DNA from: an uncultured Verrucomicrobiae bacterium
Lineage (GTDB): Bacteria > Verrucomicrobiota > Verrucomicrobiia > Limisphaerales > JAFGQR01
DNA length: 64,000 bases
Assembly (NCBI GenBank): GCA_963788655.1
Contig: CAWBHS010000022.1
Location: 128,001 to 192,000 of the forward strand
Direction: 5' to 3'
This document shows positions 1 through 64,000 of this stretch, piece after piece. The position numbers were made by a program, and so were the translations under genes. The notes under the pieces are model-generated. The model did not search any database. It worked only from the letters and a program-made list of their open reading frames with translations, and was not told the DNA's origin. The stretch's first letter is position 1. Each line of letters opens with the position of its first letter.

Positions 1-403
1 CCAGGACACCACCATTCGCGGAGTGAGCCGGGCCGTGATCCTCGGGGAACAAACCTTTGGCAAAGGTTCGGTCCAAAGCATCCTGCCGTTGCCCGATGGG
101 TCGGCGCTTCGCCTGACCACGGCCAAGTATTACACGCCCAGCCACAAGGTCATTCACGAGCACGGTATTACTCCGGACATCCCCGTACCCATGTCGGATG
201 AGGAAATGCGCGACGTGTTGTTGAAGCGCATGCCGGGAGGCCTTGAGCGACTTGAACCGGCGGACCAGGAGCGGGTGCGCAACGCGCGCGATCGCCAGCT
301 TGATCGCGCGATGGATCTGCTCAAGGGCATCCGCCTCTACACCCAGGATTTGCCGCAACTCCGGAATGCGCCGGCCAAAACTGAGAAGATCGCCGCCAAA
401 TAA
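1..403 (+). CDS. C-terminal processing protease (S41 family), 3' fragment truncated by the window edge
   Basis: [16 protein letters not shown] and [22 protein letters not shown] are the conserved C-terminal motifs of CtpA/Prc proteases. Confidence 0.9.
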
Positions 404-529
404 TTGCCAGGCTGAACGGGGCGAGACTTCATCGCTCTCGTCGCGAGCGTGGGGCCTTTGCCGGGAAGCCTTTTCGAGCAATGGTTGGGATAGAGTTCGA
501 GGCTCTTACTTAGGGGACAAGCACCAACC

Positions 530-1555
530 ATGACCCTGCTCGCCGTTGAAACATCCTGCGACGAAACCAGTGTCGCCATCATTCGCGACGGGCGGGTATT
601 GGCCAATATTGTCTCCTCGCAAATCCGTCTCCATTCGGAATATGGCGGGGTGGTTCCCGAATTGGCCACGCGCGAACACTTGCGGAACTGGCTGCCCGTG
701 GCCCGCACTGCCTTGCGCGAGGCGGCAGTCCAGGTAATGGAGATCGACGCCGTCGCCGCGACGCAGGGACCGGGCTTGCCGAATGCGTTGCTCATCGGTT
801 TCCAAGCCGCCCAAGCCCTGGCGTTCGCGCTCAATAAACCGTTTGTTGGCGTTCATCACCACGAAGCCCATTTGTATTCGCCGTGGATTGCCGGCGACCC
901 TCCGGCCGCGAACTTCGGCGCCTTCCAACCCAACGTTTCGCTGATTGTCAGCGGCGGGCACACCATGCTGGTTCACGTCCGGGCTGAACTGGAGCACCAT
1001 CTCCTCGGCGCTACGCTGGATGACGCGGCGGGTGAATGCTTTGACAAGACCGCCAAACTTATTGGATTGCCCTATCCCGGCGGACCGGAGATGGACCGTC
1101 TGGCTGAAGCCGGCAATCCGGCAACGTTCAATTTCCCTCGTCCGCTGCTGACCGAGGCCAACGACGATTTCAGTTTCTCGGGCTTGAAGACTTCCGTGCG
1201 TTACTTTCTGCAAAAGCGTCCCGAACTGCTGAACGATCCGCAGGCGTTGCGGGATCTCTGTGCCAGTGTGCAAGCGGCCATTGTCGAAGTGTTGGTCACC
1301 AAAACCATTCAGGCCGCCCGCCGGTTGGGAGTGGAGTGCGTCACCGCTTCCGGCGGCGTCACCTGCAATCGCACCTTGCGTCGCGACCTGGCCGCCGCCT
1401 GCAAAAGAAACAACCTGATCCTGCGACTGGCCGAGCGTACCCTCTGCACCGACAACGCCGCGATGATCGGCATTTTAGCGGAACGCAAATTGCGGCAACA
1501 AAAGCAGGAAACACTGCTGGACGCCGAAATTGCGCCCAACTGGGCCCTGAGATAA
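530..1555 (+). CDS. tsaD: tRNA N6-adenosine threonylcarbamoyltransferase
   Basis: LAVETSCDET, YGGVVPELATREH, HHHEAH, VSGGHT, DDAAGECFDK, FSFSGLKT and CTDNAAMIG motifs. Confidence 0.97.
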   Translation: MTLLAVETSCDETSVAIIRDGRVLANIVSSQIRLHSEYGGVVPELATREHLRNWLPVARTALREAAVQVMEIDAVAATQGPGLPNALLIGFQAAQALAFALNKPFVGVHHHEAHLYSPWIAGDPPAANFGAFQPNVSLIVSGGHTMLVHVRAELEHHLLGATLDDAAGECFDKTAKLIGLPYPGGPEMDRLAEAGNPATFNFPRPLLTEANDDFSFSGLKTSVRYFLQKRPELLNDPQALRDLCASVQAAIVEVLVTKTIQAARRLGVECVTASGGVTCNRTLRRDLAAACKRNNLILRLAERTLCTDNAAMIGILAERKLRQQKQETLLDAEIAPNWALR

Positions 1556-1694
1556 TGACCATTGACCAATAACCAATGACCACAGAAGGACCAGTTTCCA
1601 ATGACCAGTCAGCCAGTCGCAGGCGGCCGGAACCTGGATTGGAGCTTGGAGATTTGGTCATTCTTTGGGTATTGGGTATTGGTCAATGGTCATT
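1554..1694. repeat. Inverted-repeat element built from short 'caatgac'-like units
   Basis: Perfect 18-bp IR: AATGACCATTGACCAATA (1554-1571) and TATTGGTCAATGGTCATT (1677-1694), starting in the tsaD stop codon. Confidence 0.8.
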
Positions 1695-1772
1695 CCTCGT
1701 TTTGATCGCTGCGCCTTGAACTGGCCACAACCTGAGGGGCGTCAGGAACAAGTGGCTGGCGCTTGCCCCCGG

Positions 1773-1819
1773 GTCAACGGCGAAACGCCGTTAACCGCGC
1801 TCAAGACGGGCGCGCTCCC
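1773..1819 (-). repeat. Palindromic repeat family A ('GGAGCGCGCCCG...GGCG..TCGCC'), copy 1
   Basis: Reverse complement GGGAGCGCGCCCGTCTTGAGCGCGGTTAACGGCGTTTCGCCGTTGAC resembles the copies at 14592, 45791 and 51741. Confidence 0.7.
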
Positions 1820-1864
1820 TATTCATCCGGCATCCGGAATCAAGCATCCGGCATCGAAACATAT

Positions 1865-1880
1865 TGTTGACATATCAACA
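1865..1880. promoter_or_regulatory. Putative MarR operator overlapping a TTGACA -35 box
   Basis: Palindrome TGTTGA-CATA-TCAACA lies just upstream of the marR-family gene and contains TTGACA (1867-1872). Confidence 0.6.
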
Positions 1881-1902
1881 GTTGCCAGCTAGACGTAACG
1901 GC

Positions 1903-2394
1903 GTGAAACCGAAACCGGTTCAACCCGGGCCGCGGTACGCGACGTTGATTCAACTGTTGCGCACGGCCGACACGCTCTGGAACGCCAGCCGGAGCCTGTT
2001 CGCGCATTGGGAGCTTAGTCCCAGCCAATTCAATGTGCTCAATCTCCTGAACGACCAGCCGGCGGGTCTGACCCAAACCGAACTGAGCCGCCATTTGCTC
2101 ATGCACCGATCGAACCTCACCGGAATGGTGGATCGATTGGAGCAGCGCGGTTTGGTCATTCGTCGGGACAATCCCGGCGACCGCCGTACTTACTGCGTGC
2201 AACTCACGCACGCGGGTCAGCAAATCATGGGGGAGGTGCTGCCCTTTTATTACCAGGCGGCGGAAGCAGTCTGGGGCCATCTGCCCATCAAACGTGCCCG
2301 ACAATTGGTGGGCGAACTGGCCACTGTATGCGCCAACGCTGAGCGCGCCGCGGCGGGCGCTGAGGGCTTGAAACCGCCCCCGCTTCGAAGCTAG
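1903..2394 (+). CDS. MarR-family transcriptional regulator
   Basis: LSPSQFNVL...LTQTELS...RSNLTGMVDRLEQRGLVIR...DRR..VQLTHAG winged helix. GTG start at 1903 is preferred because the TTG at 1864 lies in the operator. Confidence 0.92.
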   Translation: MKPKPVQPGPRYATLIQLLRTADTLWNASRSLFAHWELSPSQFNVLNLLNDQPAGLTQTELSRHLLMHRSNLTGMVDRLEQRGLVIRRDNPGDRRTYCVQLTHAGQQIMGEVLPFYYQAAEAVWGHLPIKRARQLVGELATVCANAERAAAGAEGLKPPPLRS

Positions 2395-2411
2395 AACCGA
2401 CTCACCAGTTT

Positions 2412-3851
2412 ATGAGTTCTCAGTCCCCCAACGCGAATGCCGCCAGGTCGCCGGCCCCGTCTCAGTCGCCGGCGTTACCCGGGGCACGGCCCGCGTTGAT
2501 CTTGCTGCTGCTGATCAACCTGTTCAATTACCTGGACCGCCAGGTGCTGGCCGCGGTGGTACCCAATATCAAACAAAGCTTTTTTGGCGCGCCGGGCCAA
2601 CCGGGCGGCCTGGCGGAAACCAGCCCCGCGTTGCAGACGATGTTGGACTGGTGCCAACTGCACTTGGGATTCAAGCCGGAGAACGCGCTGATCGGGGTAT
2701 TGTCCATGGCGTTCATGGTGGTGTACATGATTGGCGCCCCAGTCTTTGGGCGACTGGCCGAACGCTGGTCGCGCTGGCTGCTGGTGGGCGTGGGGGTGAT
2801 TCTCTGGAGCCTGGCCAGCGGCGCGTCGGGTCTGGCGGCCACGTTCGGTCTCTTGCTATTGACGCGCTGTTTCGTCGGGATCGGCGAAGCGGCTTATGGG
2901 CCGGTGGCACCAGCGGTGATTTCCGATTTCTATCCGGTGAAAGTCCGCGGGCAGGTGCTGGCTTGGTTTTACATGGCAATCCCGGTCGGCAGCGCGCTCG
3001 GGTATGTAGTCGGCGAGCAGGTCGCCAAATCGTCGATTGGCCAGTGGGGCGCGAGCTGGCTGGGATTGCAATCGGAGAGCTGGCGTTGGGCGTTTTATCT
3101 GGTCGTGCCGCCAGGGATTCTGTTGGGATTGTGGTCGCTGTTCATGCGCGAACCGGCCCGGGGGCAGACCGACCTGCAACAACCGGCGCCGGCTGCCAAA
3201 GTGCGCTGGGCTGATTACCTGATCCTGTTCCGCACTCCGTCCTACGTTCTGTGTACGCTCGGCATGTGCGGCATGACGTTTGCCATGGGCGGCATCGGCT
3301 TTTGGATGCCGTATTACCTGGAGAACCGGCCTGGAGCCAGCGGGTCGCCCACCACCCTCTTCGGGGCCATCGTGGTGGTGGCTGGATTAACTGCCACGTT
3401 GCTGGGTGGCTTCGCCGGCGACAAGCTGCGGTCCCGTTTTCCCGGCTCGTATTTCCTCGTTTCCGGCGCGGCGATGCTCACCGGTTTTCCGCTGTTCCTG
3501 CTGGTGTTGAAAGCACCGTTTCCCTGGATCTGGCTGTTCGTTTTCCTGGCGGTCTTTTGCCTGTTTTTCAATACCGGTCCCACCAATACGATCCTCGCGA
3601 ACGTCACCCATCCGGCCATGCGCACCGCGGGCTTCGCCTTGAACATTCTGATCATCCATTCGCTGGGCGATGTAATTTCGCCGGTCATCATCGGCATCCT
3701 CAGCGACAAGTACAACATGAACGTGGCCTTCTTTGTAGTCGGCCTGATGTTCCTGGCCAGCGGCATCCTGTGGCTGTGCGGCGCGCGGTTCCTGGCACGG
3801 GACACGGAACTCGCGCCCACGCGACTCAACTCAGCGAAACACTCCTTATGA
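2412..3851 (+). CDS. MFS transporter, Spinster-like
   Basis: INLFNYLDRQVL, RCFVGIGEAAY..VAPAVISDFYP...R, WFYMAIPVGSALGY, WRWAF and IHSLGDVISP match the Spinster (Spns) subfamily; about 12 hydrophobic segments. Confidence 0.88.
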   Translation: MSSQSPNANAARSPAPSQSPALPGARPALILLLLINLFNYLDRQVLAAVVPNIKQSFFGAPGQPGGLAETSPALQTMLDWCQLHLGFKPENALIGVLSMAFMVVYMIGAPVFGRLAERWSRWLLVGVGVILWSLASGASGLAATFGLLLLTRCFVGIGEAAYGPVAPAVISDFYPVKVRGQVLAWFYMAIPVGSALGYVVGEQVAKSSIGQWGASWLGLQSESWRWAFYLVVPPGILLGLWSLFMREPARGQTDLQQPAPAAKVRWADYLILFRTPSYVLCTLGMCGMTFAMGGIGFWMPYYLENRPGASGSPTTLFGAIVVVAGLTATLLGGFAGDKLRSRFPGSYFLVSGAAMLTGFPLFLLVLKAPFPWIWLFVFLAVFCLFFNTGPTNTILANVTHPAMRTAGFALNILIIHSLGDVISPVIIGILSDKYNMNVAFFVVGLMFLASGILWLCGARFLARDTELAPTRLNSAKHSL

Positions 3852-6016
3852 CTTGGTTGCTCCGACTCCTCGTTCGTCTGCTTTTCCGGTTCCGCGCCTT
3901 CAATACCGAAGTGCTGAACACGCCCGGACCGGTGCTGCTGCTGCCCAATCATGTTTCGTGGATTGACTGGTTGTTCCTTGGTGTTTGCCTCGAAGACGAT
4001 TGGCGGTTCGTGACCTCGATGGAAATGGTGCAGAAAGGCCATCGCTGGATGCGGACAATCATCGACAACCGGCGCACGTTTCCAGTCGATACGATGTCCC
4101 CATACACGGTGCGGCGCCTGGCCGAATACCTGCAAAAAGGCGGCCGGTTGGTGTTGTTTGCCGAAGGCCGATTGTCGCGGACCGGCACGCTAATGAAACT
4201 GTTCGATGGCACCGGATTTCTGCTGCACAAAACCGGCGCCAAGGTCATCACCGCCTACCTGCGTGGCGCCCAACGATTGCCCTTGTCACCCAATCGCGAA
4301 CGGAAGCAATGGTTCCCGCGCGTTACGGCCCATTTCGGCGCGCTCCAGACACCGCCGCGCGTGGAACATCTCAGCACGGCCAAAACCCGCGCCGTGTTGA
4401 CCACCTGGCTCCGCGATCAACTGGTGCGCCAGCAGTTCGAAGTCGAAATGCAGTTGGGCCCCGCCACCGTGCCGGAAGCCATCGTGGCCACCGCCGCGCG
4501 CCTGCCCGGATTCAACATCATGGAAGATGTGACCGGCAAACTGTCTTATCGCCAGTTGCTGGTCGGCGCGGATTTGCTGGCACGCCAATGGGAGAAACTG
4601 CTACCGGCCGCCAACCGTGTGGCCACCGCCGCGCAGCCGGAACGGGTCGGCGTGCTCCTGCCGAATGTCAGCGGGATGCCGACATCGTTGCTCAGTTTGT
4701 GGCTGGCCGGCAAGGTGCCGGCGATTCTGAATTACTCGACCGGCATGAACACCATGCTGGCGTGCGCCCAACTGGCCGGCTTGAAGCACATCATTACTTC
4801 GCGCGGCTTCCTGGAGCGCGCTCGGATTCCCAGCGAACCATTCACGCAAGCCGGCATTGAGTTGCTCTTCGTCGAGGACGTGCGCCCGCGGATTTCCGGT
4901 ACTGCAAAACTCGCGGCACTATTGCGGGTGTCATTCAATCCACATTCGGTTCTCCGGCGCGGTTCGTCGGGCGAAACCGCCGCCGTGATCCTGTTCACCA
5001 GCGGTTCGGAAGGCGTGCCGAAAGGCGTCGAGCTGACTCATACCAACCTGCTGGCCAACATCCGGCAGGTGCTGGCGACGGCGGATCTGCAAGACACCGA
5101 CCGCGTGTTCAATGCGCTGCCATTGTTCCATAGCTTTGGCCTGACGGTGGGCATGTTGCTGGGATTGGTGCGCGGGCTTTATGTGTTTCTCTACATTTCG
5201 CCGTTGCACTACCGCGTGGTGCCCACGGTGTTTTACGACCGCGACTGCACCATTTTGCTGGGGACCAATACGTTTCTGAACGGTTATGCGCGCAAGGCCC
5301 ACACTTATGATTTTCGTAGTTTGCGCTACCTGTTTGCGGGCGCGGAAAAGCTTCAGGACAACACGGCCAAGGTGTGGGCCCAGCGTTTTGGCGTGCGCGT
5401 GCTCGAAGGTTACGGCGCCACCGAGTGCAGTCCTTGCATCAGCGTGTGTACGCCGCTGCAACCGCAGCACGGTTCGGCGGGCCGTTTCCTGCCCGGCCTT
5501 GACCATCGGCTCGAACCGGTCGAAGGCGTCGATAACGGCGGCCGGCTGTTCGTGCGCGGACCAAACGTCATGCGCGGCTATCTGAATCCGGAAGCCAATG
5601 CGCAGTTTCAAGCGCTGGATGGCTGGTATGACACCGGCGACATTGCGTCGGTGGACGAGGCCGGATTTGTTCACATTCTGGGCCGCCTGAAACGCTTCGC
5701 CAAAATCAGCGGCGAAATGGTGAGCCTGACGGCCGTTGAGGATGCCTTGGCCGGCACGTTTCCGCATTACGGTTTGCGCTGCCAAGTGGCCATCGTCAGT
5801 CGGCCGGACAGTGACAAAGGCGAAGTGCTGGTGGCAGTAACCAACGAATCCAAACTTCAGCTCGACGAAATTCGCGCTGCGCTCCGCGCCAAAGGACTGC
5901 CCAACTTGTGCGCGCCACGCGAACTCAAGCTCGTCAAAGAAATCCCGAAGTTGGGCACCGGCAAAGTCAATCACCGCGAACTGGCAAACGTCTTGAAGTC
6001 CCAAGCAGCGACGTAG
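3848..6016 (+). CDS. aas: Bifunctional acyltransferase / acyl-ACP synthetase (Aas-like)
   Basis: N-terminal PlsC domain (PNHVSWID, FAEGRLS) plus AMP-binding domain (FTSGSEGVPKGV, EGYGATE, YDTGD, GRLKRFAKISGEM, PKLGTGK). ATG 3848 overlaps the MFS stop (ATGA). Confidence 0.9.
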   Translation: MTWLLRLLVRLLFRFRAFNTEVLNTPGPVLLLPNHVSWIDWLFLGVCLEDDWRFVTSMEMVQKGHRWMRTIIDNRRTFPVDTMSPYTVRRLAEYLQKGGRLVLFAEGRLSRTGTLMKLFDGTGFLLHKTGAKVITAYLRGAQRLPLSPNRERKQWFPRVTAHFGALQTPPRVEHLSTAKTRAVLTTWLRDQLVRQQFEVEMQLGPATVPEAIVATAARLPGFNIMEDVTGKLSYRQLLVGADLLARQWEKLLPAANRVATAAQPERVGVLLPNVSGMPTSLLSLWLAGKVPAILNYSTGMNTMLACAQLAGLKHIITSRGFLERARIPSEPFTQAGIELLFVEDVRPRISGTAKLAALLRVSFNPHSVLRRGSSGETAAVILFTSGSEGVPKGVELTHTNLLANIRQVLATADLQDTDRVFNALPLFHSFGLTVGMLLGLVRGLYVFLYISPLHYRVVPTVFYDRDCTILLGTNTFLNGYARKAHTYDFRSLRYLFAGAEKLQDNTAKVWAQRFGVRVLEGYGATECSPCISVCTPLQPQHGSAGRFLPGLDHRLEPVEGVDNGGRLFVRGPNVMRGYLNPEANAQFQALDGWYDTGDIASVDEAGFVHILGRLKRFAKISGEMVSLTAVEDALAGTFPHYGLRCQVAIVSRPDSDKGEVLVAVTNESKLQLDEIRAALRAKGLPNLCAPRELKLVKEIPKLGTGKVNHRELANVLKSQAAT

Positions 6017-6062
6017 AAGTATGGACGCGAAAATGAGCGCCAGGTCGAACACTGCGAAACTG

Positions 6063-6170
6063 AAAGCGGGAGCAAGCTCCACGCACTCCCAACGCTGGCG
6101 CGCAATTCGGAAAGACCAGGCAGAACGTCGCGTCAACGTTTGGAGTGCGTCCGGCTTGCCGGCGCTTTTG
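6063..6170. repeat. Palindromic repeat family B (doublet, '...GCACTCCAAACGCTGGCGCG'), copy 1
   Basis: AAAGCGGGAGCAAGCTCCACGCACTCC and TTTGGAGTGCGTCCGGCTTGCCGGCGCTTT; both halves recur as reverse complements at 57047-57190. Confidence 0.8.
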
Positions 6171-6209
6171 AACGGAGCGTGAAACAGGGATAAGGAACAA
6201 GAATCGCTT

Positions 6210-7373
6210 TTGAAAACGGAAAGCTCACAACCAGCCAAACGTGCTCGCTCCGATAGCGCAGCGTCCCGCCAACCGCGAACGTCTCGCAAAAAATGGTGGC
6301 GCCGTTTGCTGCTGGGCTTGGCCATATTGCCGTTGGTCGGCATTGCCGGTTGCGCGCTGCTGTTTCAAGGGCCGTATTTGCCGCCGCAGCCGCTGCCCGA
6401 CGAACCATGCTTGGACATGCACTGTCACGTGGCTGGCATTGGCGCGGGGAACAGCGGTTGTTTCATTTCCGAACACCTGCGGAACAGCTACAAATTCGGC
6501 ATCTACTTGCGCAGCTTTGGGGTCACGAAAAAGGAGGTGGAGCAGCAAGGCGACGCCCTCATTGTGCGCCGGTTGTCCGAACAAATTGCCGCCAGCCGGC
6601 ACGTGGACCAAGCCATCATCCTGGCCATGGACGGCGTGGTCAATAACGCGGGCGAATTGGACCGCCAGCGCACTGAATTTTATGTGCCCAACGAATTCGT
6701 GGCGCAGCAAACTGCCAAATACACCAACCTCCTCTTCGGCGCGAGCATCAATCCCTACCGGCATGATGCGCTGGAGCGTCTCGAATGGGCGCATGCCCAC
6801 GGCGCCAGACTGATCAAGTGGCTGCCCTCCATCATGCTCATCGATCCAGGTGACGAACGACTGGTGCCGTTTTATCGCAAGCTGGTCGAGTTGAAGATGC
6901 CCCTGCTCACGCATGCCGGGAAGGAACGGTCCTTCACGCACGCACGCGACGAGTTTGCGGACCCGGAGCGTCTGGAATTGCCGTTGCGCCTGGGCGTCAC
7001 CGTCATTGCGGCGCACGTGGCATCCACCGGATCGCACGCCGGCGAACGCGATACCGATCGCCTGGCTCGCCTGATGACGCAACATACCAACTTGTGGACC
7101 GACATCTCGTCCCTAACCCAGTTCAACAAGCTTGGTTATCTACGCGAGGCCTTGCAGCGCCCGGCGTTCCAAGGACGATTGCTCTACGGCACGGACTATC
7201 CCCTGATCAACACGCTCATGGTGTCGCCCTGGTATTTTCCGTTGAACCTCAAAGTGCGCCAAATGTGGAAGATCAGCCGGATCGACAATCCCTGGGACCG
7301 GGATGTCGCCTTGAAGCAAGCGCTCGGGGTGCCTCCCGAGGTGTTTCGGCGGGCTGACCAAATCCTTCGCTGA
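6210..7373 (+). CDS. Membrane-anchored or exported amidohydrolase (Amidohydro_2-type TIM barrel)
   Basis: DMHCH metal motif, GASINPYR, LLTHAG, IAAH, LLYGTDYP and an N-terminal TM segment. Start codon uncertain. Confidence 0.85.
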   Translation: MKTESSQPAKRARSDSAASRQPRTSRKKWWRRLLLGLAILPLVGIAGCALLFQGPYLPPQPLPDEPCLDMHCHVAGIGAGNSGCFISEHLRNSYKFGIYLRSFGVTKKEVEQQGDALIVRRLSEQIAASRHVDQAIILAMDGVVNNAGELDRQRTEFYVPNEFVAQQTAKYTNLLFGASINPYRHDALERLEWAHAHGARLIKWLPSIMLIDPGDERLVPFYRKLVELKMPLLTHAGKERSFTHARDEFADPERLELPLRLGVTVIAAHVASTGSHAGERDTDRLARLMTQHTNLWTDISSLTQFNKLGYLREALQRPAFQGRLLYGTDYPLINTLMVSPWYFPLNLKVRQMWKISRIDNPWDRDVALKQALGVPPEVFRRADQILR

Positions 7374-7375
7374 CA

Positions 7376-8196
7376 ATGGACGACGAATTGCAGTCACTGC
7401 AAATCCGCATCCACGGCGAAGGCCATAGTCCGACGCTGATTTACTTGCCGGGCATCCACGGTGACTGGACTTTGATCACCGAATTTCGCAAAGCCATTCA
7501 GGAGCAGGTTCGTTTGGTGGAGTTCAGTTACCCGCGCAGCCTCACGTGGTCGCTGGATGATTATGCGGCTGCCGTCGAGCAGGCCTTGCGCGAGCATCAG
7601 ATCGCCGAAGGCTGGTGGCTGGGCGAATCGTTCAGCTCGCAAGTGACCTGGGCGTTGCTCGGCCGTGAGCAGGCACGTGCCCGCGCGGGTGAAACTGGAT
7701 TTCGTGCTCAAGGCGTGATCCTCGCCGGTGGTTTTGTTCGGTACCCGGGGGATGGTTTGTGAAGCTGGGCTGGCAGTTGAGCCCGTTGCTGCCGCACGGA
7801 GCGTTGAAAGTCCTGTTTGGAATGTATCGGCGTTACGCCAAGCTGCGTCATCGACACTCGCCGGAGTCACAAGTGAACGTTGCGGAGTTCATCCGGCGGC
7901 GCCTCGAACCTGCCGATCGGCTGGCCATCCGGCACCGGCTCAAGTTGATCGCCGACTACGATCCGCGGGCAATCGCGCAGAAGGCGCAACTGCCCGTCCA
8001 TTCGCTGGTGGGATTGGTCGATCCGGTGGTGCCCAGTCTGCCGGTCTGCCGCTGGCTCAAGCGCAATTGTCCGGGTTACCGTGGCACCCGCGTGGTTGTT
8101 GGAGCCGATCATAATGTGCTGGGAAGTGCTCCGCGCCAGTCGGTCGAGCAAATTCTTCGCTGGTTGCGGGAGGAAGAATCGTCTGCGCGGCAATAG
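7376..8196 (+). CDS. Alpha/beta hydrolase split by a frameshift at the G run 7747-7751
   Basis: LIYLPGIHG, LGESFSS nucleophile elbow, then DPVV and GADHNVL in the second frame. Adding one G joins ORFs 7376-7762 and 7759-8196. Confidence 0.75.
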
Positions 8197-8279
8197 TGTT
8201 TTTGAGATACCGATGGGGCCATACGGCTACGACTTGCTGACGGAGCGTAGCCGGCAATGCCAAATCCGCGAGGCGGCCA

Positions 8280-8463
8280 GCCGAATCTGCCGGGTGAGAT
8301 TCAAGCGACGGTCAATTTGAAACAGGTTTCCTGGGGAACGGAACTGAACATCACCCAGGAAGGAATCCCCGCGGCCATTCCCGCCGAAGCATACTACCTC
8401 GGCTGGCAGGAATCCCTGGCGCTGTTGGCCAAATTGGTCGAGGCGGAGATGATCGGCTGTTAA
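8280..8463 (+). pseudogene. C-terminal remnant of an SRPBCC/AHSA1-domain protein
   Basis: PNLPGEIQATVNLKQVSWGTELNITQEGIPAAIPAEAYYLGWQESLALLAKLVE is the typical C-terminal part; no N-terminal half was seen. Confidence 0.7.
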
Positions 8464-8655
8464 ATCCATTCCAATCGAACGGTGGACTGTCCGCGACGCT
8501 CCTCGATCGAAAACTCGCTCGCCTCGGCCTTGAGCGTCGCTGGGCCGGGCCTGAAGTTCCAGCAAATGATTGAGAGCGGCGGCGCAATAAACGATACTGG
8601 CGCCATGATGCGATGACAACCACGTGGCCAGCACCGAGGTTGCCCTGGATATTGG

Positions 8656-10603
8656 TCAGTCCCCCAAAAATCTTTTCCGATCCGCCTGCCAGAGACGGTC
8701 CAATTCCGCGTGGCTCGGCGGTTCACCAATCTTCCGCCAGCCCTGGCCTTCGTGTTGTATCTCGGGACGCCCGGCCAACAGTGCGGTGTATGGTTTGAAC
8801 CGACGCAGCACCGCTTTACCCAACAACGGGCGCACATGAATCATGTTCGAGTAAGTCAACCGTCCGCCAAATTCCAGTTCGGCTTGGATGGCACTCACGA
8901 TGGCATTCGTCTCCGCGCCTTTGGCGGCCTGGTCGAGGCCGTGCCGCAAATACAAGTAGTGCCAATACATCCGCAGTTGATCGACGCGCTCTCGATATTG
9001 CGGCAAATCCCGAACCAATCCGGCCGCTTCGTCGAGGTCACGGAAGGAGGCTTGCATGGTTTGGAGATTGAATTTCGCCGCCGGCGGCTCGTTGGAAGGT
9101 TGTCCATCGGCCTCAGAGGTCTTCGATTTTGTCCGGTTCTCCGATACCGCCGCTGAAGGTCCGTACCAACGGACATAGTAACGTTCCATCACCGCCGCCG
9201 CCGGACCGAACGCCGCTTGGTAAAAGTCACGGAGCACAGCAGGCACGTCCGCATCCACGTCCCACATCAACTGCGCCGCCAGATAATATCCCAGCCCGCG
9301 TGGTCCCCAATTGTTCGAAGCTTCGGCATTGATACTCGTCACGCCTTGGCGATGAAAGAACCGTAATTCCTTTTGCAGGGCCGCCGGCGTCAGTTTGCCA
9401 GGCGACGGATAATCCCAATCCCACTGATAAACGCTGTAGTAGTCGCGGATGCCGATTTGGGCGGCCCGCGCGCGCCAGGCATCCAGTTGGGCTTCCCAAC
9501 TCAGATCGGTGCGCCGGAAGGCCGTGGTGGTTTGAACGAACACATTCGAGCGGAGTTGGAAGGAGGGCGGATGCGAATACGCACTGTAAGCGTAAGAACC
9601 GATCAGTGTATCAGGATATTTCACCGCCACCGCGGCAGCCACCTGGTTGATGAAATGAAAGAGCGTTTCCGAAGTCACGTTCACCACGACGCCGTCGGGG
9701 CGCTTGGCGAAATAGGTGCCATGTTCCGCGTATGATTTGGCTCCCTGGAACACGGCGAAACAACGGTCGCACTCGCAGTAGCCCAGCCCGTCCGGCGGGC
9801 TCATGGAAATCATCGCTACACCGTGCGCGGCCTGGGCCAAGGCGTCCTTGATGGCCCGCGCGACCACCGCCGGGTGACTGTAACAGGGCTTCGTGGGTTG
9901 GCGCTTGCCATTCACCAGCGCAAACCAATCCGGGTGTTCGGCGAAATCCTTGTTGAAGTCCAAGCCGTGTCGGCTGTGCCCGATGGAAATGGCAATCGGT
10001 CCGCCCATGCGATTATGTCGCTGCCAAGCCTCGAAGTCCTGGGCACACGGAGGATAGGCCCCATAGCCATACCAGATTTTGCGCTGCACCGGGAAATCGG
10101 GGCGGCTACGTTGGTTCCAAGCGCCCGTAATCGTGCGCTGCCGCGGCACCACCTCCCACGTCTTGCCGGGAAAAAACCAGCGGCAGCCCAGGGATTGCAG
10201 GAAGGTTGTCACCGCGTGTTGCACGCCGGACGTCTGATTGGCGATGAGTAGCAGATTCGTTCCGTCGCTTCTCAGGATAAAACCTTCCCCGCCCAGTTTG
10301 GATACATTCGTGAGCGTCAGCCATGGGAAGTCCGCCGCCAAATCCGACGTACAGACCATGGGCAGTGGCCTTCGGTTGGCCCACTGCCAATTCCGTTCCG
10401 GCAATCTCGTGGAGATAATGCTGCAATTCGGCGACGGGTGCGGCCACGCTGCCGGGCAACAACGCCATTTGCGGAACACCATCCTGGATCAGCGTGACTG
10501 GTTGTGCGGCCAACCAAATCGGAAGCGCCGCCAAACCGAATGCGCAAACACGGAGCGTTCGCGCCATCCGGCCAGCCAGCGGTTTTCGGGAGGCAGAAGA
10601 CAT
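8656..10603 (-). CDS. Secreted DUF4838-domain protein (GH-like), frameshifted near 10341
   Basis: Signal peptide and AELQHYLHEIAG in ORF 10106-10603 continue as GEGFILRS...FLQSLGCRWFFPG, HPDWFALVNGKR, CECDRC and YAYSAYSHPP. Removing one base restores GLYVGLAADFPW. Confidence 0.8.
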
Positions 10604-10610
10604 ACGGTGA

Positions 10611-11054
10611 TCAAAACGTGAGCACTTTCCAATTCTCCTTAAGGATGTCGGTCAGGGGCCGGCCCATGCCTTTGACCTCCACACCCAGTTCGCGCAGACG
10701 TTGGGAAACGCCATAGGAATCCGCGCACGCCACACAGGCTTGGACCTTCACGCCATCCCGCATCATGGCTTTGACTTTGGCTTGCAGGTCCTTATCCGCG
10801 GCCAGCAATCGGGCGGACGGACCCCAGACAATCAAGACCACGCGGTCAAACCACTTCTGTTGCTGCGCTGCGTGGCAATACATCAGGCAGACGCGGTGCG
10901 CCACGTCGGGATCGCCACTGCTCCAAACCACGGCCAGCCGGCTCGGCGCGATCTCCGGGTTTCCGTTGGTGTTTACCGGTTGGGCCCAGAGCCACAACGC
11001 GCCGGTGAGCATGAGGGCAATGACGATCGACCAGGTCAGGGATATTTTTTTCAT
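10611..11054 (-). CDS. DsrE-family protein with N-terminal signal or TM segment
   Basis: LAVVWSSGD, LIVWGPS, VQACVACADSYGV, MGRPLTDILK. Confidence 0.8.
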   Translation of the reverse strand: MKKISLTWSIVIALMLTGALWLWAQPVNTNGNPEIAPSRLAVVWSSGDPDVAHRVCLMYCHAAQQQKWFDRVVLIVWGPSARLLAADKDLQAKVKAMMRDGVKVQACVACADSYGVSQRLRELGVEVKGMGRPLTDILKENWKVLTF

Positions 11055-11286
11055 GACCATCATTTTGCGGATGTCAGTTCGATTTCCGCAACGTTTTCCG
11101 TTCGACACGGCTCATCTCATGGCCCTGGATCGGCGGGTCGTGACGGCAGAATGGATATCGGCGCCGGTAACCTGGCCCTCGAAGTTCGGATTTCGGCCTT
11201 CGAATTTCGCGATAGCTCCGGCGCCCGGAATCTGCCGGCTAACTTTGGGCTTTCCAGTTCCGCCGCGAACCGCCAACATCTGAAGT

Positions 11287-11589
11287 GTGACGGTCGAGAT
11301 GTTTAAACAGGAAATAACCGCAGCCCTCCGGGCGTACGAGAAATACATTGTCTGCCTCGACAAGACGCCGCCTGATTGTGAAGCCTCGCTGCGTTCGTTG
11401 ATGGAAAAGGCCATCAAGGCCTACCAGAATCGGGGTGCCAATCTGCGCCACGGCATTGCTCTGGACCGGCAGGTGACGATCATTCTCAGTCAGACCGACG
11501 GCGACCGGCCCTTGTGCGGCATCTATTTCAACCTGCACTCGCCGTACCAAAGGAAAATCTCCCCACGCACCGCCAAAACGGCCGGTTGA
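11287..11589 (+). CDS. Hypothetical protein (100 aa)
   Basis: Clean ORF with protein-like composition between two minus-strand genes; family not recognised. Confidence 0.6.
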   Translation: MTVEMFKQEITAALRAYEKYIVCLDKTPPDCEASLRSLMEKAIKAYQNRGANLRHGIALDRQVTIILSQTDGDRPLCGIYFNLHSPYQRKISPRTAKTAG

Positions 11590-11619
11590 ACGGCGTTCCC
11601 ATCCCCGAGAAACCGCCCG

Positions 11620-11991
11620 TCAATCCGGGCGCACTTCATCGTCCAATTGGCATTCGCCGGCGACGATATCGCCCGCGATGTTTACGTCACGCTGCGGCCC
11701 GGTGATCTTGATTTCCCCGACTTTGAGGCCTTTCCGATAGACATTCAGCCGCGTCCCCACCTGCGGCAGGACTCCGACCGGATACGAAATGACCACGAAG
11801 GCAGCCTTGCGATTGACCGATGTTATCTTGCCCTTCACCACGTTGCTCGGGGTAATGATCAGCCCGGTTCCGTTCGTGGCGGCACTAGTCAGGTTGCCGG
11901 TGACACGGCCGGGTGGTATTTCCGTGGGCGCGCCTTGCGGTCGGGCGCATCCGGCAATCAAGGCCAAGAATAACAAGAGCAACCAATGCAT
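11620..11991 (-). CDS. Hypothetical lipoprotein
   Basis: Lipobox LIAGC after a hydrophobic stretch; beta-rich C-terminus (YRKGLKVGEIKITGP). Confidence 0.7.
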   Translation of the reverse strand: MHWLLLLFLALIAGCARPQGAPTEIPPGRVTGNLTSAATNGTGLIITPSNVVKGKITSVNRKAAFVVISYPVGVLPQVGTRLNVYRKGLKVGEIKITGPQRDVNIAGDIVAGECQLDDEVRPD

Positions 11992-12180
11992 GGAATGCTC
12001 GTACCCGCGAATGGCCTCGCGTGCAACCTGGAAAATTCATTTGCCCGCGAGGGTGAATGCCAGCCGTGGGGTTTTGCTTCGAAACCGGAAAATTCAAAAC
12101 CGTGTCTCCTTGTTACGTGTGGCTTCGGTGAGTTGCCCACAGGTCATCTAATCACTTGCTGAGAATTTCCTCGTTAGGCG

Positions 12181-14580
12181 GTGGAAATGCCGGCAAAAAT
12201 GGCTAAAGGTAAAGGCGTCATGACCGCGCGACATTTTTTGCTCTACTTCACGTTCATGGGTGTGGTGGCTGGAGTTACGGCCGGGGCCGCCAGGGGCCCG
12301 GGCCAGGCTATTGCCCCAACCAGTGCTGCCACTGATGGCTTTCAAACACACGTGCGCCCGGTGCTCGAGGAGTTTTGTTTCCGCTGCCATGGGGAAACCA
12401 AACACAAAGCCGGACTCTCGTTTTCCCACTTCGCAACGGCGCAGCAGGCCCGCGCGGAACACGAGGTGTGGTCGAAGGTATTGCGCGTTTTGCAGGAACA
12501 CGAAATGCCGCCGGAAGGCAAGCCGCAGCCGTCGCCGGGCCAGCGCGACCAAATCATTGGCTGGGTTCACGCCGAAATGTTTCCGTTGGACTGCGATCAT
12601 CCCGATCCTGGGCGCGTCACCATTCGCCGCTTGAACCGAGCCGAGTACAACAACACCATTCGCGACCTGGTGGGGGTGACGTTTCATCCGGCGGATGACT
12701 TTCCCCCGGACGATTCCGGTTACGGCTTTGACAACATCGGCGACGTGCTTTCGCTTTCGCCGATCCTCCTCGAGAAATATCTCGCGGCCGCGGAGCGAAT
12801 CCTGGACGCGGCCATCGTCACCCCCGAATCAATCAAACCGCCCGAACAAATTTTTGCTGCGAACGCGTTCAAAGCCACGGGTGGCGGAGGTCTGTCCGGC
12901 ACATGTTGTTTTCAACTCTTCAGTCAAGGCGAGGTCTATGTTCAATTCGCGCCGAGATCCAGCGGAGAGTTTCGTCTGCGCGTGCGCGCCTACGGTCAAC
13001 AAGCCGGGCCGGATTCGGTGCGCATGACGGTCAAAGCGGATGGCAAGGAGTTGAAGACGTTCGAAGTCAAAGCCGTCGAGGAAACGCCCGGCGATTACGA
13101 AGTGCGCTGCCAACTCGCCGCCGGCAATCGGCGTCTGGCCGCTGGGTTCATCAACGACTATTACAATCCCAACGATCCGAATCGCGCCAACCGCGACCGC
13201 AACCTGGTCGTGCAGTCGATCACGGTGGAAGGCCCGTTGGACGCGCCGCCGCCCTCGCTGCCGGAAACGCATCGGCGCATCTTTATCTGCGAACCCACGC
13301 CAGGAAATGAGCCGGCCTGCGCTCGCAAGATCATCCGCCATTTCGCGCGCCGGGCCTTTCGTCGTCCGGTGGCGGATGAGGAAGTGGCGCGCCTGGCCAA
13401 GTTGGCAGATTCGGCGCGCCGTGATGGGGAAAGCTTCGAGCAAAGCATCAAACTGGCGTTGGAAGCTGTGTTGGTCTCGCCGCACTTCTTGTTCCGCGGC
13501 GAACTGCAACCCGAACCGAACAATCCCGAAACCGTCCGCCCCATCGACGAGTTTGCGCTGGCGTCGCGGCTTTCATATTTTCTGTGGAGCAGCCTGCCCG
13601 ACGACGAGTTGTTTCGGCTGGCCCAGGATAAGCAGCTTCGCGCCCACCTCGAACCCCAGGTTCGTCGTATGCTAAAGGATCAGCGCGCGCAAGCATTGGT
13701 GCAGAACTTCGGCGAGCAATGGCTGCAAACCCGCAACTTGGACTTGGTAAGTCCCGACGCCCACATCTTCCCGGGGTTCAACGAGACCCTCCGCCGTTCC
13801 ATGCGTCGCGAAACCGATTTGTTATTTGCCACGATCATTCGCGAAGATCGGAGCGTGCTCGATTTTCTCACCGCGGATTTTACGTATGTCAATGGACCGT
13901 TGGCCCGGCTATACGGGATTGACGGGGTCAAAGGCGACAAGTTCCAGCGGGTGTCCTTGAAAGGCACCGGCCGGGGGGGGTTGCTCACGCATGCCAGCGT
14001 GCTTACCATCACGTCCAATCCCACGCGCACTTCGCCGGTCAAACGTGGTAAATGGGTTCTGGAGAATCTCCTCAACGCGCCCCCGCCGCCCCCGCCGCCC
14101 AACGTGCCGGCATTGAACGAATCCCAGGAAGCCGCCGCCAACACGACGTTGCGTCAGCGGATGGAGCAGCATCGGGCCAATCCCTTGTGCGCTTCGTGTC
14201 ACGCGCGCATGGACCCCATCGGCTTTGGACTGGAAAATTTCGACGGCATCGGCGCTTGGCGCCAAAAGGACGGTGGCTTGCCCATCGATCCTGCGGGGCA
14301 GTTGAACACGGGGGAAACTTTCGCCGGCGCCGCCGATCTGCGCCATCTGCTCGCCACGGCCAAACGCGACCAATTCGTCCGCTGCGTAGCGGAGAAATTG
14401 TTGACCTACGCGCTGGGACGCGGTCTGGAATATTACGACCGGTGCGCCGTGGACCGGATGGTGCAAAACGTGGCCAAACAGGACTACCGGTTCTCATCGT
14501 TCATTTTGGAAATCACGCGCAGCGCCCCTTTCCAAATGCGCCGCGGCGAAGGCGAACGGCTGGCGCAGGTGGACCGATGA
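12181..14580 (+). CDS. DUF1592/DUF1588-family protein with cytochrome c (CxxCH) motifs
   Basis: CFRCH, RRLNRAEYNNTIRDL, DDSGYGFDN, LVSPHFLFR, LASRLSYFLWSSLPD, TSPVKRGKWVL, CASCH..MDPIGFGLENFD and LLTYALGR. True start may be ATG 12220. Confidence 0.92.
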   Translation: MEMPAKMAKGKGVMTARHFLLYFTFMGVVAGVTAGAARGPGQAIAPTSAATDGFQTHVRPVLEEFCFRCHGETKHKAGLSFSHFATAQQARAEHEVWSKVLRVLQEHEMPPEGKPQPSPGQRDQIIGWVHAEMFPLDCDHPDPGRVTIRRLNRAEYNNTIRDLVGVTFHPADDFPPDDSGYGFDNIGDVLSLSPILLEKYLAAAERILDAAIVTPESIKPPEQIFAANAFKATGGGGLSGTCCFQLFSQGEVYVQFAPRSSGEFRLRVRAYGQQAGPDSVRMTVKADGKELKTFEVKAVEETPGDYEVRCQLAAGNRRLAAGFINDYYNPNDPNRANRDRNLVVQSITVEGPLDAPPPSLPETHRRIFICEPTPGNEPACARKIIRHFARRAFRRPVADEEVARLAKLADSARRDGESFEQSIKLALEAVLVSPHFLFRGELQPEPNNPETVRPIDEFALASRLSYFLWSSLPDDELFRLAQDKQLRAHLEPQVRRMLKDQRAQALVQNFGEQWLQTRNLDLVSPDAHIFPGFNETLRRSMRRETDLLFATIIREDRSVLDFLTADFTYVNGPLARLYGIDGVKGDKFQRVSLKGTGRGGLLTHASVLTITSNPTRTSPVKRGKWVLENLLNAPPPPPPPNVPALNESQEAAANTTLRQRMEQHRANPLCASCHARMDPIGFGLENFDGIGAWRQKDGGLPIDPAGQLNTGETFAGAADLRHLLATAKRDQFVRCVAEKLLTYALGRGLEYYDRCAVDRMVQNVAKQDYRFSSFILEITRSAPFQMRRGEGERLAQVDR

Positions 14581-14591
14581 GATTTTGACCA

Positions 14592-14731
14592 GGAGCGCGC
14601 CCGCCTCGGGCGCTGTCAACGGCGCCTCGCCGTTGACTCCGCCCGCCAACGCCAGCCACCGATCAGAAGCACGGTTCCATCCGCGGCCGGCGCGAGGCGC
14701 ATCGACCGACAGGCGAGGCGCCTGTGCTCCC
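14592..14731 (+). repeat. Palindromic repeat family A, copy 2 (with a degenerate inverted partner at ~14690-14731)
   Basis: GGAGCGCGCCCGCCTCGGGCGCTGTCAACGGCGCCTCGCCGTTGAC at 14592-14637. Confidence 0.75.
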
Positions 14732-14850
14732 TTTCAGAAACGCCACCATCCACACTTGTCGGCTTCAATGGAGACGCCGCAGAAAACCGAAATGTCCGCT
14801 TGCTTGCACCCATTCACGGCCTTACTGTCGCCTATTAGAAAACACATAGG

Positions 14851-16227
14851 ATGAAGCGTATGACCCGAAAATGGCAGATTCCCCGACGGACCTTCCTGCG
14901 CGGCCTGGGCGCGACGATGGCGTTGCCCGCGCTCGAAGCCATGGTCGCCCCAATCGACTTGCTGGCCAAGAACACCAACCACACCCACAATGGCAGCCAT
15001 CCGTTGCGCCTGGCGTTCGTGTATGTGCCCAATGGCGCGAACATGGCCGACTGGAAACCGAAAACGGAAGGCACCGATTTCGAATTGCCCTACATCCTCG
15101 AGCCGCTGAAACCGGTGCGGAACGAAGTGCAGGTGCTGACCGGACTGGCGCAGGACAAGGCGTTTCCGAACGGGGACGGCGCCGGAGACCACGCCCGGGC
15201 CAGCGCCACGTTCCTGACTGGCTGCCAGGCCCGCAAGACGGCCGGCGCGGACATTCACGTGGGCATCTCCGTCGATCAAGTCGCCGCGCAGCGGTTGGGC
15301 CGGTTGACACGGTTGCCGTCGTTGGAGTTGAGCACCGACCAGGCGCGGCAGGCCGGCGCCTGCGATTCGGGTTACAGTTGCGCCTATCAGTTCAACATTT
15401 CCTGGAGCGGCGAGAGCACGCCCTTGCCGCCCGAGGCCAATCCGCGACTGGTCTTCGAACGGTTGTTCGGCAACGATCGCCCGGCGGAAATGACCGAGAG
15501 CCGCGCCCGCCGGGAACACTATCGCCAAAGCATATTGGACCTGGTGCAGGAAGACGCCCGGCAGTTGAAGGCCCAACTGGGCCGCACGGACCAGCGCAAA
15601 CTGGATGAATATCTTACCTCCGTTCGTGAATTGGAACGGCGCGTGGAACAAGCGGAGCAATTCACTGCCTCCTTGCCGAACGCCACCAAGCCTGCGGGCA
15701 TCCCCCGCGAATACGAACGGCACCTCGAGCTGATGTTTGACCTACTGGCGCTGGGATTTCAAACCGACACCACGCGCATTGCGTCATTCATGATGGCGCA
15801 CGACGGCAGTAACAAGCCCTATCCGTTCATTGGCGTCTCTGAGGGGCACCACGACCTTTCCCACCACCAGAACAAGGAGGAGAAGAAACACAAGATTGCC
15901 CGGATCAATCATTTTCACCTCACCCAGTTCGCCCGGTTTCTGACCAAACTCAAAAGCATTCCGGAAGGCAACGGCACGCTGCTGGACCATTGCATGATCG
16001 TTTACGGCAGCGGCCTGTCCGACGGTAATCGGCACAATCACGACGACCTGCCCGTCCTCGTGGCCGGTGGCGGCGCCGGCACCTTAACGCCCGGCCGGCA
16101 CGTGAAGTTCAGCAAGACGCCGATGAACAATCTTTACCTGGCTCTGCTCGAACGGATGGGCGTCCCGACGCAACAATTGGGCGACAGCACTGGAATCTTG
16201 CGGGGTATTGGTCCGGAGCTGAGCTGA
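14851..16227 (+). CDS. DUF1552-family protein, Tat-exported
   Basis: PRRTFLRGLG Tat motif, FVYVPNG, SVDQVAA, PSLEL, CDSGYSCAY, HHDLSHH, GTLLD and GNRHNHDDLP. Confidence 0.92.
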   Translation: MKRMTRKWQIPRRTFLRGLGATMALPALEAMVAPIDLLAKNTNHTHNGSHPLRLAFVYVPNGANMADWKPKTEGTDFELPYILEPLKPVRNEVQVLTGLAQDKAFPNGDGAGDHARASATFLTGCQARKTAGADIHVGISVDQVAAQRLGRLTRLPSLELSTDQARQAGACDSGYSCAYQFNISWSGESTPLPPEANPRLVFERLFGNDRPAEMTESRARREHYRQSILDLVQEDARQLKAQLGRTDQRKLDEYLTSVRELERRVEQAEQFTASLPNATKPAGIPREYERHLELMFDLLALGFQTDTTRIASFMMAHDGSNKPYPFIGVSEGHHDLSHHQNKEEKKHKIARINHFHLTQFARFLTKLKSIPEGNGTLLDHCMIVYGSGLSDGNRHNHDDLPVLVAGGGAGTLTPGRHVKFSKTPMNNLYLALLERMGVPTQQLGDSTGILRGIGPELS

Positions 16228-16398
16228 GTTGCGTTGAGCAAGCCTTCGCTATTCGGCGGCGTTTGAAATGGCCGGGCCCGACCAGGAAGATGCAAATATC
16301 CTGAGTGTTTCTTTCGTAGGCGACGTAGTTAAAAGGAAAGCTGGCGTTCTGAAGAACGTTGTGGCTGATCGCGGAATGTAACGGAATCGGATTAAAAC

Positions 16399-16872
16399 AT
16401 GAAAAATAAGGCAAAGAAACACTTGAGCACTTGTCTGGCCTTGGGGCTGGCGGTGGGTATGACGGGTATTGCTTTTGGCGCGGCTGACAACGGCAAAGCC
16501 ACGACCAAACCCTATCCGCTGGACACCTGTGTGGTTTCGGGCAAGAAACTTGAACTGACCTCCTCGACGCTATACTCCTTCAATTATAAAGGGCAACAAA
16601 TCACGATGTGCTGCCAAGGCTGTCGCGAGGACTTTCAGAAAGCCCCGGCCAAATACATGGCCAAAGTCACCGCGGCGGCCAAGCTCGTGAAACCGTATCC
16701 GCTCAAAACCTGTGTGGTCTCCGGCGAGACCTTGGGCGAAATGGGCAATCCGTACGTCTTTGTCTTTCACGGGCAAGAACTCAAGTTGTGTTGTAAAGGC
16801 TGTCTGAAGACCTTTAGCAAAGAGCCCGAGAAATATCTGGCCAAGATGCGGGAATCGAAGTCGTCCCATTGA
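16399..16872 (+). CDS. Exported protein with two YHS/TRASH-like metal-binding domains
   Basis: Signal peptide followed by two repeats YPL(D/K)TCVVSG...GQ.....CC.GC...F.K.P.KY. Confidence 0.85.
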   Translation: MKNKAKKHLSTCLALGLAVGMTGIAFGAADNGKATTKPYPLDTCVVSGKKLELTSSTLYSFNYKGQQITMCCQGCREDFQKAPAKYMAKVTAAAKLVKPYPLKTCVVSGETLGEMGNPYVFVFHGQELKLCCKGCLKTFSKEPEKYLAKMRESKSSH

Positions 16873-17059
16873 CCAGTCTCCAAACCTCCGTCCCGACGCA
16901 CTGAGGAACTTGGTTCAACTTCCTCTGCGCTTCGGTTTCTGCGCAGGCTGGAATTGATAAGTGCCGTTGGACTGCCGGCAGGCCCATTCGGTCCGCAATC
17001 CGCGTCGCCTTAGCCGTATCCATTCAGTAGCTGGAGCAGCGATGACGCGATTCGGCGCG

Positions 17060-17192
17060 GTAGGACAGGCGTCTCGCCTGTCTCGGATAACGAAGGGCGT
17101 TCTCACTTATGGGTGACCTTGGAAGAGTCCCAGCCCAGCGATGCAAGTCGGTGGCTTCGTTCCATTCGGGACAGGCGGGACGCCTGTCCTAC
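17060..17192. repeat. GTAG-type REP doublet, family C, copy 1
   Basis: GTAG-GACAGGCG-TCT-CGCCTGTC (17060-17082) and the inverted GACAGGCGGGACGCCTGTCCTAC (17170-17192). Confidence 0.85.
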
Positions 17193-17246
17193 TGAATAGT
17201 CACGGCTTGGGGTGAATCTACATCCCCTCGTTCACTGCCTAACGAA

Positions 17247-18716
17247 TCATTTCACCGCCAGTTGCCGGGTAATTTGAAACTTCTCGATCCGTTTGCGCAG
17301 TGTCGCCCGGGTGATGCCCAGCAACCGGGCCGCCTGCACCTGATTGCCGTTGGTATCCATCAGGGCCTGAATGATCAGTTCCCGTTCGACTGCCGGTAGA
17401 ATTTTGAGCGCCGGTTGCTGGCGCGCCCATTGAAACAGCCGTTGCGCCAGGGCGGGAATCTCTTCCGGAATCACGGGCAGCTCGTCCCCTCGGGAAGCCA
17501 CTCCCGCGGACGAAGGAGTATTTGCGGTTGGCGCGCCCGCGGTTCGATGGGCCGTGATTTCCGCAGGCACATCGCTCAACAGGATGGCGTCGCCCTTGCA
17601 GACCACCAAGGCGCGTTGAATCACGTTCTCGAGTTCCCGCACGTTGCCCGGCCAATCGTAATGGGCCAGGGCCTCGATTACCTCAGGGGTGACAGATTTC
17701 GGACGTTTCGAGCCTTGGCCGGTGAATTTCTTCAAGAAATAATTCACCAACAAGGGAATGTCATCGCGCCGCTCGCGCAGTGCCGGCATGGCCAGGCGAA
17801 CCACATTAAGGCGATAAAACAAATCCTCGCGGAACTCCCGGCGGGCAACGGCGGGTTCGAGGGATTTGTTGGTCGCGGCAATCACGCGCACATCGACCTG
17901 AATCGGTTGATTGCCGCCCACCCGTTCAAAGGTGCCCGATTGTAGGACGCGCAGAATCTTGGCCTGCGTGGCGAGCGGCATGTCGCCGATTTCATCGAGG
18001 AAGATCGTGCCGTGATTGCACTGCTCGAATTTGCCCACCCGCTGGTTGGTCGCCCCGGTGAAGGCGCCGCGTTCGTGCCCAAATAATTCGCTTTCGAGCA
18101 GGTTCTCCGGGATCGCCGCGCAATTGATGGCGAGGAACGGTTTCTCCGCGCGCTGGCTGTGATGATAGATGGCGCGGGCCACCAATTCCTTGCCGGTGCC
18201 GCTCTCGCCCGTGATCAGCGCCGTCGCGTCCGCCGCGGACAACTGACCGATCAGCTTGAACACGTTTTGCATCGCTTCGCTGCGGCCTACGATGCCCACG
18301 TCGTAATCCTCCGATTCCAACAATGGTTGGTAGGATACCACCCGCTTCATGTCCTGGGCCGCCTTCAAGGCCGACAACACGATCTGCTTGAGCTTGGGCA
18401 CGTCGAACGGCTTGAGCAAATAATCATAGGCGCCTAATTTCATGGCCTCGATGGCGGTTTGCGTCGTGCCGTACGCAGTCATCATGATCACCGGCAGTCG
18501 CGCATCGGTTTGGCGCAAACGGCGCAAGGTTTCCAGGCCGCTCAGGCCACCCATCCGCACGTCCATGATCACCAAGTCGGGTTTGAGCCGGGGAATGACT
18601 TCCAGCCCTTCTTCGCCGCTGTTGCAGGTTGTGATGTCAAGCTCGGGCGAATCGAAAATGCGGCGGAAGGAATATTGGACATCCGCCTCATCGTCTATCA
18701 ATAACAGTTTGTTCAT
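17247..18716 (-). CDS. Sigma-54-dependent response regulator (NtrC family)
   Basis: Receiver domain (LLIDD, DLVIMDVRM, KPF), AAA+ domain (GESGTGKE, ESELFGHERGAFTGA, FLDEIGD, FREDLFYRL, WPGNVRELEN) and Fis-type HTH. Confidence 0.96.
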   Translation of the reverse strand: MNKLLLIDDEADVQYSFRRIFDSPELDITTCNSGEEGLEVIPRLKPDLVIMDVRMGGLSGLETLRRLRQTDARLPVIMMTAYGTTQTAIEAMKLGAYDYLLKPFDVPKLKQIVLSALKAAQDMKRVVSYQPLLESEDYDVGIVGRSEAMQNVFKLIGQLSAADATALITGESGTGKELVARAIYHHSQRAEKPFLAINCAAIPENLLESELFGHERGAFTGATNQRVGKFEQCNHGTIFLDEIGDMPLATQAKILRVLQSGTFERVGGNQPIQVDVRVIAATNKSLEPAVARREFREDLFYRLNVVRLAMPALRERRDDIPLLVNYFLKKFTGQGSKRPKSVTPEVIEALAHYDWPGNVRELENVIQRALVVCKGDAILLSDVPAEITAHRTAGAPTANTPSSAGVASRGDELPVIPEEIPALAQRLFQWARQQPALKILPAVERELIIQALMDTNGNQVQAARLLGITRATLRKRIEKFQITRQLAVK

Positions 18717-18849
18717 CCAGATCGTGACTGTGGCCAAAGCCGGGAGATGAGTCAAGTCGGGCTCGGAAAAACGCGGCTCAAGGAATGGCGGCGATCGACA
18801 GATGGCGTGACCATCGGCCTGCCCGCATCAATTCTGCGCACGAAACCGT

Positions 18850-18877
18850 TTGACTTGGCGGAACGGCTGAACATAAT
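18850..18877 (+). promoter_or_regulatory. Putative sigma-70 promoter of the FHA gene
   Basis: TTGACT-16 bp-CATAAT, 20 nt upstream of ATG 18898. Confidence 0.45.
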
Positions 18878-18897
18878 CGATTTCAATTAGCGAAGAT

Positions 18898-19398
18898 ATG
18901 GCGAGACTTGTCCTCCTAAGCGAAGGCTTGACCGGGCGCACGTATGAACTGAAGGTCGAAAAGACCACGGTTGGACGGGTGTCGGATAATGCCTTCGAGA
19001 TCTCCGAGGCGTCCGTGTCCAGTCATCACGCTGAAATCATTCTCAAAGGCAACGAGGTGTTGATCCACGATTTGGACTCCACCAACGGAACCTTTATCAA
19101 CGGCCAAAAAATCTCCGAAGCCGTGTTGAAGCCCGGTCAGATTCTTCGTCTGGGAATGGTGGAAATGCGTCTGGAAACTGGGGAAGCGGCGCCGTCCAAG
19201 CAAAACTTTGACCAGACGCGCGTCATTCCGCAGGGCGTCAAGCTGGACGAATTGAAAGGTGACCGCGCGCCCTTGGACCTCAAGAACACCGCCTTTTCCA
19301 AGAAAAGCAACAAGTTCACCACCTACTTTATCATCGGCGCGGGCATCGTCGGCCTGATCCTGATTGGCCTGCTGGTTTACGTAACCATGTTGCGGTAA
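18898..19398 (+). CDS. FHA-domain protein with C-terminal TM anchor
   Basis: TVGRVSDN, SVSSHHA and DLDSTNGTFING; hydrophobic C-terminus. Confidence 0.9.
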   Translation: MARLVLLSEGLTGRTYELKVEKTTVGRVSDNAFEISEASVSSHHAEIILKGNEVLIHDLDSTNGTFINGQKISEAVLKPGQILRLGMVEMRLETGEAAPSKQNFDQTRVIPQGVKLDELKGDRAPLDLKNTAFSKKSNKFTTYFIIGAGIVGLILIGLLVYVTMLR

Positions 19399-19411
19399 CC
19401 ATGCTGCGCCA

Positions 19412-20416
19412 TTAACCCTTCAACCATTGGGCCGCCTCGCCCGCCGAATAGGTGATGATAATGTCGGCGCCAGCCCGGCGAATGGCCAGGAGGGTTTCCA
19501 GAGTCGCCGCCCGTTCATCAATCCAGCCTTTCGCCGCAGCCGCCTTGATCATCGAATACTCCCCGCTGACCGCATACGCTGCCGTCGGATAGCCGAACTC
19601 GGTTTTGACGCGATAAACAATGTCCAGATACGCCAGCGCCGGCTTGACCATCACCATGTCCGCGCCTTCCTGAATGTCCTGCGCCACTTCGCGCAGCGCT
19701 TCGCGGGCGTTGGGCGGATCCATCTGATAACTTCGGCGGTCGCCGAATTTGGGCGCCGATTCCGCCGCTTCCCGAAACGGTCCATAATAAGCCGACGCAA
19801 ACTTGGCCGCATACGACAGGATGGGCGCATCGGTGAATCCGGCCTGGTCCAACGCTTCGCGAATGGCTCGCACCCGGCCATCCATCATGTCGCTGGGCGC
19901 CACCACATCCGCGCCGGCCTCGACGTGGCTGCGGGCCGTCTGCGCCAGCAGTTTCAGGCTCGGGTCGTTGAGAATGCGCGTCCCTTGCGCGTCGCGTTGG
20001 ACGATGCCGCAATGGCCGTGGGTCATGTATTCGCACAAACAGACGTCGGTGATGACCAGCAATTCGGGCAGTTCCTTTTTCAACAAGCGCACGGCCTGCT
20101 GCACGATGCCATTGCGCGCGTAAGCACCGCTGGCCTTCAGATCCTTGCGCTCCGGAATGCCAAACAGCAGGACCGCGGGCACGCCCTGTTCCTGCGCGCG
20201 TTTCGCTTCCTTGAGCATTTCATCCGGCGACAATTGAAACACCCCCGGCATGGCTGGCACCGGATGCCGGACCCGCCGGCCGGGCCGCACAAACAAGGGC
20301 AACACCAACTGGTCCGCACTGAGCCGCGTTTCGGCCACCCAATGGCGCAAGGCCGGCGTCTGCCGCAAGCGCCGGAGTCGTTGCGTGGGAAACGATGCCA
20401 TCAAAGACTGGTTCAT
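19412..20416 (-). CDS. hemB: Porphobilinogen synthase (ALA dehydratase), Zn-type
   Basis: DVCLCEYMTHGHCG, APSDMMDG, SAYYGPFREA, RRSYQMDP, MVKPA and VSGEYSMIKAAA. Confidence 0.97.
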   Translation of the reverse strand: MNQSLMASFPTQRLRRLRQTPALRHWVAETRLSADQLVLPLFVRPGRRVRHPVPAMPGVFQLSPDEMLKEAKRAQEQGVPAVLLFGIPERKDLKASGAYARNGIVQQAVRLLKKELPELLVITDVCLCEYMTHGHCGIVQRDAQGTRILNDPSLKLLAQTARSHVEAGADVVAPSDMMDGRVRAIREALDQAGFTDAPILSYAAKFASAYYGPFREAAESAPKFGDRRSYQMDPPNAREALREVAQDIQEGADMVMVKPALAYLDIVYRVKTEFGYPTAAYAVSGEYSMIKAAAAKGWIDERAATLETLLAIRRAGADIIITYSAGEAAQWLKG

Positions 20417-20500
20417 GCGCGCACCTTACCGAAGCCGCGCGTTTCCTGCAACGCTGCGGTTGGCGCAGACTGGGCTCCTCAGCCGATGGGCAGTTTGCGG

Positions 20501-20531
20501 TCATTCGGAACAGTCGAGACGGCTGTCCTAC
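20501..20531 (-). repeat. GTAG-type REP, family C, degenerate copy
   Basis: TCATTCGGAACAGTCGAGACGGCTGTCCTAC has the same CATTCGG flank and end as the right arms at 17170 and 58373. Confidence 0.65.
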
Positions 20532-20595
20532 TGAGAGCGCCAAACGAGAATCCATTGTCTTTCCATTTTCCCGAGAACTCGTTAGCCTTGGTGCC

Positions 20596-21899
20596 ATGAA
20601 TCCATTGCTTGTTCGTTCCCGCTTAAGGCTCACCGGTATCTTGTTCCTGGGATTGTCCGTGCTGCCGGGTGTACGCGCGGCGAACTGGCCCCAGTTCCGC
20701 GGCCCCACGGGCCTGGGTTACACCGAGGCAACGAACCTGCCGTTACAATGGGGCGGACCAACACGTGAAAACGTGCTGTGGCAGTCGCCGCTCAAAGGGC
20801 AGGGGCATGCCAGTCCCATCGTGTGGAATGACACCGTGATCGTTTGCACCGCTTACTGGCCACCGGACGCCGGCGCCCATGAGAAGGTCATTCCCGAACA
20901 CCACGTCCTGGGCTATCGGGTCAGCGATGGGAAGCTGCAATGGGACACGAGCGTGCAGCCCGGTTCCTGGTTGCGGACGGATTTCCGGAGCGGCCCTGGA
21001 GGCGGTTACGCCGCGCCAACGCCGACCACGGATGGTGAACTGATTTTTTGCGCGTTTGGTTCCTCGGTGTTGGCGGCCCTCGATTTCCAAGGTCGCATTA
21101 TTTGGCGGAAGGAAATCATTCCCCACACATTCGACGTCACCTTGGGCAGCAGTCCAGTGCTTTATCAGGACACGGTCATCCTGCTCTGCGCCATGGCCAA
21201 ATCCAGTGATTCGCGAGTGGTCGCGTTCGACAAAGTCACGGGCGCGGTGAAATGGCAGCGGAGTTTTCCGGACATGGCTTTCGGGCACAGCACGCCGTTG
21301 ATCATCGACGTGAATTCCCAACCGCAAATGCTGCTGTTGGCTTCGGGCGGTAGTCCGAAAGACAACGCCCTGCGGAGCGTCGATCCCAACGACGGCAAAC
21401 CCCTCTGGTGGTGCGGGGGCGCCGGCGACGCCGCATCGCCCGCATACGCCGCCGGGATGGTTTATTTCGACAGCGGACGCGGCGGTCCGGGCATTGCGGT
21501 GGATGCCACTGGAACGGGTGATGTCTCCGCCGCGCACATCCGTTGGACGATTCCCAAGTGCCTGAGGGAATCGGTTCGCCGATCATTGTCGGCTCGCGCG
21601 TGTATCGTCTTCACAATCCATCCATCCTCAAATGTTGGGATTTGGCGACCGGCAAAACCCTGTATGCCGAGCGACTGGAAGGGCTTTCCACCGCTTGGGC
21701 AAGTCCCATCGCCGATCCCGCGGGGCGAATCTATTTTGCCAATGCGGGCAAAAGTTACGTGCTCCAGGCCGGTCCGGAATTCCGGGTGCTGGCGGTGAAC
21801 GACCTCGGCGATGGCAACCATCCTTCCCCGGCGGTTGCGGGAGACCGGCTTATTCTGGTCGGCCTGAAAAACCTCTATTGCATTGGCCGGCGGGAATGA
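20596..21899 (+). CDS. PQQ-like beta-propeller protein (BamB-like), frameshifted near 21554
   Basis: Signal peptide, NWPQFRGPTG, GHASPIVW, AAPTPTTDG and GSSPVLY. One extra C in the CCC run gives IPQVPEGIGSPII...WASP. Confidence 0.85.
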
Positions 21900-21969
21900 T
21901 GTGGGGCGGAAGAGCGCCGCAAATTTCCTTCGATCGAGATGGCGGCGGCTTACCGAGACGCCGCTACGG

Positions 21970-23493
21970 TTAGCGTTTTGCCATCTTGTCCAGTGCCGCC
22001 ATGGGGAATTCCTTGGAAGGCGCGTGTTGTTCGCGCATGATCCGTTCGAGCTTGGCCACGATGTCGGCGTGCTGGGCGGCAACATCCCGACTTTCACCCG
22101 GGTCCTGGTCGAGATCGTACAAGGCCAAGTGCAGTTGCGGCTTGGCGTTCTGGCCGGCCGGCTTGAGGTGTTGGCGGATGCCCTTCCAATTCCCGACCCG
22201 TACAAACTGCTGGCCTCCGTAACCGGGAAATTCGCGATACAGAAAAGGGCGCGGTTCCTGCCGTTGCCCAAGCAGTGTTGCGGCAAAGCTTAGGCCGTCA
22301 AGGTCGCGCGGGATGGCGCTTTTGCAGCCGGCCAGTTCCAGCAGCGTTGGCATCCAATCTTCGAAACCGGTGAGGCGATCCGACGTGGTGCCGGGCTGGA
22401 TGTGCCCCGGCCAGCGGACGATCATTGGCACGCGAATACCACCTTCGTACAGGGAACCTTTCAGTCCGCGAAACGGTCCGGCCGACTTGAAGAACTCCGA
22501 GTCTGAACCGCCTAAACGGTTGTAGGTCGGGCCATTGTCGGACGTGAAAACAACAATGGTCTTTTCCTCCAGGCCGAGTTCTTTGACCAAAGCCATCAGC
22601 CGCCCCACTTCGCGATCCAGTCGGGTAACCATGGCCGCGTATGTCGCTCGCGGTGTCCGGTTGGGCAAGTAACCATGACCGCCGGGATAAGGCGGGTCGG
22701 ACCAGCGATTGGTGTATTCGGCCAGGGAATCCGCCGGCACTTGCAGCGCCAGATGCGGGACCACCGAGGGCACGTACAGAAAAAACGGCCGGTTCCAGTG
22801 TTCCCGGACAAATCGCAGCGCCTGTTTGTGAATCAAATCCGGCGCGTAATCTGTGCCGATGTAACCGGCGTAGGACGCGGGATCGTTCGGGTCGGCATCG
22901 GCCGGCAATTTAGCGTACGGAGAAAAGGGCTCGTTGTTCAGGCTGACGCGCCGGTCGTTGTCCCACAGGTAGGTAGGGTAGTAATTGTGCGCGTGGCGCT
23001 GGCAATTGTAGCCGTAGAAGCGATTGAAGCCTTGTTTCAACGGGTCGCCCGTGCTGCCCGGCCCGCCCAGGCCCCACTTGCCGAAGGCGCCGGTGACGTA
23101 ACCCTGTTGTTGGAACGCTTCTCCCATCGTGACCGTGGCCTCCGGAATCGGGAACTGGCCCTCGGGTTTCATCTCGCGATTGTCCCGAACGAACGCGTGC
23201 CCCGGATGTTTGCCAGTCATCAGCACACAGCGCGATGGCGCACAAACGGCGTTGCCGGCGTAGTGCTGCGTGAACCGCATGCCTTCGGCCGCCAACCGAT
23301 CAATGTTCGGCGTGCGAATCTTTTGCTGTCCATAGCACCCCAGTTCGGCGTACCCAAGGTCGTCAGCCATGATAAACATAATGTTGGGGTGGGCCGGGGC
23401 TGCGGCGGCCGACGCGGCAGGAACGCTGGGCAACGTAAGGGCGCCCAGCAACATGATGGCTTTGACAGCGGGATGCTTGATGAAGGTGGTCAT
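21970..23493 (-). CDS. Arylsulfatase-family (S1) sulfatase, exported
   Basis: PNIMFIMADDLGY, CAPSR formylglycine motif, GKWGLG, FTSDNG and KGSLYEGGIRVP. Confidence 0.95.
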   Translation of the reverse strand: MTTFIKHPAVKAIMLLGALTLPSVPAASAAAAPAHPNIMFIMADDLGYAELGCYGQQKIRTPNIDRLAAEGMRFTQHYAGNAVCAPSRCVLMTGKHPGHAFVRDNREMKPEGQFPIPEATVTMGEAFQQQGYVTGAFGKWGLGGPGSTGDPLKQGFNRFYGYNCQRHAHNYYPTYLWDNDRRVSLNNEPFSPYAKLPADADPNDPASYAGYIGTDYAPDLIHKQALRFVREHWNRPFFLYVPSVVPHLALQVPADSLAEYTNRWSDPPYPGGHGYLPNRTPRATYAAMVTRLDREVGRLMALVKELGLEEKTIVVFTSDNGPTYNRLGGSDSEFFKSAGPFRGLKGSLYEGGIRVPMIVRWPGHIQPGTTSDRLTGFEDWMPTLLELAGCKSAIPRDLDGLSFAATLLGQRQEPRPFLYREFPGYGGQQFVRVGNWKGIRQHLKPAGQNAKPQLHLALYDLDQDPGESRDVAAQHADIVAKLERIMREQHAPSKEFPMAALDKMAKR

Positions 23494-23547
23494 GACCGTG
23501 AAGTTCCCAAACGGTCTGCCCTTTGAACAGTCTGAATTTTCAAACCG

Positions 23548-26500
23548 CTATGGAAGCGTAACCGACCGATAGAAGCAGGGGGAGAAATTGGTCGAGCCGG
23601 GGTGAACCAGGTCCAACATCCCCATGGGTGTGTTGGTGATGAGCCACGTGTTCCAGGTTTGCAGGTCGGTCGAATACTGAACTGCAAATTGTCCTTCGGG
23701 TTGACCGGTCAGCCGCAATTGGTTTTCTCCGGAAGGGCCGGCCCCCAGCGGAGTCAGTTGCGACGGTGTAGCCAGGCGGTAGTTCAAATGCACCACACCG
23801 CTGGCGCCACCGACCCCGTCCACCGCGAAGTAATATACCGTGCCCGGCGTCACGTCGAACATCACCGCGCTGTCGAAGCCATCCATTCCGCCGTCGTTAT
23901 CGCAGGCGACGGGGATCAGGCTCTCAAAGGTGTCGCCGCCAGTGTACACAGCCAGCACGGTGTCGAAATCGCTGCCGTCGGTATTGAGATAGAGCGCCCC
24001 GTTGGCTTCGGCCAGATAGGCAAACCAGTGCGAGGCCCCGCCGGCTTCGCCACAGTGATTGGGTTCGCCCGGTTCCTTGCTTGCCCCGGCGGTGCTGAAT
24101 ACTTGCGATCCCGAATAACCGCGGCTGACCGTGAACCCTCTGGTGCCGCCTTTGCCGCTGGCAAGCGCTGGGGCAAAACCAAACAGCCCAGCGCCGCCCA
24201 GCCGCAGTGGTTTGCCTGAGCGAATTAGATGCACCAGCTTGTTGTAGGCGCGCACGTCCTCGATTTCATCTCCGGTTTGGTTGAATTGCAAGTCGGCGAC
24301 GGGGCTTTCGACGTAATAACTGCCCTGGCTAATCTTCACCGAGTATTTACCGACCTTGAGGGCGTCGGCGTTGGTGATGACCAGTCGATTGGTGATGGCA
24401 TTCGGAATGGGCAAACCATTGAATAACCACTGGTAACTCAGCGCCGGGTCGGTGCTGTTCGCGAGTTCGACCTGGAAGACCACCAGGTTGCTGAGCACAA
24501 TCGTCTGGCTGACCGGCTGGACCGTAATCTGGGGCAGGCGATTGGTGGTGGTGAGAAAATTCCATTGCAACACCACGTTCCCTGCGGCGCCGTTTAGGCC
24601 GTCCACCGCGATGCGATACCATTCCCCGGCCACGGTATTGAAGGACACGGCGCTGGTCAAAAAACCGCCGCGGTCTTCGTCGCTGGCGACTTCCGTCAGG
24701 GCGTCCACAGTGTCGCCGGTGTACACGGCCAGCAGGGTGTCAAAGTCGCTGCCGCGGGTGTTGAACGTGGCAATTCCGTTGCCGGGCGCCTGCCAGGTGA
24801 GCCACAAAATCTGCCGCCGGGCAGGCCGGCATGGTCGGGTTCGCCTGGTTCAACCGTGGCGCTTGTGTTGTTGGCTGTGCCCCGGCCGCTGGAATCGGTC
24901 AACAGCACTTGATCGATGAAATCGTCCATCAGCGGCAACTCGTCCAACCTCACCCGCACCCAGGCCGGTGGGCTTTCGAGGGCGTCCCAGGCACTTTGAA
25001 CGGCCACCGTATAACGGCCACCATCACTCACCTGCACGGGATCGATAACCAGGGTGGCATTGGTGGCGCCGGGCAGGTTGACCCCGTTGCGCCGCCACTG
25101 GACGGACAATGGCTCGCTACCCACGTAGCCGACGTTCAGCACCAGCGCATCGCCTTCCATTATGATCTGGCTCAACGGTGGCTGCGTGATGGCCAGTGGC
25201 TGCGGCGGCACAACGTCCAGCAGCGCTGCCGGACTGAGAACGGCGCCGGTGGCACTGCGAACCAGAACCGAGTAGGCGCCAGCGTCGGCCAGTTGAACCG
25301 GGTCCAACAGAAGAATGGCATTGGTGGCGCGCGGAATGGGATTGCCATTGAACCACCATTGGTAGGTGACGGAACTGGCGCCCGTTACGGTAACCGCAAA
25401 CTTTACGCGGCCGTCCACGTAACCCTGTTGGGTTTGCGGCGCCATCTCTATGGCCGGCATGCCGGGCTGCGTGTATTTCAGGACCAAATAATCCTCGTCG
25501 GACGTGCTCCCGCGCGACGTGCCGCCCACGACCACCTCGCCGGCGGCATTCACCGCGACGGCGCTCCCGCGATCCTCCATTCCGGCGTAGTCATAGTTTT
25601 CCTGCCATTGGAGCTGGCCGTGCGCGTCGTATTTGACCGTTAGCACGTCGCTGGTGGAACCACTGTCGCTGGTGCCGGTGACATAGACGTTGCCCGCCAA
25701 ATCCAGCGCCAGGGCGGTCGCGGCGTCCTTCCGCGGCAAGGAGTGGATGGCCACCCAAAGCAGGTTGCCGTCGCGATCATACTTGAGCGTGCCGAAGTTC
25801 TCGTTATTGGCGGCGGAAACGACGCCGGCAACGAACACATTGCCCTCGCGATCGACCGCCAGCGCGGCGGGGGCGTCGTCCTTCTGGTCCGGCCCATCGT
25901 AACGGCGCGCCCAGAGTTGGTGGCCGTTCGCGTCGTACTTGACGGTGGCGAAATCCTGTTTGGTGCTGTCGCCTTCGGAAGTCCCGGTCACAATCACATT
26001 GCCCTCACCGTCCAGCACCAGGGCGACGGCCAAGTCCGATTTGTTGCCGGGACTGGAATAGGTGGCCACCCAGAGCAGGTTGCCATCGGGATCATATTTG
26101 ATCGTGGTAAAATCCTGGCCGTCGGTCAGGCCCACGGCCCCGCCGGTGACATAGACGTTGCCCAATGGGTCCACGGCCAAGGCGCGCGCCTGGTCCGGAT
26201 GCTGGGCGGGACCGTCGTAACGCGTGGGCCAGAGACGAGCGCCGTTGGCCCCAAACTTGACGGTCGTGTAATCGCCGCCGGTGTTTCCCGTGACAATCAC
26301 AGCGCCGGAATCATCCACGGCCACGCAGCACGCCGCGTCATCGACACTGTAGGAATAACGCGCCGTCCAGAGGGTGTTCCCGGTTGGACCGTATTTGAGC
26401 GTGGCAAAATCGGAATTGCCGCCGCGGGATTCGCCAGTGACATACACGTTGCCCGCGAGATCCACGGCGAGGCCGTTGGCTTGGTCGTAATCATTGCCGG

Positions 26501-28164
26501 GCCCATCGTAGCGATTGGTCCACAGGGCCGTTCCGTCCGAAGCATATTTCACTGTCAGATAGTCCAGGCTCGAAGCGTCGCCCTCGGAGGTGCCCGTGAC
26601 GAGCGTGTTCCCGGCGGCATCGAGCACCATAGCCCGGAGTTCGTCAGCGCGGTTGGCGGGACCGTTGTAGCGCGCGGTCCAGGCCAGCGTGGGCGAGGTG
26701 GCGTTGACGATAGGCTGGCTGGCGGCAAACTCCGAGGTGTTCCCAGCCGAATCCGTGGCCGTTGCCGAGACAACGCGAGCCTCGGGATCCGGGGCCGGTA
26801 AGGTGACCCTAAACGCCGCCTGGCCCGCGGCGTTGGCTACTACGTTGACCGCACCGAGGAATGATTTGCCTTCGCCAAAGCCGGATGCATCCATCGCCGG
26901 GCTCGCAAAGAACTCGAGCCAGTAAGTGAGGTTGGGCAGGCTCTTGAGCGTGCCAGCGAGCTCGAGGGTGTTGCCCTGGTTCGTGGCCGAGTTGATGACC
27001 GGATAGTTTTGGAGGCTGTTGGCGCCGGAGTCGGTGTCGGTGGAATCGTTCGGTTCCACCCCGGCCGTTGCCAGATCGATGCCCAAACCGGCGTTTTCAA
27101 AAATGGAGTTGCCCAGCACGGTATTGGTGGCCCAGAGCACCCAAACACCCGGGCCGCCGTTGAAGGCGATGGTATTGCCGGCGCCCGCGTTTGTGCCGCC
27201 CACGGAACATCCGGGCGCGTTGGTTAGAAAGATTCCGCCCAGTGCATTGCCAAGGTGGCGTGAACCGGAGTAATCCGTGCCGATGAAGTTGCCTGCGATG
27301 GTGTTGTTGAAACAGTTGTTCAGGAACAGGCCGTAATCGTTGATGCCGGTGCCGTGGCTGCCCGCGATGATGTTGCCGGCTCCGGGATCCGAACCGCCAA
27401 TCTGGTTGTTGGAGGCGTTGGGATTCGTCAGCAGGATCGCCGGGCCCATATTTCCGAGCGGTTGCGTGCCGCTGGCGTCCGTGCCGAGGTAATTGCCCTG
27501 GATGATCTGGCTCCCGGAGTTTTGCAGGTAAATCCCGCCCGTCTGATTGTCACTGATCACGTTTCGCTGGGCGGGGGCCGGGCCGCCGATGCGAGCGCCG
27601 CCGGCGGTGGACCGGATGCCATAGCCGCGATTGCCCGCCGGGGTGACGCCATCCACGTCCACGCCGATGAAATTTCCCTCGATCTGGGTATCCGCAAACC
27701 CGAACAAATAAATACCGTCGGCATCGAAATTCAGAATTGCCAGGCCCTTGATGGCGCAGCCGGTATCGTTGATCGCGAGGCCCTTGGCGCCGTCACTGTT
27801 CCCGCTGCCGATCAGGCGGATCAGGATCACCGCATTGTTGCCGTTGGAAAGCGTGTTGGCGCTGGCGCCCGGTTGGGTATAGCCGTCAATGGCAACCGGC
27901 TTGGTGATGTTGGGCAAAGCGCCGCTGACCGCGCGGACGGTGTGAGGCCCCGCGCCGGGGATGGCGAACTGGATGGTGTCCGCATCCGAGGATGCATTGG
28001 CGTCGGCGATGGCCTGGCGCAACGTGCCGGCACCGCTGTCATTCGTCGAGGTCACGGTAAATATTGCTGCCTGGCTCGCGTCGCAGAGCGGTCAATAATA
28101 GCAGGCCACCAACGGCCGCTTGGACCAGAGGCCACACTCGGTGGACAAAAAAGCAACGTTTCAT
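23548..28164 (-). CDS. Large secreted multidomain protein (~1500 aa): beta-helix, 8 SBBP-like propeller repeats, Ig-like domains, two PPC-like domains and a C-terminal STDL..W/FYR module; frameshifts near 28082 and 24808
   Basis: ATG 28164 encodes a signal peptide (MKRCFF...GGLLLLTAL) that shifts into ASQAAIFTVTSTNDSGAGTLRQAI. It has GNFIGTD repeats, eight W..RY.GP..D.A.ALAVD..GNVYVTG repeats, YQW..NG Ig motifs and GSDFDT.LAVYTG twice. HAGLPGGR joins LWLTWQAP across 24808. Confidence 0.8.
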
Positions 28165-28617
28165 AGGCCAGTTCGAAGGGATGGGGAAGGCACGGGAACG
28201 ATTCGTGGACGGCATGAACCGTCGCCTCGCTCGAAATACTTGAGCGACTTTGACATAAAAGCTGGGTAAGGCACGGAAAGCACGTGGTGCCGGCGGAATT
28301 CACGGCCCGGGGCGGTTGCGCGCCACGAGCCCAAAAGCCGCCGCACCATTCTCAAGGAAAATCCGGTGTGCTCTGATACTCACTGCTTTTTGGCGTCCAA
28401 ACCGCGAAGCATTCGGACCACGTGGTTTAATTCAAAGCAGAGGGGGTGCCAGAGTGAGGCGCATGAAGATTAGAACGGGTAGGGAACTGGTGCGGCCTGC
28501 GCCAATTCACCGCCCGCGGCATCCGCTCGGCTGGGCTCCACGGAGTCTCGCCCTGTGGAGTCGGCGTTGCGGGCAAAGAACGCCGAACGATTCGTGAGGC
28601 GCAGTTTATGGGGAAAC

Positions 28618-28653
28618 AAAAAAAAATCAGGGCGGTGCCGCAGCACCGCCCTG
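28618..28653 (-). terminator. Intrinsic terminator downstream of the FKBP gene
   Basis: CAGGGCGGTGC-cgca-GCACCGCCCTG hairpin (28628-28653) followed on the minus strand by a run of T. Confidence 0.8.
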
Positions 28654-28685
28654 CCTTGAGCGAAATGAAATGATCGGTAGCGCCC

Positions 28686-29402
28686 TTACTTCTTCGCCGG
28701 TTCTTTCGGGGCGGCGGGCGGTTTGATGCCGAGCAGTTCGATGTCGAACAGCAAGACGGAGTTTCCCGGGATATTGGGCCGACCGTTGGGGCCGTACGCC
28801 AGATCGGGCGGGATGACGAGTTGCCATTTCGAACCGACCGGCATCATGAGCAGCGCTTCGGTCCAGCCCTTGATCACCCCGGTCACCGGGAACGTGGCCG
28901 GTTCGCCACGACGATAGGAACTGTCGAATTCGGTGCCGTTCGACAACGTGCCGCGGTAGTGGACGATTACGGTGTCGTTGGTGGTCGGCTTGGGACCGGT
29001 GCCCATGGTGATGACCTTGTATTGGAGACCGCTCGGGGTGACTTGGACCCCTTCCTTTTTTTTGTTGGCGGCCAGGAAGGTTTCGGCCTCCTTGAGGTTT
29101 TCGGACGCCTCGGCTTTGCGTTTGGCCGTCTGTTTTTCGCGTAATTCGGTTTGGAAGGTGCGCATGGTGTTGCGGGCTTCTTCGTCGGTCATCAGGGTCT
29201 TGCCGCCGGAAAGGGCGTCCTTCAGCCCCTTCAGGTACATCTCGGGATTGACCTCGACGCCACTTTGTTTCATGGAATGGCCCATGTTCATGCCCAGCAT
29301 ATAACTCACTTTATCTTCCGGAGTTTTGAAGGGGCTGTCCTCCGCGGCGACGAGGGTCAGGGTCAGGCTGGTTAGCAAAATAGTAGTCAATGATAATTTC
29401 AT
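28686..29402 (-). CDS. FKBP-type peptidyl-prolyl isomerase (FkpA/Mip-like)
   Basis: Signal peptide, DKVSYMLG, SGLQYKVI, VHYRGTL.NGTEFDSSY, VIKGWTEAL and IPPDLAYG. Confidence 0.95.
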   Translation of the reverse strand: MKLSLTTILLTSLTLTLVAAEDSPFKTPEDKVSYMLGMNMGHSMKQSGVEVNPEMYLKGLKDALSGGKTLMTDEEARNTMRTFQTELREKQTAKRKAEASENLKEAETFLAANKKKEGVQVTPSGLQYKVITMGTGPKPTTNDTVIVHYRGTLSNGTEFDSSYRRGEPATFPVTGVIKGWTEALLMMPVGSKWQLVIPPDLAYGPNGRPNIPGNSVLLFDIELLGIKPPAAPKEPAKK

Positions 29403-29862
29403 GTTAGCGATCTTCAACGGACTTGCCCGGGATCGGAAATGGCTTCGGCCCAGACAACCAAGTTAATTGTCAAGTTGCCAAACTAATCGGTATTACCCGC
29501 TCGTCAAGGCCAAGCTCCGGCTCGACAAGGATTTTCCTAGTGGCGAGCCAACCGTGGTTTGTGACAAAGTCAAATCACCGTTGCCTTGGCAAGCATTCCT
29601 AAATGCCCGAACAGCATACGAAGCGCCCAGTGCCGGCACCGGATTGGCCTGAAGGCGTGAACACCGGTGAGCTACGGGCTCAAGTGCGCGTGCGCAAGGC
29701 GTGACGGATTTTTGTTGATGACAATTTGATTCGGGTGGCGGAGCGTATCCTCAGCGGGGTTCCCCCCAACCCCCACCTCCCTGACGCCCGCTGCCCGAAT
29801 CGTTTTTCTTCTATTGACATTGCCCGCTGACGCGGAAAGCTCAGCCGGTTGTCGCATTAGTC

Positions 29863-32724
29863 ATGATTGCCGAAAACAGAAGGCGAACCATTGTGAACCT
29901 GGCTGCTGTTTCCCGTGTCCTGGGGGGGGCGGTAATGGCGGCCGGAAGCCTGTTCGTGTTCGGCTGGCTTTTCCATCTGGAAGCGCTGCAAGGCGACTGG
30001 CTGGGACCGGCCCCGGTGGTTCCAACAGCGGCCGTGGCGTTTCTGCTGGCCGGCGCCGCTTTGGCTGGCTTAAGCTTTCCCTCGCTCGGAGCGGGTTCTC
30101 GTTGCGTAGTCAGAATAGTGGCCGGCGCGACCGTCACGGTGGGCGGGTTGGCCCTGGTTCTGCGTCTATTTAGTTTTTTCAATGATCACCAACCGTTGCT
30201 GCTCGAAAGCTCGATCCCAATGGGGCCCTGGAATCTGGGGAAAATGTCTGCCGAAACCGCTCTCAGTTTGGCCCTGATGGGAACCGCGTTGTTGCTCCTG
30301 GCGCGCCGGGATAATCGTGGATTTCGGCTGGCGCAGGGGCTGACGCTGGTGGCGTCGGGAATATCCCTGGTAGCCTTCCTGGGATACGCCTACGAAATCC
30401 GGGCCTTCAACCAGATTCATTTCCTGAAACCGATGCCGCTGCCAAGTTCGGTGCTGTTTCTGATGCTTGGCGCGGGTATTCTATGTGCCCAGAGCGGCTC
30501 CGGACTGGGCCGATTGTTGGCGGCCAACAACGCCGGCGGAATTTTGGTGCGCCGGTTGTTGCCGGTGGCCGTTGTGTTGCCGTTGGTCCTGGATGGGCTG
30601 CGGTTGATGGCCCAACGCGCCGGTTGGTTTGATCCGGAGGTGGGCGTGGCCTTGTTCGCGGTTTCCGACGTGGTCATTTTGTTTGGGTTGATCTGGTGGA
30701 ACGGCCACTGGCTGGACACCATGGATACCGATCGCCACCGGTTGGTTGCCGAACTGCACCGGTCCCATGAACGGTTCGCCCGCATGTTCCAATCCAATCC
30801 CCTGCCCATCAGCCTGGTGGCTTCGGAGGGAAGCCGTTTCCTCGATATCAACGACGCGTTCACCCGCATGACCGGGTATAGCCGGGCGGAGACGCTGGGA
30901 CGCACCGCCCTCGAACTGGGCCTATGGGTGCATCCGGAACGCCGGGCCGAATTGTTGCGTCTCATGGAACAACAAGGAGCGGTCGATGCGTTCGAATTCC
31001 AATACCGCACGAAAAAAGGTGAGGTGCGCGACGCGATGTCATTCACCGACCGTATCGAATTGGAAACCGGCCCGTGTTTCCTGTTCATTTCCAACGACAT
31101 CACCGGTCGCAACCGGGCCGTCGAGGAACACGCGCGGCTGGCCGCCATCGTCAAGTCCGCCAACGACGCGATTATTGGCAAGACGCTCGCCGGCGTCGTC
31201 GTCAGTTGGAATGAAGCCGCGGAACGCACTTATGGTTATACCGCACAAGAGATGGTGGGCCAATCCATCAACCGGGTGGTACCGCCGGAACGGTTGCCGG
31301 AACTTGAGCAAATCAACCAAAGCATCCGGCGCGGTGAACGCGTGCGCATTCTCGAAACCTCCCGCATCCGCAAAGATGGCCGGCGCATCGTCGTGTCGCT
31401 GGCCGTCTCTCCGCTCAAGGATGTCACCGGCAAGGTGGTCGGCATTTCCACGATTGCTCGCGACATCACCGAACGCAAACGCGCCGAGGAACAAATCCGC
31501 CAACTCAACACCGAACTGGAGGAGCGCGTCCGGCAACGCACCGCGGAACTCGAAACCGTCAACCGCGAACTGCGTCAGGAAATCGTGCAACGTGAACAGA
31601 CGCAGGAGGCGTTGCGCCAGAGTGAGGAACGGTTCCGTTTGCAGGTCGAACGGATGCCCATAGCCTGTGTGCTGCTCGATGCCGAGTTCCGCTTCCAGTA
31701 TTGGAACCCGGCGGCCAACCGCATCTTTGGTTATTGTCCCAACGAAGTCCTCGGCAAGCATCCCGAGGAACTCATTATCCCGCCGGACACCCCCACCCAA
31801 CTGAACGGCAGCCTGGCGCGGATGGCCGCCGAAAACACCACGATTCGCCGCGTGGGTGAGAACCGGACGAAGGATGGGCGGCGGATTACCTGCGAATGGT
31901 CCAACACGCCCCTGAAAGATGCCTCCGGGCAGGTGCTGGGTCTGCTGGCCATGGCCCAGGACATTACCGAACGGCGTCAGAAGGAGGCGGAGATCCGCCG
32001 GTTAAACCAGGATCTCGCCGAGCAGGTCGCCCGGTTGGAAGCGGCCAACAAGGAACTGGAGGCCTTCTCGTATTCCGTCTCGCATGATTTGCGCGCGCCT
32101 TTGCGCGCCATCGATGGTTTTGCCGGAATTCTAACGGAGGATTACTCGACGCGGCTGGACGCGGAAGGCCAGCGCCTCCTGGGCGTGATTTGCGGCGAAG
32201 CCAAGCGCATGGGGCAACTGATTGACGACCTGCTCAACTTTTCGCGGCTGGGCCGCCGCCCGGTGCAGTTCACGGATATCGACATGACCGCCCTCGCCCG
32301 CGGTGTCTTCCTGGAACTGACCGCCCTGGCCCCGGACCGGACCATTCAATTCGACTTGCAACCGCTGCCGCCAGTTTTTGGCGATCTTTCCTTGCTGCGT
32401 CAAGTGCTGGTGAATTTGCTCGGCAACGCCATCAAATTCACTCAGCCCCGCCACCCCGCTGTGATCACGGTCGGCGCCCATGCCGAACCCGGGAAAACGA
32501 TTTATTACGTGCAAGACAACGGGGTGGGCTTTGACATGCATTACGCCCCGAAGCTGTTTGGCGTGTTCCAACGCTTGCACAGCTCCGACGAATTCGCCGG
32601 CACGGGGGTCGGGCTGGCGTTGGTGCAGCGCATTGTCCATCGCCACCACGGCCACGTCTGGGCCGAAGCGCAAGTCGATGTCGGGGCCACATTTTATTTT
32701 TCGCTGCCGACTCCCCCTGCTTAA
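29863..32724 (+). CDS. Membrane sensor histidine kinase with three PAS domains
   Basis: N-terminal multi-TM region, three PAS/PAC units ending in DIT, His[17 protein letters not shown], and HATPase [23 protein letters not shown]. Confidence 0.95.
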
Positions 32725-32738
32725 CTCCGGGACTGACC

Positions 32739-33227
32739 ATGAATATTGAAAACGAAATTGAAATTCTCCTGGTGGAAGATAACCCGCACGACGCCGAGTT
32801 GGCTCTCCGCTCCCTTAAGAAACGGCACCTGGCCAACCGGCTCCTGTGGGTTAAGGATGGCGCGGAGGCCCTCGCGGTATTGTTTCCGGAACAGACGGGC
32901 TCCAAGGGGCTTCGACGCCCGAGCCTCCGGGTGATTCTCCTGGATTTGAAGTTACCCAAGGTGGATGGTCTGGAAGTGTTGCGCCGCTTGAAAAGTGATG
33001 AGGAGACACGAAAGATTCCGGTCGTGGTGTTGACGTCCTCCCGCGAAGAACAGGACGTCGTGAAGAGCTATCGCCTGGGCGTCAACAGTTACATCGTCAA
33101 GCCGGTGGACTTTGAACAATTCTCCGCGGCCGTGGCGGAAATGGGCATGTACTGGATGCTCCTCAATGAGCTGCCCGCCCGTCCACTCCCGGGAGCCACG
33201 GCCAGCAACCAACCCCTGGCAACATGA
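32739..33227 (+). CDS. Single-domain response regulator (Rcp-like)
   Basis: [26 protein letters not shown] and [10 protein letters not shown]. Confidence 0.95.
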
Positions 33228-34111
33228 ACGATCGAAAACATGTTTGGTGGGTACTGCTGGTCACGTTCGCCCTCGGCGCCAATGCCCTGGCGCAAGCCAA
33301 AGTCCTTTACGAAAAGACCTCCCCGTACAACACCATCGTGGTGACCGAAGACGAGCACGGGCTGCGCACGTTGCAGTTCGAAAAAAATGGCGCCCGGCAG
33401 AGCGTCGTCCAAGTGGGCGAGCCGGACCATCTCGAACTGCCTTATGTGCGGGCTTCGTTGCTGGGGTTGGTGTTGGTCGAAGAACCGCGCCGGATGCTGG
33501 TCGTCGGGGTGGGCGGCGGCACAATCCCAAGTTTTTTGCACCGGCACTATCCGCGGGCCACGGTGGACGCCGTGGACATTGATCCCGACGTGGTGGCGGT
33601 GGCCCGGCAATTCTTCGGCTTTCAGGAGGATGCCAATCTGCACGCCTACGTGGAAGATGGCCGGCGTTTCATCGAACAGCACACCAACCATTATGATCTG
33701 ATTGTGCTCGACGCTTATGGCTCAGACAGCATCCCCTATCACTTGGCGACGCGCGAGTTTCTTCAGGCCGTGCGCCGCGCGCTGACACCGCGGGGCCTCG
33801 CCGTGGGCAATGTTTGGAGCCGGCCTTCGAACCGGCTCTATGATTCGATGGTGCGCACCTACCAGGACGTCCTTGACCAACTGTACATTTTGGATGCCGC
33901 CGCCACCGGCAACAAAATCTTCTTCGCCATCCCCCGCCCGGAACGTATCCGCCGAAATGACTTGATGCGCCGGGCCAGCGCCGTGTCGCAAGCGAAGCAA
34001 TTCCCGTTGGACCTGGGGGCCCTACTCCGTTACGGCTTCCGGCGCGTGGGGAAGAACAACTTGCGTGGGCATGTGCTGCTGGACAAACCGGCGGAGCCGA
34101 AAAGCGAGTGA
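33224..34111 (+). CDS. Spermidine-synthase-like SAM-dependent transferase with signal peptide
   Basis: [32 protein letters not shown] and HLATREF. Confidence 0.85.
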
Positions 34112-34240
34112 CACGGCGGCGGTGAACGCCGGGAAGGCGCGGCAATCCCACCGAACCGATGAGCGTGGTCTGGTTCCGATAGCGGCCGCGGACTGCTGCG
34201 CTGATTTCTTCTTTGCTTGAAAGTTCCCTTGATCGGCTGC

Positions 34241-35344
34241 TCACACGTGGAACTTGAACAGCAGCACATCGCCGTCCTGGACGACATAGTCCTTACCTTC
34301 GATGCGGTAGTGGCCTTGTTCCCGGGCGTGGGCAATTGAACCGCCTTCCACCAGATGCCGCCAGTTCACCGTCTCGGCTTTGATGAAGCCGTGCTCGAAG
34401 TCGGTGTGAATTTTGCCGGCGGCCTTGGGCGCCGTATCGCCGGCGGTGATGGTCCAGGCGCGCGTCTCCGTGTCGTTGAAGGTGAAGAATGTCCGCAACC
34501 CGAGCAGTTGGTATGTCCCGCGAATGAGGTTGCTGACGCCGGTTTCGGTGACGCCCAATTCCTGGAGGTACTCGGCGGCTTCAGCCGGCGCCAGGTCGGC
34601 CAGGTCGCTTTCCAATTGGGCACTGAAAACGACCGGGTCGCAACCGTGCTGCGTGCGGGCGTATTCCTGCACGGCTTGCACGTGGGCATTGGCGTCGGCC
34701 GCCGCCAGTTCATTTTCCGTCACATTCGCCACGAACAGGGTGGGCTTGCTGGTCAACAAAAAGAAGCCTTGGGCCAGATGCTTTTCCTCCGGCGTGAAGT
34801 GGTAGGTAATAACCGGCTTGCCGGCGTTGAGATGCGGTTCCAATTTTCGGAGCAACGCTTCCTCGGCCAGGGCGGATTTGTCGCCGCGTTTGGCTTCCTT
34901 GGCAGTCTTCTCGAGGCGTTTATGTACCGCCTCCAGATCGGCAATGACCAGTTCGGTCATGACAATGTCGATGTCGCGCACCGGTTCAACCGAGCCGGTG
35001 ACGTGGTGAATTTCCGAATCTTCGAAGCACCGTACGACGTGGACCAACGCATCGACTTCGCGGATGTGGCTCAAAAACTTATTGCCCAAGCCCTCGCCTT
35101 GTGACGCGCCTTTGACCAGCCCGGCGATATCGACAAACTCCATGGTGGCCGCAATGGCCTGAGGCGTTTTCGTGACTTGCTGCAATTCTCCCAACCGAGG
35201 ATCGGGCACAGTGACGACACCGAGATTGGGTTCAATCGTGCAAAAGGGATAGTTCTCCGTCGCCGCTTTGTGCGCGCGGATCACGGCATTGAACAGAGTG
35301 GACTTCCCCACATTGGGCAATCCCACGATGCCGGCTTTGAGCAT
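34241..35344 (-). CDS. ychF: Obg-family ATPase YchF
   Basis: [55 protein letters not shown] and [11 protein letters not shown]. Confidence 0.93.
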
Positions 35345-35629
35345 GGGTAAGTTTAGCGGCAAGACCGCCGCCCGCGGCCAGGAAAAAATCCTCAAAGATG
35401 GACGATCCTTCGGGGCTGAAACCTGTCGCCGGTTCCGAATGGTGCCACTCAAATCCATTTTGCATCGGAGACGTGAACGCTTTCAAAAAACGACAGTCGC
35501 AAATCAATCAGCCTGTCAAAATCCATTCATTCGTGGGCGATACCACCGTCCGCACCGTGCCTGCGGCGTGGTTGCAAAATCTTTGTACAACAATGTCTTC
35601 CGTATCGGAACCTGACCGTTCCGTGGCTC

Positions 35630-35645
35630 TGGCAAATGCTTTGCT
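35630..35645 (+). promoter_or_regulatory. Putative sigma-54 (-24/-12) promoter
   Basis: TGGCAAATGCTTTGCT has GG-N10-GC spacing and ends 22 nt upstream of ATG 35668. Confidence 0.6.
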
Positions 35646-35667
35646 CTAGCCCGCCACCAGCGACAAC

Positions 35668-36096
35668 ATGAAGAAAAGCAAATCAACTAAACCAGTTGGC
35701 CCAGCAACCAACCTTAAATCGAAGCCGGCGGTTTCAACCGCCCCGCAAAAAACAAAAACGACGGCCGTCAAAGGGCCGGTAACTGCCGTTGCGGCCCAAC
35801 CGCGGGCAACGACGACCGCCGCCAAGGCAATGACGCCGCCGGCGCGCACCCGGATCGAAGCGATCATCGACGTGGGATTCGGCAACCATCTGCACATTCG
35901 CGGCCAAGGGCCGGGATTGAATTGGGATCAAGGAACCCCCATGCAATGTGTGGACGGCGTCAAATGGGTCTGGACCAGCCCCGGGGCCAACCAAGCCATC
36001 GCCTTCAAAGTGCTGCTCAACGATCAAGTTTGGGCCCATGGAGACAACGCCATGGCCTCGCCCGGCCAAACGTTGCAGATCACCCCGGTTTTCTAA
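35668..36096 (+). CDS. Small protein with a Lys/Ala/Thr/Pro-rich N-terminus and a CBM20-like C-terminal domain
   Basis: Low-complexity basic tail followed by IDVGFGNHLHIRG..PGLNWDQG..M...W.W....FKVLLND..W..G.N. Confidence 0.7.
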   Translation: MKKSKSTKPVGPATNLKSKPAVSTAPQKTKTTAVKGPVTAVAAQPRATTTAAKAMTPPARTRIEAIIDVGFGNHLHIRGQGPGLNWDQGTPMQCVDGVKWVWTSPGANQAIAFKVLLNDQVWAHGDNAMASPGQTLQITPVF

Positions 36097-36577
36097 TACC
36101 GGACCCGCCGCGTTCCGGCCGGCACGTGCCGAACTGTTACTCGGAAATTGTCGAATGCGTACCGAAATTCCAGCCGCCACGGGTGGCTGGATGAGCGGGG
36201 CGTCCGACGGTTTCCGCGGCTTTCGGGGACGGGGTGCCCGCCTGGACGGGGCCGCGTTCGAAGGTCAACCACGCGAATCTGTCGCCGCCAAGTGGGCACG
36301 GCGATTGTGCCCTCAGTGGGCCGCCGGGCCGCGTTGATCGGTATTCTTCTGTAGAATTCAGTATTCAGTTGCATAAGTCACGTGGGGACCGGGCGCTATT
36401 GCCGCGGAGGATTTACCCGTCTCGACGCATGCCCGCCCCGTGGACTGATCCCATTCCGGCACCGAGAATGTTGGATTCCGGGCTGCGGCTCCGGTCCCCA
36501 TTCGATACAGAAGAAAAACGGACGCACGATTACCGTAAACGTGCCGGATAACCCTTGGCCGTATGTATGCATTGACT

Positions 36578-36724
36578 GTGGCTGCGTTCGTGAGAACGCG
36601 GCTGACTTTAAAGGGAGCCACTGCGCCAACGGCAGCACTGGTCACCGGCAAGTGACCGGATTGCCTTCGCCTGGAGCAGGCGTTTGACCGCGCTGGTCAG
36701 CCGCGTTCTCACGAACGCAGCTAC
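36578..36724. repeat. GTAG-type REP doublet, family D
   Basis: GTGGCTGCGTTCGTGAGAACGCGGCTGAC (36578-36606) is inverted relative to GTCAGCCGCGTTCTCACGAACGCAGCTAC (36696-36724). Confidence 0.8.
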
Positions 36725-36765
36725 TCCAACTGAATCGTACGACTTAGCCGGAATGGTGGCGCGGA

Positions 36766-38205
36766 TTAGAAACTCAGCAGCAACTGCCAGATGTACATGT
36801 TGCCGAGGGCTTCAGTGTCCTCCCAGATCTTCTGCACGAGTTTCGGGTCGCCCGTGATCTCCGGCAACTCTTTGGCTTTCTCTTCCCATGGAAAACATAC
36901 GCCCGGTCGGATGCGGGTTGCGGGATGGCCGGTGAGCCCCTTGAGCTGTTTCCGGTCGGACTCGGATGCCGGCACCGCGCACGGTGGCGTGCTGCCCAGG
37001 CTCGAACTGCCGGATGAATACACCCCGAACTCGCGCGTGGTTTCCGTCAGCGCGATCAAGTTCTCGGTGCTGGTGTCATTCTGCATGATGGCGGACGCAT
37101 CCATGATGTAACCGCCGTCCCGGGCCACTTCTTCCATGACGCGCCGGCAAAACGCGCGGACTTCCTCCGGTTTGCCGTAGCTGAGCATCGCATTGGGAAC
37201 GCCGCCGCTGAGGCAGAATTTGTCGCCGATTTTCCGATGCACATCGAACACGTCGTCGCGATCCACATGATACACGATGCTGCGTTCGGGCAGTTCGTGA
37301 AACCGGTCCAAGTGATAATTCCAATTGCCCTCGGCATAGAACAACGTCTGATGCCCGTGCTTCCAGAATTCCTCGATGATGGGTTTCAACGTCGGCCAGT
37401 AATGCGAATCAAATTGTCGGGGATTGATGAACGGCACGCAGCCGCGGTGCATCCAGAAGCCGATGGGCACCTGCCGGTTCGGATCGGCGGTGGTCAGCCC
37501 GACGTGACACAGGTGTGGCATCAAGGCTTCGCAAGCGCGCAGCACCTTGTCCGGCTGCGTGTGCATATCCATCGTCAGGCCAACGTAGCCGCGCAATTTG
37601 TCCGCCAGAATGTCGAACGGCGCTTTGAAGATGCCCGCGATGGAGGAAACCGTGCCGCACTCGGTCTTGAGGCGGTTGATCTGCGGTCCGAACGCGGTGA
37701 AATAACTCAGCATGGCCATGGCACTTTTTACCAAGGCCAGGTTGTTGCGGTACGTGGATGGCTGGCCAATCCGGCTGATTTCGGTCGAAACGCGCGGGAG
37801 CCAAACATTGTAAAGGAAGCCGGTGGGATCATCGATCAAGGCATCGTATTCGTCCTCGCGCATGAACGCCTGGTCTTCCGGCGGCTCGATGTAATTGAAG
37901 CCCACGTCGTGGGGAATCCCAATGCCGGGAATACCGTAATAGCGCAGTCCCGCCGCCTGGGCCAGACCGGTCCACACATACACCATGTTGGGCACGACGG
38001 CGTCCCAGTCGAAGTCTTTGGCGCACTTGATCGCGGCTTCGAAAGCCTTCGTGTAATCGTGGGCCACTTCCTGGCAGGTATAACCCGCATACTTGGCGGT
38101 GAACTCCGCCACAAACGGCCGGATCGGTACGCGGTCCGGCTTTTCATTGCGCATGGCGGTGACGTATCGGTTGAGGCGCTCCTGGTAAAGTTGCTCGGTG
38201 TTCAT
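36766..38205 (-). CDS. Uroporphyrinogen-decarboxylase-fold protein (MtaA/CmuA-like family)
   Basis: EKPDRVPI, FMREDEYD, APFDILADKLRG, FDSHYWPTLK, CLSGGVP and RDGGYIM. Confidence 0.8.
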   Translation of the reverse strand: MNTEQLYQERLNRYVTAMRNEKPDRVPIRPFVAEFTAKYAGYTCQEVAHDYTKAFEAAIKCAKDFDWDAVVPNMVYVWTGLAQAAGLRYYGIPGIGIPHDVGFNYIEPPEDQAFMREDEYDALIDDPTGFLYNVWLPRVSTEISRIGQPSTYRNNLALVKSAMAMLSYFTAFGPQINRLKTECGTVSSIAGIFKAPFDILADKLRGYVGLTMDMHTQPDKVLRACEALMPHLCHVGLTTADPNRQVPIGFWMHRGCVPFINPRQFDSHYWPTLKPIIEEFWKHGHQTLFYAEGNWNYHLDRFHELPERSIVYHVDRDDVFDVHRKIGDKFCLSGGVPNAMLSYGKPEEVRAFCRRVMEEVARDGGYIMDASAIMQNDTSTENLIALTETTREFGVYSSGSSSLGSTPPCAVPASESDRKQLKGLTGHPATRIRPGVCFPWEEKAKELPEITGDPKLVQKIWEDTEALGNMYIWQLLLSF

Positions 38206-38362
38206 AATCGTGCGATGTGCGGAGACTAGAAACCGTCCGCCGCCGAAGCGAGCAGAAAATCGGTTGTGCGCAGATTCCCGCCGTCAGGCGAACTGGGCAA
38301 CGTTCCGCCTAATCGGCGAGCTCTGAACCGGAGTTTTCAAACCCGGTCGTAATGCGGCGTCG

Positions 38363-40144
38363 CTATTCCCACCCAATTCGGCGGCCCTGGTTTTGTGTCT
38401 GCAACCACGCCATGAGCGGTTGGTAATACTCGACCATGGCCCGGGTGGAGAGTTCTTCGCCGGTGGCATCCCGCAGGACTTGGCGCCAATCTTCCGTGGC
38501 GCCTTTCCGCATAATGCGGCGGAGGAAATCCCCGACCGCTGGGTGGTCCGCGTAGCTGCAATGCTGCGGCGGTTGGTGAAGAATTTTGCGGGCGATATGC
38601 TCGTGCAGTTGGAACTTCAATACCGTGGCGATGGCGTAGGAATAATAGTAACAGGGATTGTCGTTGATGTGCGTCTTGGTCGCCGCATCACAATATTCTT
38701 CGCCGCGCGGCTCCGGCGGTTCAACGCCTTGAAACTGCCGCACATATTGCCACCAGCGCGCGTTCCATTGATCGGGCGAAAGCTGATGGGCATACACGTC
38801 CGCTTCCCAATGCGTCATGGTGCCGGAAGCCCAAAAAATAAAAGGCACCGTGGTCGTCAGCGCATTGTTCAACAGGAACGCAATATCGTCGGCCTGGAAG
38901 TCGGCCGGCAACACGCCCACCGCCTTGAGATACGGCACCTGCCCGCAGGCCAGCGCCGCCAGTTCGCCCATGCCTTCGTGAAACGCCGGATTGGCGCCGG
39001 TGCGCAACAAGGGCGGCACTTCCGGCCGGCTGTAGCTCAGATCATAGAAAGCGTGCCCCAACTCGTGGTGTGCCGTTTCAAACCATTGCCAGTTCGGTTC
39101 GACACTCATCAGCGAGCGAATGTCATGCTCCAGGTCAAGGTGCCAGCAGGAGGCGTGCGTGTTCTTCTTGCGCGCCGATCCTGGCGGCACCGGGTACAGA
39201 TCAGAGCGTTGCCAAAAACTGGCCGGCAACGGCGCAAAACCCAGGCCGGTCCAGAATTGTTCCGCCGTTTTCACGATCCATTCCGGGGAACGGCCTTGGA
39301 ACCGGTCGTCCAGCTTGGCGGCGTCAATGATACCACTCCACTCCTGCGCCCAACGGTTGTTGAGCCAATGCGCCGGAATCCGGTTGGGCACCGGCTGACC
39401 GTAACGGCGGGCCAGTTCGTATTTCACCCAGGTGTGCAGTTGCAGGTAAAGCGGCCGCAGCTCGCGCATGAAACTGTCCTGCAACCGCACCATCTCCTCG
39501 GTGGACATGCCGAACCGCGCCACCTGCAAGGCGAAATAATCCGGATAGCCGAGTTCCTTGGCGACGCCGTTCCGCAACCCGCGCAACTTCACGAGCCCGG
39601 GCTTCAACGCCGGGCCGGATTGTTTGGACGTTTCCCAAACCGACCGGCGCAGGGTGAGGTCGCGGTTGGTCAACAGCAGATTATCGATCTCATTCGGCGT
39701 GATCGGCTGGTCGTTGAGCCGGAAGACAAATGAATTGAGCGTCGAAGATTGTTTCGTTTCCGCGGCGATGCGAGCCGCCACGAGTTCGGGATTGGTCATC
39801 GGACCTTCGGCGGCGTTGAGCAGGGCCTGTTCGAGTTGGCGAACGGTGAGCGGCTTGAGTTCCGACCGGTGTTGCAGGAGGGTCCTGGCTTCCTGGATCA
39901 GCGCGGGATTGCCGGTGAACGCCGCGCGCGCCTTGCCGGCCACTTCCGCCGCGGCATCGTGAACCGGCGTGACGTCCGTGGCCGCATCCCATTGCGCCTC
40001 GTTCTCGACGCGACTCAATGCCTGGTAGCCCGCGTTGGCCAATTTAAGGAAACTGTCCGCGCGGTCCTGGAAGGCTTCCGCTCCGCGAACCGGAGTGCCG
40101 CCAGCCAGTATCGCTAGTAAGATCGTAGGCACGACTTGTTTCAT
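38363..40144 (-). CDS. Peptidyl-dipeptidase A (M2, ACE-like) zinc metallopeptidase, exported
   Basis: IPAHWLNNRWAQEW, HASCW, HHELGH, RTGANPAFHEGMGE and KTHI..NPCYY. Confidence 0.92.
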   Translation of the reverse strand: MKQVVPTILLAILAGGTPVRGAEAFQDRADSFLKLANAGYQALSRVENEAQWDAATDVTPVHDAAAEVAGKARAAFTGNPALIQEARTLLQHRSELKPLTVRQLEQALLNAAEGPMTNPELVAARIAAETKQSSTLNSFVFRLNDQPITPNEIDNLLLTNRDLTLRRSVWETSKQSGPALKPGLVKLRGLRNGVAKELGYPDYFALQVARFGMSTEEMVRLQDSFMRELRPLYLQLHTWVKYELARRYGQPVPNRIPAHWLNNRWAQEWSGIIDAAKLDDRFQGRSPEWIVKTAEQFWTGLGFAPLPASFWQRSDLYPVPPGSARKKNTHASCWHLDLEHDIRSLMSVEPNWQWFETAHHELGHAFYDLSYSRPEVPPLLRTGANPAFHEGMGELAALACGQVPYLKAVGVLPADFQADDIAFLLNNALTTTVPFIFWASGTMTHWEADVYAHQLSPDQWNARWWQYVRQFQGVEPPEPRGEEYCDAATKTHINDNPCYYYSYAIATVLKFQLHEHIARKILHQPPQHCSYADHPAVGDFLRRIMRKGATEDWRQVLRDATGEELSTRAMVEYYQPLMAWLQTQNQGRRIGWE

Positions 40145-40207
40145 GCCGTCGAAATTAACGGTGGTCGTTTTAAACACCAATCTTAAAGCCAATGGCGTTG
40201 GCGGGTT

Positions 40208-43200
40208 TTACGGGTAAACGATTCGCTCGCTTACACAATCCGCATACCCGTTCGGTGCCAAGTAGTGGCCTTGAATCGAAACCGGCGTGGCGATTACCGA
40301 AACCGTCGCGCTGAATTGCCCGTTCTCGTTCACTGTTGCCTCGAAGTATTGTTCGTCTCCCTCCGTAGCCAGAACGACCAGGACCTTACCCCCGGGCACC
40401 GGTTGCGCATTGTTCACCCGAATGATTTGCCCGCTCACCGTGGTCAGCGGATCAAAGGCGAACGTGTTGAAGCGGGTGGAGTAGCCGGTCACAATGCGCG
40501 CGGAAACGCCTCCCAGGTCGGTGAACTCTTCGTCCGGTTCATCGGCCAGCCGTTTAACAACGGCATTGATGGACACGTCGTTGGGCAGGGAAATGTAACG
40601 CTCCAAACTCGGATCCCATACCGGATCTTCTTCATAGGCATATTCAAACATCACTTGAATGTTACGGCTTTCGCCCGCTTGCAACTGCACCCAGGTGTGT
40701 TCGAGAAAGGTCCGGAACAACGGCGTCGTGCTCTTCGCCACGCGCACTTGCGCGCGGACGGGTTCGTTGAAAGGGTTTTGAATCTTGATGGAAGTGATCT
40801 CGCGGGACGGTGGTGACGCCTTCTCGGAGTTGAAATAGTCGTAATTGGACTGGGCCCGGTTGTTGTATTCGGTCACCTCGATTTTGGAGTTGGGGCCGGG
40901 CGTCTGGTAATGCCGGATGCGCGCTTCAATGCAATAGTGCCCGGTCGCACCTGGCATCCAGATCGTGTTGAATTCGACGGTCTGATTGGCGGGCACATCG
41001 TGCTGGTCCGAACCAATGCGGACGGGTTGCGTGCCGGAACTGTTCACGGTGTAATCAATCACGTAAAAGTCCACCCAGACGCCGGGCGCATTGAGGTCGC
41101 CGCGGTTGGTGATTCTGGCAATCAGGGTATTGTGGTGGTTGACCCACGGCACATTCCGCCATTTGGGATCGGCCTGGTTTTTGGCGTTTCGCACCTCAAT
41201 GTCCGGACTTTGGTAAACCGGCGGATTCCACGGTCGAATCGAGGGATCGGGCTGACTATCCACACCATAGCGAATGCGAACTTCCGCTTTTGTCCCATCA
41301 ATCGAGATCACTTCCGCGGAGAAGTCCGTGGGAAAGTTCGGCGTCGAAATGTCCTGTTCGGAATAATCCTGCCCCGCTCCGAGAATGGGCCCGTCGCCAT
41401 CGCTGTCCTTGGCCAATCCCATGACGGGCTTGCGACGCATGCTGTCTTCGAAGTTCTGGGCGAACGTGACTTCGGTTCCCAAGACGCGATCATTGGTGGG
41501 AATCGGCGGATTGCCATACCAGAGGTTTTGGTCGCCGATTTGGGTGGGTTGCGCGGTGCGGTATTCAAAATAGTAGTTCCAGTCGGGCGCGATCCGGATT
41601 TCGATTCCGGAATAACGACCCGCGGGCGGATTGGCGAGTTCAACCGGGTGCAGGGTCACAATCTCATCCACGAACCCGCCGATTGCCTGGAAGTTAAACA
41701 GTCGAAGCGCCGACTGGGGCACCCAACCCAAGAGCATTCGATGGACGAGTGCGGGATGGGGCAACTCACCTTGGCGGGCCATGAGGTCCATGCCCCAGAG
41801 TTCGCGGTCCCGAATCTCTTGGGGATGGCCATCCCATTGATAGAGATCACCCAAGCCGAGATTGTGTCCCAGTTCATGCGCGAGCGTCGCGCTCAACCAA
41901 AGGGGAGCGCCATCGGCCGGCAGATCCACCGTTCCCAACGCAATGTCGCCCTCGGCCACTTTGGCGACTATGGAGTCCGCGTGCGCCCACACACTGTTGC
42001 TCGAAGTGGATTTGATGATGCAAGCCAGCGATTGAAATTGCGAATAATCAATCAGGGAATCCCCGGCCGCGGCGCACGCATCCCAAAGACTGCTTTTGTA
42101 CTCGCCATCGTCTTCGAGATAATCGCTCCAGGTCCCGGGCAGGCTGACGGGGCCAAACACCTGACCGGTGACGCTGAACTTGTCATAAGAGGCTTCGCGA
42201 TAATAGTGCGCGGTGCTGACCAGCCGCCCATTATGCAACCGGCCGTTAAAGGCCACATCCTCCCAGAGATTGGTCAAGGTGGAGATTTCGCTTTGACTAA
42301 ATCGCTGGGAACTGGTGTCCAGCAGCAAAACGGCAACGTGCTGGGTTCCCATCGCCGGAATGACGTTGAAGTTTTCCGGGAGCGGTGGGGGAGCCGCCGC
42401 CCCAAGTGGCGCCGCGCACGCCGGGGAGCACGAAATCGCCCGCCACCCAGCGCGAGGGGCCGTCCCGTTCGTTGGGCCACCGGGTGGTAATTGAATATTG
42501 GGCTTGTCCCCGGATCAGGCCGGTCGCCTTTTCCACTGCCTGCAATTGATACGTGCCGGGTTCATATCCTGCCAGCAGCATGATGTCCGGGTGCGCCGGA
42601 TCGAACTCATCATCGCGGGACAAAGAAACCGTTCCTCCGCGAGCCCCCGCCGGCACCACAAATTCCAAATCGTCCAGCGTCAAGCCGCTGCTCGGTGCCA
42701 TTTGCACGGGTACCTTGACGTAGGAGCCAAGATACAGCGGGGTCTGCGTAAGCCCCACCAAAGTCACTTCCGATTTGGCAATGAGAACGGTGTACATCCC
42801 ATTGTTTCCTTCGCCGGTAACATAGTTGCCACCCAACGTAACCACACCAGGAGGAAAGGATTTGCGGTAGAGACTGTGCGTCGTCGGCCCAATCATCAGA
42901 TCCAATCCCGAATCCTGGAAATCCGCCAACCAAGCCGGCCGGTTTAGGTAACGATCATCGTAAACGACATAGACGGTCACTGGTTGCGAGACCTGGAAAC
43001 TGAGAAACGTGGCCGAGGTGTCGAACTTATCATCATTAGCCGTCACGAGATAGGTGGCCCCTTGCACCTCGGGCGGGACGTTCGCATACAGAAATTCCCG
43101 GTCGCTGTAAGCCGGAATGCCGGTCTGCAAACCGGTGATGACGGGGTAATCACGGCCTGATTCCACACTGACACCGGTAACGAGCGGTTGGAGCACGGCC

Positions 43201-43871
43201 TGGTAAAAGCTGGTTGGCCCGGAAGCATCCAACTCCACGTAATTGGTGTTGTTCAATTGCACGACGGGCACATCCATCCGCGCCCAATTCACCAGGTCCG
43301 TCGCCGTGTTGAGCACCACATCGGCAAACGAATCCGGCCAACTGAGTTCGAGTCGCCCTTCGGGCAGGGGACGGAGGCGTATCGCCGGCAACGCTTCCGT
43401 GCGAACAAACGTGAGTTGGTCAACCCAGGCCCGATCCAGGTTATGGCTTTGAGAAACATCCTTGGTATAGCGCCAACGTAGCAAATGCGTTCCGGCTGCG
43501 ATGGAAAACGACTCCGGGGCCCAATCCATTTCTCCCGAAATTCGCGTCGCCAATTGGCCATCCAACCAAAACTCCAGAAAGTCAAACGTGGGCTCGGAAG
43601 ACACTTTCCACCAAAAGCCCACCTCCCCCGGCCCGACCAGCGTGGTTTGAAGCCAGGATTCCTCGAGGTCACCAACAGCACCGCTCTCGGCGGCATCGCC
43701 GTCGAAATGGGTGACCAACGCCTGGCCGAACCAAAGATTACTCCCGCCCGTGGACCAATTCAGCGCCGGCGCATCGAGCGCGTCACCCAAACTCAGGGCC
43801 GCGGCTTGAGGGTTGAGGGCGAAGACGGTACATGACACTACCGCGCCGAATAACGATGCTATTGATTTCAT
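40208..43871 (-). CDS. Large secreted M6-like zinc metalloprotease, frameshifted near 42379
   Basis: Signal peptide and accessory beta domains, then YYREASY, LAHELGHNLGLGDLY zincin motif and EYNNRAQSN Ig/CARDB-like tail. Deleting one C restores APENFNVIPAMGTQ. Confidence 0.8.
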
Positions 43872-44016
43872 AAGTAATTTTGACCGCTCAATTCATGGAC
43901 TCTCCCGGATTCGTTTTCTGCACTTGCCCATTTATCCGAACACATTTTGACCATGGTAAAAATGCCTTCCGGACGAAAGCATGGATACCAAGTTTCGCAA
44001 CGACTCAACACTTCGA

Positions 44017-44878
44017 TCAGCCCGGAGGCTGTCCGAGCGTTTCGGCGGCAATCAGCTCCCAGTATGCCTGACGAAGCTTGTCCACCAACGGCGATTCGGC
44101 CAACGGCACGCCATCCAGACTTACCGCCGTCACCAGACCCAAGGTGCTTAAGGTCAGAAACACTCCCATAGCCTTGGGCAAGGATGCGCGGTCAATGTTC
44201 GTTTCTTGAAAGGGCACTCCCGAGAGATCGGCAGAGCTCAATCACCGCCGCTCGCGTCACTCCTGCCAGCAATCCGGCGCCCAGCGGTGGCGTGCAAACC
44301 GTTTCCCCTTCCAGCCAAAACAAATTGCTGCTTGCCGCTTCGGTCACGGCACCGTCGGTGTTGAGCAGCAACGCTTCATCAGCGCCTTGGTCCTCGGCCT
44401 CCAGGCGCGCGAGGATTTGGGGCAGTTTGTTGGCGGACTTGACTCTGGCCATGGGATCGTTGACCGGAACTCGAAGGGAGGACGTGATCAGCCGCCAACG
44501 GGGCGCTGGCGCAGGTCCTGCGGGGGGCGGTTCGTGCAAAGTCATCACCAGGGTCGGCGCGCTCGCTGACCGGGTCGAGTAACCTCGCGCGCCCACGCCA
44601 CGAGACAATGTCAGACGCAAGACCGCCTCCGGCATCTGATTTCGCCGAATCAACTCGGCCGCGTAATGACCCAGCGCGGCGCGCGCGAACGGCATTTGCA
44701 GGCGCAACAATTCGGCTCCTTCGTGAAGACGATCAATGTGCTGGTCCCAACGAAACACCTTCCCTTGGCGGACCAACATCGTTTCGAACAGCCCATCGCC
44801 GTACAGAAAGCCTCGGTCCAAAACCGAAACCACCGCCCGGTCTTCCGGCACGAACTGGCCGTTGAGGAAAACAATCAT
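44017..44878 (-). CDS. pabC: Aminodeoxychorismate lyase / class IV aminotransferase, frameshifted near 44220
   Basis: DRGFLYGDGLFET, HIDRL, KSAN, EAASSNLF and LLAGVTR. The C-terminus GVFLTLS..G continues in ORF 44017-44241. Coupled to pabB. Confidence 0.8.
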
Positions 44879-46398
44879 GGCTCCGTGGCGAGCCGATTGG
44901 CCCGCGTTAAACTGGCGCTGGGATTGATGCTCAGCCGGTGAATTGATTCCATGGCTGCCAGGAATCCTTGCGCTTTGGCCAACGTCTCCTCGTATTCGGC
45001 TTCGGGACTCGAATCAGCGACGATGCCGGCACCCACGTGGAAATGTGCCGTGTGATTCCGCCACAACGCGGTGCGAATGATGATGCTCAATTGGCTCTCG
45101 CGATTGAATCCGAGGTAGCCGAGGCAGCCGGTGTAGGGCCCGCGGATGACCGGCTCCATTTCGTCAATGATCTCCATCGCGCGAATTTTCGGTGCGCCGG
45201 TAATGCTGCCGCCAGGAAAACCGGCGGCCAGCGCCTCGAGGTGCGTCAAACCCGACCGCAACTGTCCGGTCACAGTGGATACCAAATGCTGCACGTGCGC
45301 GTATCGTTCCAGGCGGACCAACTCGGGGACGCGCACCGAGCCGTATTCGCAGACCTTGCCCAGATCGTTCCGGAGCAGGTCGGTGATCATCACCAGCTCG
45401 GCCATTTCCTTGGGGCTGGTTTGCAGTTCATAAGTCAACTGTGCGTCCCGATCCGGATCGGCCGAACGCGGGCGGGTGCCTTTGATGGGCCGCGTCTGTA
45501 TGTGGGCACCGCTCATTTGAAGGAACAACTCCGGCGAAGAGGATGCCAATTCAAAATCTCCGCAGTTCAGGTAGGCGGCGAACGGTGCCGGCGAAACGTC
45601 ACTCAAGCAACGAAACAAATCCCAACCGCTGCCGTGACAGGCGGTGGTCAACCGCTGGGCCAGGTTCACTTGGTAAATGTCCCCGGCCCGAATGTAACGT
45701 TGAGCCCGTTCCACCGCCGCGACAAATTGCTCGCGGCTGAAAGTGGAAGAACAGGCCAGTTGATTTGGCCGGAACGCATCAGTTGCAAAGGGGAGCGCGC
45801 CCGCCTCGGGCGCCGTGGTTGGCGCCTCGCCAACCACCTTCGAGCACCCAAGTGGCTCACGATTCAGTAATCGGTGTCTCCAAAACTCCAATTGCTCGCG
45901 CGTGCGCCGTTCGCTACGGGCCCCGTCCGGCTGCAATCCGGTGGACACGATCCAGCTCTTGCCAAGGGCGTGATCGAACACCACGAGGCTGTCATAGAAT
46001 CCCAGATGACAATCAGGCGATTGCACGTCGTTGGCCGCGCCGCGGGGCAAACGAGGTTCGAGGAAACTTTTCAAATCGTAGCCCCAATATCCAAAGCACC
46101 CACCCAAGGGAAACGGCACATCGACTTCGTCCAGCAACTCAAAACGCCCCAGCAAGCCCTGCAGGATGGACCACGGATTGCCAAATTGAACGCTGCGTTC
46201 GCCTTCGAACGCCAACTCGCAACGCGCTCCAAAAGAGCGGAACATGAGCATCGGCCGCGCGACGACGAACGAATAGCGACCCTGCCCGGCATCTAGCCGC
46301 CCACTGCGCAACAAAACGATGCCCGGCTCACCTTGGAGCCGTTCCACCAGACTTTCAGGCGACAATGCACCCGACGCTTCCTGGATTATCGGCGGCAT
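44875..46398 (-). CDS. pabB: Aminodeoxychorismate synthase component I
   Basis: GDIYQVNL, SPAPFAAY, SSSPELF, TRPIKGTRPR, ELVMITDLLRNDLG, FPGGSITGAPKIRAM and GAGIVADS; adjacent to a pabC-like gene. Confidence 0.9.
   Translation of the reverse strand: MPPIIQEASGALSPESLVERLQGEPGIVLLRSGRLDAGQGRYSFVVARPMLMFRSFGARCELAFEGERSVQFGNPWSILQGLLGRFELLDEVDVPFPLGGCFGYWGYDLKSFLEPRLPRGAANDVQSPDCHLGFYDSLVVFDHALGKSWIVSTGLQPDGARSERRTREQLEFWRHRLLNREPLGCSKVVGEAPTTAPEAGALPFATDAFRPNQLACSSTFSREQFVAAVERAQRYIRAGDIYQVNLAQRLTTACHGSGWDLFRCLSDVSPAPFAAYLNCGDFELASSSPELFLQMSGAHIQTRPIKGTRPRSADPDRDAQLTYELQTSPKEMAELVMITDLLRNDLGKVCEYGSVRVPELVRLERYAHVQHLVSTVTGQLRSGLTHLEALAAGFPGGSITGAPKIRAMEIIDEMEPVIRGPYTGCLGYLGFNRESQLSIIIRTALWRNHTAHFHVGAGIVADSSPEAEYEETLAKAQGFLAAMESIHRLSINPSASLTRANRLATEP
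45791..45837 (+). repeat. Palindromic repeat family A, copy 3, in-frame inside pabB
   Basis: GGGAGCGCGCCCGCCTCGGGCGCCGTGGTTGGCGCCTCGCCAACCAC; the first 22 nt from 45792 are identical to the intergenic copy at 14592. Confidence 0.8.
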
Positions 46399-46546
46399 AT
46401 TTGCATTCGTTGGTTGACCATCAGTGTTTCAACTCTCAATGCTCCGCGACAACGTGCCAGCGTTCGTCGAGAGGCACAAGGAACCAGTGATGGAACGGGA
46501 CTTAGTCCCGACCTGGTCGAGCCGCAAACATTTCGGAAGGCTCCAT

Positions 46547-46882
46547 TGCACCGCAAAGACACGAAGAACTTGGCGCGGCAAAGCCGCAACCAATCGCGGG
46601 GTAGGGCGAGACTCCGTCGAGTCCATACTTCCCCGCATCGCTGCCGATAACCCGAGGACCATAACGCGGGAAGCCTACGGCGTTACGAACCCCAAGGAGT
46701 TCCCCTCGTTCATCACCCAGTCTGCGGAAGTGCTTCGGGGAGGTTAGGGCTCGACGGAGTCTCGCCCTACCTAACCGCTGCTGTTGGCAGGAATTTTCGT
46801 CGCCGCTCGCGATTAATTTGCACTGGTGCAGTGCAAAGACGCTCAGCTAAATCCTTTGCGCGCTTCGTGTCTTTGCGGTGCA
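46547..46882. repeat. Nested palindromic elements: an outer 20-bp IR enclosing a GTAG-type REP doublet (family E, copy 1)
   Basis: TGCACCGCAAAGACACGAAG (46547-46566) pairs with CTTCGTGTCTTTGCGGTGCA (46863-46882). Inside, GGTAGGGCGAGACTCCGTCGAG (46600-46621) pairs with CTCGACGGAGTCTCGCCCTACC (46750-46771). Confidence 0.85.
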
Positions 46883-47209
46883 TCAGGCCGTTCGCCCGCC
46901 ACCGTGGCTTTTGAAGTCGATATTTGCGTTACTTGGGTTGCCGCTCGCTACGCTGCAACCGCCGAACTTGTACGCAAACCACCCCCATATTTCACCGCTT
47001 TGCCCCATCACCGCTTCAGCCTTTCCACGCTTCCACATTTAACCCTGTCAATCCGGCAACGAATTCACAGCACCTCCAGACTACGTTCTTCACGCGCTTG
47101 ACGGGGATCTATCGGTAGAAAATCTTTCGAGCCGCCAGTATCCCTGCCATTTTCCACGGCGAACCAAATGAACCTTGAACTTTGATGCGACTGTCTTAGG
47201 CTTCGAGTC

Positions 47210-49844
47210 ATGGCTCGGAAGGACTCCGGAAACCGCGCTCATCCTCGTGGCATGAGCGATATTATCGGCATCGTGCTGATCGCCCTGGCATTATTGCTTT
47301 TGGTGGCGCAACTGTCATTTGACCGTTACGACCTCGAAGCGAACCGTGTGCCGGTGAATCAGGCCGTGCACAATTGGATCGGCAGCGCCGGCGCGTTGGG
47401 CGCCAACCTGCTGTTCCAATTCTTTGGCGCCGCCGCATTTGTGCTGCCCTTGCTGCTGCTGCTGTTTGGCATCGGCTACCTGTTTGAATTCTTCGCCTAC
47501 TTGAAACGCCGCTGGTTCTGGGCGGCGGTGTTGCTGTTCTGTTCCCTGGGATTCTTTGACCTGTATTCGCACTTGCTGGAAGGGTTGCGCTACAATTTGA
47601 ACGCGCCCAGCGCCGGCGGTTACATCGGCAAGGCGATGAACGATTGGGTGTTTGGCCGATTTGGCAAGCCCGGCGCCACCATCATTTATGGCACGCTCTA
47701 CTTGATCAGCGTCATTTACCTGACCAACTTCCACCTCGGCGACTGGCTTCGAAGTTTGTTCCATCGGGAAACGAAACTGCCGGGCGAAGAACACTGGACG
47801 CCGGAGGAAAAAGTCCTTGCCCGCCGCGCCCGGGATTTGCAACGGAAGGCCTTGAAGTTGCAGGAAGAAATGGAGCGTTCAGGGTTGGGCGCGGATCTCC
47901 AACCCGTGCCGGTGCCCACCGTGCGCGATCTGAGCGTGCCCCAGCCGCGTTCCGATCGGAAATCGCGCGCGAAAACTCCCGAACCTGATTCCGAAACAGA
48001 CGGGGTTGAAGGGGAAATAATCCCCGCCGGCGAAGTCCGGGCCGCCTCGACCAAGGACATTCTGGGCGACCACGCAAAAACCAAACCGGACGCTCACGAA
48101 ACCAGCCCGGAAACCGAGCCCGAGGCCGAGCCCGCCGCGGCCGAATCCAAACCCACGCCGGCGGTGCCGATCAAGATCACCGACCAATCGATGGGCCGGC
48201 GCAGGCCGAAGAAGCCCAAGCCGATCACCGTCGCCGCGCACGCCGATGATCGGCAACTACCAGTTGCCGCCGATGGATTTCTTTCAATACCCGGACCAGA
48301 ACGTCAAACCGACCGAGTCCAAGGAGGAATTGATGGCCAACGCGCGGCTGATGCAGCAGACGCTGGCGCAGTTCGGCATCGAAGTTGCCCTGGGCGACAT
48401 CACCAAAGGCCCGACGATCACCCGCTACGAATTGCATCCCGGCGCCGGGCGTGAAGCTGGAAAAGATCACCGCGCTGAGCAACAACATCGCCGCCGCGCT
48501 CAAGGCCGAGCGCATTCACATCCTCGCGCCGGTGCCCGGCAAGAGTTCGGTCGGCATCGAGGTGCCCAACGCCGTCAAGACCAAGGTCATCATGCGCGAC
48601 CTGCTCGAGTCGGACGAATGGCGCAACACCAAGGCCCGCATTCCGCTGGCGCTGGGCAAGGACGTCTACGGCCATCCGATCATCGCCGACCTCGCGGACA
48701 TGCCGCACCTGCTGATTGCCGGCAGCACCGGCTCCGGCAAGTCGGTTTGCATCAATTCCATCATCGCCTCGCTGCTCTACCGGTTCTCCGCCCGACCAAC
48801 TCCGGTTCGTGATGATTGATCCGAAGGTCGTCGAGCTTGCAGCAATACAACCCCCTGCCGCACCTGGTCGTGCCGGTCGTCACCGATCCCAAGAAAGTCA
48901 TTCTCGCGCTGCGCTGGGTGGTGAACGAGATGGAGAAGCGCTACCAGATCTTCGCGCGAGTCGGCGTGCGCAACATCAAATCGTTCAACGACCGCCCGAA
49001 GAACAAACCCGCTGCCGCAGACCGGAACCGGAACTGCCGCTGACGCGCCAAGAAGGAAAAAGTGCGAACCCGGCGCCGAAGGCTTCGCGGTGGAAGTGGA
49101 CGAGGAAATCGTCGTGCCGCGCGAGGAAGACATCGTCATTCCCGAGAAGCTCAGCTACATCGTGGTCATCATCGACGAGCTGGCCGACCTGATGCTCGTG
49201 GCGCCGGCGGACGTCGAAATGGCCATCGCGCGCATCACGCAGATGGCGCGCGCGGCCGGCATCCATTGCATCGTCGCCACCCAGCGGCCGAGCGTGGACG
49301 TCATCACCGGCGTCATCAAGGCCAACATCCCGGCGCGCATCGCGTTCCAGGTGGCCGCCACGGTGGATTCGCGCACCATTCTCGATGCGATGGGCGCCGA
49401 CAAACTGCTGGGCAAGGGCGACATGCTTTACCTGCCGCCGGGCTCGGCCAAGCTGATCCGCGCGCAGGGCGCGCTCGATCACCGACCAGGAAATCCAGAA
49501 GCATCGTGGACTTCATCGCCAAGCAGGGCAAGCCCAGCTACGAGATGGAAATCCACCAGCAACTCTCCAAGCCGGCGCACGAGCTTCGAGAACGAGAGCG
49601 GCATCGACGAGGACGAGGACCTGATCCAGCAGTGCATCGAAGTCATTCGCAGCGAGCAAAAGGCCAGCGTCTCGCTGATGCAGCGCCGCTGCGCCTCGGC
49701 TACACCCGCGCCGCGCGCATCATGGATGAACTGGAGAACCGCGGCATTGTCGGCCCCAGCAAAGGCGCCGAGCCGCGCGACATCCTCATTGACCTCGACG
49801 GCACCGGCGCCGACGGCCTGCCTGCCAGCCAATCGCCGGCCTGA
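47210..49844 (+). CDS. ftsK: DNA translocase FtsK, 3' half broken by about 12 single-base indels
   Basis: 4TM N-domain (NWIGSAGA), [76 protein letters not shown] and gamma domain [14 protein letters not shown], spread over several frames. Confidence 0.92.
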
Positions 49845-50129
49845 CGAGGGCGCTATCCGGTTTTGGGTGCTCACAACTGGTACGGGCCGTGGGATCTCAC
49901 ACCGCTGCCGCCAAGATGGCCTTGACCGAGTGGAAGGAAAAGCACGCCCAAAACAGGAGAGATATCGCATTCTTCCAATCTGCGAACCATTGGCCATGGA
50001 TGGGCGATCTGAACAGGCGCGAGTATTGCAGCGAAGCTCAGGTGGAATTCTCATGGGTTGACGCCGCGCTGCCATTTGACGTAATCTGTTGACGTGAATG
50101 GGATTACCGATGGAGTTTCAATGGTTCAC

Positions 50130-50164
50130 TATACGAACCGATGGTTCGTTGAATAATTGTAGGC
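50130..50164 (+). mobile_element. Putative attI-like site at the head of the cassette array
   Basis: ACGAACC-gat-GGTTCGT palindrome (50133-50149) followed by GTAGGC (50159-50164), one T short of GTTAGGC, the complement of cassette 1's inverse core GCCTAAC. Confidence 0.5.
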
Positions 50165-50177
50165 TCGGAGAGTACGC

Positions 50178-50492
50178 ATGCTCATAGTCTTCTCCATTAC
50201 GGTCGTCGTTTTGCCCGCGCTCCTCACCGTTGCAGCGTGCGCATTCGCGGAGCGGCAGCATCGCAAAGCTGCTTGGTACGTGGCGTTATTCGCCTGCATT
50301 GTGACTGGCTTTATTGGCGCCATTTTGATTTTTCAGGGAGACGTATTTTATTTAGATTCTTGGCTGGACAACGGCAAAGGTTCGCCAGTTCGGAATTGCT
50401 TCTTGATAGGGAGTGGGGTCGGCTTGCTCCCTGGATTGTTCGTTGTCCGATTTTACCGTGAGAGATTCAAGGGCCATAAAAAACTTGCCTAA
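50178..50492 (+). CDS. Gene cassette 1: small membrane protein of unknown function
   Basis: 104 aa with about 3 hydrophobic segments and lower GC; its TAA stop lies inside the attC inverse core GCCTAAC. Confidence 0.75.
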   Translation: MLIVFSITVVVLPALLTVAACAFAERQHRKAAWYVALFACIVTGFIGAILIFQGDVFYLDSWLDNGKGSPVRNCFLIGSGVGLLPGLFVVRFYRERFKGHKKLA

Positions 50493-50582
50493 CAAATCGA
50501 GTCACCGAATGACCGGCAAGCACGTCAGTTTTGAATTTGGAAGGCACCGGGATGCCGCTCATCGGCGCTCTCCGCGTTAGCC
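50487..50582 (+). mobile_element. attC site 1 (96 bp)
   Basis: GCCTAAC...GTTAGCC; inner arms CCGAATGACCGGCA and TGCCGCTCATCGG pair imperfectly with an extrahelical base. Confidence 0.8.
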
Positions 50583-50598
50583 TGCATCGCACACGCCT

Positions 50599-50943
50599 AT
50601 GAACAAGATTGCGCCCATACTCGGAGAATCGCTGGCGGCTACACTCGTCATCGTCCTTTGTCTCTCGCTTCCCTCTTTCTTGGGCTTGCCTTTGTGGTCG
50701 CTGCCCTTGTTCGGCGTTCCGGCGATGCTTTATTTGGACTGGCGGCTCGGAGAGCGCCACTGGGCGCGCTGGAAGATTGTGCGCTGGGTGGTGGGCATGA
50801 GTTTGATCATGTTCCTTTGGTCTCGGTTTTCGCCGACGGACTACGGCTGGTGGATTGTGCTGTTGCTGCTGATCATCTTCCCGCCGAGTTCATGGCTGTT
50901 TTGGCGGAAGACGAAGAGAGAGGATTCACACCATGCAGGCTAA
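50599..50943 (+). CDS. Gene cassette 2: small Trp-rich membrane protein of unknown function
   Basis: 114 aa with about 4 hydrophobic segments; starts 16 nt after the core site and its TAA lies within GGCTAAC. Confidence 0.75.
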   Translation: MNKIAPILGESLAATLVIVLCLSLPSFLGLPLWSLPLFGVPAMLYLDWRLGERHWARWKIVRWVVGMSLIMFLWSRFSPTDYGWWIVLLLLIIFPPSSWLFWRKTKREDSHHAG

Positions 50944-51060
50944 CGAAGAGCGCTGCAGCGAACCGCCGCCCCGCTTTGCAGTCGGGCGGTTCGGATAATT
51001 TGTCATCGATTGTTGCAGCCGACCGGGCGTTTCCGGCGCCGGTCGCTGAGTTCGTTGGCC
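50938..51060 (+). mobile_element. attC site 2 (123 bp)
   Basis: GGCTAAC...GTTGGCC; arms CT(G)CAGCG(A)ACCG and CGGTCGCTGAG pair with two extrahelical bases, as typical of attC. Confidence 0.82.
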
Positions 51061-51136
51061 TGCTCCGGGCGGAACCCTGCTGTCCCTTCTCTTTTACGCA
51101 TCTTGACCCCCAACCTGGAAGAAACAGGCTTTGTGC

Positions 51137-51343
51137 ATGAGACAAGTATTGATCCATGCGGGTGAAGACGGTTACTGGGTTGCCGAGTGTCCGAGCTTGC
51201 CGGGCTGCGTGTCCCAAGGGACCACCCGCGAAGAAGCAATCCGCAACATCAAAGAGGCCATCGAGGGGTATGTCCTGGTGCTCAAGGAGGATGGACCTCC
51301 AGTGCCTGAGGACAAACTGGATGCACTTTTTTTGGCGGTATGA
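51137..51343 (+). CDS. hicB: HicB-family antitoxin (cassette 3)
   Basis: EDGYWVAECPSLPGCVSQGTTREEAIRNIKEAIEGY; a candidate own promoter TTGACC-16-CAGGCT (51103-51130) lies just before the ATG. Confidence 0.9.
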   Translation: MRQVLIHAGEDGYWVAECPSLPGCVSQGTTREEAIRNIKEAIEGYVLVLKEDGPPVPEDKLDALFLAV

Positions 51344-51562
51344 GCACGCTGCCGCGTGTTTCAGGGCAGCAGGTGGTCGCGGCGCTGCCGAGCATAAGGC
51401 TTCCGGGTTCGCCGCCAACATGGAAGCCACATCATCATGCGGCGGGATGATCCCTTCGCCCAGACAGTAGTGCCCGCGCACCGCGAACTGGATCGGGGAA
51501 TGTTGAGAGCCATTCTCCGTCAGATCGAAATAAGTGTGGAAGAGTTTGTTCGCTTACTTTGA
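51340..51562 (+). CDS. hicA: HicA-family mRNase toxin (cassette 3), frameshifted at 51396-51397
   Basis: Removing one A gives MSTLPRVSGQQVVAALPSIGFRVRRQHGSHIIMRRDDPFAQTVVPAHRELDRGMLRAILRQIEISVEEFVRLL (GSH, VPxH motifs). ATGA overlap with hicB. Confidence 0.85.
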
Positions 51563-51567
51563 AATCT

Positions 51568-51690
51568 GGCCAACCAGGGCGATGGAACGTTGCGGCTTGT
51601 GGCTTTCACGAACTCAATCGCGGCAATTGCAGTGAAAAGGAGAGCACGCACACCCAGAGCGATGATAATCCGAGACTGCGCCGGTTGGCC
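51568..51690 (+). mobile_element. attC site 3, degenerate or truncated
   Basis: GGCCAAC (51568-51574) lies 5 nt after the hicA stop and complements the cassette's start core GTTGGCC. Another GTTGGCC is at 51684-51690, but the inner arms pair poorly. Confidence 0.5.
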
Positions 51691-51740
51691 CGCGACTGGA
51701 GCGTCACGTAACAGCGAGTGAAACCAATGCTCGAAAACTT

Positions 51741-51783
51741 GTGGGCGAGGCGCCAACCGTAGCGCCTGAGGCGGGCGCGCTCC
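51741..51783 (-). repeat. Palindromic repeat family A, copy 4
   Basis: Reverse complement GGAGCGCGCCCGCCTCAGGCGCTACGGTTGGCGCCTCGCCCAC. Confidence 0.75.
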
Positions 51784-51789
51784 GCAGGC

Positions 51790-52533
51790 TTAGTCCGACG
51801 GACCGGCATATCTTTGGCGCGCGGCTTCGAGGGACTGCGGGGTGCCGATGTCCAGAATCGTCCCCTGGATTCGATGGGCATAGACCGGCTCCCGCTGAAA
51901 CAGCCATTCGATGAAATGGCCGGGCGCCTCCGCGGAACCGCCCTGGGCCAGGTACTCGGATACGCGCGGCAATGTGCGTTGGGGAAACAGGTAAATCGGC
52001 GGCACGGCCAATTGGGTTTTTGGCTCACGCGGCTTCTCAGCGAATTCCAAGACGCGGTTGCGCTCGTCCAGCACGACCACTCCCGTGCGCCGAAGCCGTT
52101 CCGTGTCCGAGACAACGTGGACACACAGATGGCTGGTGGGGCAGGCACGAAAAGCGGAGGCCAATTCCATCAGCGGAAACTCGAGGATATTGTCCGCGGC
52201 CGTGACCAACAAATCGTCGTCAATCCTCGCCTGTCGCACGGCAAATTGTAGATCGCCGATGGCGCCGAGCCGGTCCTCGTTGCTGGTGGTGCCGTCATCG
52301 ATGAGCGTGATTTTCCGGGTGCCAACCCACCGCCGCCGCCAAGCTTCAAAGTGCGGCAAGAACCGGTGGTTGGTGATAAGAAAGACGTGATCGAGGGCGG
52401 GGATCGTTTCCAGTTGGCCCATCAAATGATCCAGGATGGTTTGTCCGCCCGCCTCGAGCAACGGCTTGGGAAAGTCCTTCGTCAACGGGTATAGCCTCGT
52501 CGCATAACCGGCTGCGAGAATAAGCGCTTTCAT
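51790..52533 (-). CDS. Sugar-1-phosphate nucleotidyltransferase (NTP_transferase family)
   Basis: MKALILAAGYATRLYPLT...PKPLL, DDGTTSNEDRLGAIGD, FAEKP and DIGT. ATG overlaps the kinase stop. Confidence 0.92.
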   Translation of the reverse strand: MKALILAAGYATRLYPLTKDFPKPLLEAGGQTILDHLMGQLETIPALDHVFLITNHRFLPHFEAWRRRWVGTRKITLIDDGTTSNEDRLGAIGDLQFAVRQARIDDDLLVTAADNILEFPLMELASAFRACPTSHLCVHVVSDTERLRRTGVVVLDERNRVLEFAEKPREPKTQLAVPPIYLFPQRTLPRVSEYLAQGGSAEAPGHFIEWLFQREPVYAHRIQGTILDIGTPQSLEAARQRYAGPSD

Positions 52534-53909
52534 AAGCGTCGCGCTCCATCCGCCGATTGGCACAGAAGAAAGCGGGCCCGCGCCGCGAGCTGGGGCTGGC
52601 GCCGGGCGTAGGCCGCTTGCAGTTCCGGCAGCGCGTGTCGGGCGGCGTCCGGTTCGGCCAAGGCCACGCAACACCCCCGAAAACCGGCCCCGCTAAATCG
52701 CGCACCGTAAATGCCCGGCGTATGGACCAGTAAGTTGTAAAGATCGAGCAAGGGCTGACTGCCACATTCGTAATTGTCGATCGAACTCTGCCCCGACTCG
52801 GTCATCAACTTTCCAAACCGGATCCAATCGCCCCCGCGCCAGGCGTCAATCCCGTCGTGAACACGCTGCATTTCCGTGAAGAAATGTTGGGCGCGCCGGG
52901 CCGGGGCGCCGCTCAGGCGTGAACGGTGCGCGGCGTATTCCTCAGGCCGCACGTTGCCCAGATAAGCGGATTCATCGGTGCGCCCGACGGCGTCGAGCAG
53001 AATCCGGGCAGCCGCAGCACATTCGGCAACGCGCTGGTTGTAGTCGGTGGCAATGACGGCCTGGGTCAATCCGGAAACCGCCAGCAAAATAGTAAACGGC
53101 GGCGCCTGGCCTTTCTCAATCCAACGGATGCCACGGTTGTCGCGCGACGCGAGGTCATCAGTTTCATTCGTTGGCGCCTCTGAACGTGTTTTGAACGTCT
53201 GTAAACCGGTAGCCACCGACGTAAGGAGGTGGATCTGTTGGTCGCTTGGCGTTGGCGAATTCGCCTCCTCATGTTGGCGGTTACCCTTTTGAAACGCGCT
53301 CTCAGCGAATGCGTGGCAATTGATCACTGTGAGTTGGTCGTGTCTGGACAGCAGGATGGCGGATTGATCCAGGATACCGTTCTTCAGACCGAGATACTCG
53401 TTTTCGACGGCTTGGTCCAAAACGATGTTATGCGCCGCGGACACTTCAAGCTGATTGAGATCTTCCAGCGCCAGCAGGTACGCCACGCCAACGCTTGCCG
53501 AAGAACTTAGCCCAACCTCGGGCAATCCACCGCTGGTGACACCGACCATGCCCTGCCTCAGTCGATTCCCGCGGCTCAGTACCTTGATCGCACCGCGCGC
53601 ATAATCTCCCCAATCGCCGAGCGGAGCGGTGGGGACGTGCGCGAGGGGAATGGTGATTTCGTTGGAATACGCCAGGCTGCTCAGTCGCACTTCGTCGGAA
53701 CCGGACGGGGCGTAAGCGAGATATGTCCCTCGATCGATGGCCATCGCGGTGACGGTTCCCAATTGATGATCGATGTGCGCACCCAACGGGCAAATCCGAT
53801 ACGGCGACCAGACCACCCGAACCAGTGCCGGCGCGATGCCGTATCGGTCGTGCATCGCCTGGCGAAGCTGGCTCAAAGTGTCCGGTTGATCCATCGCGCT
53901 GTCTCTCAT
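52530..53909 (-). CDS. GHMP sugar kinase, galacturonokinase (plant GalAK)-like, with a ~60-aa insertion
   Basis: PYRICPLGAHIDHQ, GLSSSASVGVAYLLALE, ENEYLGLKNGILDQSAILLS, YNQRVAEC, SSIDNYECG and GARFSGAGFRGCC. GAHIDH replaces the galactokinase GEHxDY. Confidence 0.85.
   Translation of the reverse strand: MRDSAMDQPDTLSQLRQAMHDRYGIAPALVRVVWSPYRICPLGAHIDHQLGTVTAMAIDRGTYLAYAPSGSDEVRLSSLAYSNEITIPLAHVPTAPLGDWGDYARGAIKVLSRGNRLRQGMVGVTSGGLPEVGLSSSASVGVAYLLALEDLNQLEVSAAHNIVLDQAVENEYLGLKNGILDQSAILLSRHDQLTVINCHAFAESAFQKGNRQHEEANSPTPSDQQIHLLTSVATGLQTFKTRSEAPTNETDDLASRDNRGIRWIEKGQAPPFTILLAVSGLTQAVIATDYNQRVAECAAAARILLDAVGRTDESAYLGNVRPEEYAAHRSRLSGAPARRAQHFFTEMQRVHDGIDAWRGGDWIRFGKLMTESGQSSIDNYECGSQPLLDLYNLLVHTPGIYGARFSGAGFRGCCVALAEPDAARHALPELQAAYARRQPQLAARARFLLCQSADGARRL
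53209..53284. repeat. GTAG-type REP doublet inside the kinase coding sequence
   Basis: GTAG-CCACC-GACGTAAGGA-GGTGG-AT (53209-53234) and a degenerate inverted copy ATTCGCCTCCTCATGTTGGCGGTTAC (53259-53284). Confidence 0.75.
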
Positions 53910-54844
53910 TTCCGCCGCCGCATGTCCACGTAAACCGCGCCCAGGATCACGCCGCCCTTGACGATGTATTGCAGCGAATAATGGACGCCGGCCTGGTTTA
54001 AACCCTTGTCCAGAATGCCAATGATGATGGCCCCCAGCAACGTGCCGTAAATCGTGCCGCGCCCGCCGGTGAAACTGGTGCCGCCCACCACCGCCGCGGC
54101 AATGGCGTGCAATTCGAACATCACTCCGGAGGCCGGCTCAGCGGAATACAACTGCGAGGCGTTGATCATGCCGGCCACGCCGGTCAGCAGCGAGCAAATC
54201 ACATAGACCAGGATTTCAATGCGGGCGACGGGAATGCCCGTGAATCGCGCGGCTTCGCGGTTGCCGCCGATGGCATACAGGTGTTGCCCGAACCGCGTCC
54301 GGTGCAGGAGCACAGCCGTCAAGGCAAACAGGCCAAGCATCACCACCACCGGCACGGGTATCACTCCGAATAACCGGCCATTGCCCAATGCCAGGAACAC
54401 CGCCTGGCTATCGGGAATGTGCATGGGCCGGCCCTCGTTGTACCGCAACGCGGCCCCGCGCGCGATCAGCATGGTGGCCAGCGTGATGATGAAGGGTGGC
54501 ATGGGGGTCCTCGCGGCGCACACGCCGTTCATCAACCCCAGCAATGCGGCCACTGCCAATCCCGCCGGCACGGCCAGCCACAGGCCGAGCCCCGTGAGAC
54601 CGGTCGTCAGGAAATAGACAGTTGACGTGCCCACCAACGCCAGCAATGCCCCCACCGATAAGTCAATTCCCCCGCTCAGAATCACCAACGTCATGCCGTA
54701 CGCCAGGATGGCGTTGATCGAGATTTGTTGGGCCAGGTCCAGCAAATTGATGGGATGCAGGAAATTGGGCACCCACAGCCGGAACAGTCCCAGCAGTACC
54801 GCCACTGCAATCAGCAGCGGCAACATTCGTTTATACGTTCTCAT
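53906..54844 (-). CDS. Monosaccharide ABC transporter permease (RbsC-like)
   Basis: GMTLVILSGGIDLSVG, PPFIITLA, YAIGGNREAARFTGI and ELHAIAAAVVGGTS. Confidence 0.95.
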   Translation of the reverse strand: MRTYKRMLPLLIAVAVLLGLFRLWVPNFLHPINLLDLAQQISINAILAYGMTLVILSGGIDLSVGALLALVGTSTVYFLTTGLTGLGLWLAVPAGLAVAALLGLMNGVCAARTPMPPFIITLATMLIARGAALRYNEGRPMHIPDSQAVFLALGNGRLFGVIPVPVVVMLGLFALTAVLLHRTRFGQHLYAIGGNREAARFTGIPVARIEILVYVICSLLTGVAGMINASQLYSAEPASGVMFELHAIAAAVVGGTSFTGGRGTIYGTLLGAIIIGILDKGLNQAGVHYSLQYIVKGGVILGAVYVDMRRRK

Positions 54845-56392
54845 CCAGGGATGCTCCGGTCAGTTGTTCCATGACGCGTTCGGGCGTGTACTCAGTCGCC
54901 TTGCCCAGCTTGAGGATTCGGCCTTCCCGATAAACGGCGATCCGATGTGACAAGTTCAGGACTTCGTTCAAATCCGAAGAAATCAGAATTACCGCGATCC
55001 CCGACGCCACCAGTTTGGCGATGAAGGAAAAGATTTCTTCCCGCGCGCCAACATCGACGCCGCGCGTGGGTTCATCGAGAATCAGCACACGTGGCGGATG
55101 TTCCATCCAACGGCCGACCAAAACTTTTTGCTGGTTGCCGCCCGAGAGGCTGTCCACCGGTTGCTCGGGATCGGCCAACCGAATGGCAAAATTCCGCACC
55201 GCCCGGTCCACGATGGCGGCGCGTCTTTTGTGATTCGGCGTGCCAGCCGGCGATCCAGTCCCGCACCCAGGGCAAAGCGATGTTAAAGGCCACCGACTGG
55301 CAGACGACCAGGCCCTGCAGTTTTCGGTCCTCCGGGATCAAGACGATGCCGGCCTGCAACGCCTCCGCCGGCGAGGCAATCTTGACGGCCTTGTCCTGAT
55401 CGCAGGATTTCGCCGCTCTCCAAGCGGTCGATGCCGAAAATGGCCCGGGCCAATTCGCTGCGTCCGGACCCGACCAAGCCGGCAAAGCCAAGAATTTCCC
55501 CGGCGCGCAATTGGAAACTGACGTTGCGCACTTTTGCATTGGTCAGGTTCTTCACCTCCAGAACGATGTCTCCCGAAGCCCCGGCGGGGCGATGGAAATG
55601 GTCGGCGATTTCGCGTCCCACCATCCAGCGTACGAGCTCCTGTTGGTGCAATTGGCTGGTCGGTTGGGTGCCGATGGATTCCCCATCCCGCAATACCGTG
55701 ATGCGGTTAGCCAGGCGGATGATTTCTTCGAGGCGGTGCGAGATGTAAATGATGCCCACGCCCTGTTCTCGCAACCGTGAAAGCGTGGCGAACAGGATTT
55801 CGGTCTCCGTCTCGGACAGCGAGGACGTGGGTTCGTCCAGCACGAGAATGCGCGCCTGGCAGGACAATGCCCGAGCAATTTCGACCAGTTGCTGGTGAGC
55901 CACGCTCAGGGTGGAGACGTCGGCCCGCACATCGCGGATTTCGGTCAGGCCGAGCCGATTGACCAGTTGGCCGGCCTCCGCAAATATTTGACGCCGATCC
56001 AGAAACCCAAAGCGTCCCGGTTCGCGACCCAGATAAATGTTTTCCGCCACGGAGAGATTCGGGGCCAGGGACAATTCCTGGTGAATGATGCGGATGCCGT
56101 AGCGGTCCGCATCGCCGACGCCGTAAATGGACGCCGGTTGGCCATTGATAACGATCGCACCTGCGTCGGGCCGATGAATGCCGCCGAGCACTTTGATGAG
56201 GGTGGACTTGCCGGCGCCGTTCTCACCGAGCAATGCGTGGATTTCCCCAGCCTGCAACTCGAAGTCCACGCCCTTCAGAGCCTGCACACCGCCGAAGTAT
56301 TTTTTGACGCCCCGCAAGCGGAGCAGAGTGTCGGGTGCCGTTCGAGTGCAGTCGAATTGGGGCATGCTGATTGGTGGTCTAGGATTGGCCAT
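54831..56392 (-). CDS. Monosaccharide ABC transporter ATPase (RbsA-like), frameshifts near 55402 and 55245
   Basis: GENGAGKSTL, LDEPTSSL, ISHRL, GLVGSGRSE, IPEDRK, LSGGNQQKV and DEPTRGVDVGA across three frames. Start is ATG 56392 or 56365. Confidence 0.9.
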
Positions 56393-56430
56393 CAGCAATC
56401 GTGCTCCCGGCAGCAAATGGAGCACTGGAA

Positions 56431-56924
56431 CGTGCTGCCGGCATCCTGCCGGCAGAGCGAACGGAGCAAGCCAAGGCGAAGGGTATTGTTTGAGTTCGAG
56501 CGCACCTTTCGTGATCCGTTTCTGCCGGCGGGACGCCGGCAGCACGTTGCTCCAGCGTGCTGCCGGCATCTTGCCGGCAGGTCGGACGGCGCCAGCCCAA
56601 TCGAAGGGTATTGTTTGGTTCGAGCGCACCCTTCGTGATCGTTTCTGCCGGCGGGACGCCGGCAGCACGTTGCTCCAGCGTGCTGCCGGCATCTTGCCGG
56701 CAGGTCGGACGGAGCCAGCCCAATTGAAGGGTATTGTTTGGTTCGAGCGCACCCTTCGTGATCGTTTCTGCCGGCGAGACGCCAGCAGCACGTTGCTCCA
56801 GCGTGCTGCCGGCATCTTGCCGGCAGAGCGAACGGCGCCAGCCCAATCGAAGGGTATTGTTTGGTTCGAGCGCACCCTTCGTGATTGTTTCTGCCGGCGG
56901 GACGCCCGCAGCACGTCGCCCCAG
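56431..56924. repeat. Tandem array of four ~123-bp units, each a palindrome doublet (BIME-like)
   Basis: Units start at 56431, 56556, 56679 and 56802: CGTGCTGCCGGCATC(T/C)TGCCGGCAG ...conserved linker... TTCTGCCGGCG(G/A)GACGCC..CAGCACG. Confidence 0.92.
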
Positions 56925-57046
56925 CGAATGGAGCAAACCATATCCAAAGTTAATACTCGGTCGTTCGCATACACCGACTCGGTCCCTGCCAAGTTCCGTA
57001 AAGTATTACCGTGCGCAACGCACTGCAGGTCGTCGATCCTCGCGAA

Positions 57047-57190
57047 GCGTTTGGAGTGCGTGGAGCTTGCTCCCGCTTTTGGTTTGGTACGACAAAACAA
57101 CTTGCTGCCGTGCCGCGCGAGAAAAACTCGACCCTTGCGGTTTCGTTCGAAAGCGCCGGCAAGCCGGGCGCACTCCAAACGCTGGCGCGA
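57047..57190. repeat. Palindromic repeat family B, copy 2
   Basis: GCGTTTGGAGTGCGTGGAGCTTGCTCCCGCTTTT and AAAGCGCCGGCAAGCCGGGCGCACTCCAAACGCTGGCGCG match the halves at 6063-6170. Confidence 0.8.
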
Positions 57191-57273
57191 CTTAGCTTCC
57201 GCGGTTGCAATATCGGCGCCAGCCACGTGTCGGAATGTAACAAACCAACTTCTGCCCGTTTTCCCATCGCAGC

Positions 57274-58224
57274 TCATTGCTTGAGGAATTCGTCGGCATT
57301 CGTTGCAGTGATCAGTTTGACGGGCACCTTGACGTTTTTGGGAATCGTTTTGCCGGCCAGGTGCCCATAAAATTTCTCGGCGGCGATGCGCCCAATTTCC
57401 TTCGGGAATTGGGCCGAGGTCGAATACAGCTTGCCGGCCTTGATGGCCGCGATGCCTTCCTGCGAACCATCGACCGTCACCACGGTAACGTCCTTCAGCT
57501 TGCCCGCCGATTCCAAGGCGGAGATGGCTCCCAATGCACTGGGATCGTTGATCGGAAACACGGCATCAAGGTCGGGAAACCGGCCCAACAAATCCCGCAT
57601 GACCGGCCGCGCGCCTTCAGTGGTGCCTTTGCCTTCCTGGATGTCCTGGATCTTGAGTCCGGGATGCTTGGCAGCTTCCTCCTTGAATCCGGCGACGCGG
57701 TCAATGCATGCTTTGTTCACGGACAAGTGCAGGATCACCACTTTGGCGTTCGGCTTGACGGTGGCCAGCGCCCGCGCGGCTAATCGACCCGCCTCGAGAT
57801 TGTCGGAAGCCACCTGGCACAGCACGAGATCTTCCTCCTTAACTGGCGCGTCCACAATGATGCACGGTACGTGCTGGTTCTTCGCCTGGAGCAACGTGCC
57901 TTTAATGCCTTCCCAGTTCACCGGGTTGATAAACACGGCGGCGGCGCCTTGCATGATCACGTCGGAAATGTCGTTCTTCTGTTTGAGACTGTTGAATTGC
58001 GCATCGAGGGTGACCAACCGATCACCGTGGGCCTCGACCACTTCCTTGAGCCCCTGGTTCAAGTCGATGAAGAACGGATTATTCATCGTCTGGTATGACA
58101 CCGCCAGGAGACGACTTTGGGTTTTCGTGTCGCTGGAAGCGGCAGAATTGGTTTCCGTTTTGCCGCAACCGAAAGCAAGAGCCAGCAGACCCATGGCGGC
58201 GAAGTTTAGAATGTTGTGCTTCAT
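57274..58224 (-). CDS. Sugar ABC transporter substrate-binding lipoprotein (RbsB-like)
   Basis: Lipobox AFGC, TMNNPFF, VASDNLEAG, DRVAGF, NDPSALGA, VDG and AQFPKEIG. Confidence 0.93.
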   Translation of the reverse strand: MKHNILNFAAMGLLALAFGCGKTETNSAASSDTKTQSRLLAVSYQTMNNPFFIDLNQGLKEVVEAHGDRLVTLDAQFNSLKQKNDISDVIMQGAAAVFINPVNWEGIKGTLLQAKNQHVPCIIVDAPVKEEDLVLCQVASDNLEAGRLAARALATVKPNAKVVILHLSVNKACIDRVAGFKEEAAKHPGLKIQDIQEGKGTTEGARPVMRDLLGRFPDLDAVFPINDPSALGAISALESAGKLKDVTVVTVDGSQEGIAAIKAGKLYSTSAQFPKEIGRIAAEKFYGHLAGKTIPKNVKVPVKLITATNADEFLKQ

Positions 58225-58279
58225 TGGTTGGTTATCTCACCGTGCTTTCTCCGTTGTTTCAATCGGAAACCGTGGTTTC

Positions 58280-58395
58280 GTAGGACAGGCGTCCCGCCTG
58301 TCCCGGACTTTCCGACAACTCTGAATTGTTGCGAGATGTTTGCTGGCGCAAGGTGCGGTTCTGGTCATTCGGGACAGCCGGGACGGCTATCCTAC
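58280..58395. repeat. GTAG-type REP doublet, family C, copy 2
   Basis: GTAGGACAGGCGTCCCGCCTGTC (58280-58302) and the inverted GACAGCCGGGACGGCTATCCTAC (58373-58395). Confidence 0.85.
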
Positions 58396-58408
58396 TCGCC
58401 CTCGGCGC

Positions 58409-59530
58409 TCAGTTCTCAGCTTCCAGTATCGGCTCCAGCAGCCGCAGAAACGCCCGCGCCTGGCGCATGAATCCCAGGTCGGTCGGGTGCGATCCGTCCA
58501 CGGTGTCCTCCCCATCGCGGCCCAGCAGCAGTTCACCGGGCAGGTAGTAGAGTCCTTTCACGCCGTTGGCTTCGAGACGTCCAAAGGCGGCTTTCAACGC
58601 CACGCGGTCCTCGAGGTTGCGTTGCGCGCGAGCCGGTTTGAAAAACGCGTCACCATAAGTCCGGTCTTCGACCAACAAGATCGGCGTGTCAGGATGCGCC
58701 GCACGCAATCGCTGCACAAACGGTTCGACCCGTTCCGTCACCATCGCGCCGTCCATATTGGGCAAGCAATCGAGGATGAAGACCGCCGGATCCAATTCCG
58801 CCAGCAGATCGGCCAGGGGCATTTCCATTTTGCCATTGCCCGAAAAACCCAGGTTGATGACGGGTCGGTTCAAGGCCCGTCCCACAATAGCGGTATGCAC
58901 CATTCCCGGACGACTGGCGCAGCCGCCTTGAGTAATCGAGGTGCCATAAAACACCAGGGGACGCCGATAGCCGGGCGGCCGCGCCGGGGCTTTGGACATG
59001 GTGGCGTCGGACGGGATGCCAAGCTCGACTTGCGAAACGCCGTTATACAGCGGGAGGTAAAGCCAGAATTCCCGCGGCTCGCGGGCGACACCCTCGAATA
59101 ACCGAACGGTGTTCGTTTGGCCGGTGGGTTTGCCATTGGCCACCCAACGCCACGAACCATCCGGTTGATGTACGTAAAGATCGACGCCGCTGACGCCGGT
59201 GGCTGGCATGTGCGTCATGGCCAGGTTCTTCGAAGTCAACACCCAGTGGGCCGTCAACTCAGGCGTATCCGTCACAAACCGCGCGCTCAACCCAGCGCTG
59301 TGATGACTCAAACTCCACACAGCGGGAGGGACATTGGTGGCGGCTTTGCTGGGCAGCCGGTCGTACGGTCCCGGTGTGTCGGTCCAGCCTTTGCCTTCGA
59401 GGTCCAGCAAGGTCAAATCGTAATAACGAAGTTTCCCGTCCTGTCTGGCCTTTTCCACCGGCAACGGTTCGGCAGCCGGAAGTTGGGCGACGACGAAAAG
59501 AACGGTGACGAACAAGATCAGCTTGTGCAT
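58409..59530 (-). CDS. Exported SGNH/GDSL esterase with a GxDLY N-terminal domain
   Basis: GVDLY, FYGTSITQGGCASRPG, NLGFSGNG, LDCLPN and DGSHPTDLG. Confidence 0.9.
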   Translation of the reverse strand: MHKLILFVTVLFVVAQLPAAEPLPVEKARQDGKLRYYDLTLLDLEGKGWTDTPGPYDRLPSKAATNVPPAVWSLSHHSAGLSARFVTDTPELTAHWVLTSKNLAMTHMPATGVSGVDLYVHQPDGSWRWVANGKPTGQTNTVRLFEGVAREPREFWLYLPLYNGVSQVELGIPSDATMSKAPARPPGYRRPLVFYGTSITQGGCASRPGMVHTAIVGRALNRPVINLGFSGNGKMEMPLADLLAELDPAVFILDCLPNMDGAMVTERVEPFVQRLRAAHPDTPILLVEDRTYGDAFFKPARAQRNLEDRVALKAAFGRLEANGVKGLYYLPGELLLGRDGEDTVDGSHPTDLGFMRQARAFLRLLEPILEAEN

Positions 59531-59784
59531 GGCGCGAATTTACGAACATACCGGCGCGCGCGGAAGGCTATTCTTGCCAGCATGACGCCATGGGAAATCC
59601 GAAGGCCGAAACCCGAGATCCGAATTGATCTGGCTCGGCGGAGACGTTTTCCGCGTTCCCTCGCAATAGGAACTCCATCGGCTTCGGTCTTCGGATTTCC
59701 TTTCGCTTGCGCTGGCCGCTTGCTCACCATACCATCCCGCCTCCTTTGAATTGAAATTGGTTTATTGAGCAAAAGTTACGAAAT

Positions 59785-61005
59785 ATGGCTAGTTTGAAAG
59801 GCAAAGCTTTAGTGGCGCAGGGTGGTGGTCCGACCGCGGTGATCAATCAATCGATGGTGGGCGTGGTCCTCGAAGCGCGGCGTTATGCGCAGGTAACCGG
59901 GGTGTATGGCGCGCTGAATGGCGTCAGCGGTATTCTCAAGGAAGAATTCGCCGACCTCAGTCAAGAGACGCTGAACAATCTCGAACACGTGGCCAGCACG
60001 CCGTCATCGGCCCTGCTGAGCACGCGCGACAAGCCGGACGCGGAATATTGCGCCAAGATTTTCAAAGTCCTGAAAGCGCACGACGTCCGTTATTTCTTTT
60101 ACATCGGTGGCAACGACAGTTCCGACACTGTGCGAATCGTCAACGAGCACGCGCACCAGGACGGGTATGAGATGCGCTGTGTCCACATTCCCAAAACCAT
60201 TGACAACGACTTGGTCGAGAACGATCACACTCCCGGCTATCCGTCCGCCGCGCGCTTTGTAGCCCAAGCCTTCATGGGGGCCAACCTCGACAATCGCTCA
60301 CTGCCGGGCGTTTATTTGGGCATCGTCATGGGACGGCACGCCGGCTTTTTGACCGCCGCCAGCGCGTTGGGACGCACGTACCCGGACGATGGTCCGCATC
60401 TCATTTATGTGCCGGAACGGCCGTTTGATACCGATCAATTCGTGGCGGATGTCGATGCCACCTACCAGAAATATGGCCGTTGCATTATCGCCGCGAGCGA
60501 AGGCGTGACCGATGCCAAGGGAACGCCGATCATAACCAAGCTCATGGAGAACGTGGAAAAGGATGCCCACGGCAACGTGCAGCTCTCGGGCACCGGCGCG
60601 CTGGGCGATTTGCTGGCCGAAGAAGTGAAAAAGAAGCTGAAGATCAAGCGCGTGCGGGCGGACACGCTGGGCTATCTCCAACGCAGCTTCATGGGCGTGG
60701 TTTCCGACGTGGACCAAAGCGAAGCGCGCGAAGTCGGCGAGCGCGCCGTACACTTCGCCGTGACGAAGGACGTGGACGGTTCGGTGGCCATCAAGCGCAC
60801 TGGCAATTATTCGGTGGATTACGAATTGGTCGAGCTCACGAAAATCGCCGGCAAGACCCGTCACATGCCCACCGAGTTCATCAACGAAAAAGGCAACGAC
60901 GTCACCGACGCTTTCGTGACTTACGCTCGGCCGTTGCTCGGCAGTGATCTGCCGCGGCCCTACATCATCCGGGCGCCACGCGTGGCCAAAGTGTTGAACC
61001 AGTAG
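59785..61005 (+). CDS. 6-phosphofructokinase family, probably PPi-dependent
   Basis: QGGGPTAVIN, IGGNDS (Asp at the PPi-determining position), PKTIDND, MGR and LGYLQR. Confidence 0.9.
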   Translation: MASLKGKALVAQGGGPTAVINQSMVGVVLEARRYAQVTGVYGALNGVSGILKEEFADLSQETLNNLEHVASTPSSALLSTRDKPDAEYCAKIFKVLKAHDVRYFFYIGGNDSSDTVRIVNEHAHQDGYEMRCVHIPKTIDNDLVENDHTPGYPSAARFVAQAFMGANLDNRSLPGVYLGIVMGRHAGFLTAASALGRTYPDDGPHLIYVPERPFDTDQFVADVDATYQKYGRCIIAASEGVTDAKGTPIITKLMENVEKDAHGNVQLSGTGALGDLLAEEVKKKLKIKRVRADTLGYLQRSFMGVVSDVDQSEAREVGERAVHFAVTKDVDGSVAIKRTGNYSVDYELVELTKIAGKTRHMPTEFINEKGNDVTDAFVTYARPLLGSDLPRPYIIRAPRVAKVLNQ

Positions 61006-61029
61006 ACCAAGCCGTATCAATTCAGTTGG

Positions 61030-61201
61030 GGTAGGGCGAGACTCCGTCGAGCCCTGACTTCTTCACGTCGCGTTCGAAGACACGAACCCGATCAAGGGGA
61101 AATCCCTGACATTCGAACCGCCAAAGGCTTTCCGCGTTTGCGGTTTAGGGCATTCGAAAACACCTCAGGGAAATCAGGGCTCGACTGAGTCTCGCCCTAC
61201 C
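61030..61201. repeat. GTAG-type REP doublet, family E, copy 2
   Basis: GGTAGGGCGAGACTCCGTCGAGCCCTGA ... TCAGGGCTCGACTGAGTCTCGCCCTACC; same arms and same 172-bp span as 46600-46771, with a different interior. Confidence 0.88.
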
Positions 61202-61240
61202 GGGGATGGGTGACCGTGTCCGCCGCCCACTTCCCAATCG

Positions 61241-63050
61241 TTACTTCTTGGTGCGGTTGAGCAAACCGTTCAAGAGGCTCTTGCCTTGTTCGCCGGCTTT
61301 ATTGCCGAGTTCCTTCTCGAGCAATTCGCCAGCTTTGCCTTTCAGTTCGCCCACCGCTTGATTGACGCCGGCTTTGACGAGCGCGTCGGTCAGTTGTTTG
61401 GCATCCACCTTGATGCGGGGATTGTCGAGTGGGCCGGTCAAGCCGATGGGCAAGATGAATTGTTGAACCTGGGTGGCTTTGCCGCCGGGAATGGTGATCG
61501 TGGCATTGTGCAGCGTAGCCTGCATCGGCAAATCAATGGTGACTCCTTTGAGGGTGTCCAGCGTTCCTTTGGCGGCCACATCAATCGTGCCTCCTTGCAC
61601 TGGCTGCGTGCCGTCGATGACCAGATCCTTGGCGATCACGTCGGTGGGCAGGCCGCGATAATCCAATTGGACCGTGCTCGGGCGAGCGGCGGTCTCGTAG
61701 GCACCCAGCCAGGTTTCAAAGTCCAGCGTGTCCTTGCTGGACTTGATTTTCACGTAAGGCGCTTTGCCCAATAGCGCCGGCTGTGTGGAAAGATTGCTGG
61801 CCGTGATGCTGAGGGTTTCGTTGGGGAGTTCCGGCGTGCGCACGCCGTCCGCCAACAATTCGGAAACCGTCAAGGTTGGACTGCCCTCGATGAGGTGGTT
61901 TGCCTTCACACGCGCGTAACCCAATTCGCTGACCTGCCGCGCCAGGCGTTCTCTCAGCGTCTCGTTCTTCTGCTCCGGAGTGGCCGTTTTCTCCTCCTTG
62001 GGGCCGGAGAGTTTTTCGATCCATCGGCGCACCTGCGCCAGGCGTTCTTTCCACACCTTGGCGTTCTTGATGTAGTCTTCGATGCCTTTGGTGTTGGGTG
62101 GCTTGGGTTCCTCGGTCGGCTGCGGTGGGGGCCCAACGAGTTTGCCCGGGGTGGATCGCTTTTCGCCGTGGGACGCGTCGGAGATGACGACGCGGTTTAA
62201 TTGCAGCCGCTTGCGGAGCAGGTTGACGCCGCTGACCTCAGCTTCGAGTTTCTTGGCGCGGAACAAGTCAGTATCGAGGGCGTTCGGATCCGCCATGGCC
62301 AAGCCTTCGATGGTCAATCGTTGGTTCTTGAGATCCAAATCCGCGTTGGCCAGATCGACGGTCGCCCCGTTGGCCCGTTCGAGACCACTTTGCAATTCCG
62401 ACGTTACTATCGGACCGCTGGCAAACAGATACACAATGACGAGCAGCACTCCCACGAGCACGGCAAAGACGACGCCCAATGGCCGGATCGGATTGCCGAT
62501 CTTTTTGGTCAGCAAATCTTCGTAAGTCAGTTTGCCTTTGCCGCCGCCGATCAAGACGAACTTGAGCGCCTTCACCCACTTCTTGCTGTTGTATTTTTGA
62601 AACCGCTCGGAGTTCTTTTCCAAGCCGGCCATTTTCTTGCGGTAAGCAGTCATGGCCCGCACCACGCCCCAACCGCTGAGCAGGCCCAGAATCACTCCCA
62701 ACAACAGGCCACCGGTCACCACGTAATACTCGAAGCCGAACAGGGCGAGCACGGGGGCGTTGATCATCCATTGAAACAAGCCGCTGAACGGGCCGTCCAG
62801 CAGCCAGCGTCCGCAGGCAAAGCTGACCGGCATCAGCGCCAGCGAAAGGAGCTTGGCCGCGGCGCCGGTCAGCGCCGCCAGCGCCAGATTTGCGTTAAGA
62901 ATAATGAGCAACAGGACCAATGCAATGATCAGTCCCGCAGCCTGGCTGAACCCCGGCATGAATCCGATCATGGCGCCCAGCACGCCGGCGGAAAAGAGTT
63001 GGAACGGTGTCGCTTTGCCGCGTAACAATTTGCCAATCGTACCGAATCAT
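61241..63050 (-). CDS. Fused TIGR03546-like membrane domain + TIGR03545/AsmA-like domain; +1 indel near 63040
   Basis: LRGKATPFQL..GVLGAMIGFMP TM region, then GLERANGATVDL...GLAMADP...LTGPLDNPRI. Removing one base links ATG 63050 (MIRTIGKLLRGK). Confidence 0.6.
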
Positions 63051-63285
63051 GGTTGCTCTTATAGTTCGGGCGCCATCGCCGGTCAACATGTTCAATCGCC
63101 GCCCACCAGCCGAAACAAGTTCCCTCAAAGATGAAGGCCGCGGTCATCCGGATACTTCATCAATCCTCGCCGCCCGAACCCGGGGCGCACTGGAGTTGCC
63201 CTCCGCCCGCCTGCGGATCTATTATCTGCCTGGACTGACGTGCATTGCAGCCAATGCAGTGCGGGATAAGTGTTAAAACAAAATC

Positions 63286-64000
63286 ATGAGTATCATTCCG
63301 TGTTGCGCAATGCTGGTCTGCGGCCTCCACCTGACTTCGGTCAACGCAGTCGTCGGCCAGGATCAATCCAATTCTGGAGGGACTGACGGCCTGGACATTG
63401 GCTCCCAGCGGCAGCTCTTTGTTGATCGTCTGGTGCTGGATCGCCTGCAAAACGTCCGGCTGCAACTCCATTCCCCGCAGCCTCAGGAGGTGGTGTTCAA
63501 GTTCGACGCGCCCTGGGAAGGAGCGATGTGCGCCTACGTCACGGTGATGCGCGATGACGATGTCTATCGGTTGTATTACCGGGCGGGTGGCGAAACGACG
63601 CAGGAATTCACCGCCATGGCTTTGAGCTCGGACGGCATTCACTGGACGCGCCCGAAACTTGGGCTGTTTGAATTCCAAGGCAGCCAAGAGAACAACATCA
63701 TCTACCGCGGCCGTCGAAAGGCCTATTGGGAATCACACAATTTCACCCCGTTCAAAGATCTCAATCCTGCCACGCTGCCGTCGCATAAATACAAAGCAGT
63801 GGCGCTTGGCCGCTACGTCCGCCCGGATGGTGAAGATGTGAAAGCCCTTGTGGCGCTGGCGTCGTCGGATGGCGTGCATTGGCAACGAATGCAGGAGGAA
63901 GCAATCATCACTCAAGGTTCGTTTGACTCGCAGAACGTGGCGTTTAGGGACACCGTCCGCGGCGAATACGTCTGTTACTTGCGCGACGGACGAGAGGTGC
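63286..64000 (+). CDS. Exported glycoside-hydrolase-like beta-propeller protein, truncated by the window edge
   Basis: Frame open from ATG 63286: LDIGSQRQLFVD, DAPWEG, YRLYYR, SSDGIHW.RP.LG, SSDGVHW and FDSQN. Confidence 0.75.
   Translation, partial: MSIIPCCAMLVCGLHLTSVNAVVGQDQSNSGGTDGLDIGSQRQLFVDRLVLDRLQNVRLQLHSPQPQEVVFKFDAPWEGAMCAYVTVMRDDDVYRLYYRAGGETTQEFTAMALSSDGIHWTRPKLGLFEFQGSQENNIIYRGRRKAYWESHNFTPFKDLNPATLPSHKYKAVALGRYVRPDGEDVKALVALASSDGVHWQRMQEEAIITQGSFDSQNVAFRDTVRGEYVCYLRDGREV

Follow-up and report, generated by a model that had tools for sequence, protein, structure and literature searches.

A candidate galacturonate-activating module, a galacturonokinase-family kinase and a nucleotidyltransferase, behind a ribose-type ABC importer in a bacterial locus

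The question that this locus, probably from a verrucomicrobium, raises is whether a bacterium can import a uronic acid and activate it directly to a nucleotide sugar. An earlier note on the window (the whole 64,000-nucleotide stretch of DNA that was analysed) had proposed such a route for five co-oriented genes, encoding a sugar-binding protein, an ABC ATPase, a permease, a kinase and a nucleotidyltransferase (NT). All five genes are indeed present, on the minus strand, but the note had missed that the ATPase gene is broken by two frameshifts and that a long, repeat-bearing spacer precedes it. The features are as follows.

51790-52533, minus strand: predicted short sugar-1-phosphate NT, 247 aa (PF00483, E 1.8e-26)
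52530-53909, minus strand: GHMP sugar-1-kinase of the galacturonokinase (GalAK) family, 459 aa
53906-54844, minus strand: RbsC-like CUT2 ABC permease, intact, 312 aa (PF02653, E 6.5e-46)
54831-56392, minus strand: RbsA/AraG-type double ABC ATPase gene, in three frames (tblastn with E. coli RbsA; NCBIfam AraG)
56431-56926, no strand: tandem repeat, 4 x 123 bp, with GC-rich hairpins (Tandem Repeats Finder)
57274-58224, minus strand: CUT2-family binding-protein gene, predicted periplasmic sugar-binding, 316 aa (PF13407, E 4.5e-47)
58409-59530, minus strand: predicted secreted SGNH/GDSL esterase (PF14606, 1.3e-61; PF14607, 4.2e-45)

All five products match the expected families with E values from 1e-10 to 1e-47. 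Hence, the genes are not chance open reading frames. The NT reading frame spans 51790-52674, and its conserved start, MKALILAAG, corresponds to the ATG at 52533. The coordinates bear out the proposed overlaps between the last four genes: 14 nt between ATPase and permease (stop of the last ATPase frame at 54831, permease ATG at 54844), 4 nt between permease stop and kinase start (ATGA, 53906-53909) and 4 nt between kinase stop and NT start (ATGA, 52530-52533). The first two overlaps imply a shared transcript for importer and kinase genes, and probably joint translation. The esterase gene has the same orientation and precedes the binding-protein gene by 185 nt; it may be part of the unit, or it may not. 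In one related locus (L061) a GDSL esterase gene is found two genes upstream of the kinase.

We give a probability of about 60% to the reading that the locus carries a GalAK-NT module making NDP-galacturonate, placed behind a CUT2 importer. The core would be the two translationally coupled genes. The kinase would use ATP to phosphorylate, most likely, free D-galacturonic acid (GalA) at C1, and the NT would most likely convert the resulting galacturonate-1-phosphate (GalA-1-P) and an NTP, for which UTP is our best guess, into NDP-galacturonate and pyrophosphate. The product could then enter glycan synthesis or further nucleotide-sugar interconversion. The module would be co-transcribed behind a ribose-type importer that may supply the sugar, a link that would be specific to this lineage. 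If true, this suggests a bacterial shortcut from free galacturonic acid to an activated sugar.

The state of the ATPase gene raises the concern that the locus is decaying, with an importer reduced to a pseudogene and a unit that has lost its function as a whole. In a colinear tblastn alignment, E. coli RbsA runs through three frames (-1, 56332-55358; -2, 55374-55255; -3, 55244-54849), and positions 10-318, 316-359 and 371-492 of the NCBIfam AraG model fall on the same three pieces. Hence, the gene has two frameshifts, one at about 55358-55374 and one at about 55244-55255, and neither is compensated. The first 295 or so codons of the open reading frame at 55283-57277 are translated spacer; the gene actually starts at one of two ATGs, 56392 or 56365, which places the binding-protein gene 881 nt upstream. 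This spacer (56393-57273) holds the tandem repeat (period 123, 4.0 copies, 93% matches; repeat families D1 and D3). Five kilobases away, ftsK runs successively through frames 3, 1, 2, 3 and 1, in at least four open reading frame pieces, and a hicA-like reading frame is missing the first 11 profile positions. Because of the ATPase and ftsK breaks, the stretch is either of poor sequence quality or decaying. We consider decay improbable. First, ftsK is normally indispensable, so that its many breaks suggest errors in the local sequence and not a biological cause. Second, the ATPase segment between the two frameshifts has kept its conserved residues and is 47.5% identical to RbsA. Third, the other four genes of the unit encode full-length proteins with every invariant family residue in place, and the genes in the first 44 kb of the window are intact.

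For the module itself, the identity of the kinase is central. The motifs on which the earlier note had relied (PYRICPLGAHIDHQ, LGLKNGILDQSAILLS, SSIDNYECG and GARFSGAGFRGCC) all occur in the translation exactly as quoted, and the kinase is nearer to plant GalAK than to GalK, as claimed. Among the best 150 of 1.84e9 representatives, a galacturonokinase from Camellia sinensis (P0208) ranks third (E 8.8e-99); in a pairwise, full-length comparison it scores 328 bits at 42% identity, against 135 bits at 27% for a GEHTDY-type GalK. Identities to plant enzymes range from 42 to 48%, and the NCBIfam GalK equivalog models all stay below their cut-offs (175.2 against 385; 170.6 against 226.65). In a tree of 114 rows, the window kinase belongs to a clade of 23 (SH-aLRT 97) and the plant proteins to a clade of nine (eight named proteins and the unnamed representative P0219; support 100). 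Both are contained in a clade of 37 rows (support 98), with E. coli GalK and P0342 outside a branch that has a support of 100. All 120 close bacterial homologues, and 118 of 120 plant proteins, have GAH[IV]DH and G[AG]GFRGC. When aligned to human GALK1, the kinase has A44 at Glu43 and R411 at a Gly of GFGGC, and keeps the catalytic-site Asp, Arg and Tyr. As far as sequence can tell, the assignment as a GalAK-type and not a GalK-type kinase holds. The label "plant-type" is misleading, because by far most members of the family are bacterial (no fewer than 586 species genomes from at least six phyla), with the plant clade nested among them. The window kinase also has, at roughly aa 203-268, an insert of about 60 residues that is specific to its lineage.

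One could also argue that the kinase and the NT act on another sugar, such as glucuronate, another hexuronate, galactose or arabinose, and that the motifs mark a broad subfamily. Members of the GAHxDH group are many and varied. Among the best 150 representatives, 108 have A..H at the signature, and the third motif occurs with R (50), G (32), K (8) or N (3), which suggests several specificities within the group. At 42-48% identity, the specificity of bacterial family members could differ from that of the plant enzymes, and no characterised bacterial member was found in the literature searched. Nevertheless, we think that a different sugar is unlikely, for the following reasons. First, the window kinase lies in an R-type subclade together with the plant enzymes. 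Second, its four signature strings are those of the plant enzymes except at one variable position. Third, it keeps the Tyr aligned to GALK1 Tyr236, which we take to be the reader of the C4 hydroxyl in both GalK and GalAK. Fourth, glucuronokinase forms a separate, barely related GHMP family, which "shares almost no sequence identity" (PMC2823444). That the kinase acts on GalA is, in our judgement, quite probable.

The NT matches no equivalog model. All NCBIfam equivalog scores are far below cut-off (the best, AglF, reaches 76 bits of 400), the MurU models match weakly (46.6 bits, cut-off 250), and the closest solved structure is the RmlA-type 3HL3 (1.8e-12). We compared the gene neighbourhoods of 80 related kinase loci, 74 of which include 700 nt or more downstream. 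The proposed coupling of kinase and NT is found in 42 of them, where a PF00483 NT gene follows immediately 3' of the kinase on the same strand, but in 38 no NT gene adjoins the kinase. The paired genes are of two subtypes, the window type (32 loci, 43-68% identity) and an NTP_transferase+Hexapep type (10 loci, in Chloroflexi). In several planctomycetes the kinase has an uncharacterised 390-aa protein, which occurs at 13 loci, as its neighbour instead; it has no Pfam or PDB match, and the Atlas suggests that it is Gfo/Idh/MocA-like.

Fusions give a further indication of what the NT subfamily may do. Among 86 longer relatives, 47 carry a fused SDR epimerase/dehydratase domain (two of these are named UDP-glucuronate 4-epimerase by JGI), two a fused UDP-glucose 6-dehydrogenase and two a fused aldose 1-epimerase. 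These fusions hint at a UDP-hexuronate link, but they speak for UDP-glucose chemistry no less than for uronates. In one longer relative, P0185, the fusion partner is a GHMP kinase, the GHMP part of which does not resemble GalAK (it scores 28 bits with the window kinase). On balance, we lean slightly towards GalA-1-P as the substrate of the NT.

The SDR fusions would also fit a Leloir-like catabolic pathway in polysaccharide degraders, in which the module is the entry point and GalA is converted to GalA-1-P, NDP-GalA, NDP-GlcA and onward. In one relative (L080) an epimerase gene lies immediately upstream of the kinase, and neighbours of the relatives' kinases are degradative or catabolic: sulfatases, GH95, GH127, GH116 and SDRs (with a glucuronyl-esterase-like hydrolase also among them), a UxuA-like gene (16 of the 80 loci) and UxaE, the tagaturonate epimerase (three loci). 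However, the UxuA-like and UxaE neighbours imply that the relatives already have conventional hexuronate catabolism. The window operon lacks an epimerase, a decarboxylase or any other onward enzyme, and such a pathway would consume ATP and UTP for intermediates that come free through the classical isomerase pathway. We regard such a catabolic role as improbable.

What the importer contributes is a separate matter. It is, by its predicted components, a ribose-type CUT2 system: the E. coli proteins RbsB, RbsC and RbsA are 31%, 44% (over 316 aa) and 42-47% identical to the binding protein, permease and ATPase, and among solved structures the binding protein comes closest to ribose-binding proteins (2IOY, 4.8e-42; E. 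coli RBP, about 1e-35). By eye, the binding protein has an N-terminal signal and a Cys, and is a possible lipoprotein. Its proposed place in a uronate operon is backed by the gene overlaps but not by these ribose-type relatives, by the broken ATPase gene or by the neighbourhoods of related kinases. In contrast to the kinase-NT pair, a CUT2 transporter beside the kinase is conserved in none of the 80 loci: a homologous binding protein is absent from all of them, and homologues of the ATPase or permease (28-34% identity) occur in five only, at least 5 kb from the kinase. The relatives use other transporters instead. TRAP dctPQM, a carboxylate transporter type, adjoins the kinase in five loci, among them Tautonia sociabilis (L039), where the TRAP genes and kinase share a strand with a 3-nt gap, and a CUT1 ABC system also occurs in relatives. 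Together with the UxuA-like and UxaE genes, the TRAP genes give the kinase an acid-sugar setting in relatives, which counts in favour of our main reading.

Hence, the link between the importer and the kinase, or any uronic acid, is weak. A ribose- or pentose-like importer may have been juxtaposed or recruited in this lineage and have nothing to do with uronic acids; the kinase-NT module would stand, but the operon would lose its coherence as an import-and-activate unit. The repeat-filled spacer that splits off the binding-protein gene fits this view, which we take as a serious possibility, though at somewhat less than even odds. Against it stand the overlaps that join ATPase, permease and kinase genes. 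In addition, the binding protein reaches only 149.9 bits with the RbsB model (cut-off 337). Of 11 residues that we take to contact ribose in E. coli RBP, the alignment shows nine kept, which weakens the case for a uronate ligand, and two changed (R90 to A126 and F164 to K199), one of them to a lysine, which speaks against a true ribose binder. CUT2 binding proteins that accept uronic acids do exist, Agrobacterium ChvE being one. Even so, we find it rather doubtful that the importer carries GalA.

The earlier note had called the route uncharacterised in bacteria. In the literature searched, we found neither a paper on a bacterial GalAK nor activity data for any bacterial member of the family, but the names already exist: database pipelines at JGI and NCBI automatically call such proteins galacturonokinase. 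Among the 120 homologues listed, 31 are galacturonokinases and four galactokinases according to JGI, and one is a galacturonokinase according to NCBI. To judge from its genes, the module is likely an uncharacterised bacterial route from galacturonate to NDP-galacturonate.

Parts of this locus resemble several known systems. E. coli RbsABC (L083) has the same three components with a double-type ATPase. Unlike in RbsABC, all three window components are below the equivalog cut-offs (the permease scores 265 bits with RbsC, cut-off 398), two pocket residues are presumably changed, the binding protein comes first and is followed by the long spacer, and the ATPase gene contains frameshifts; in place of a ribokinase or pyranase gene there follows a GalAK-type kinase. 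Canonical galactokinase (GalK), encoded in galETKM (L081) in E. coli, shares the GHMP fold and domains, the active-site Arg, Asp and Tyr and, as predicted for the window kinase, anomeric phosphorylation of a galacto-configured sugar. The window kinase is only 27-29% identical to it, is below every GalK model cut-off and differs in its motifs (GEHTDY to GAHIDH, S(L/M)RDD(Y/F)E to SSIDNYE, GFGGC to GFRGC). The next step is also different, with a pyrophosphorylase-type NT in place of a GalT-type uridylyltransferase.

Pseudomonas AmgK-MurU and Bacteroides Fkp are kinase-plus-nucleotidyltransferase salvage pairs. A similar arrangement is described for zebrafish DrGKUP, a glucuronokinase fused to a bacterial-type pyrophosphorylase domain (PMC3938481). 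All three share with the module the path from free sugar through sugar-1-phosphate to NDP-sugar and a short bacterial-type NT, but their kinases come from other families.

Plant salvage of galacturonic acid, for which Yang et al. 2009 is reportedly the primary paper, offers another parallel. Its UDP-sugar pyrophosphorylase is a UDPGP-family protein of about 600 aa, whereas the second enzyme of the window is a 247-aa RmlA/GalU-like PF00483 transferase. The window genes also differ in being operonic and translationally coupled, in a bacterial host and with a link to an importer, and the kinase in carrying its insert. In Arabidopsis, GalAK (At3g10700) is followed by the pyrophosphorylase SLOPPY/USP (At5g52560), according to PMC8636097. 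The window kinase is a member of the same family (42% identity, with PYRICPLGAHIDHQ, LGLKNGILDQSAILLS and GARFSGAGFRGCC identical) and of the same tree clade, and the two-step logic, a sugar-1-kinase and then a pyrophosphorylase, is shared.

The window encodes a kinase of the galacturonokinase (GalAK) family coupled to a small sugar-1-phosphate nucleotidyltransferase (NT). Both belong to a unit of five genes between 51790 and 58224, which the earlier note had read as a candidate operon for uronic-acid salvage. All five genes lie on the minus strand, and all five products matched their families in our scans (E 1e-10 to 1e-47).

Features of the unit and its borders, in window coordinates
58409-59530, minus strand: secreted SGNH esterase gene, co-oriented with the unit and 185 nt upstream of it
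57274-58224, minus strand: binding-protein gene (PF13407)
56393-57273: spacer of 881 nt between the binding-protein and ATPase genes
56431-56926: tandem repeat of 4 x 123 bp inside the spacer
start ATG at 56392 or 56365, last frame overlapping the permease gene, minus strand: ABC ATPase gene of RbsA/AraG type, in three frames
53906-54844, minus strand: permease gene (PF02653)
52530-53909, minus strand: GHMP kinase gene, GalAK family
start ATG at 52533 (conserved MKALILAAG), stop at 51790, minus strand: NT gene (PF00483)
51398-51562, plus strand: HicA toxin gene (PF07927, 1.7e-14), an ORF without the first 11 profile positions
51107-51343, plus strand: HicB-like antitoxin gene (PF15919, 1.5e-09)

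The hicB/hicA pair converges on the end of the NT gene from the opposite strand and closes the unit downstream. The overlaps reported between the ATPase, permease, kinase and NT genes are real and measure 14, 4 and 4 nt, the latter two at ATGA. The ATPase, however, is not a single open frame, and it is its last frame that overlaps the permease gene. A scan of 51400-59900 for promoters and terminators was uninformative (one promoter-like site against 2.2 expected, eight terminator-like sites against 10.6 expected).

The kinase carries the complete galactokinase-like GHMP domain set of N-terminal signature, GHMP N and GHMP C domains (PF10509, 1.9e-10; PF00288, 8.5e-10; PF08544, 6.8e-09; all above the gathering scores). 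It falls outside canonical galactokinase (GalK) as defined by TIGR00131, NF003705 and other models: its signature is GAHIDH rather than GEHxDY, and its scores against the NCBIfam GalK models are all below the cut-offs (170.6 against 226.65, 175.2 against 385, 156.2 against 443, 154.2 against 499 and 128 against 509). An exhaustive search of 1.84e9 representatives returned 349 proteins at E <=1e-30, and the third-best of the 150 listed was P0208 (E 8.8e-99), named "Galacturonokinase, Camellia sinensis" and flanked by further plant proteins that bear the name galacturonokinase. Over its full length the window kinase is 42% identical to this protein (328 bits), whereas it shares only 27% identity (135 bits) with P0342, a GalK of the GEHTDY type. 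The plant side of this comparison consists of named plant proteins, the experimentally characterised Arabidopsis protein not being among them.

The residues that separate the two types tell the same story. The four kinase strings quoted in the earlier note are exact in the translation, and in our alignment the window kinase shares the GalAK residues with two homologues from bacteria and three GalAKs from plants, while P0342 and E. coli GalK differ (GAHIDH against GEHTDY, NGILDQS against CGIMDQ, SSIxNYE against S(L/M)RDD(Y/F)E, GFRGC against GFGGC). GAH[IV]DH and G[AG]GFRGC are found without exception in the 120 close homologues from bacteria, and 118 of 120 plant sequences have them too. Work by Yang and colleagues from 2009 reportedly places the Glu-to-Ala change (GEH to GAH) opposite C6 of the sugar, and the arginine of motif III (GFRGC) would be compatible with a carboxylate. 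Hence, the claim that the kinase is of the GalAK and not the GalK type held up on identity, cut-offs and diagnostic residues, as it did in the tree described below.

That the kinase and the NT act on another sugar is unlikely in our view. The window kinase retains the arginine, aspartate and tyrosine of the GalK active site, its best solved relative is human GALK1 (E 3.4e-34), there is no GalAK structure among its solved relatives, and the ESM Atlas returned generic GHMP/galactokinase clusters that were of no help in placing it. Among the 120 homologues listed, galacturonokinase was the JGI name of 31 and the NCBI name of one, and galactokinase the JGI name of four. The listed proteins come from a search that found 2970 homologues at E <=0.001 among 8000 scored candidates, the closest of them bacterial. 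At aa 203-268 the window kinase carries a low-complexity stretch of some 60 extra residues. Other verrucomicrobial members have an insert at this position as well, but of different sequence.

Our phylogeny is a maximum-likelihood tree (IQ-TREE, LG+G4, quick search, SH-aLRT only) of 397 columns and 114 rows. Besides the window kinase and E. coli GalK it contains 22 close homologues from bacteria, 8 named proteins from plants and 82 full-length representatives, which had to be 360-480 aa long and to have the G.H.D. motif. The window kinase falls into a clade of 23 rows (support 97) and the plants into one of nine (support 100), the eight named proteins plus P0219, an unnamed representative. Both lie within one clade of 37 rows (support 98), and this clade in turn sits inside a broad radiation of bacterial sequences. 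E. coli GalK and P0342 are found beyond a branch with support 100. The plant galacturonokinases (P0208, P0356-P0474) thus form one tight clade among bacterial sequences, in a tree rooted on a single outgroup and including no algae. To our knowledge, plant GalAK has until now been treated as a plant invention. The tree topology is a hint at a bacterial ancestry of the plant enzyme, which appears to be one branch of a family found mainly in bacteria.

The second enzyme, the NT, matches PF00483 at full length (1.8e-26; residues 2-242 of 247, profile positions 1-242 of 245), and its N terminus, LAAGYATRLYPLT, contains the G-x-x-T-R loop. It belongs to none of the named equivalogs (AglF/GalU UDP-glucose pyrophosphorylase, RmlA, mannose-1-P guanylyltransferase, MurU). 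The best score, 76 against a cut-off of 400, was to AglF, the archaeal UDP-glucose pyrophosphorylase model, followed by RmlA-long (60.1 against 320), MurU (46.6 against 250) and GalU (33.2 against 327). Among solved structures it is closest to RmlA-type and GDP-mannose pyrophosphorylases (E about 1e-12). The NT has 86 longer relatives, and fusion to an SDR epimerase/dehydratase domain was found in 47 of them, two of which JGI names UDP-glucuronate 4-epimerase. Two more are fused to UDP-glucose 6-dehydrogenase (P0145, one of these relatives, scores 546.7 bits on the Ugd model), two to aldose 1-epimerase, six to an IF-2B/MtnA-like domain, and one to a GHMP kinase unlike GalAK. Because of these partners we would place the subfamily in UDP-hexose and UDP-hexuronate chemistry; the exact substrate is not fixed by the fusions.

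The pairing of the two enzymes is conserved far beyond the window. Scanning one genome per species yielded at least 586 relatives of the kinase. The window's own genome is not among the best 80 loci, and the kinase of the top locus is 56% identical to that of the window. These 80 loci represent Verrucomicrobiota, Latescibacterota, Planctomycetota (including the cultured Tautonia sociabilis), Gemmatimonadota, Sumerlaeota, Chloroflexota, Armatimonadota and KSB1. Genes around the kinase were called with a home-made codon-position-GC score that missed some of them, for example the NT of locus L002, and NT counts were therefore taken from tblastn. An NT gene lies directly downstream of the kinase on the same strand at 42 of the 80 loci, 74 of which extend for 700 nt or more downstream; at 38 loci the NT is not adjacent to the kinase. 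The downstream NT is of the window's type in 32 cases (43-68% identity) and of a different NTP_transferase+Hexapep type in ten, all Chloroflexi. That two NT lineages have been recruited to the same position argues that the pairing is functional.

At 13 of the 80 loci, mostly in planctomycetes (L010, L013, L024, L031, L056 and L060 among them), a protein of about 390 aa takes the place of the NT next to the kinase (e.g., L060:9480-10652). In many cases the next gene is 3-keto-disaccharide-hydrolase-like (PF06439). The protein has no Pfam or NCBIfam match and no solved relative in the PDB at E up to 1. The ESM Atlas suggests, as a lead only, a divergent Gfo/Idh/MocA oxidoreductase.

The wider neighbourhoods fit an acid sugar as the substrate. 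Organic acids are the cargo of TRAP systems, and hexuronate catabolism is where UxaE and UxuA act. TRAP dctPQM genes were found at five of the 80 loci, in Tautonia (L039) on the same strand as the kinase and 3 nt apart from it; a UxuA-like dehydratase gene was found at 16 and a gene for the tagaturonate epimerase UxaE at three. Sulfatases, glycoside hydrolases, a glucuronyl-esterase-like hydrolase and SDRs also recur around the kinase.

These results suggest the following pathway. Free D-galacturonate may enter through the ABC system in the window organism and through TRAP or other systems elsewhere. The kinase would then phosphorylate it at C1, and the NT would join galacturonate-1-phosphate to a nucleotide, probably UMP from UTP. 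The NDP-galacturonate would go into glycan synthesis or interconversion. What the sequences show is the family of each enzyme, the gene order, the coupling and the conservation, from which we infer both substrates, the nucleotide, the fate of the product and the part played by the importer. A bolder reading would make the kinase-NT pair a pathway widespread among bacteria, with carriers in at least 586 species genomes of Verrucomicrobiota, Planctomycetota, Latescibacterota, Gemmatimonadota, Sumerlaeota, Chloroflexota, Armatimonadota and others. This pathway would lead from free galacturonate to an NDP-sugar via a small RmlA-like pyrophosphorylase, without UDP-glucose dehydrogenase and 4-epimerase, and plant GalAK would be a branch of the bacterial kinase family, possibly acquired from bacteria. 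In polysaccharide degraders, Leloir-like entry of uronic acids would be possible. We give this bolder reading a probability of about 0.3. That the module serves mainly in Leloir-like catabolism, for which the degradative neighbours and the NT fusions to SDR domains speak, seems improbable to us.

It is less clear whether the importer belongs to the pathway. The earlier note was right that a sugar importer is encoded, for the domain set of a CUT2 system (binding protein, double ABC ATPase and permease) is present (PF13407, 4.5e-47; PF02653, 6.5e-46; PF00005 on the ATPase pieces), the AraG, RbsA and YtfR models cover the ATPase, and the permease gene overlaps the kinase gene. However, the ATPase is frameshifted, and the conservation that we found for the NT does not extend to the importer. 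No homologue of the window's binding protein was found at any of the 80 loci, and ATPase or permease matches occur at only five, at 28-34% identity and at least 5 kb from the kinase. The permease is tied to the kinase in the window genome, with no such tie across genomes. Hence, there is a considerable chance, somewhat short of even, that the importer is merely an unrelated neighbour of the kinase-NT module.

The binding protein is nearest to ribose-binding proteins (31% identity to E. coli RbsB). It scores 149.9 against 337 on the RbsB model, and the permease scores 265.1 against 398 on the RbsC model. We mapped onto the alignment of the binding protein eleven residues that we take to be the ribose contacts of the E. 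coli protein. Nine are kept; Arg90 is replaced by Ala126 and Phe164 by Lys199, and judging from these two replacements the protein is probably not an orthodox ribose binder.

The ATPase gene lacks an intact reading frame. E. coli RbsA aligns colinearly in frame -1 (56332-55358), frame -2 (55374-55255) and frame -3 (55244-54849), and the three pieces cover AraG model positions 10-318, 316-359 and 371-492. In the long ORF at 55283-57277, the first 295 codons or so merely translate the spacer. The ATPase itself starts at ATG 56392 or 56365, which puts the binding-protein gene 881 nt upstream of it. Each 123-bp repeat in this spacer has GC-rich hairpins such as CTGCCGGCA...TGCCGGCAG, and the repeats may influence how stable the mRNA is or how much binding protein is made relative to the rest of the operon.

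Such breaks could mean that the locus is decaying. A similar pattern is seen 5 kb away in ftsK (47210-50061, plus strand), which is split into at least four ORF pieces and to which E. coli FtsK aligns in frames 3, 1, 2, 3 and 1 between 48264 and 49386. Since ftsK is normally indispensable, a local sequence error seems more likely to us than decay. Frames are intact for the genes of the initial 44 kb and for the unit's remaining four, and we regard decay as improbable. We also rejected programmed frameshifting and an alternative genetic code: both ATPase shifts go in the same direction and are unmarked, and nearby ftsK is far more broken.

Some further features of the window deserve mention. 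The stretch at 48-50 kb has an unusual AT skew of 0.215. A direct repeat of 78 nt, 72% identical and starting with GGGGTAGGGCGAGACTCCGTCGAG, occurs at 46598-46675 and 61028-61105, intergenic in both places and 14.4 kb apart, and a second short repeat occurs at 14592-14631 and 45792-45831. Both are probably a dispersed intergenic element of the lineage. At 12181-16227 (plus) and 8656-10482 (minus) there are a PSD/PSCyt-domain protein with a CBM60 module, its DUF1552 partner and a DUF4838 protein, and a sulfatase gene lies at 21970-23493. This set is typical of polysaccharide-degrading Planctomycetota and Verrucomicrobiota and is in keeping with the kinase, whose nearest relatives are of verrucomicrobial affinity.

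If the enzymes work as proposed, bacteria would have a direct route from galacturonate to NDP-galacturonate, one that textbooks assign to plants. This would change how we see the feeding of galacturonate-containing envelope glycans in hard-to-culture phyla that degrade pectin and other polysaccharides. The origin of the salvage kinase of plants would also appear in a new light, within a broad radiation of bacterial enzymes, and biocatalysis would gain compact enzymes from bacteria for making UDP-galacturonate in one pot. In practical terms the weight is moderate, because the enzyme family is already known, such bacterial proteins are already named automatically by the JGI and NCBI pipelines, and nothing in the mechanism is unprecedented.

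The plant UDP-sugar pyrophosphorylase (USP/SLOPPY) belongs to the large UDPGP-type pyrophosphorylase family. The window NT, in contrast, is not of this type: the Pfam scan lists PF00483, PF12804 and PF01128 only, and no UDPGP-type family was found among 36 and 14 window proteins in two Pfam scans. A full-text literature search, whose coverage leaves out most subscription journals, turned up no paper that describes a galacturonokinase from bacteria or an operon of this kind. Kinase-pyrophosphorylase pairs and fusions are known for other sugars, as described in PMC3938481 and PMC2823444. In plants, according to PMC8636097, GalAK (At3g10700) acts first and SLOPPY follows. Compared with this plant salvage of galacturonate, the version in the window is bacterial, operonic and built with a pyrophosphorylase of a different family.
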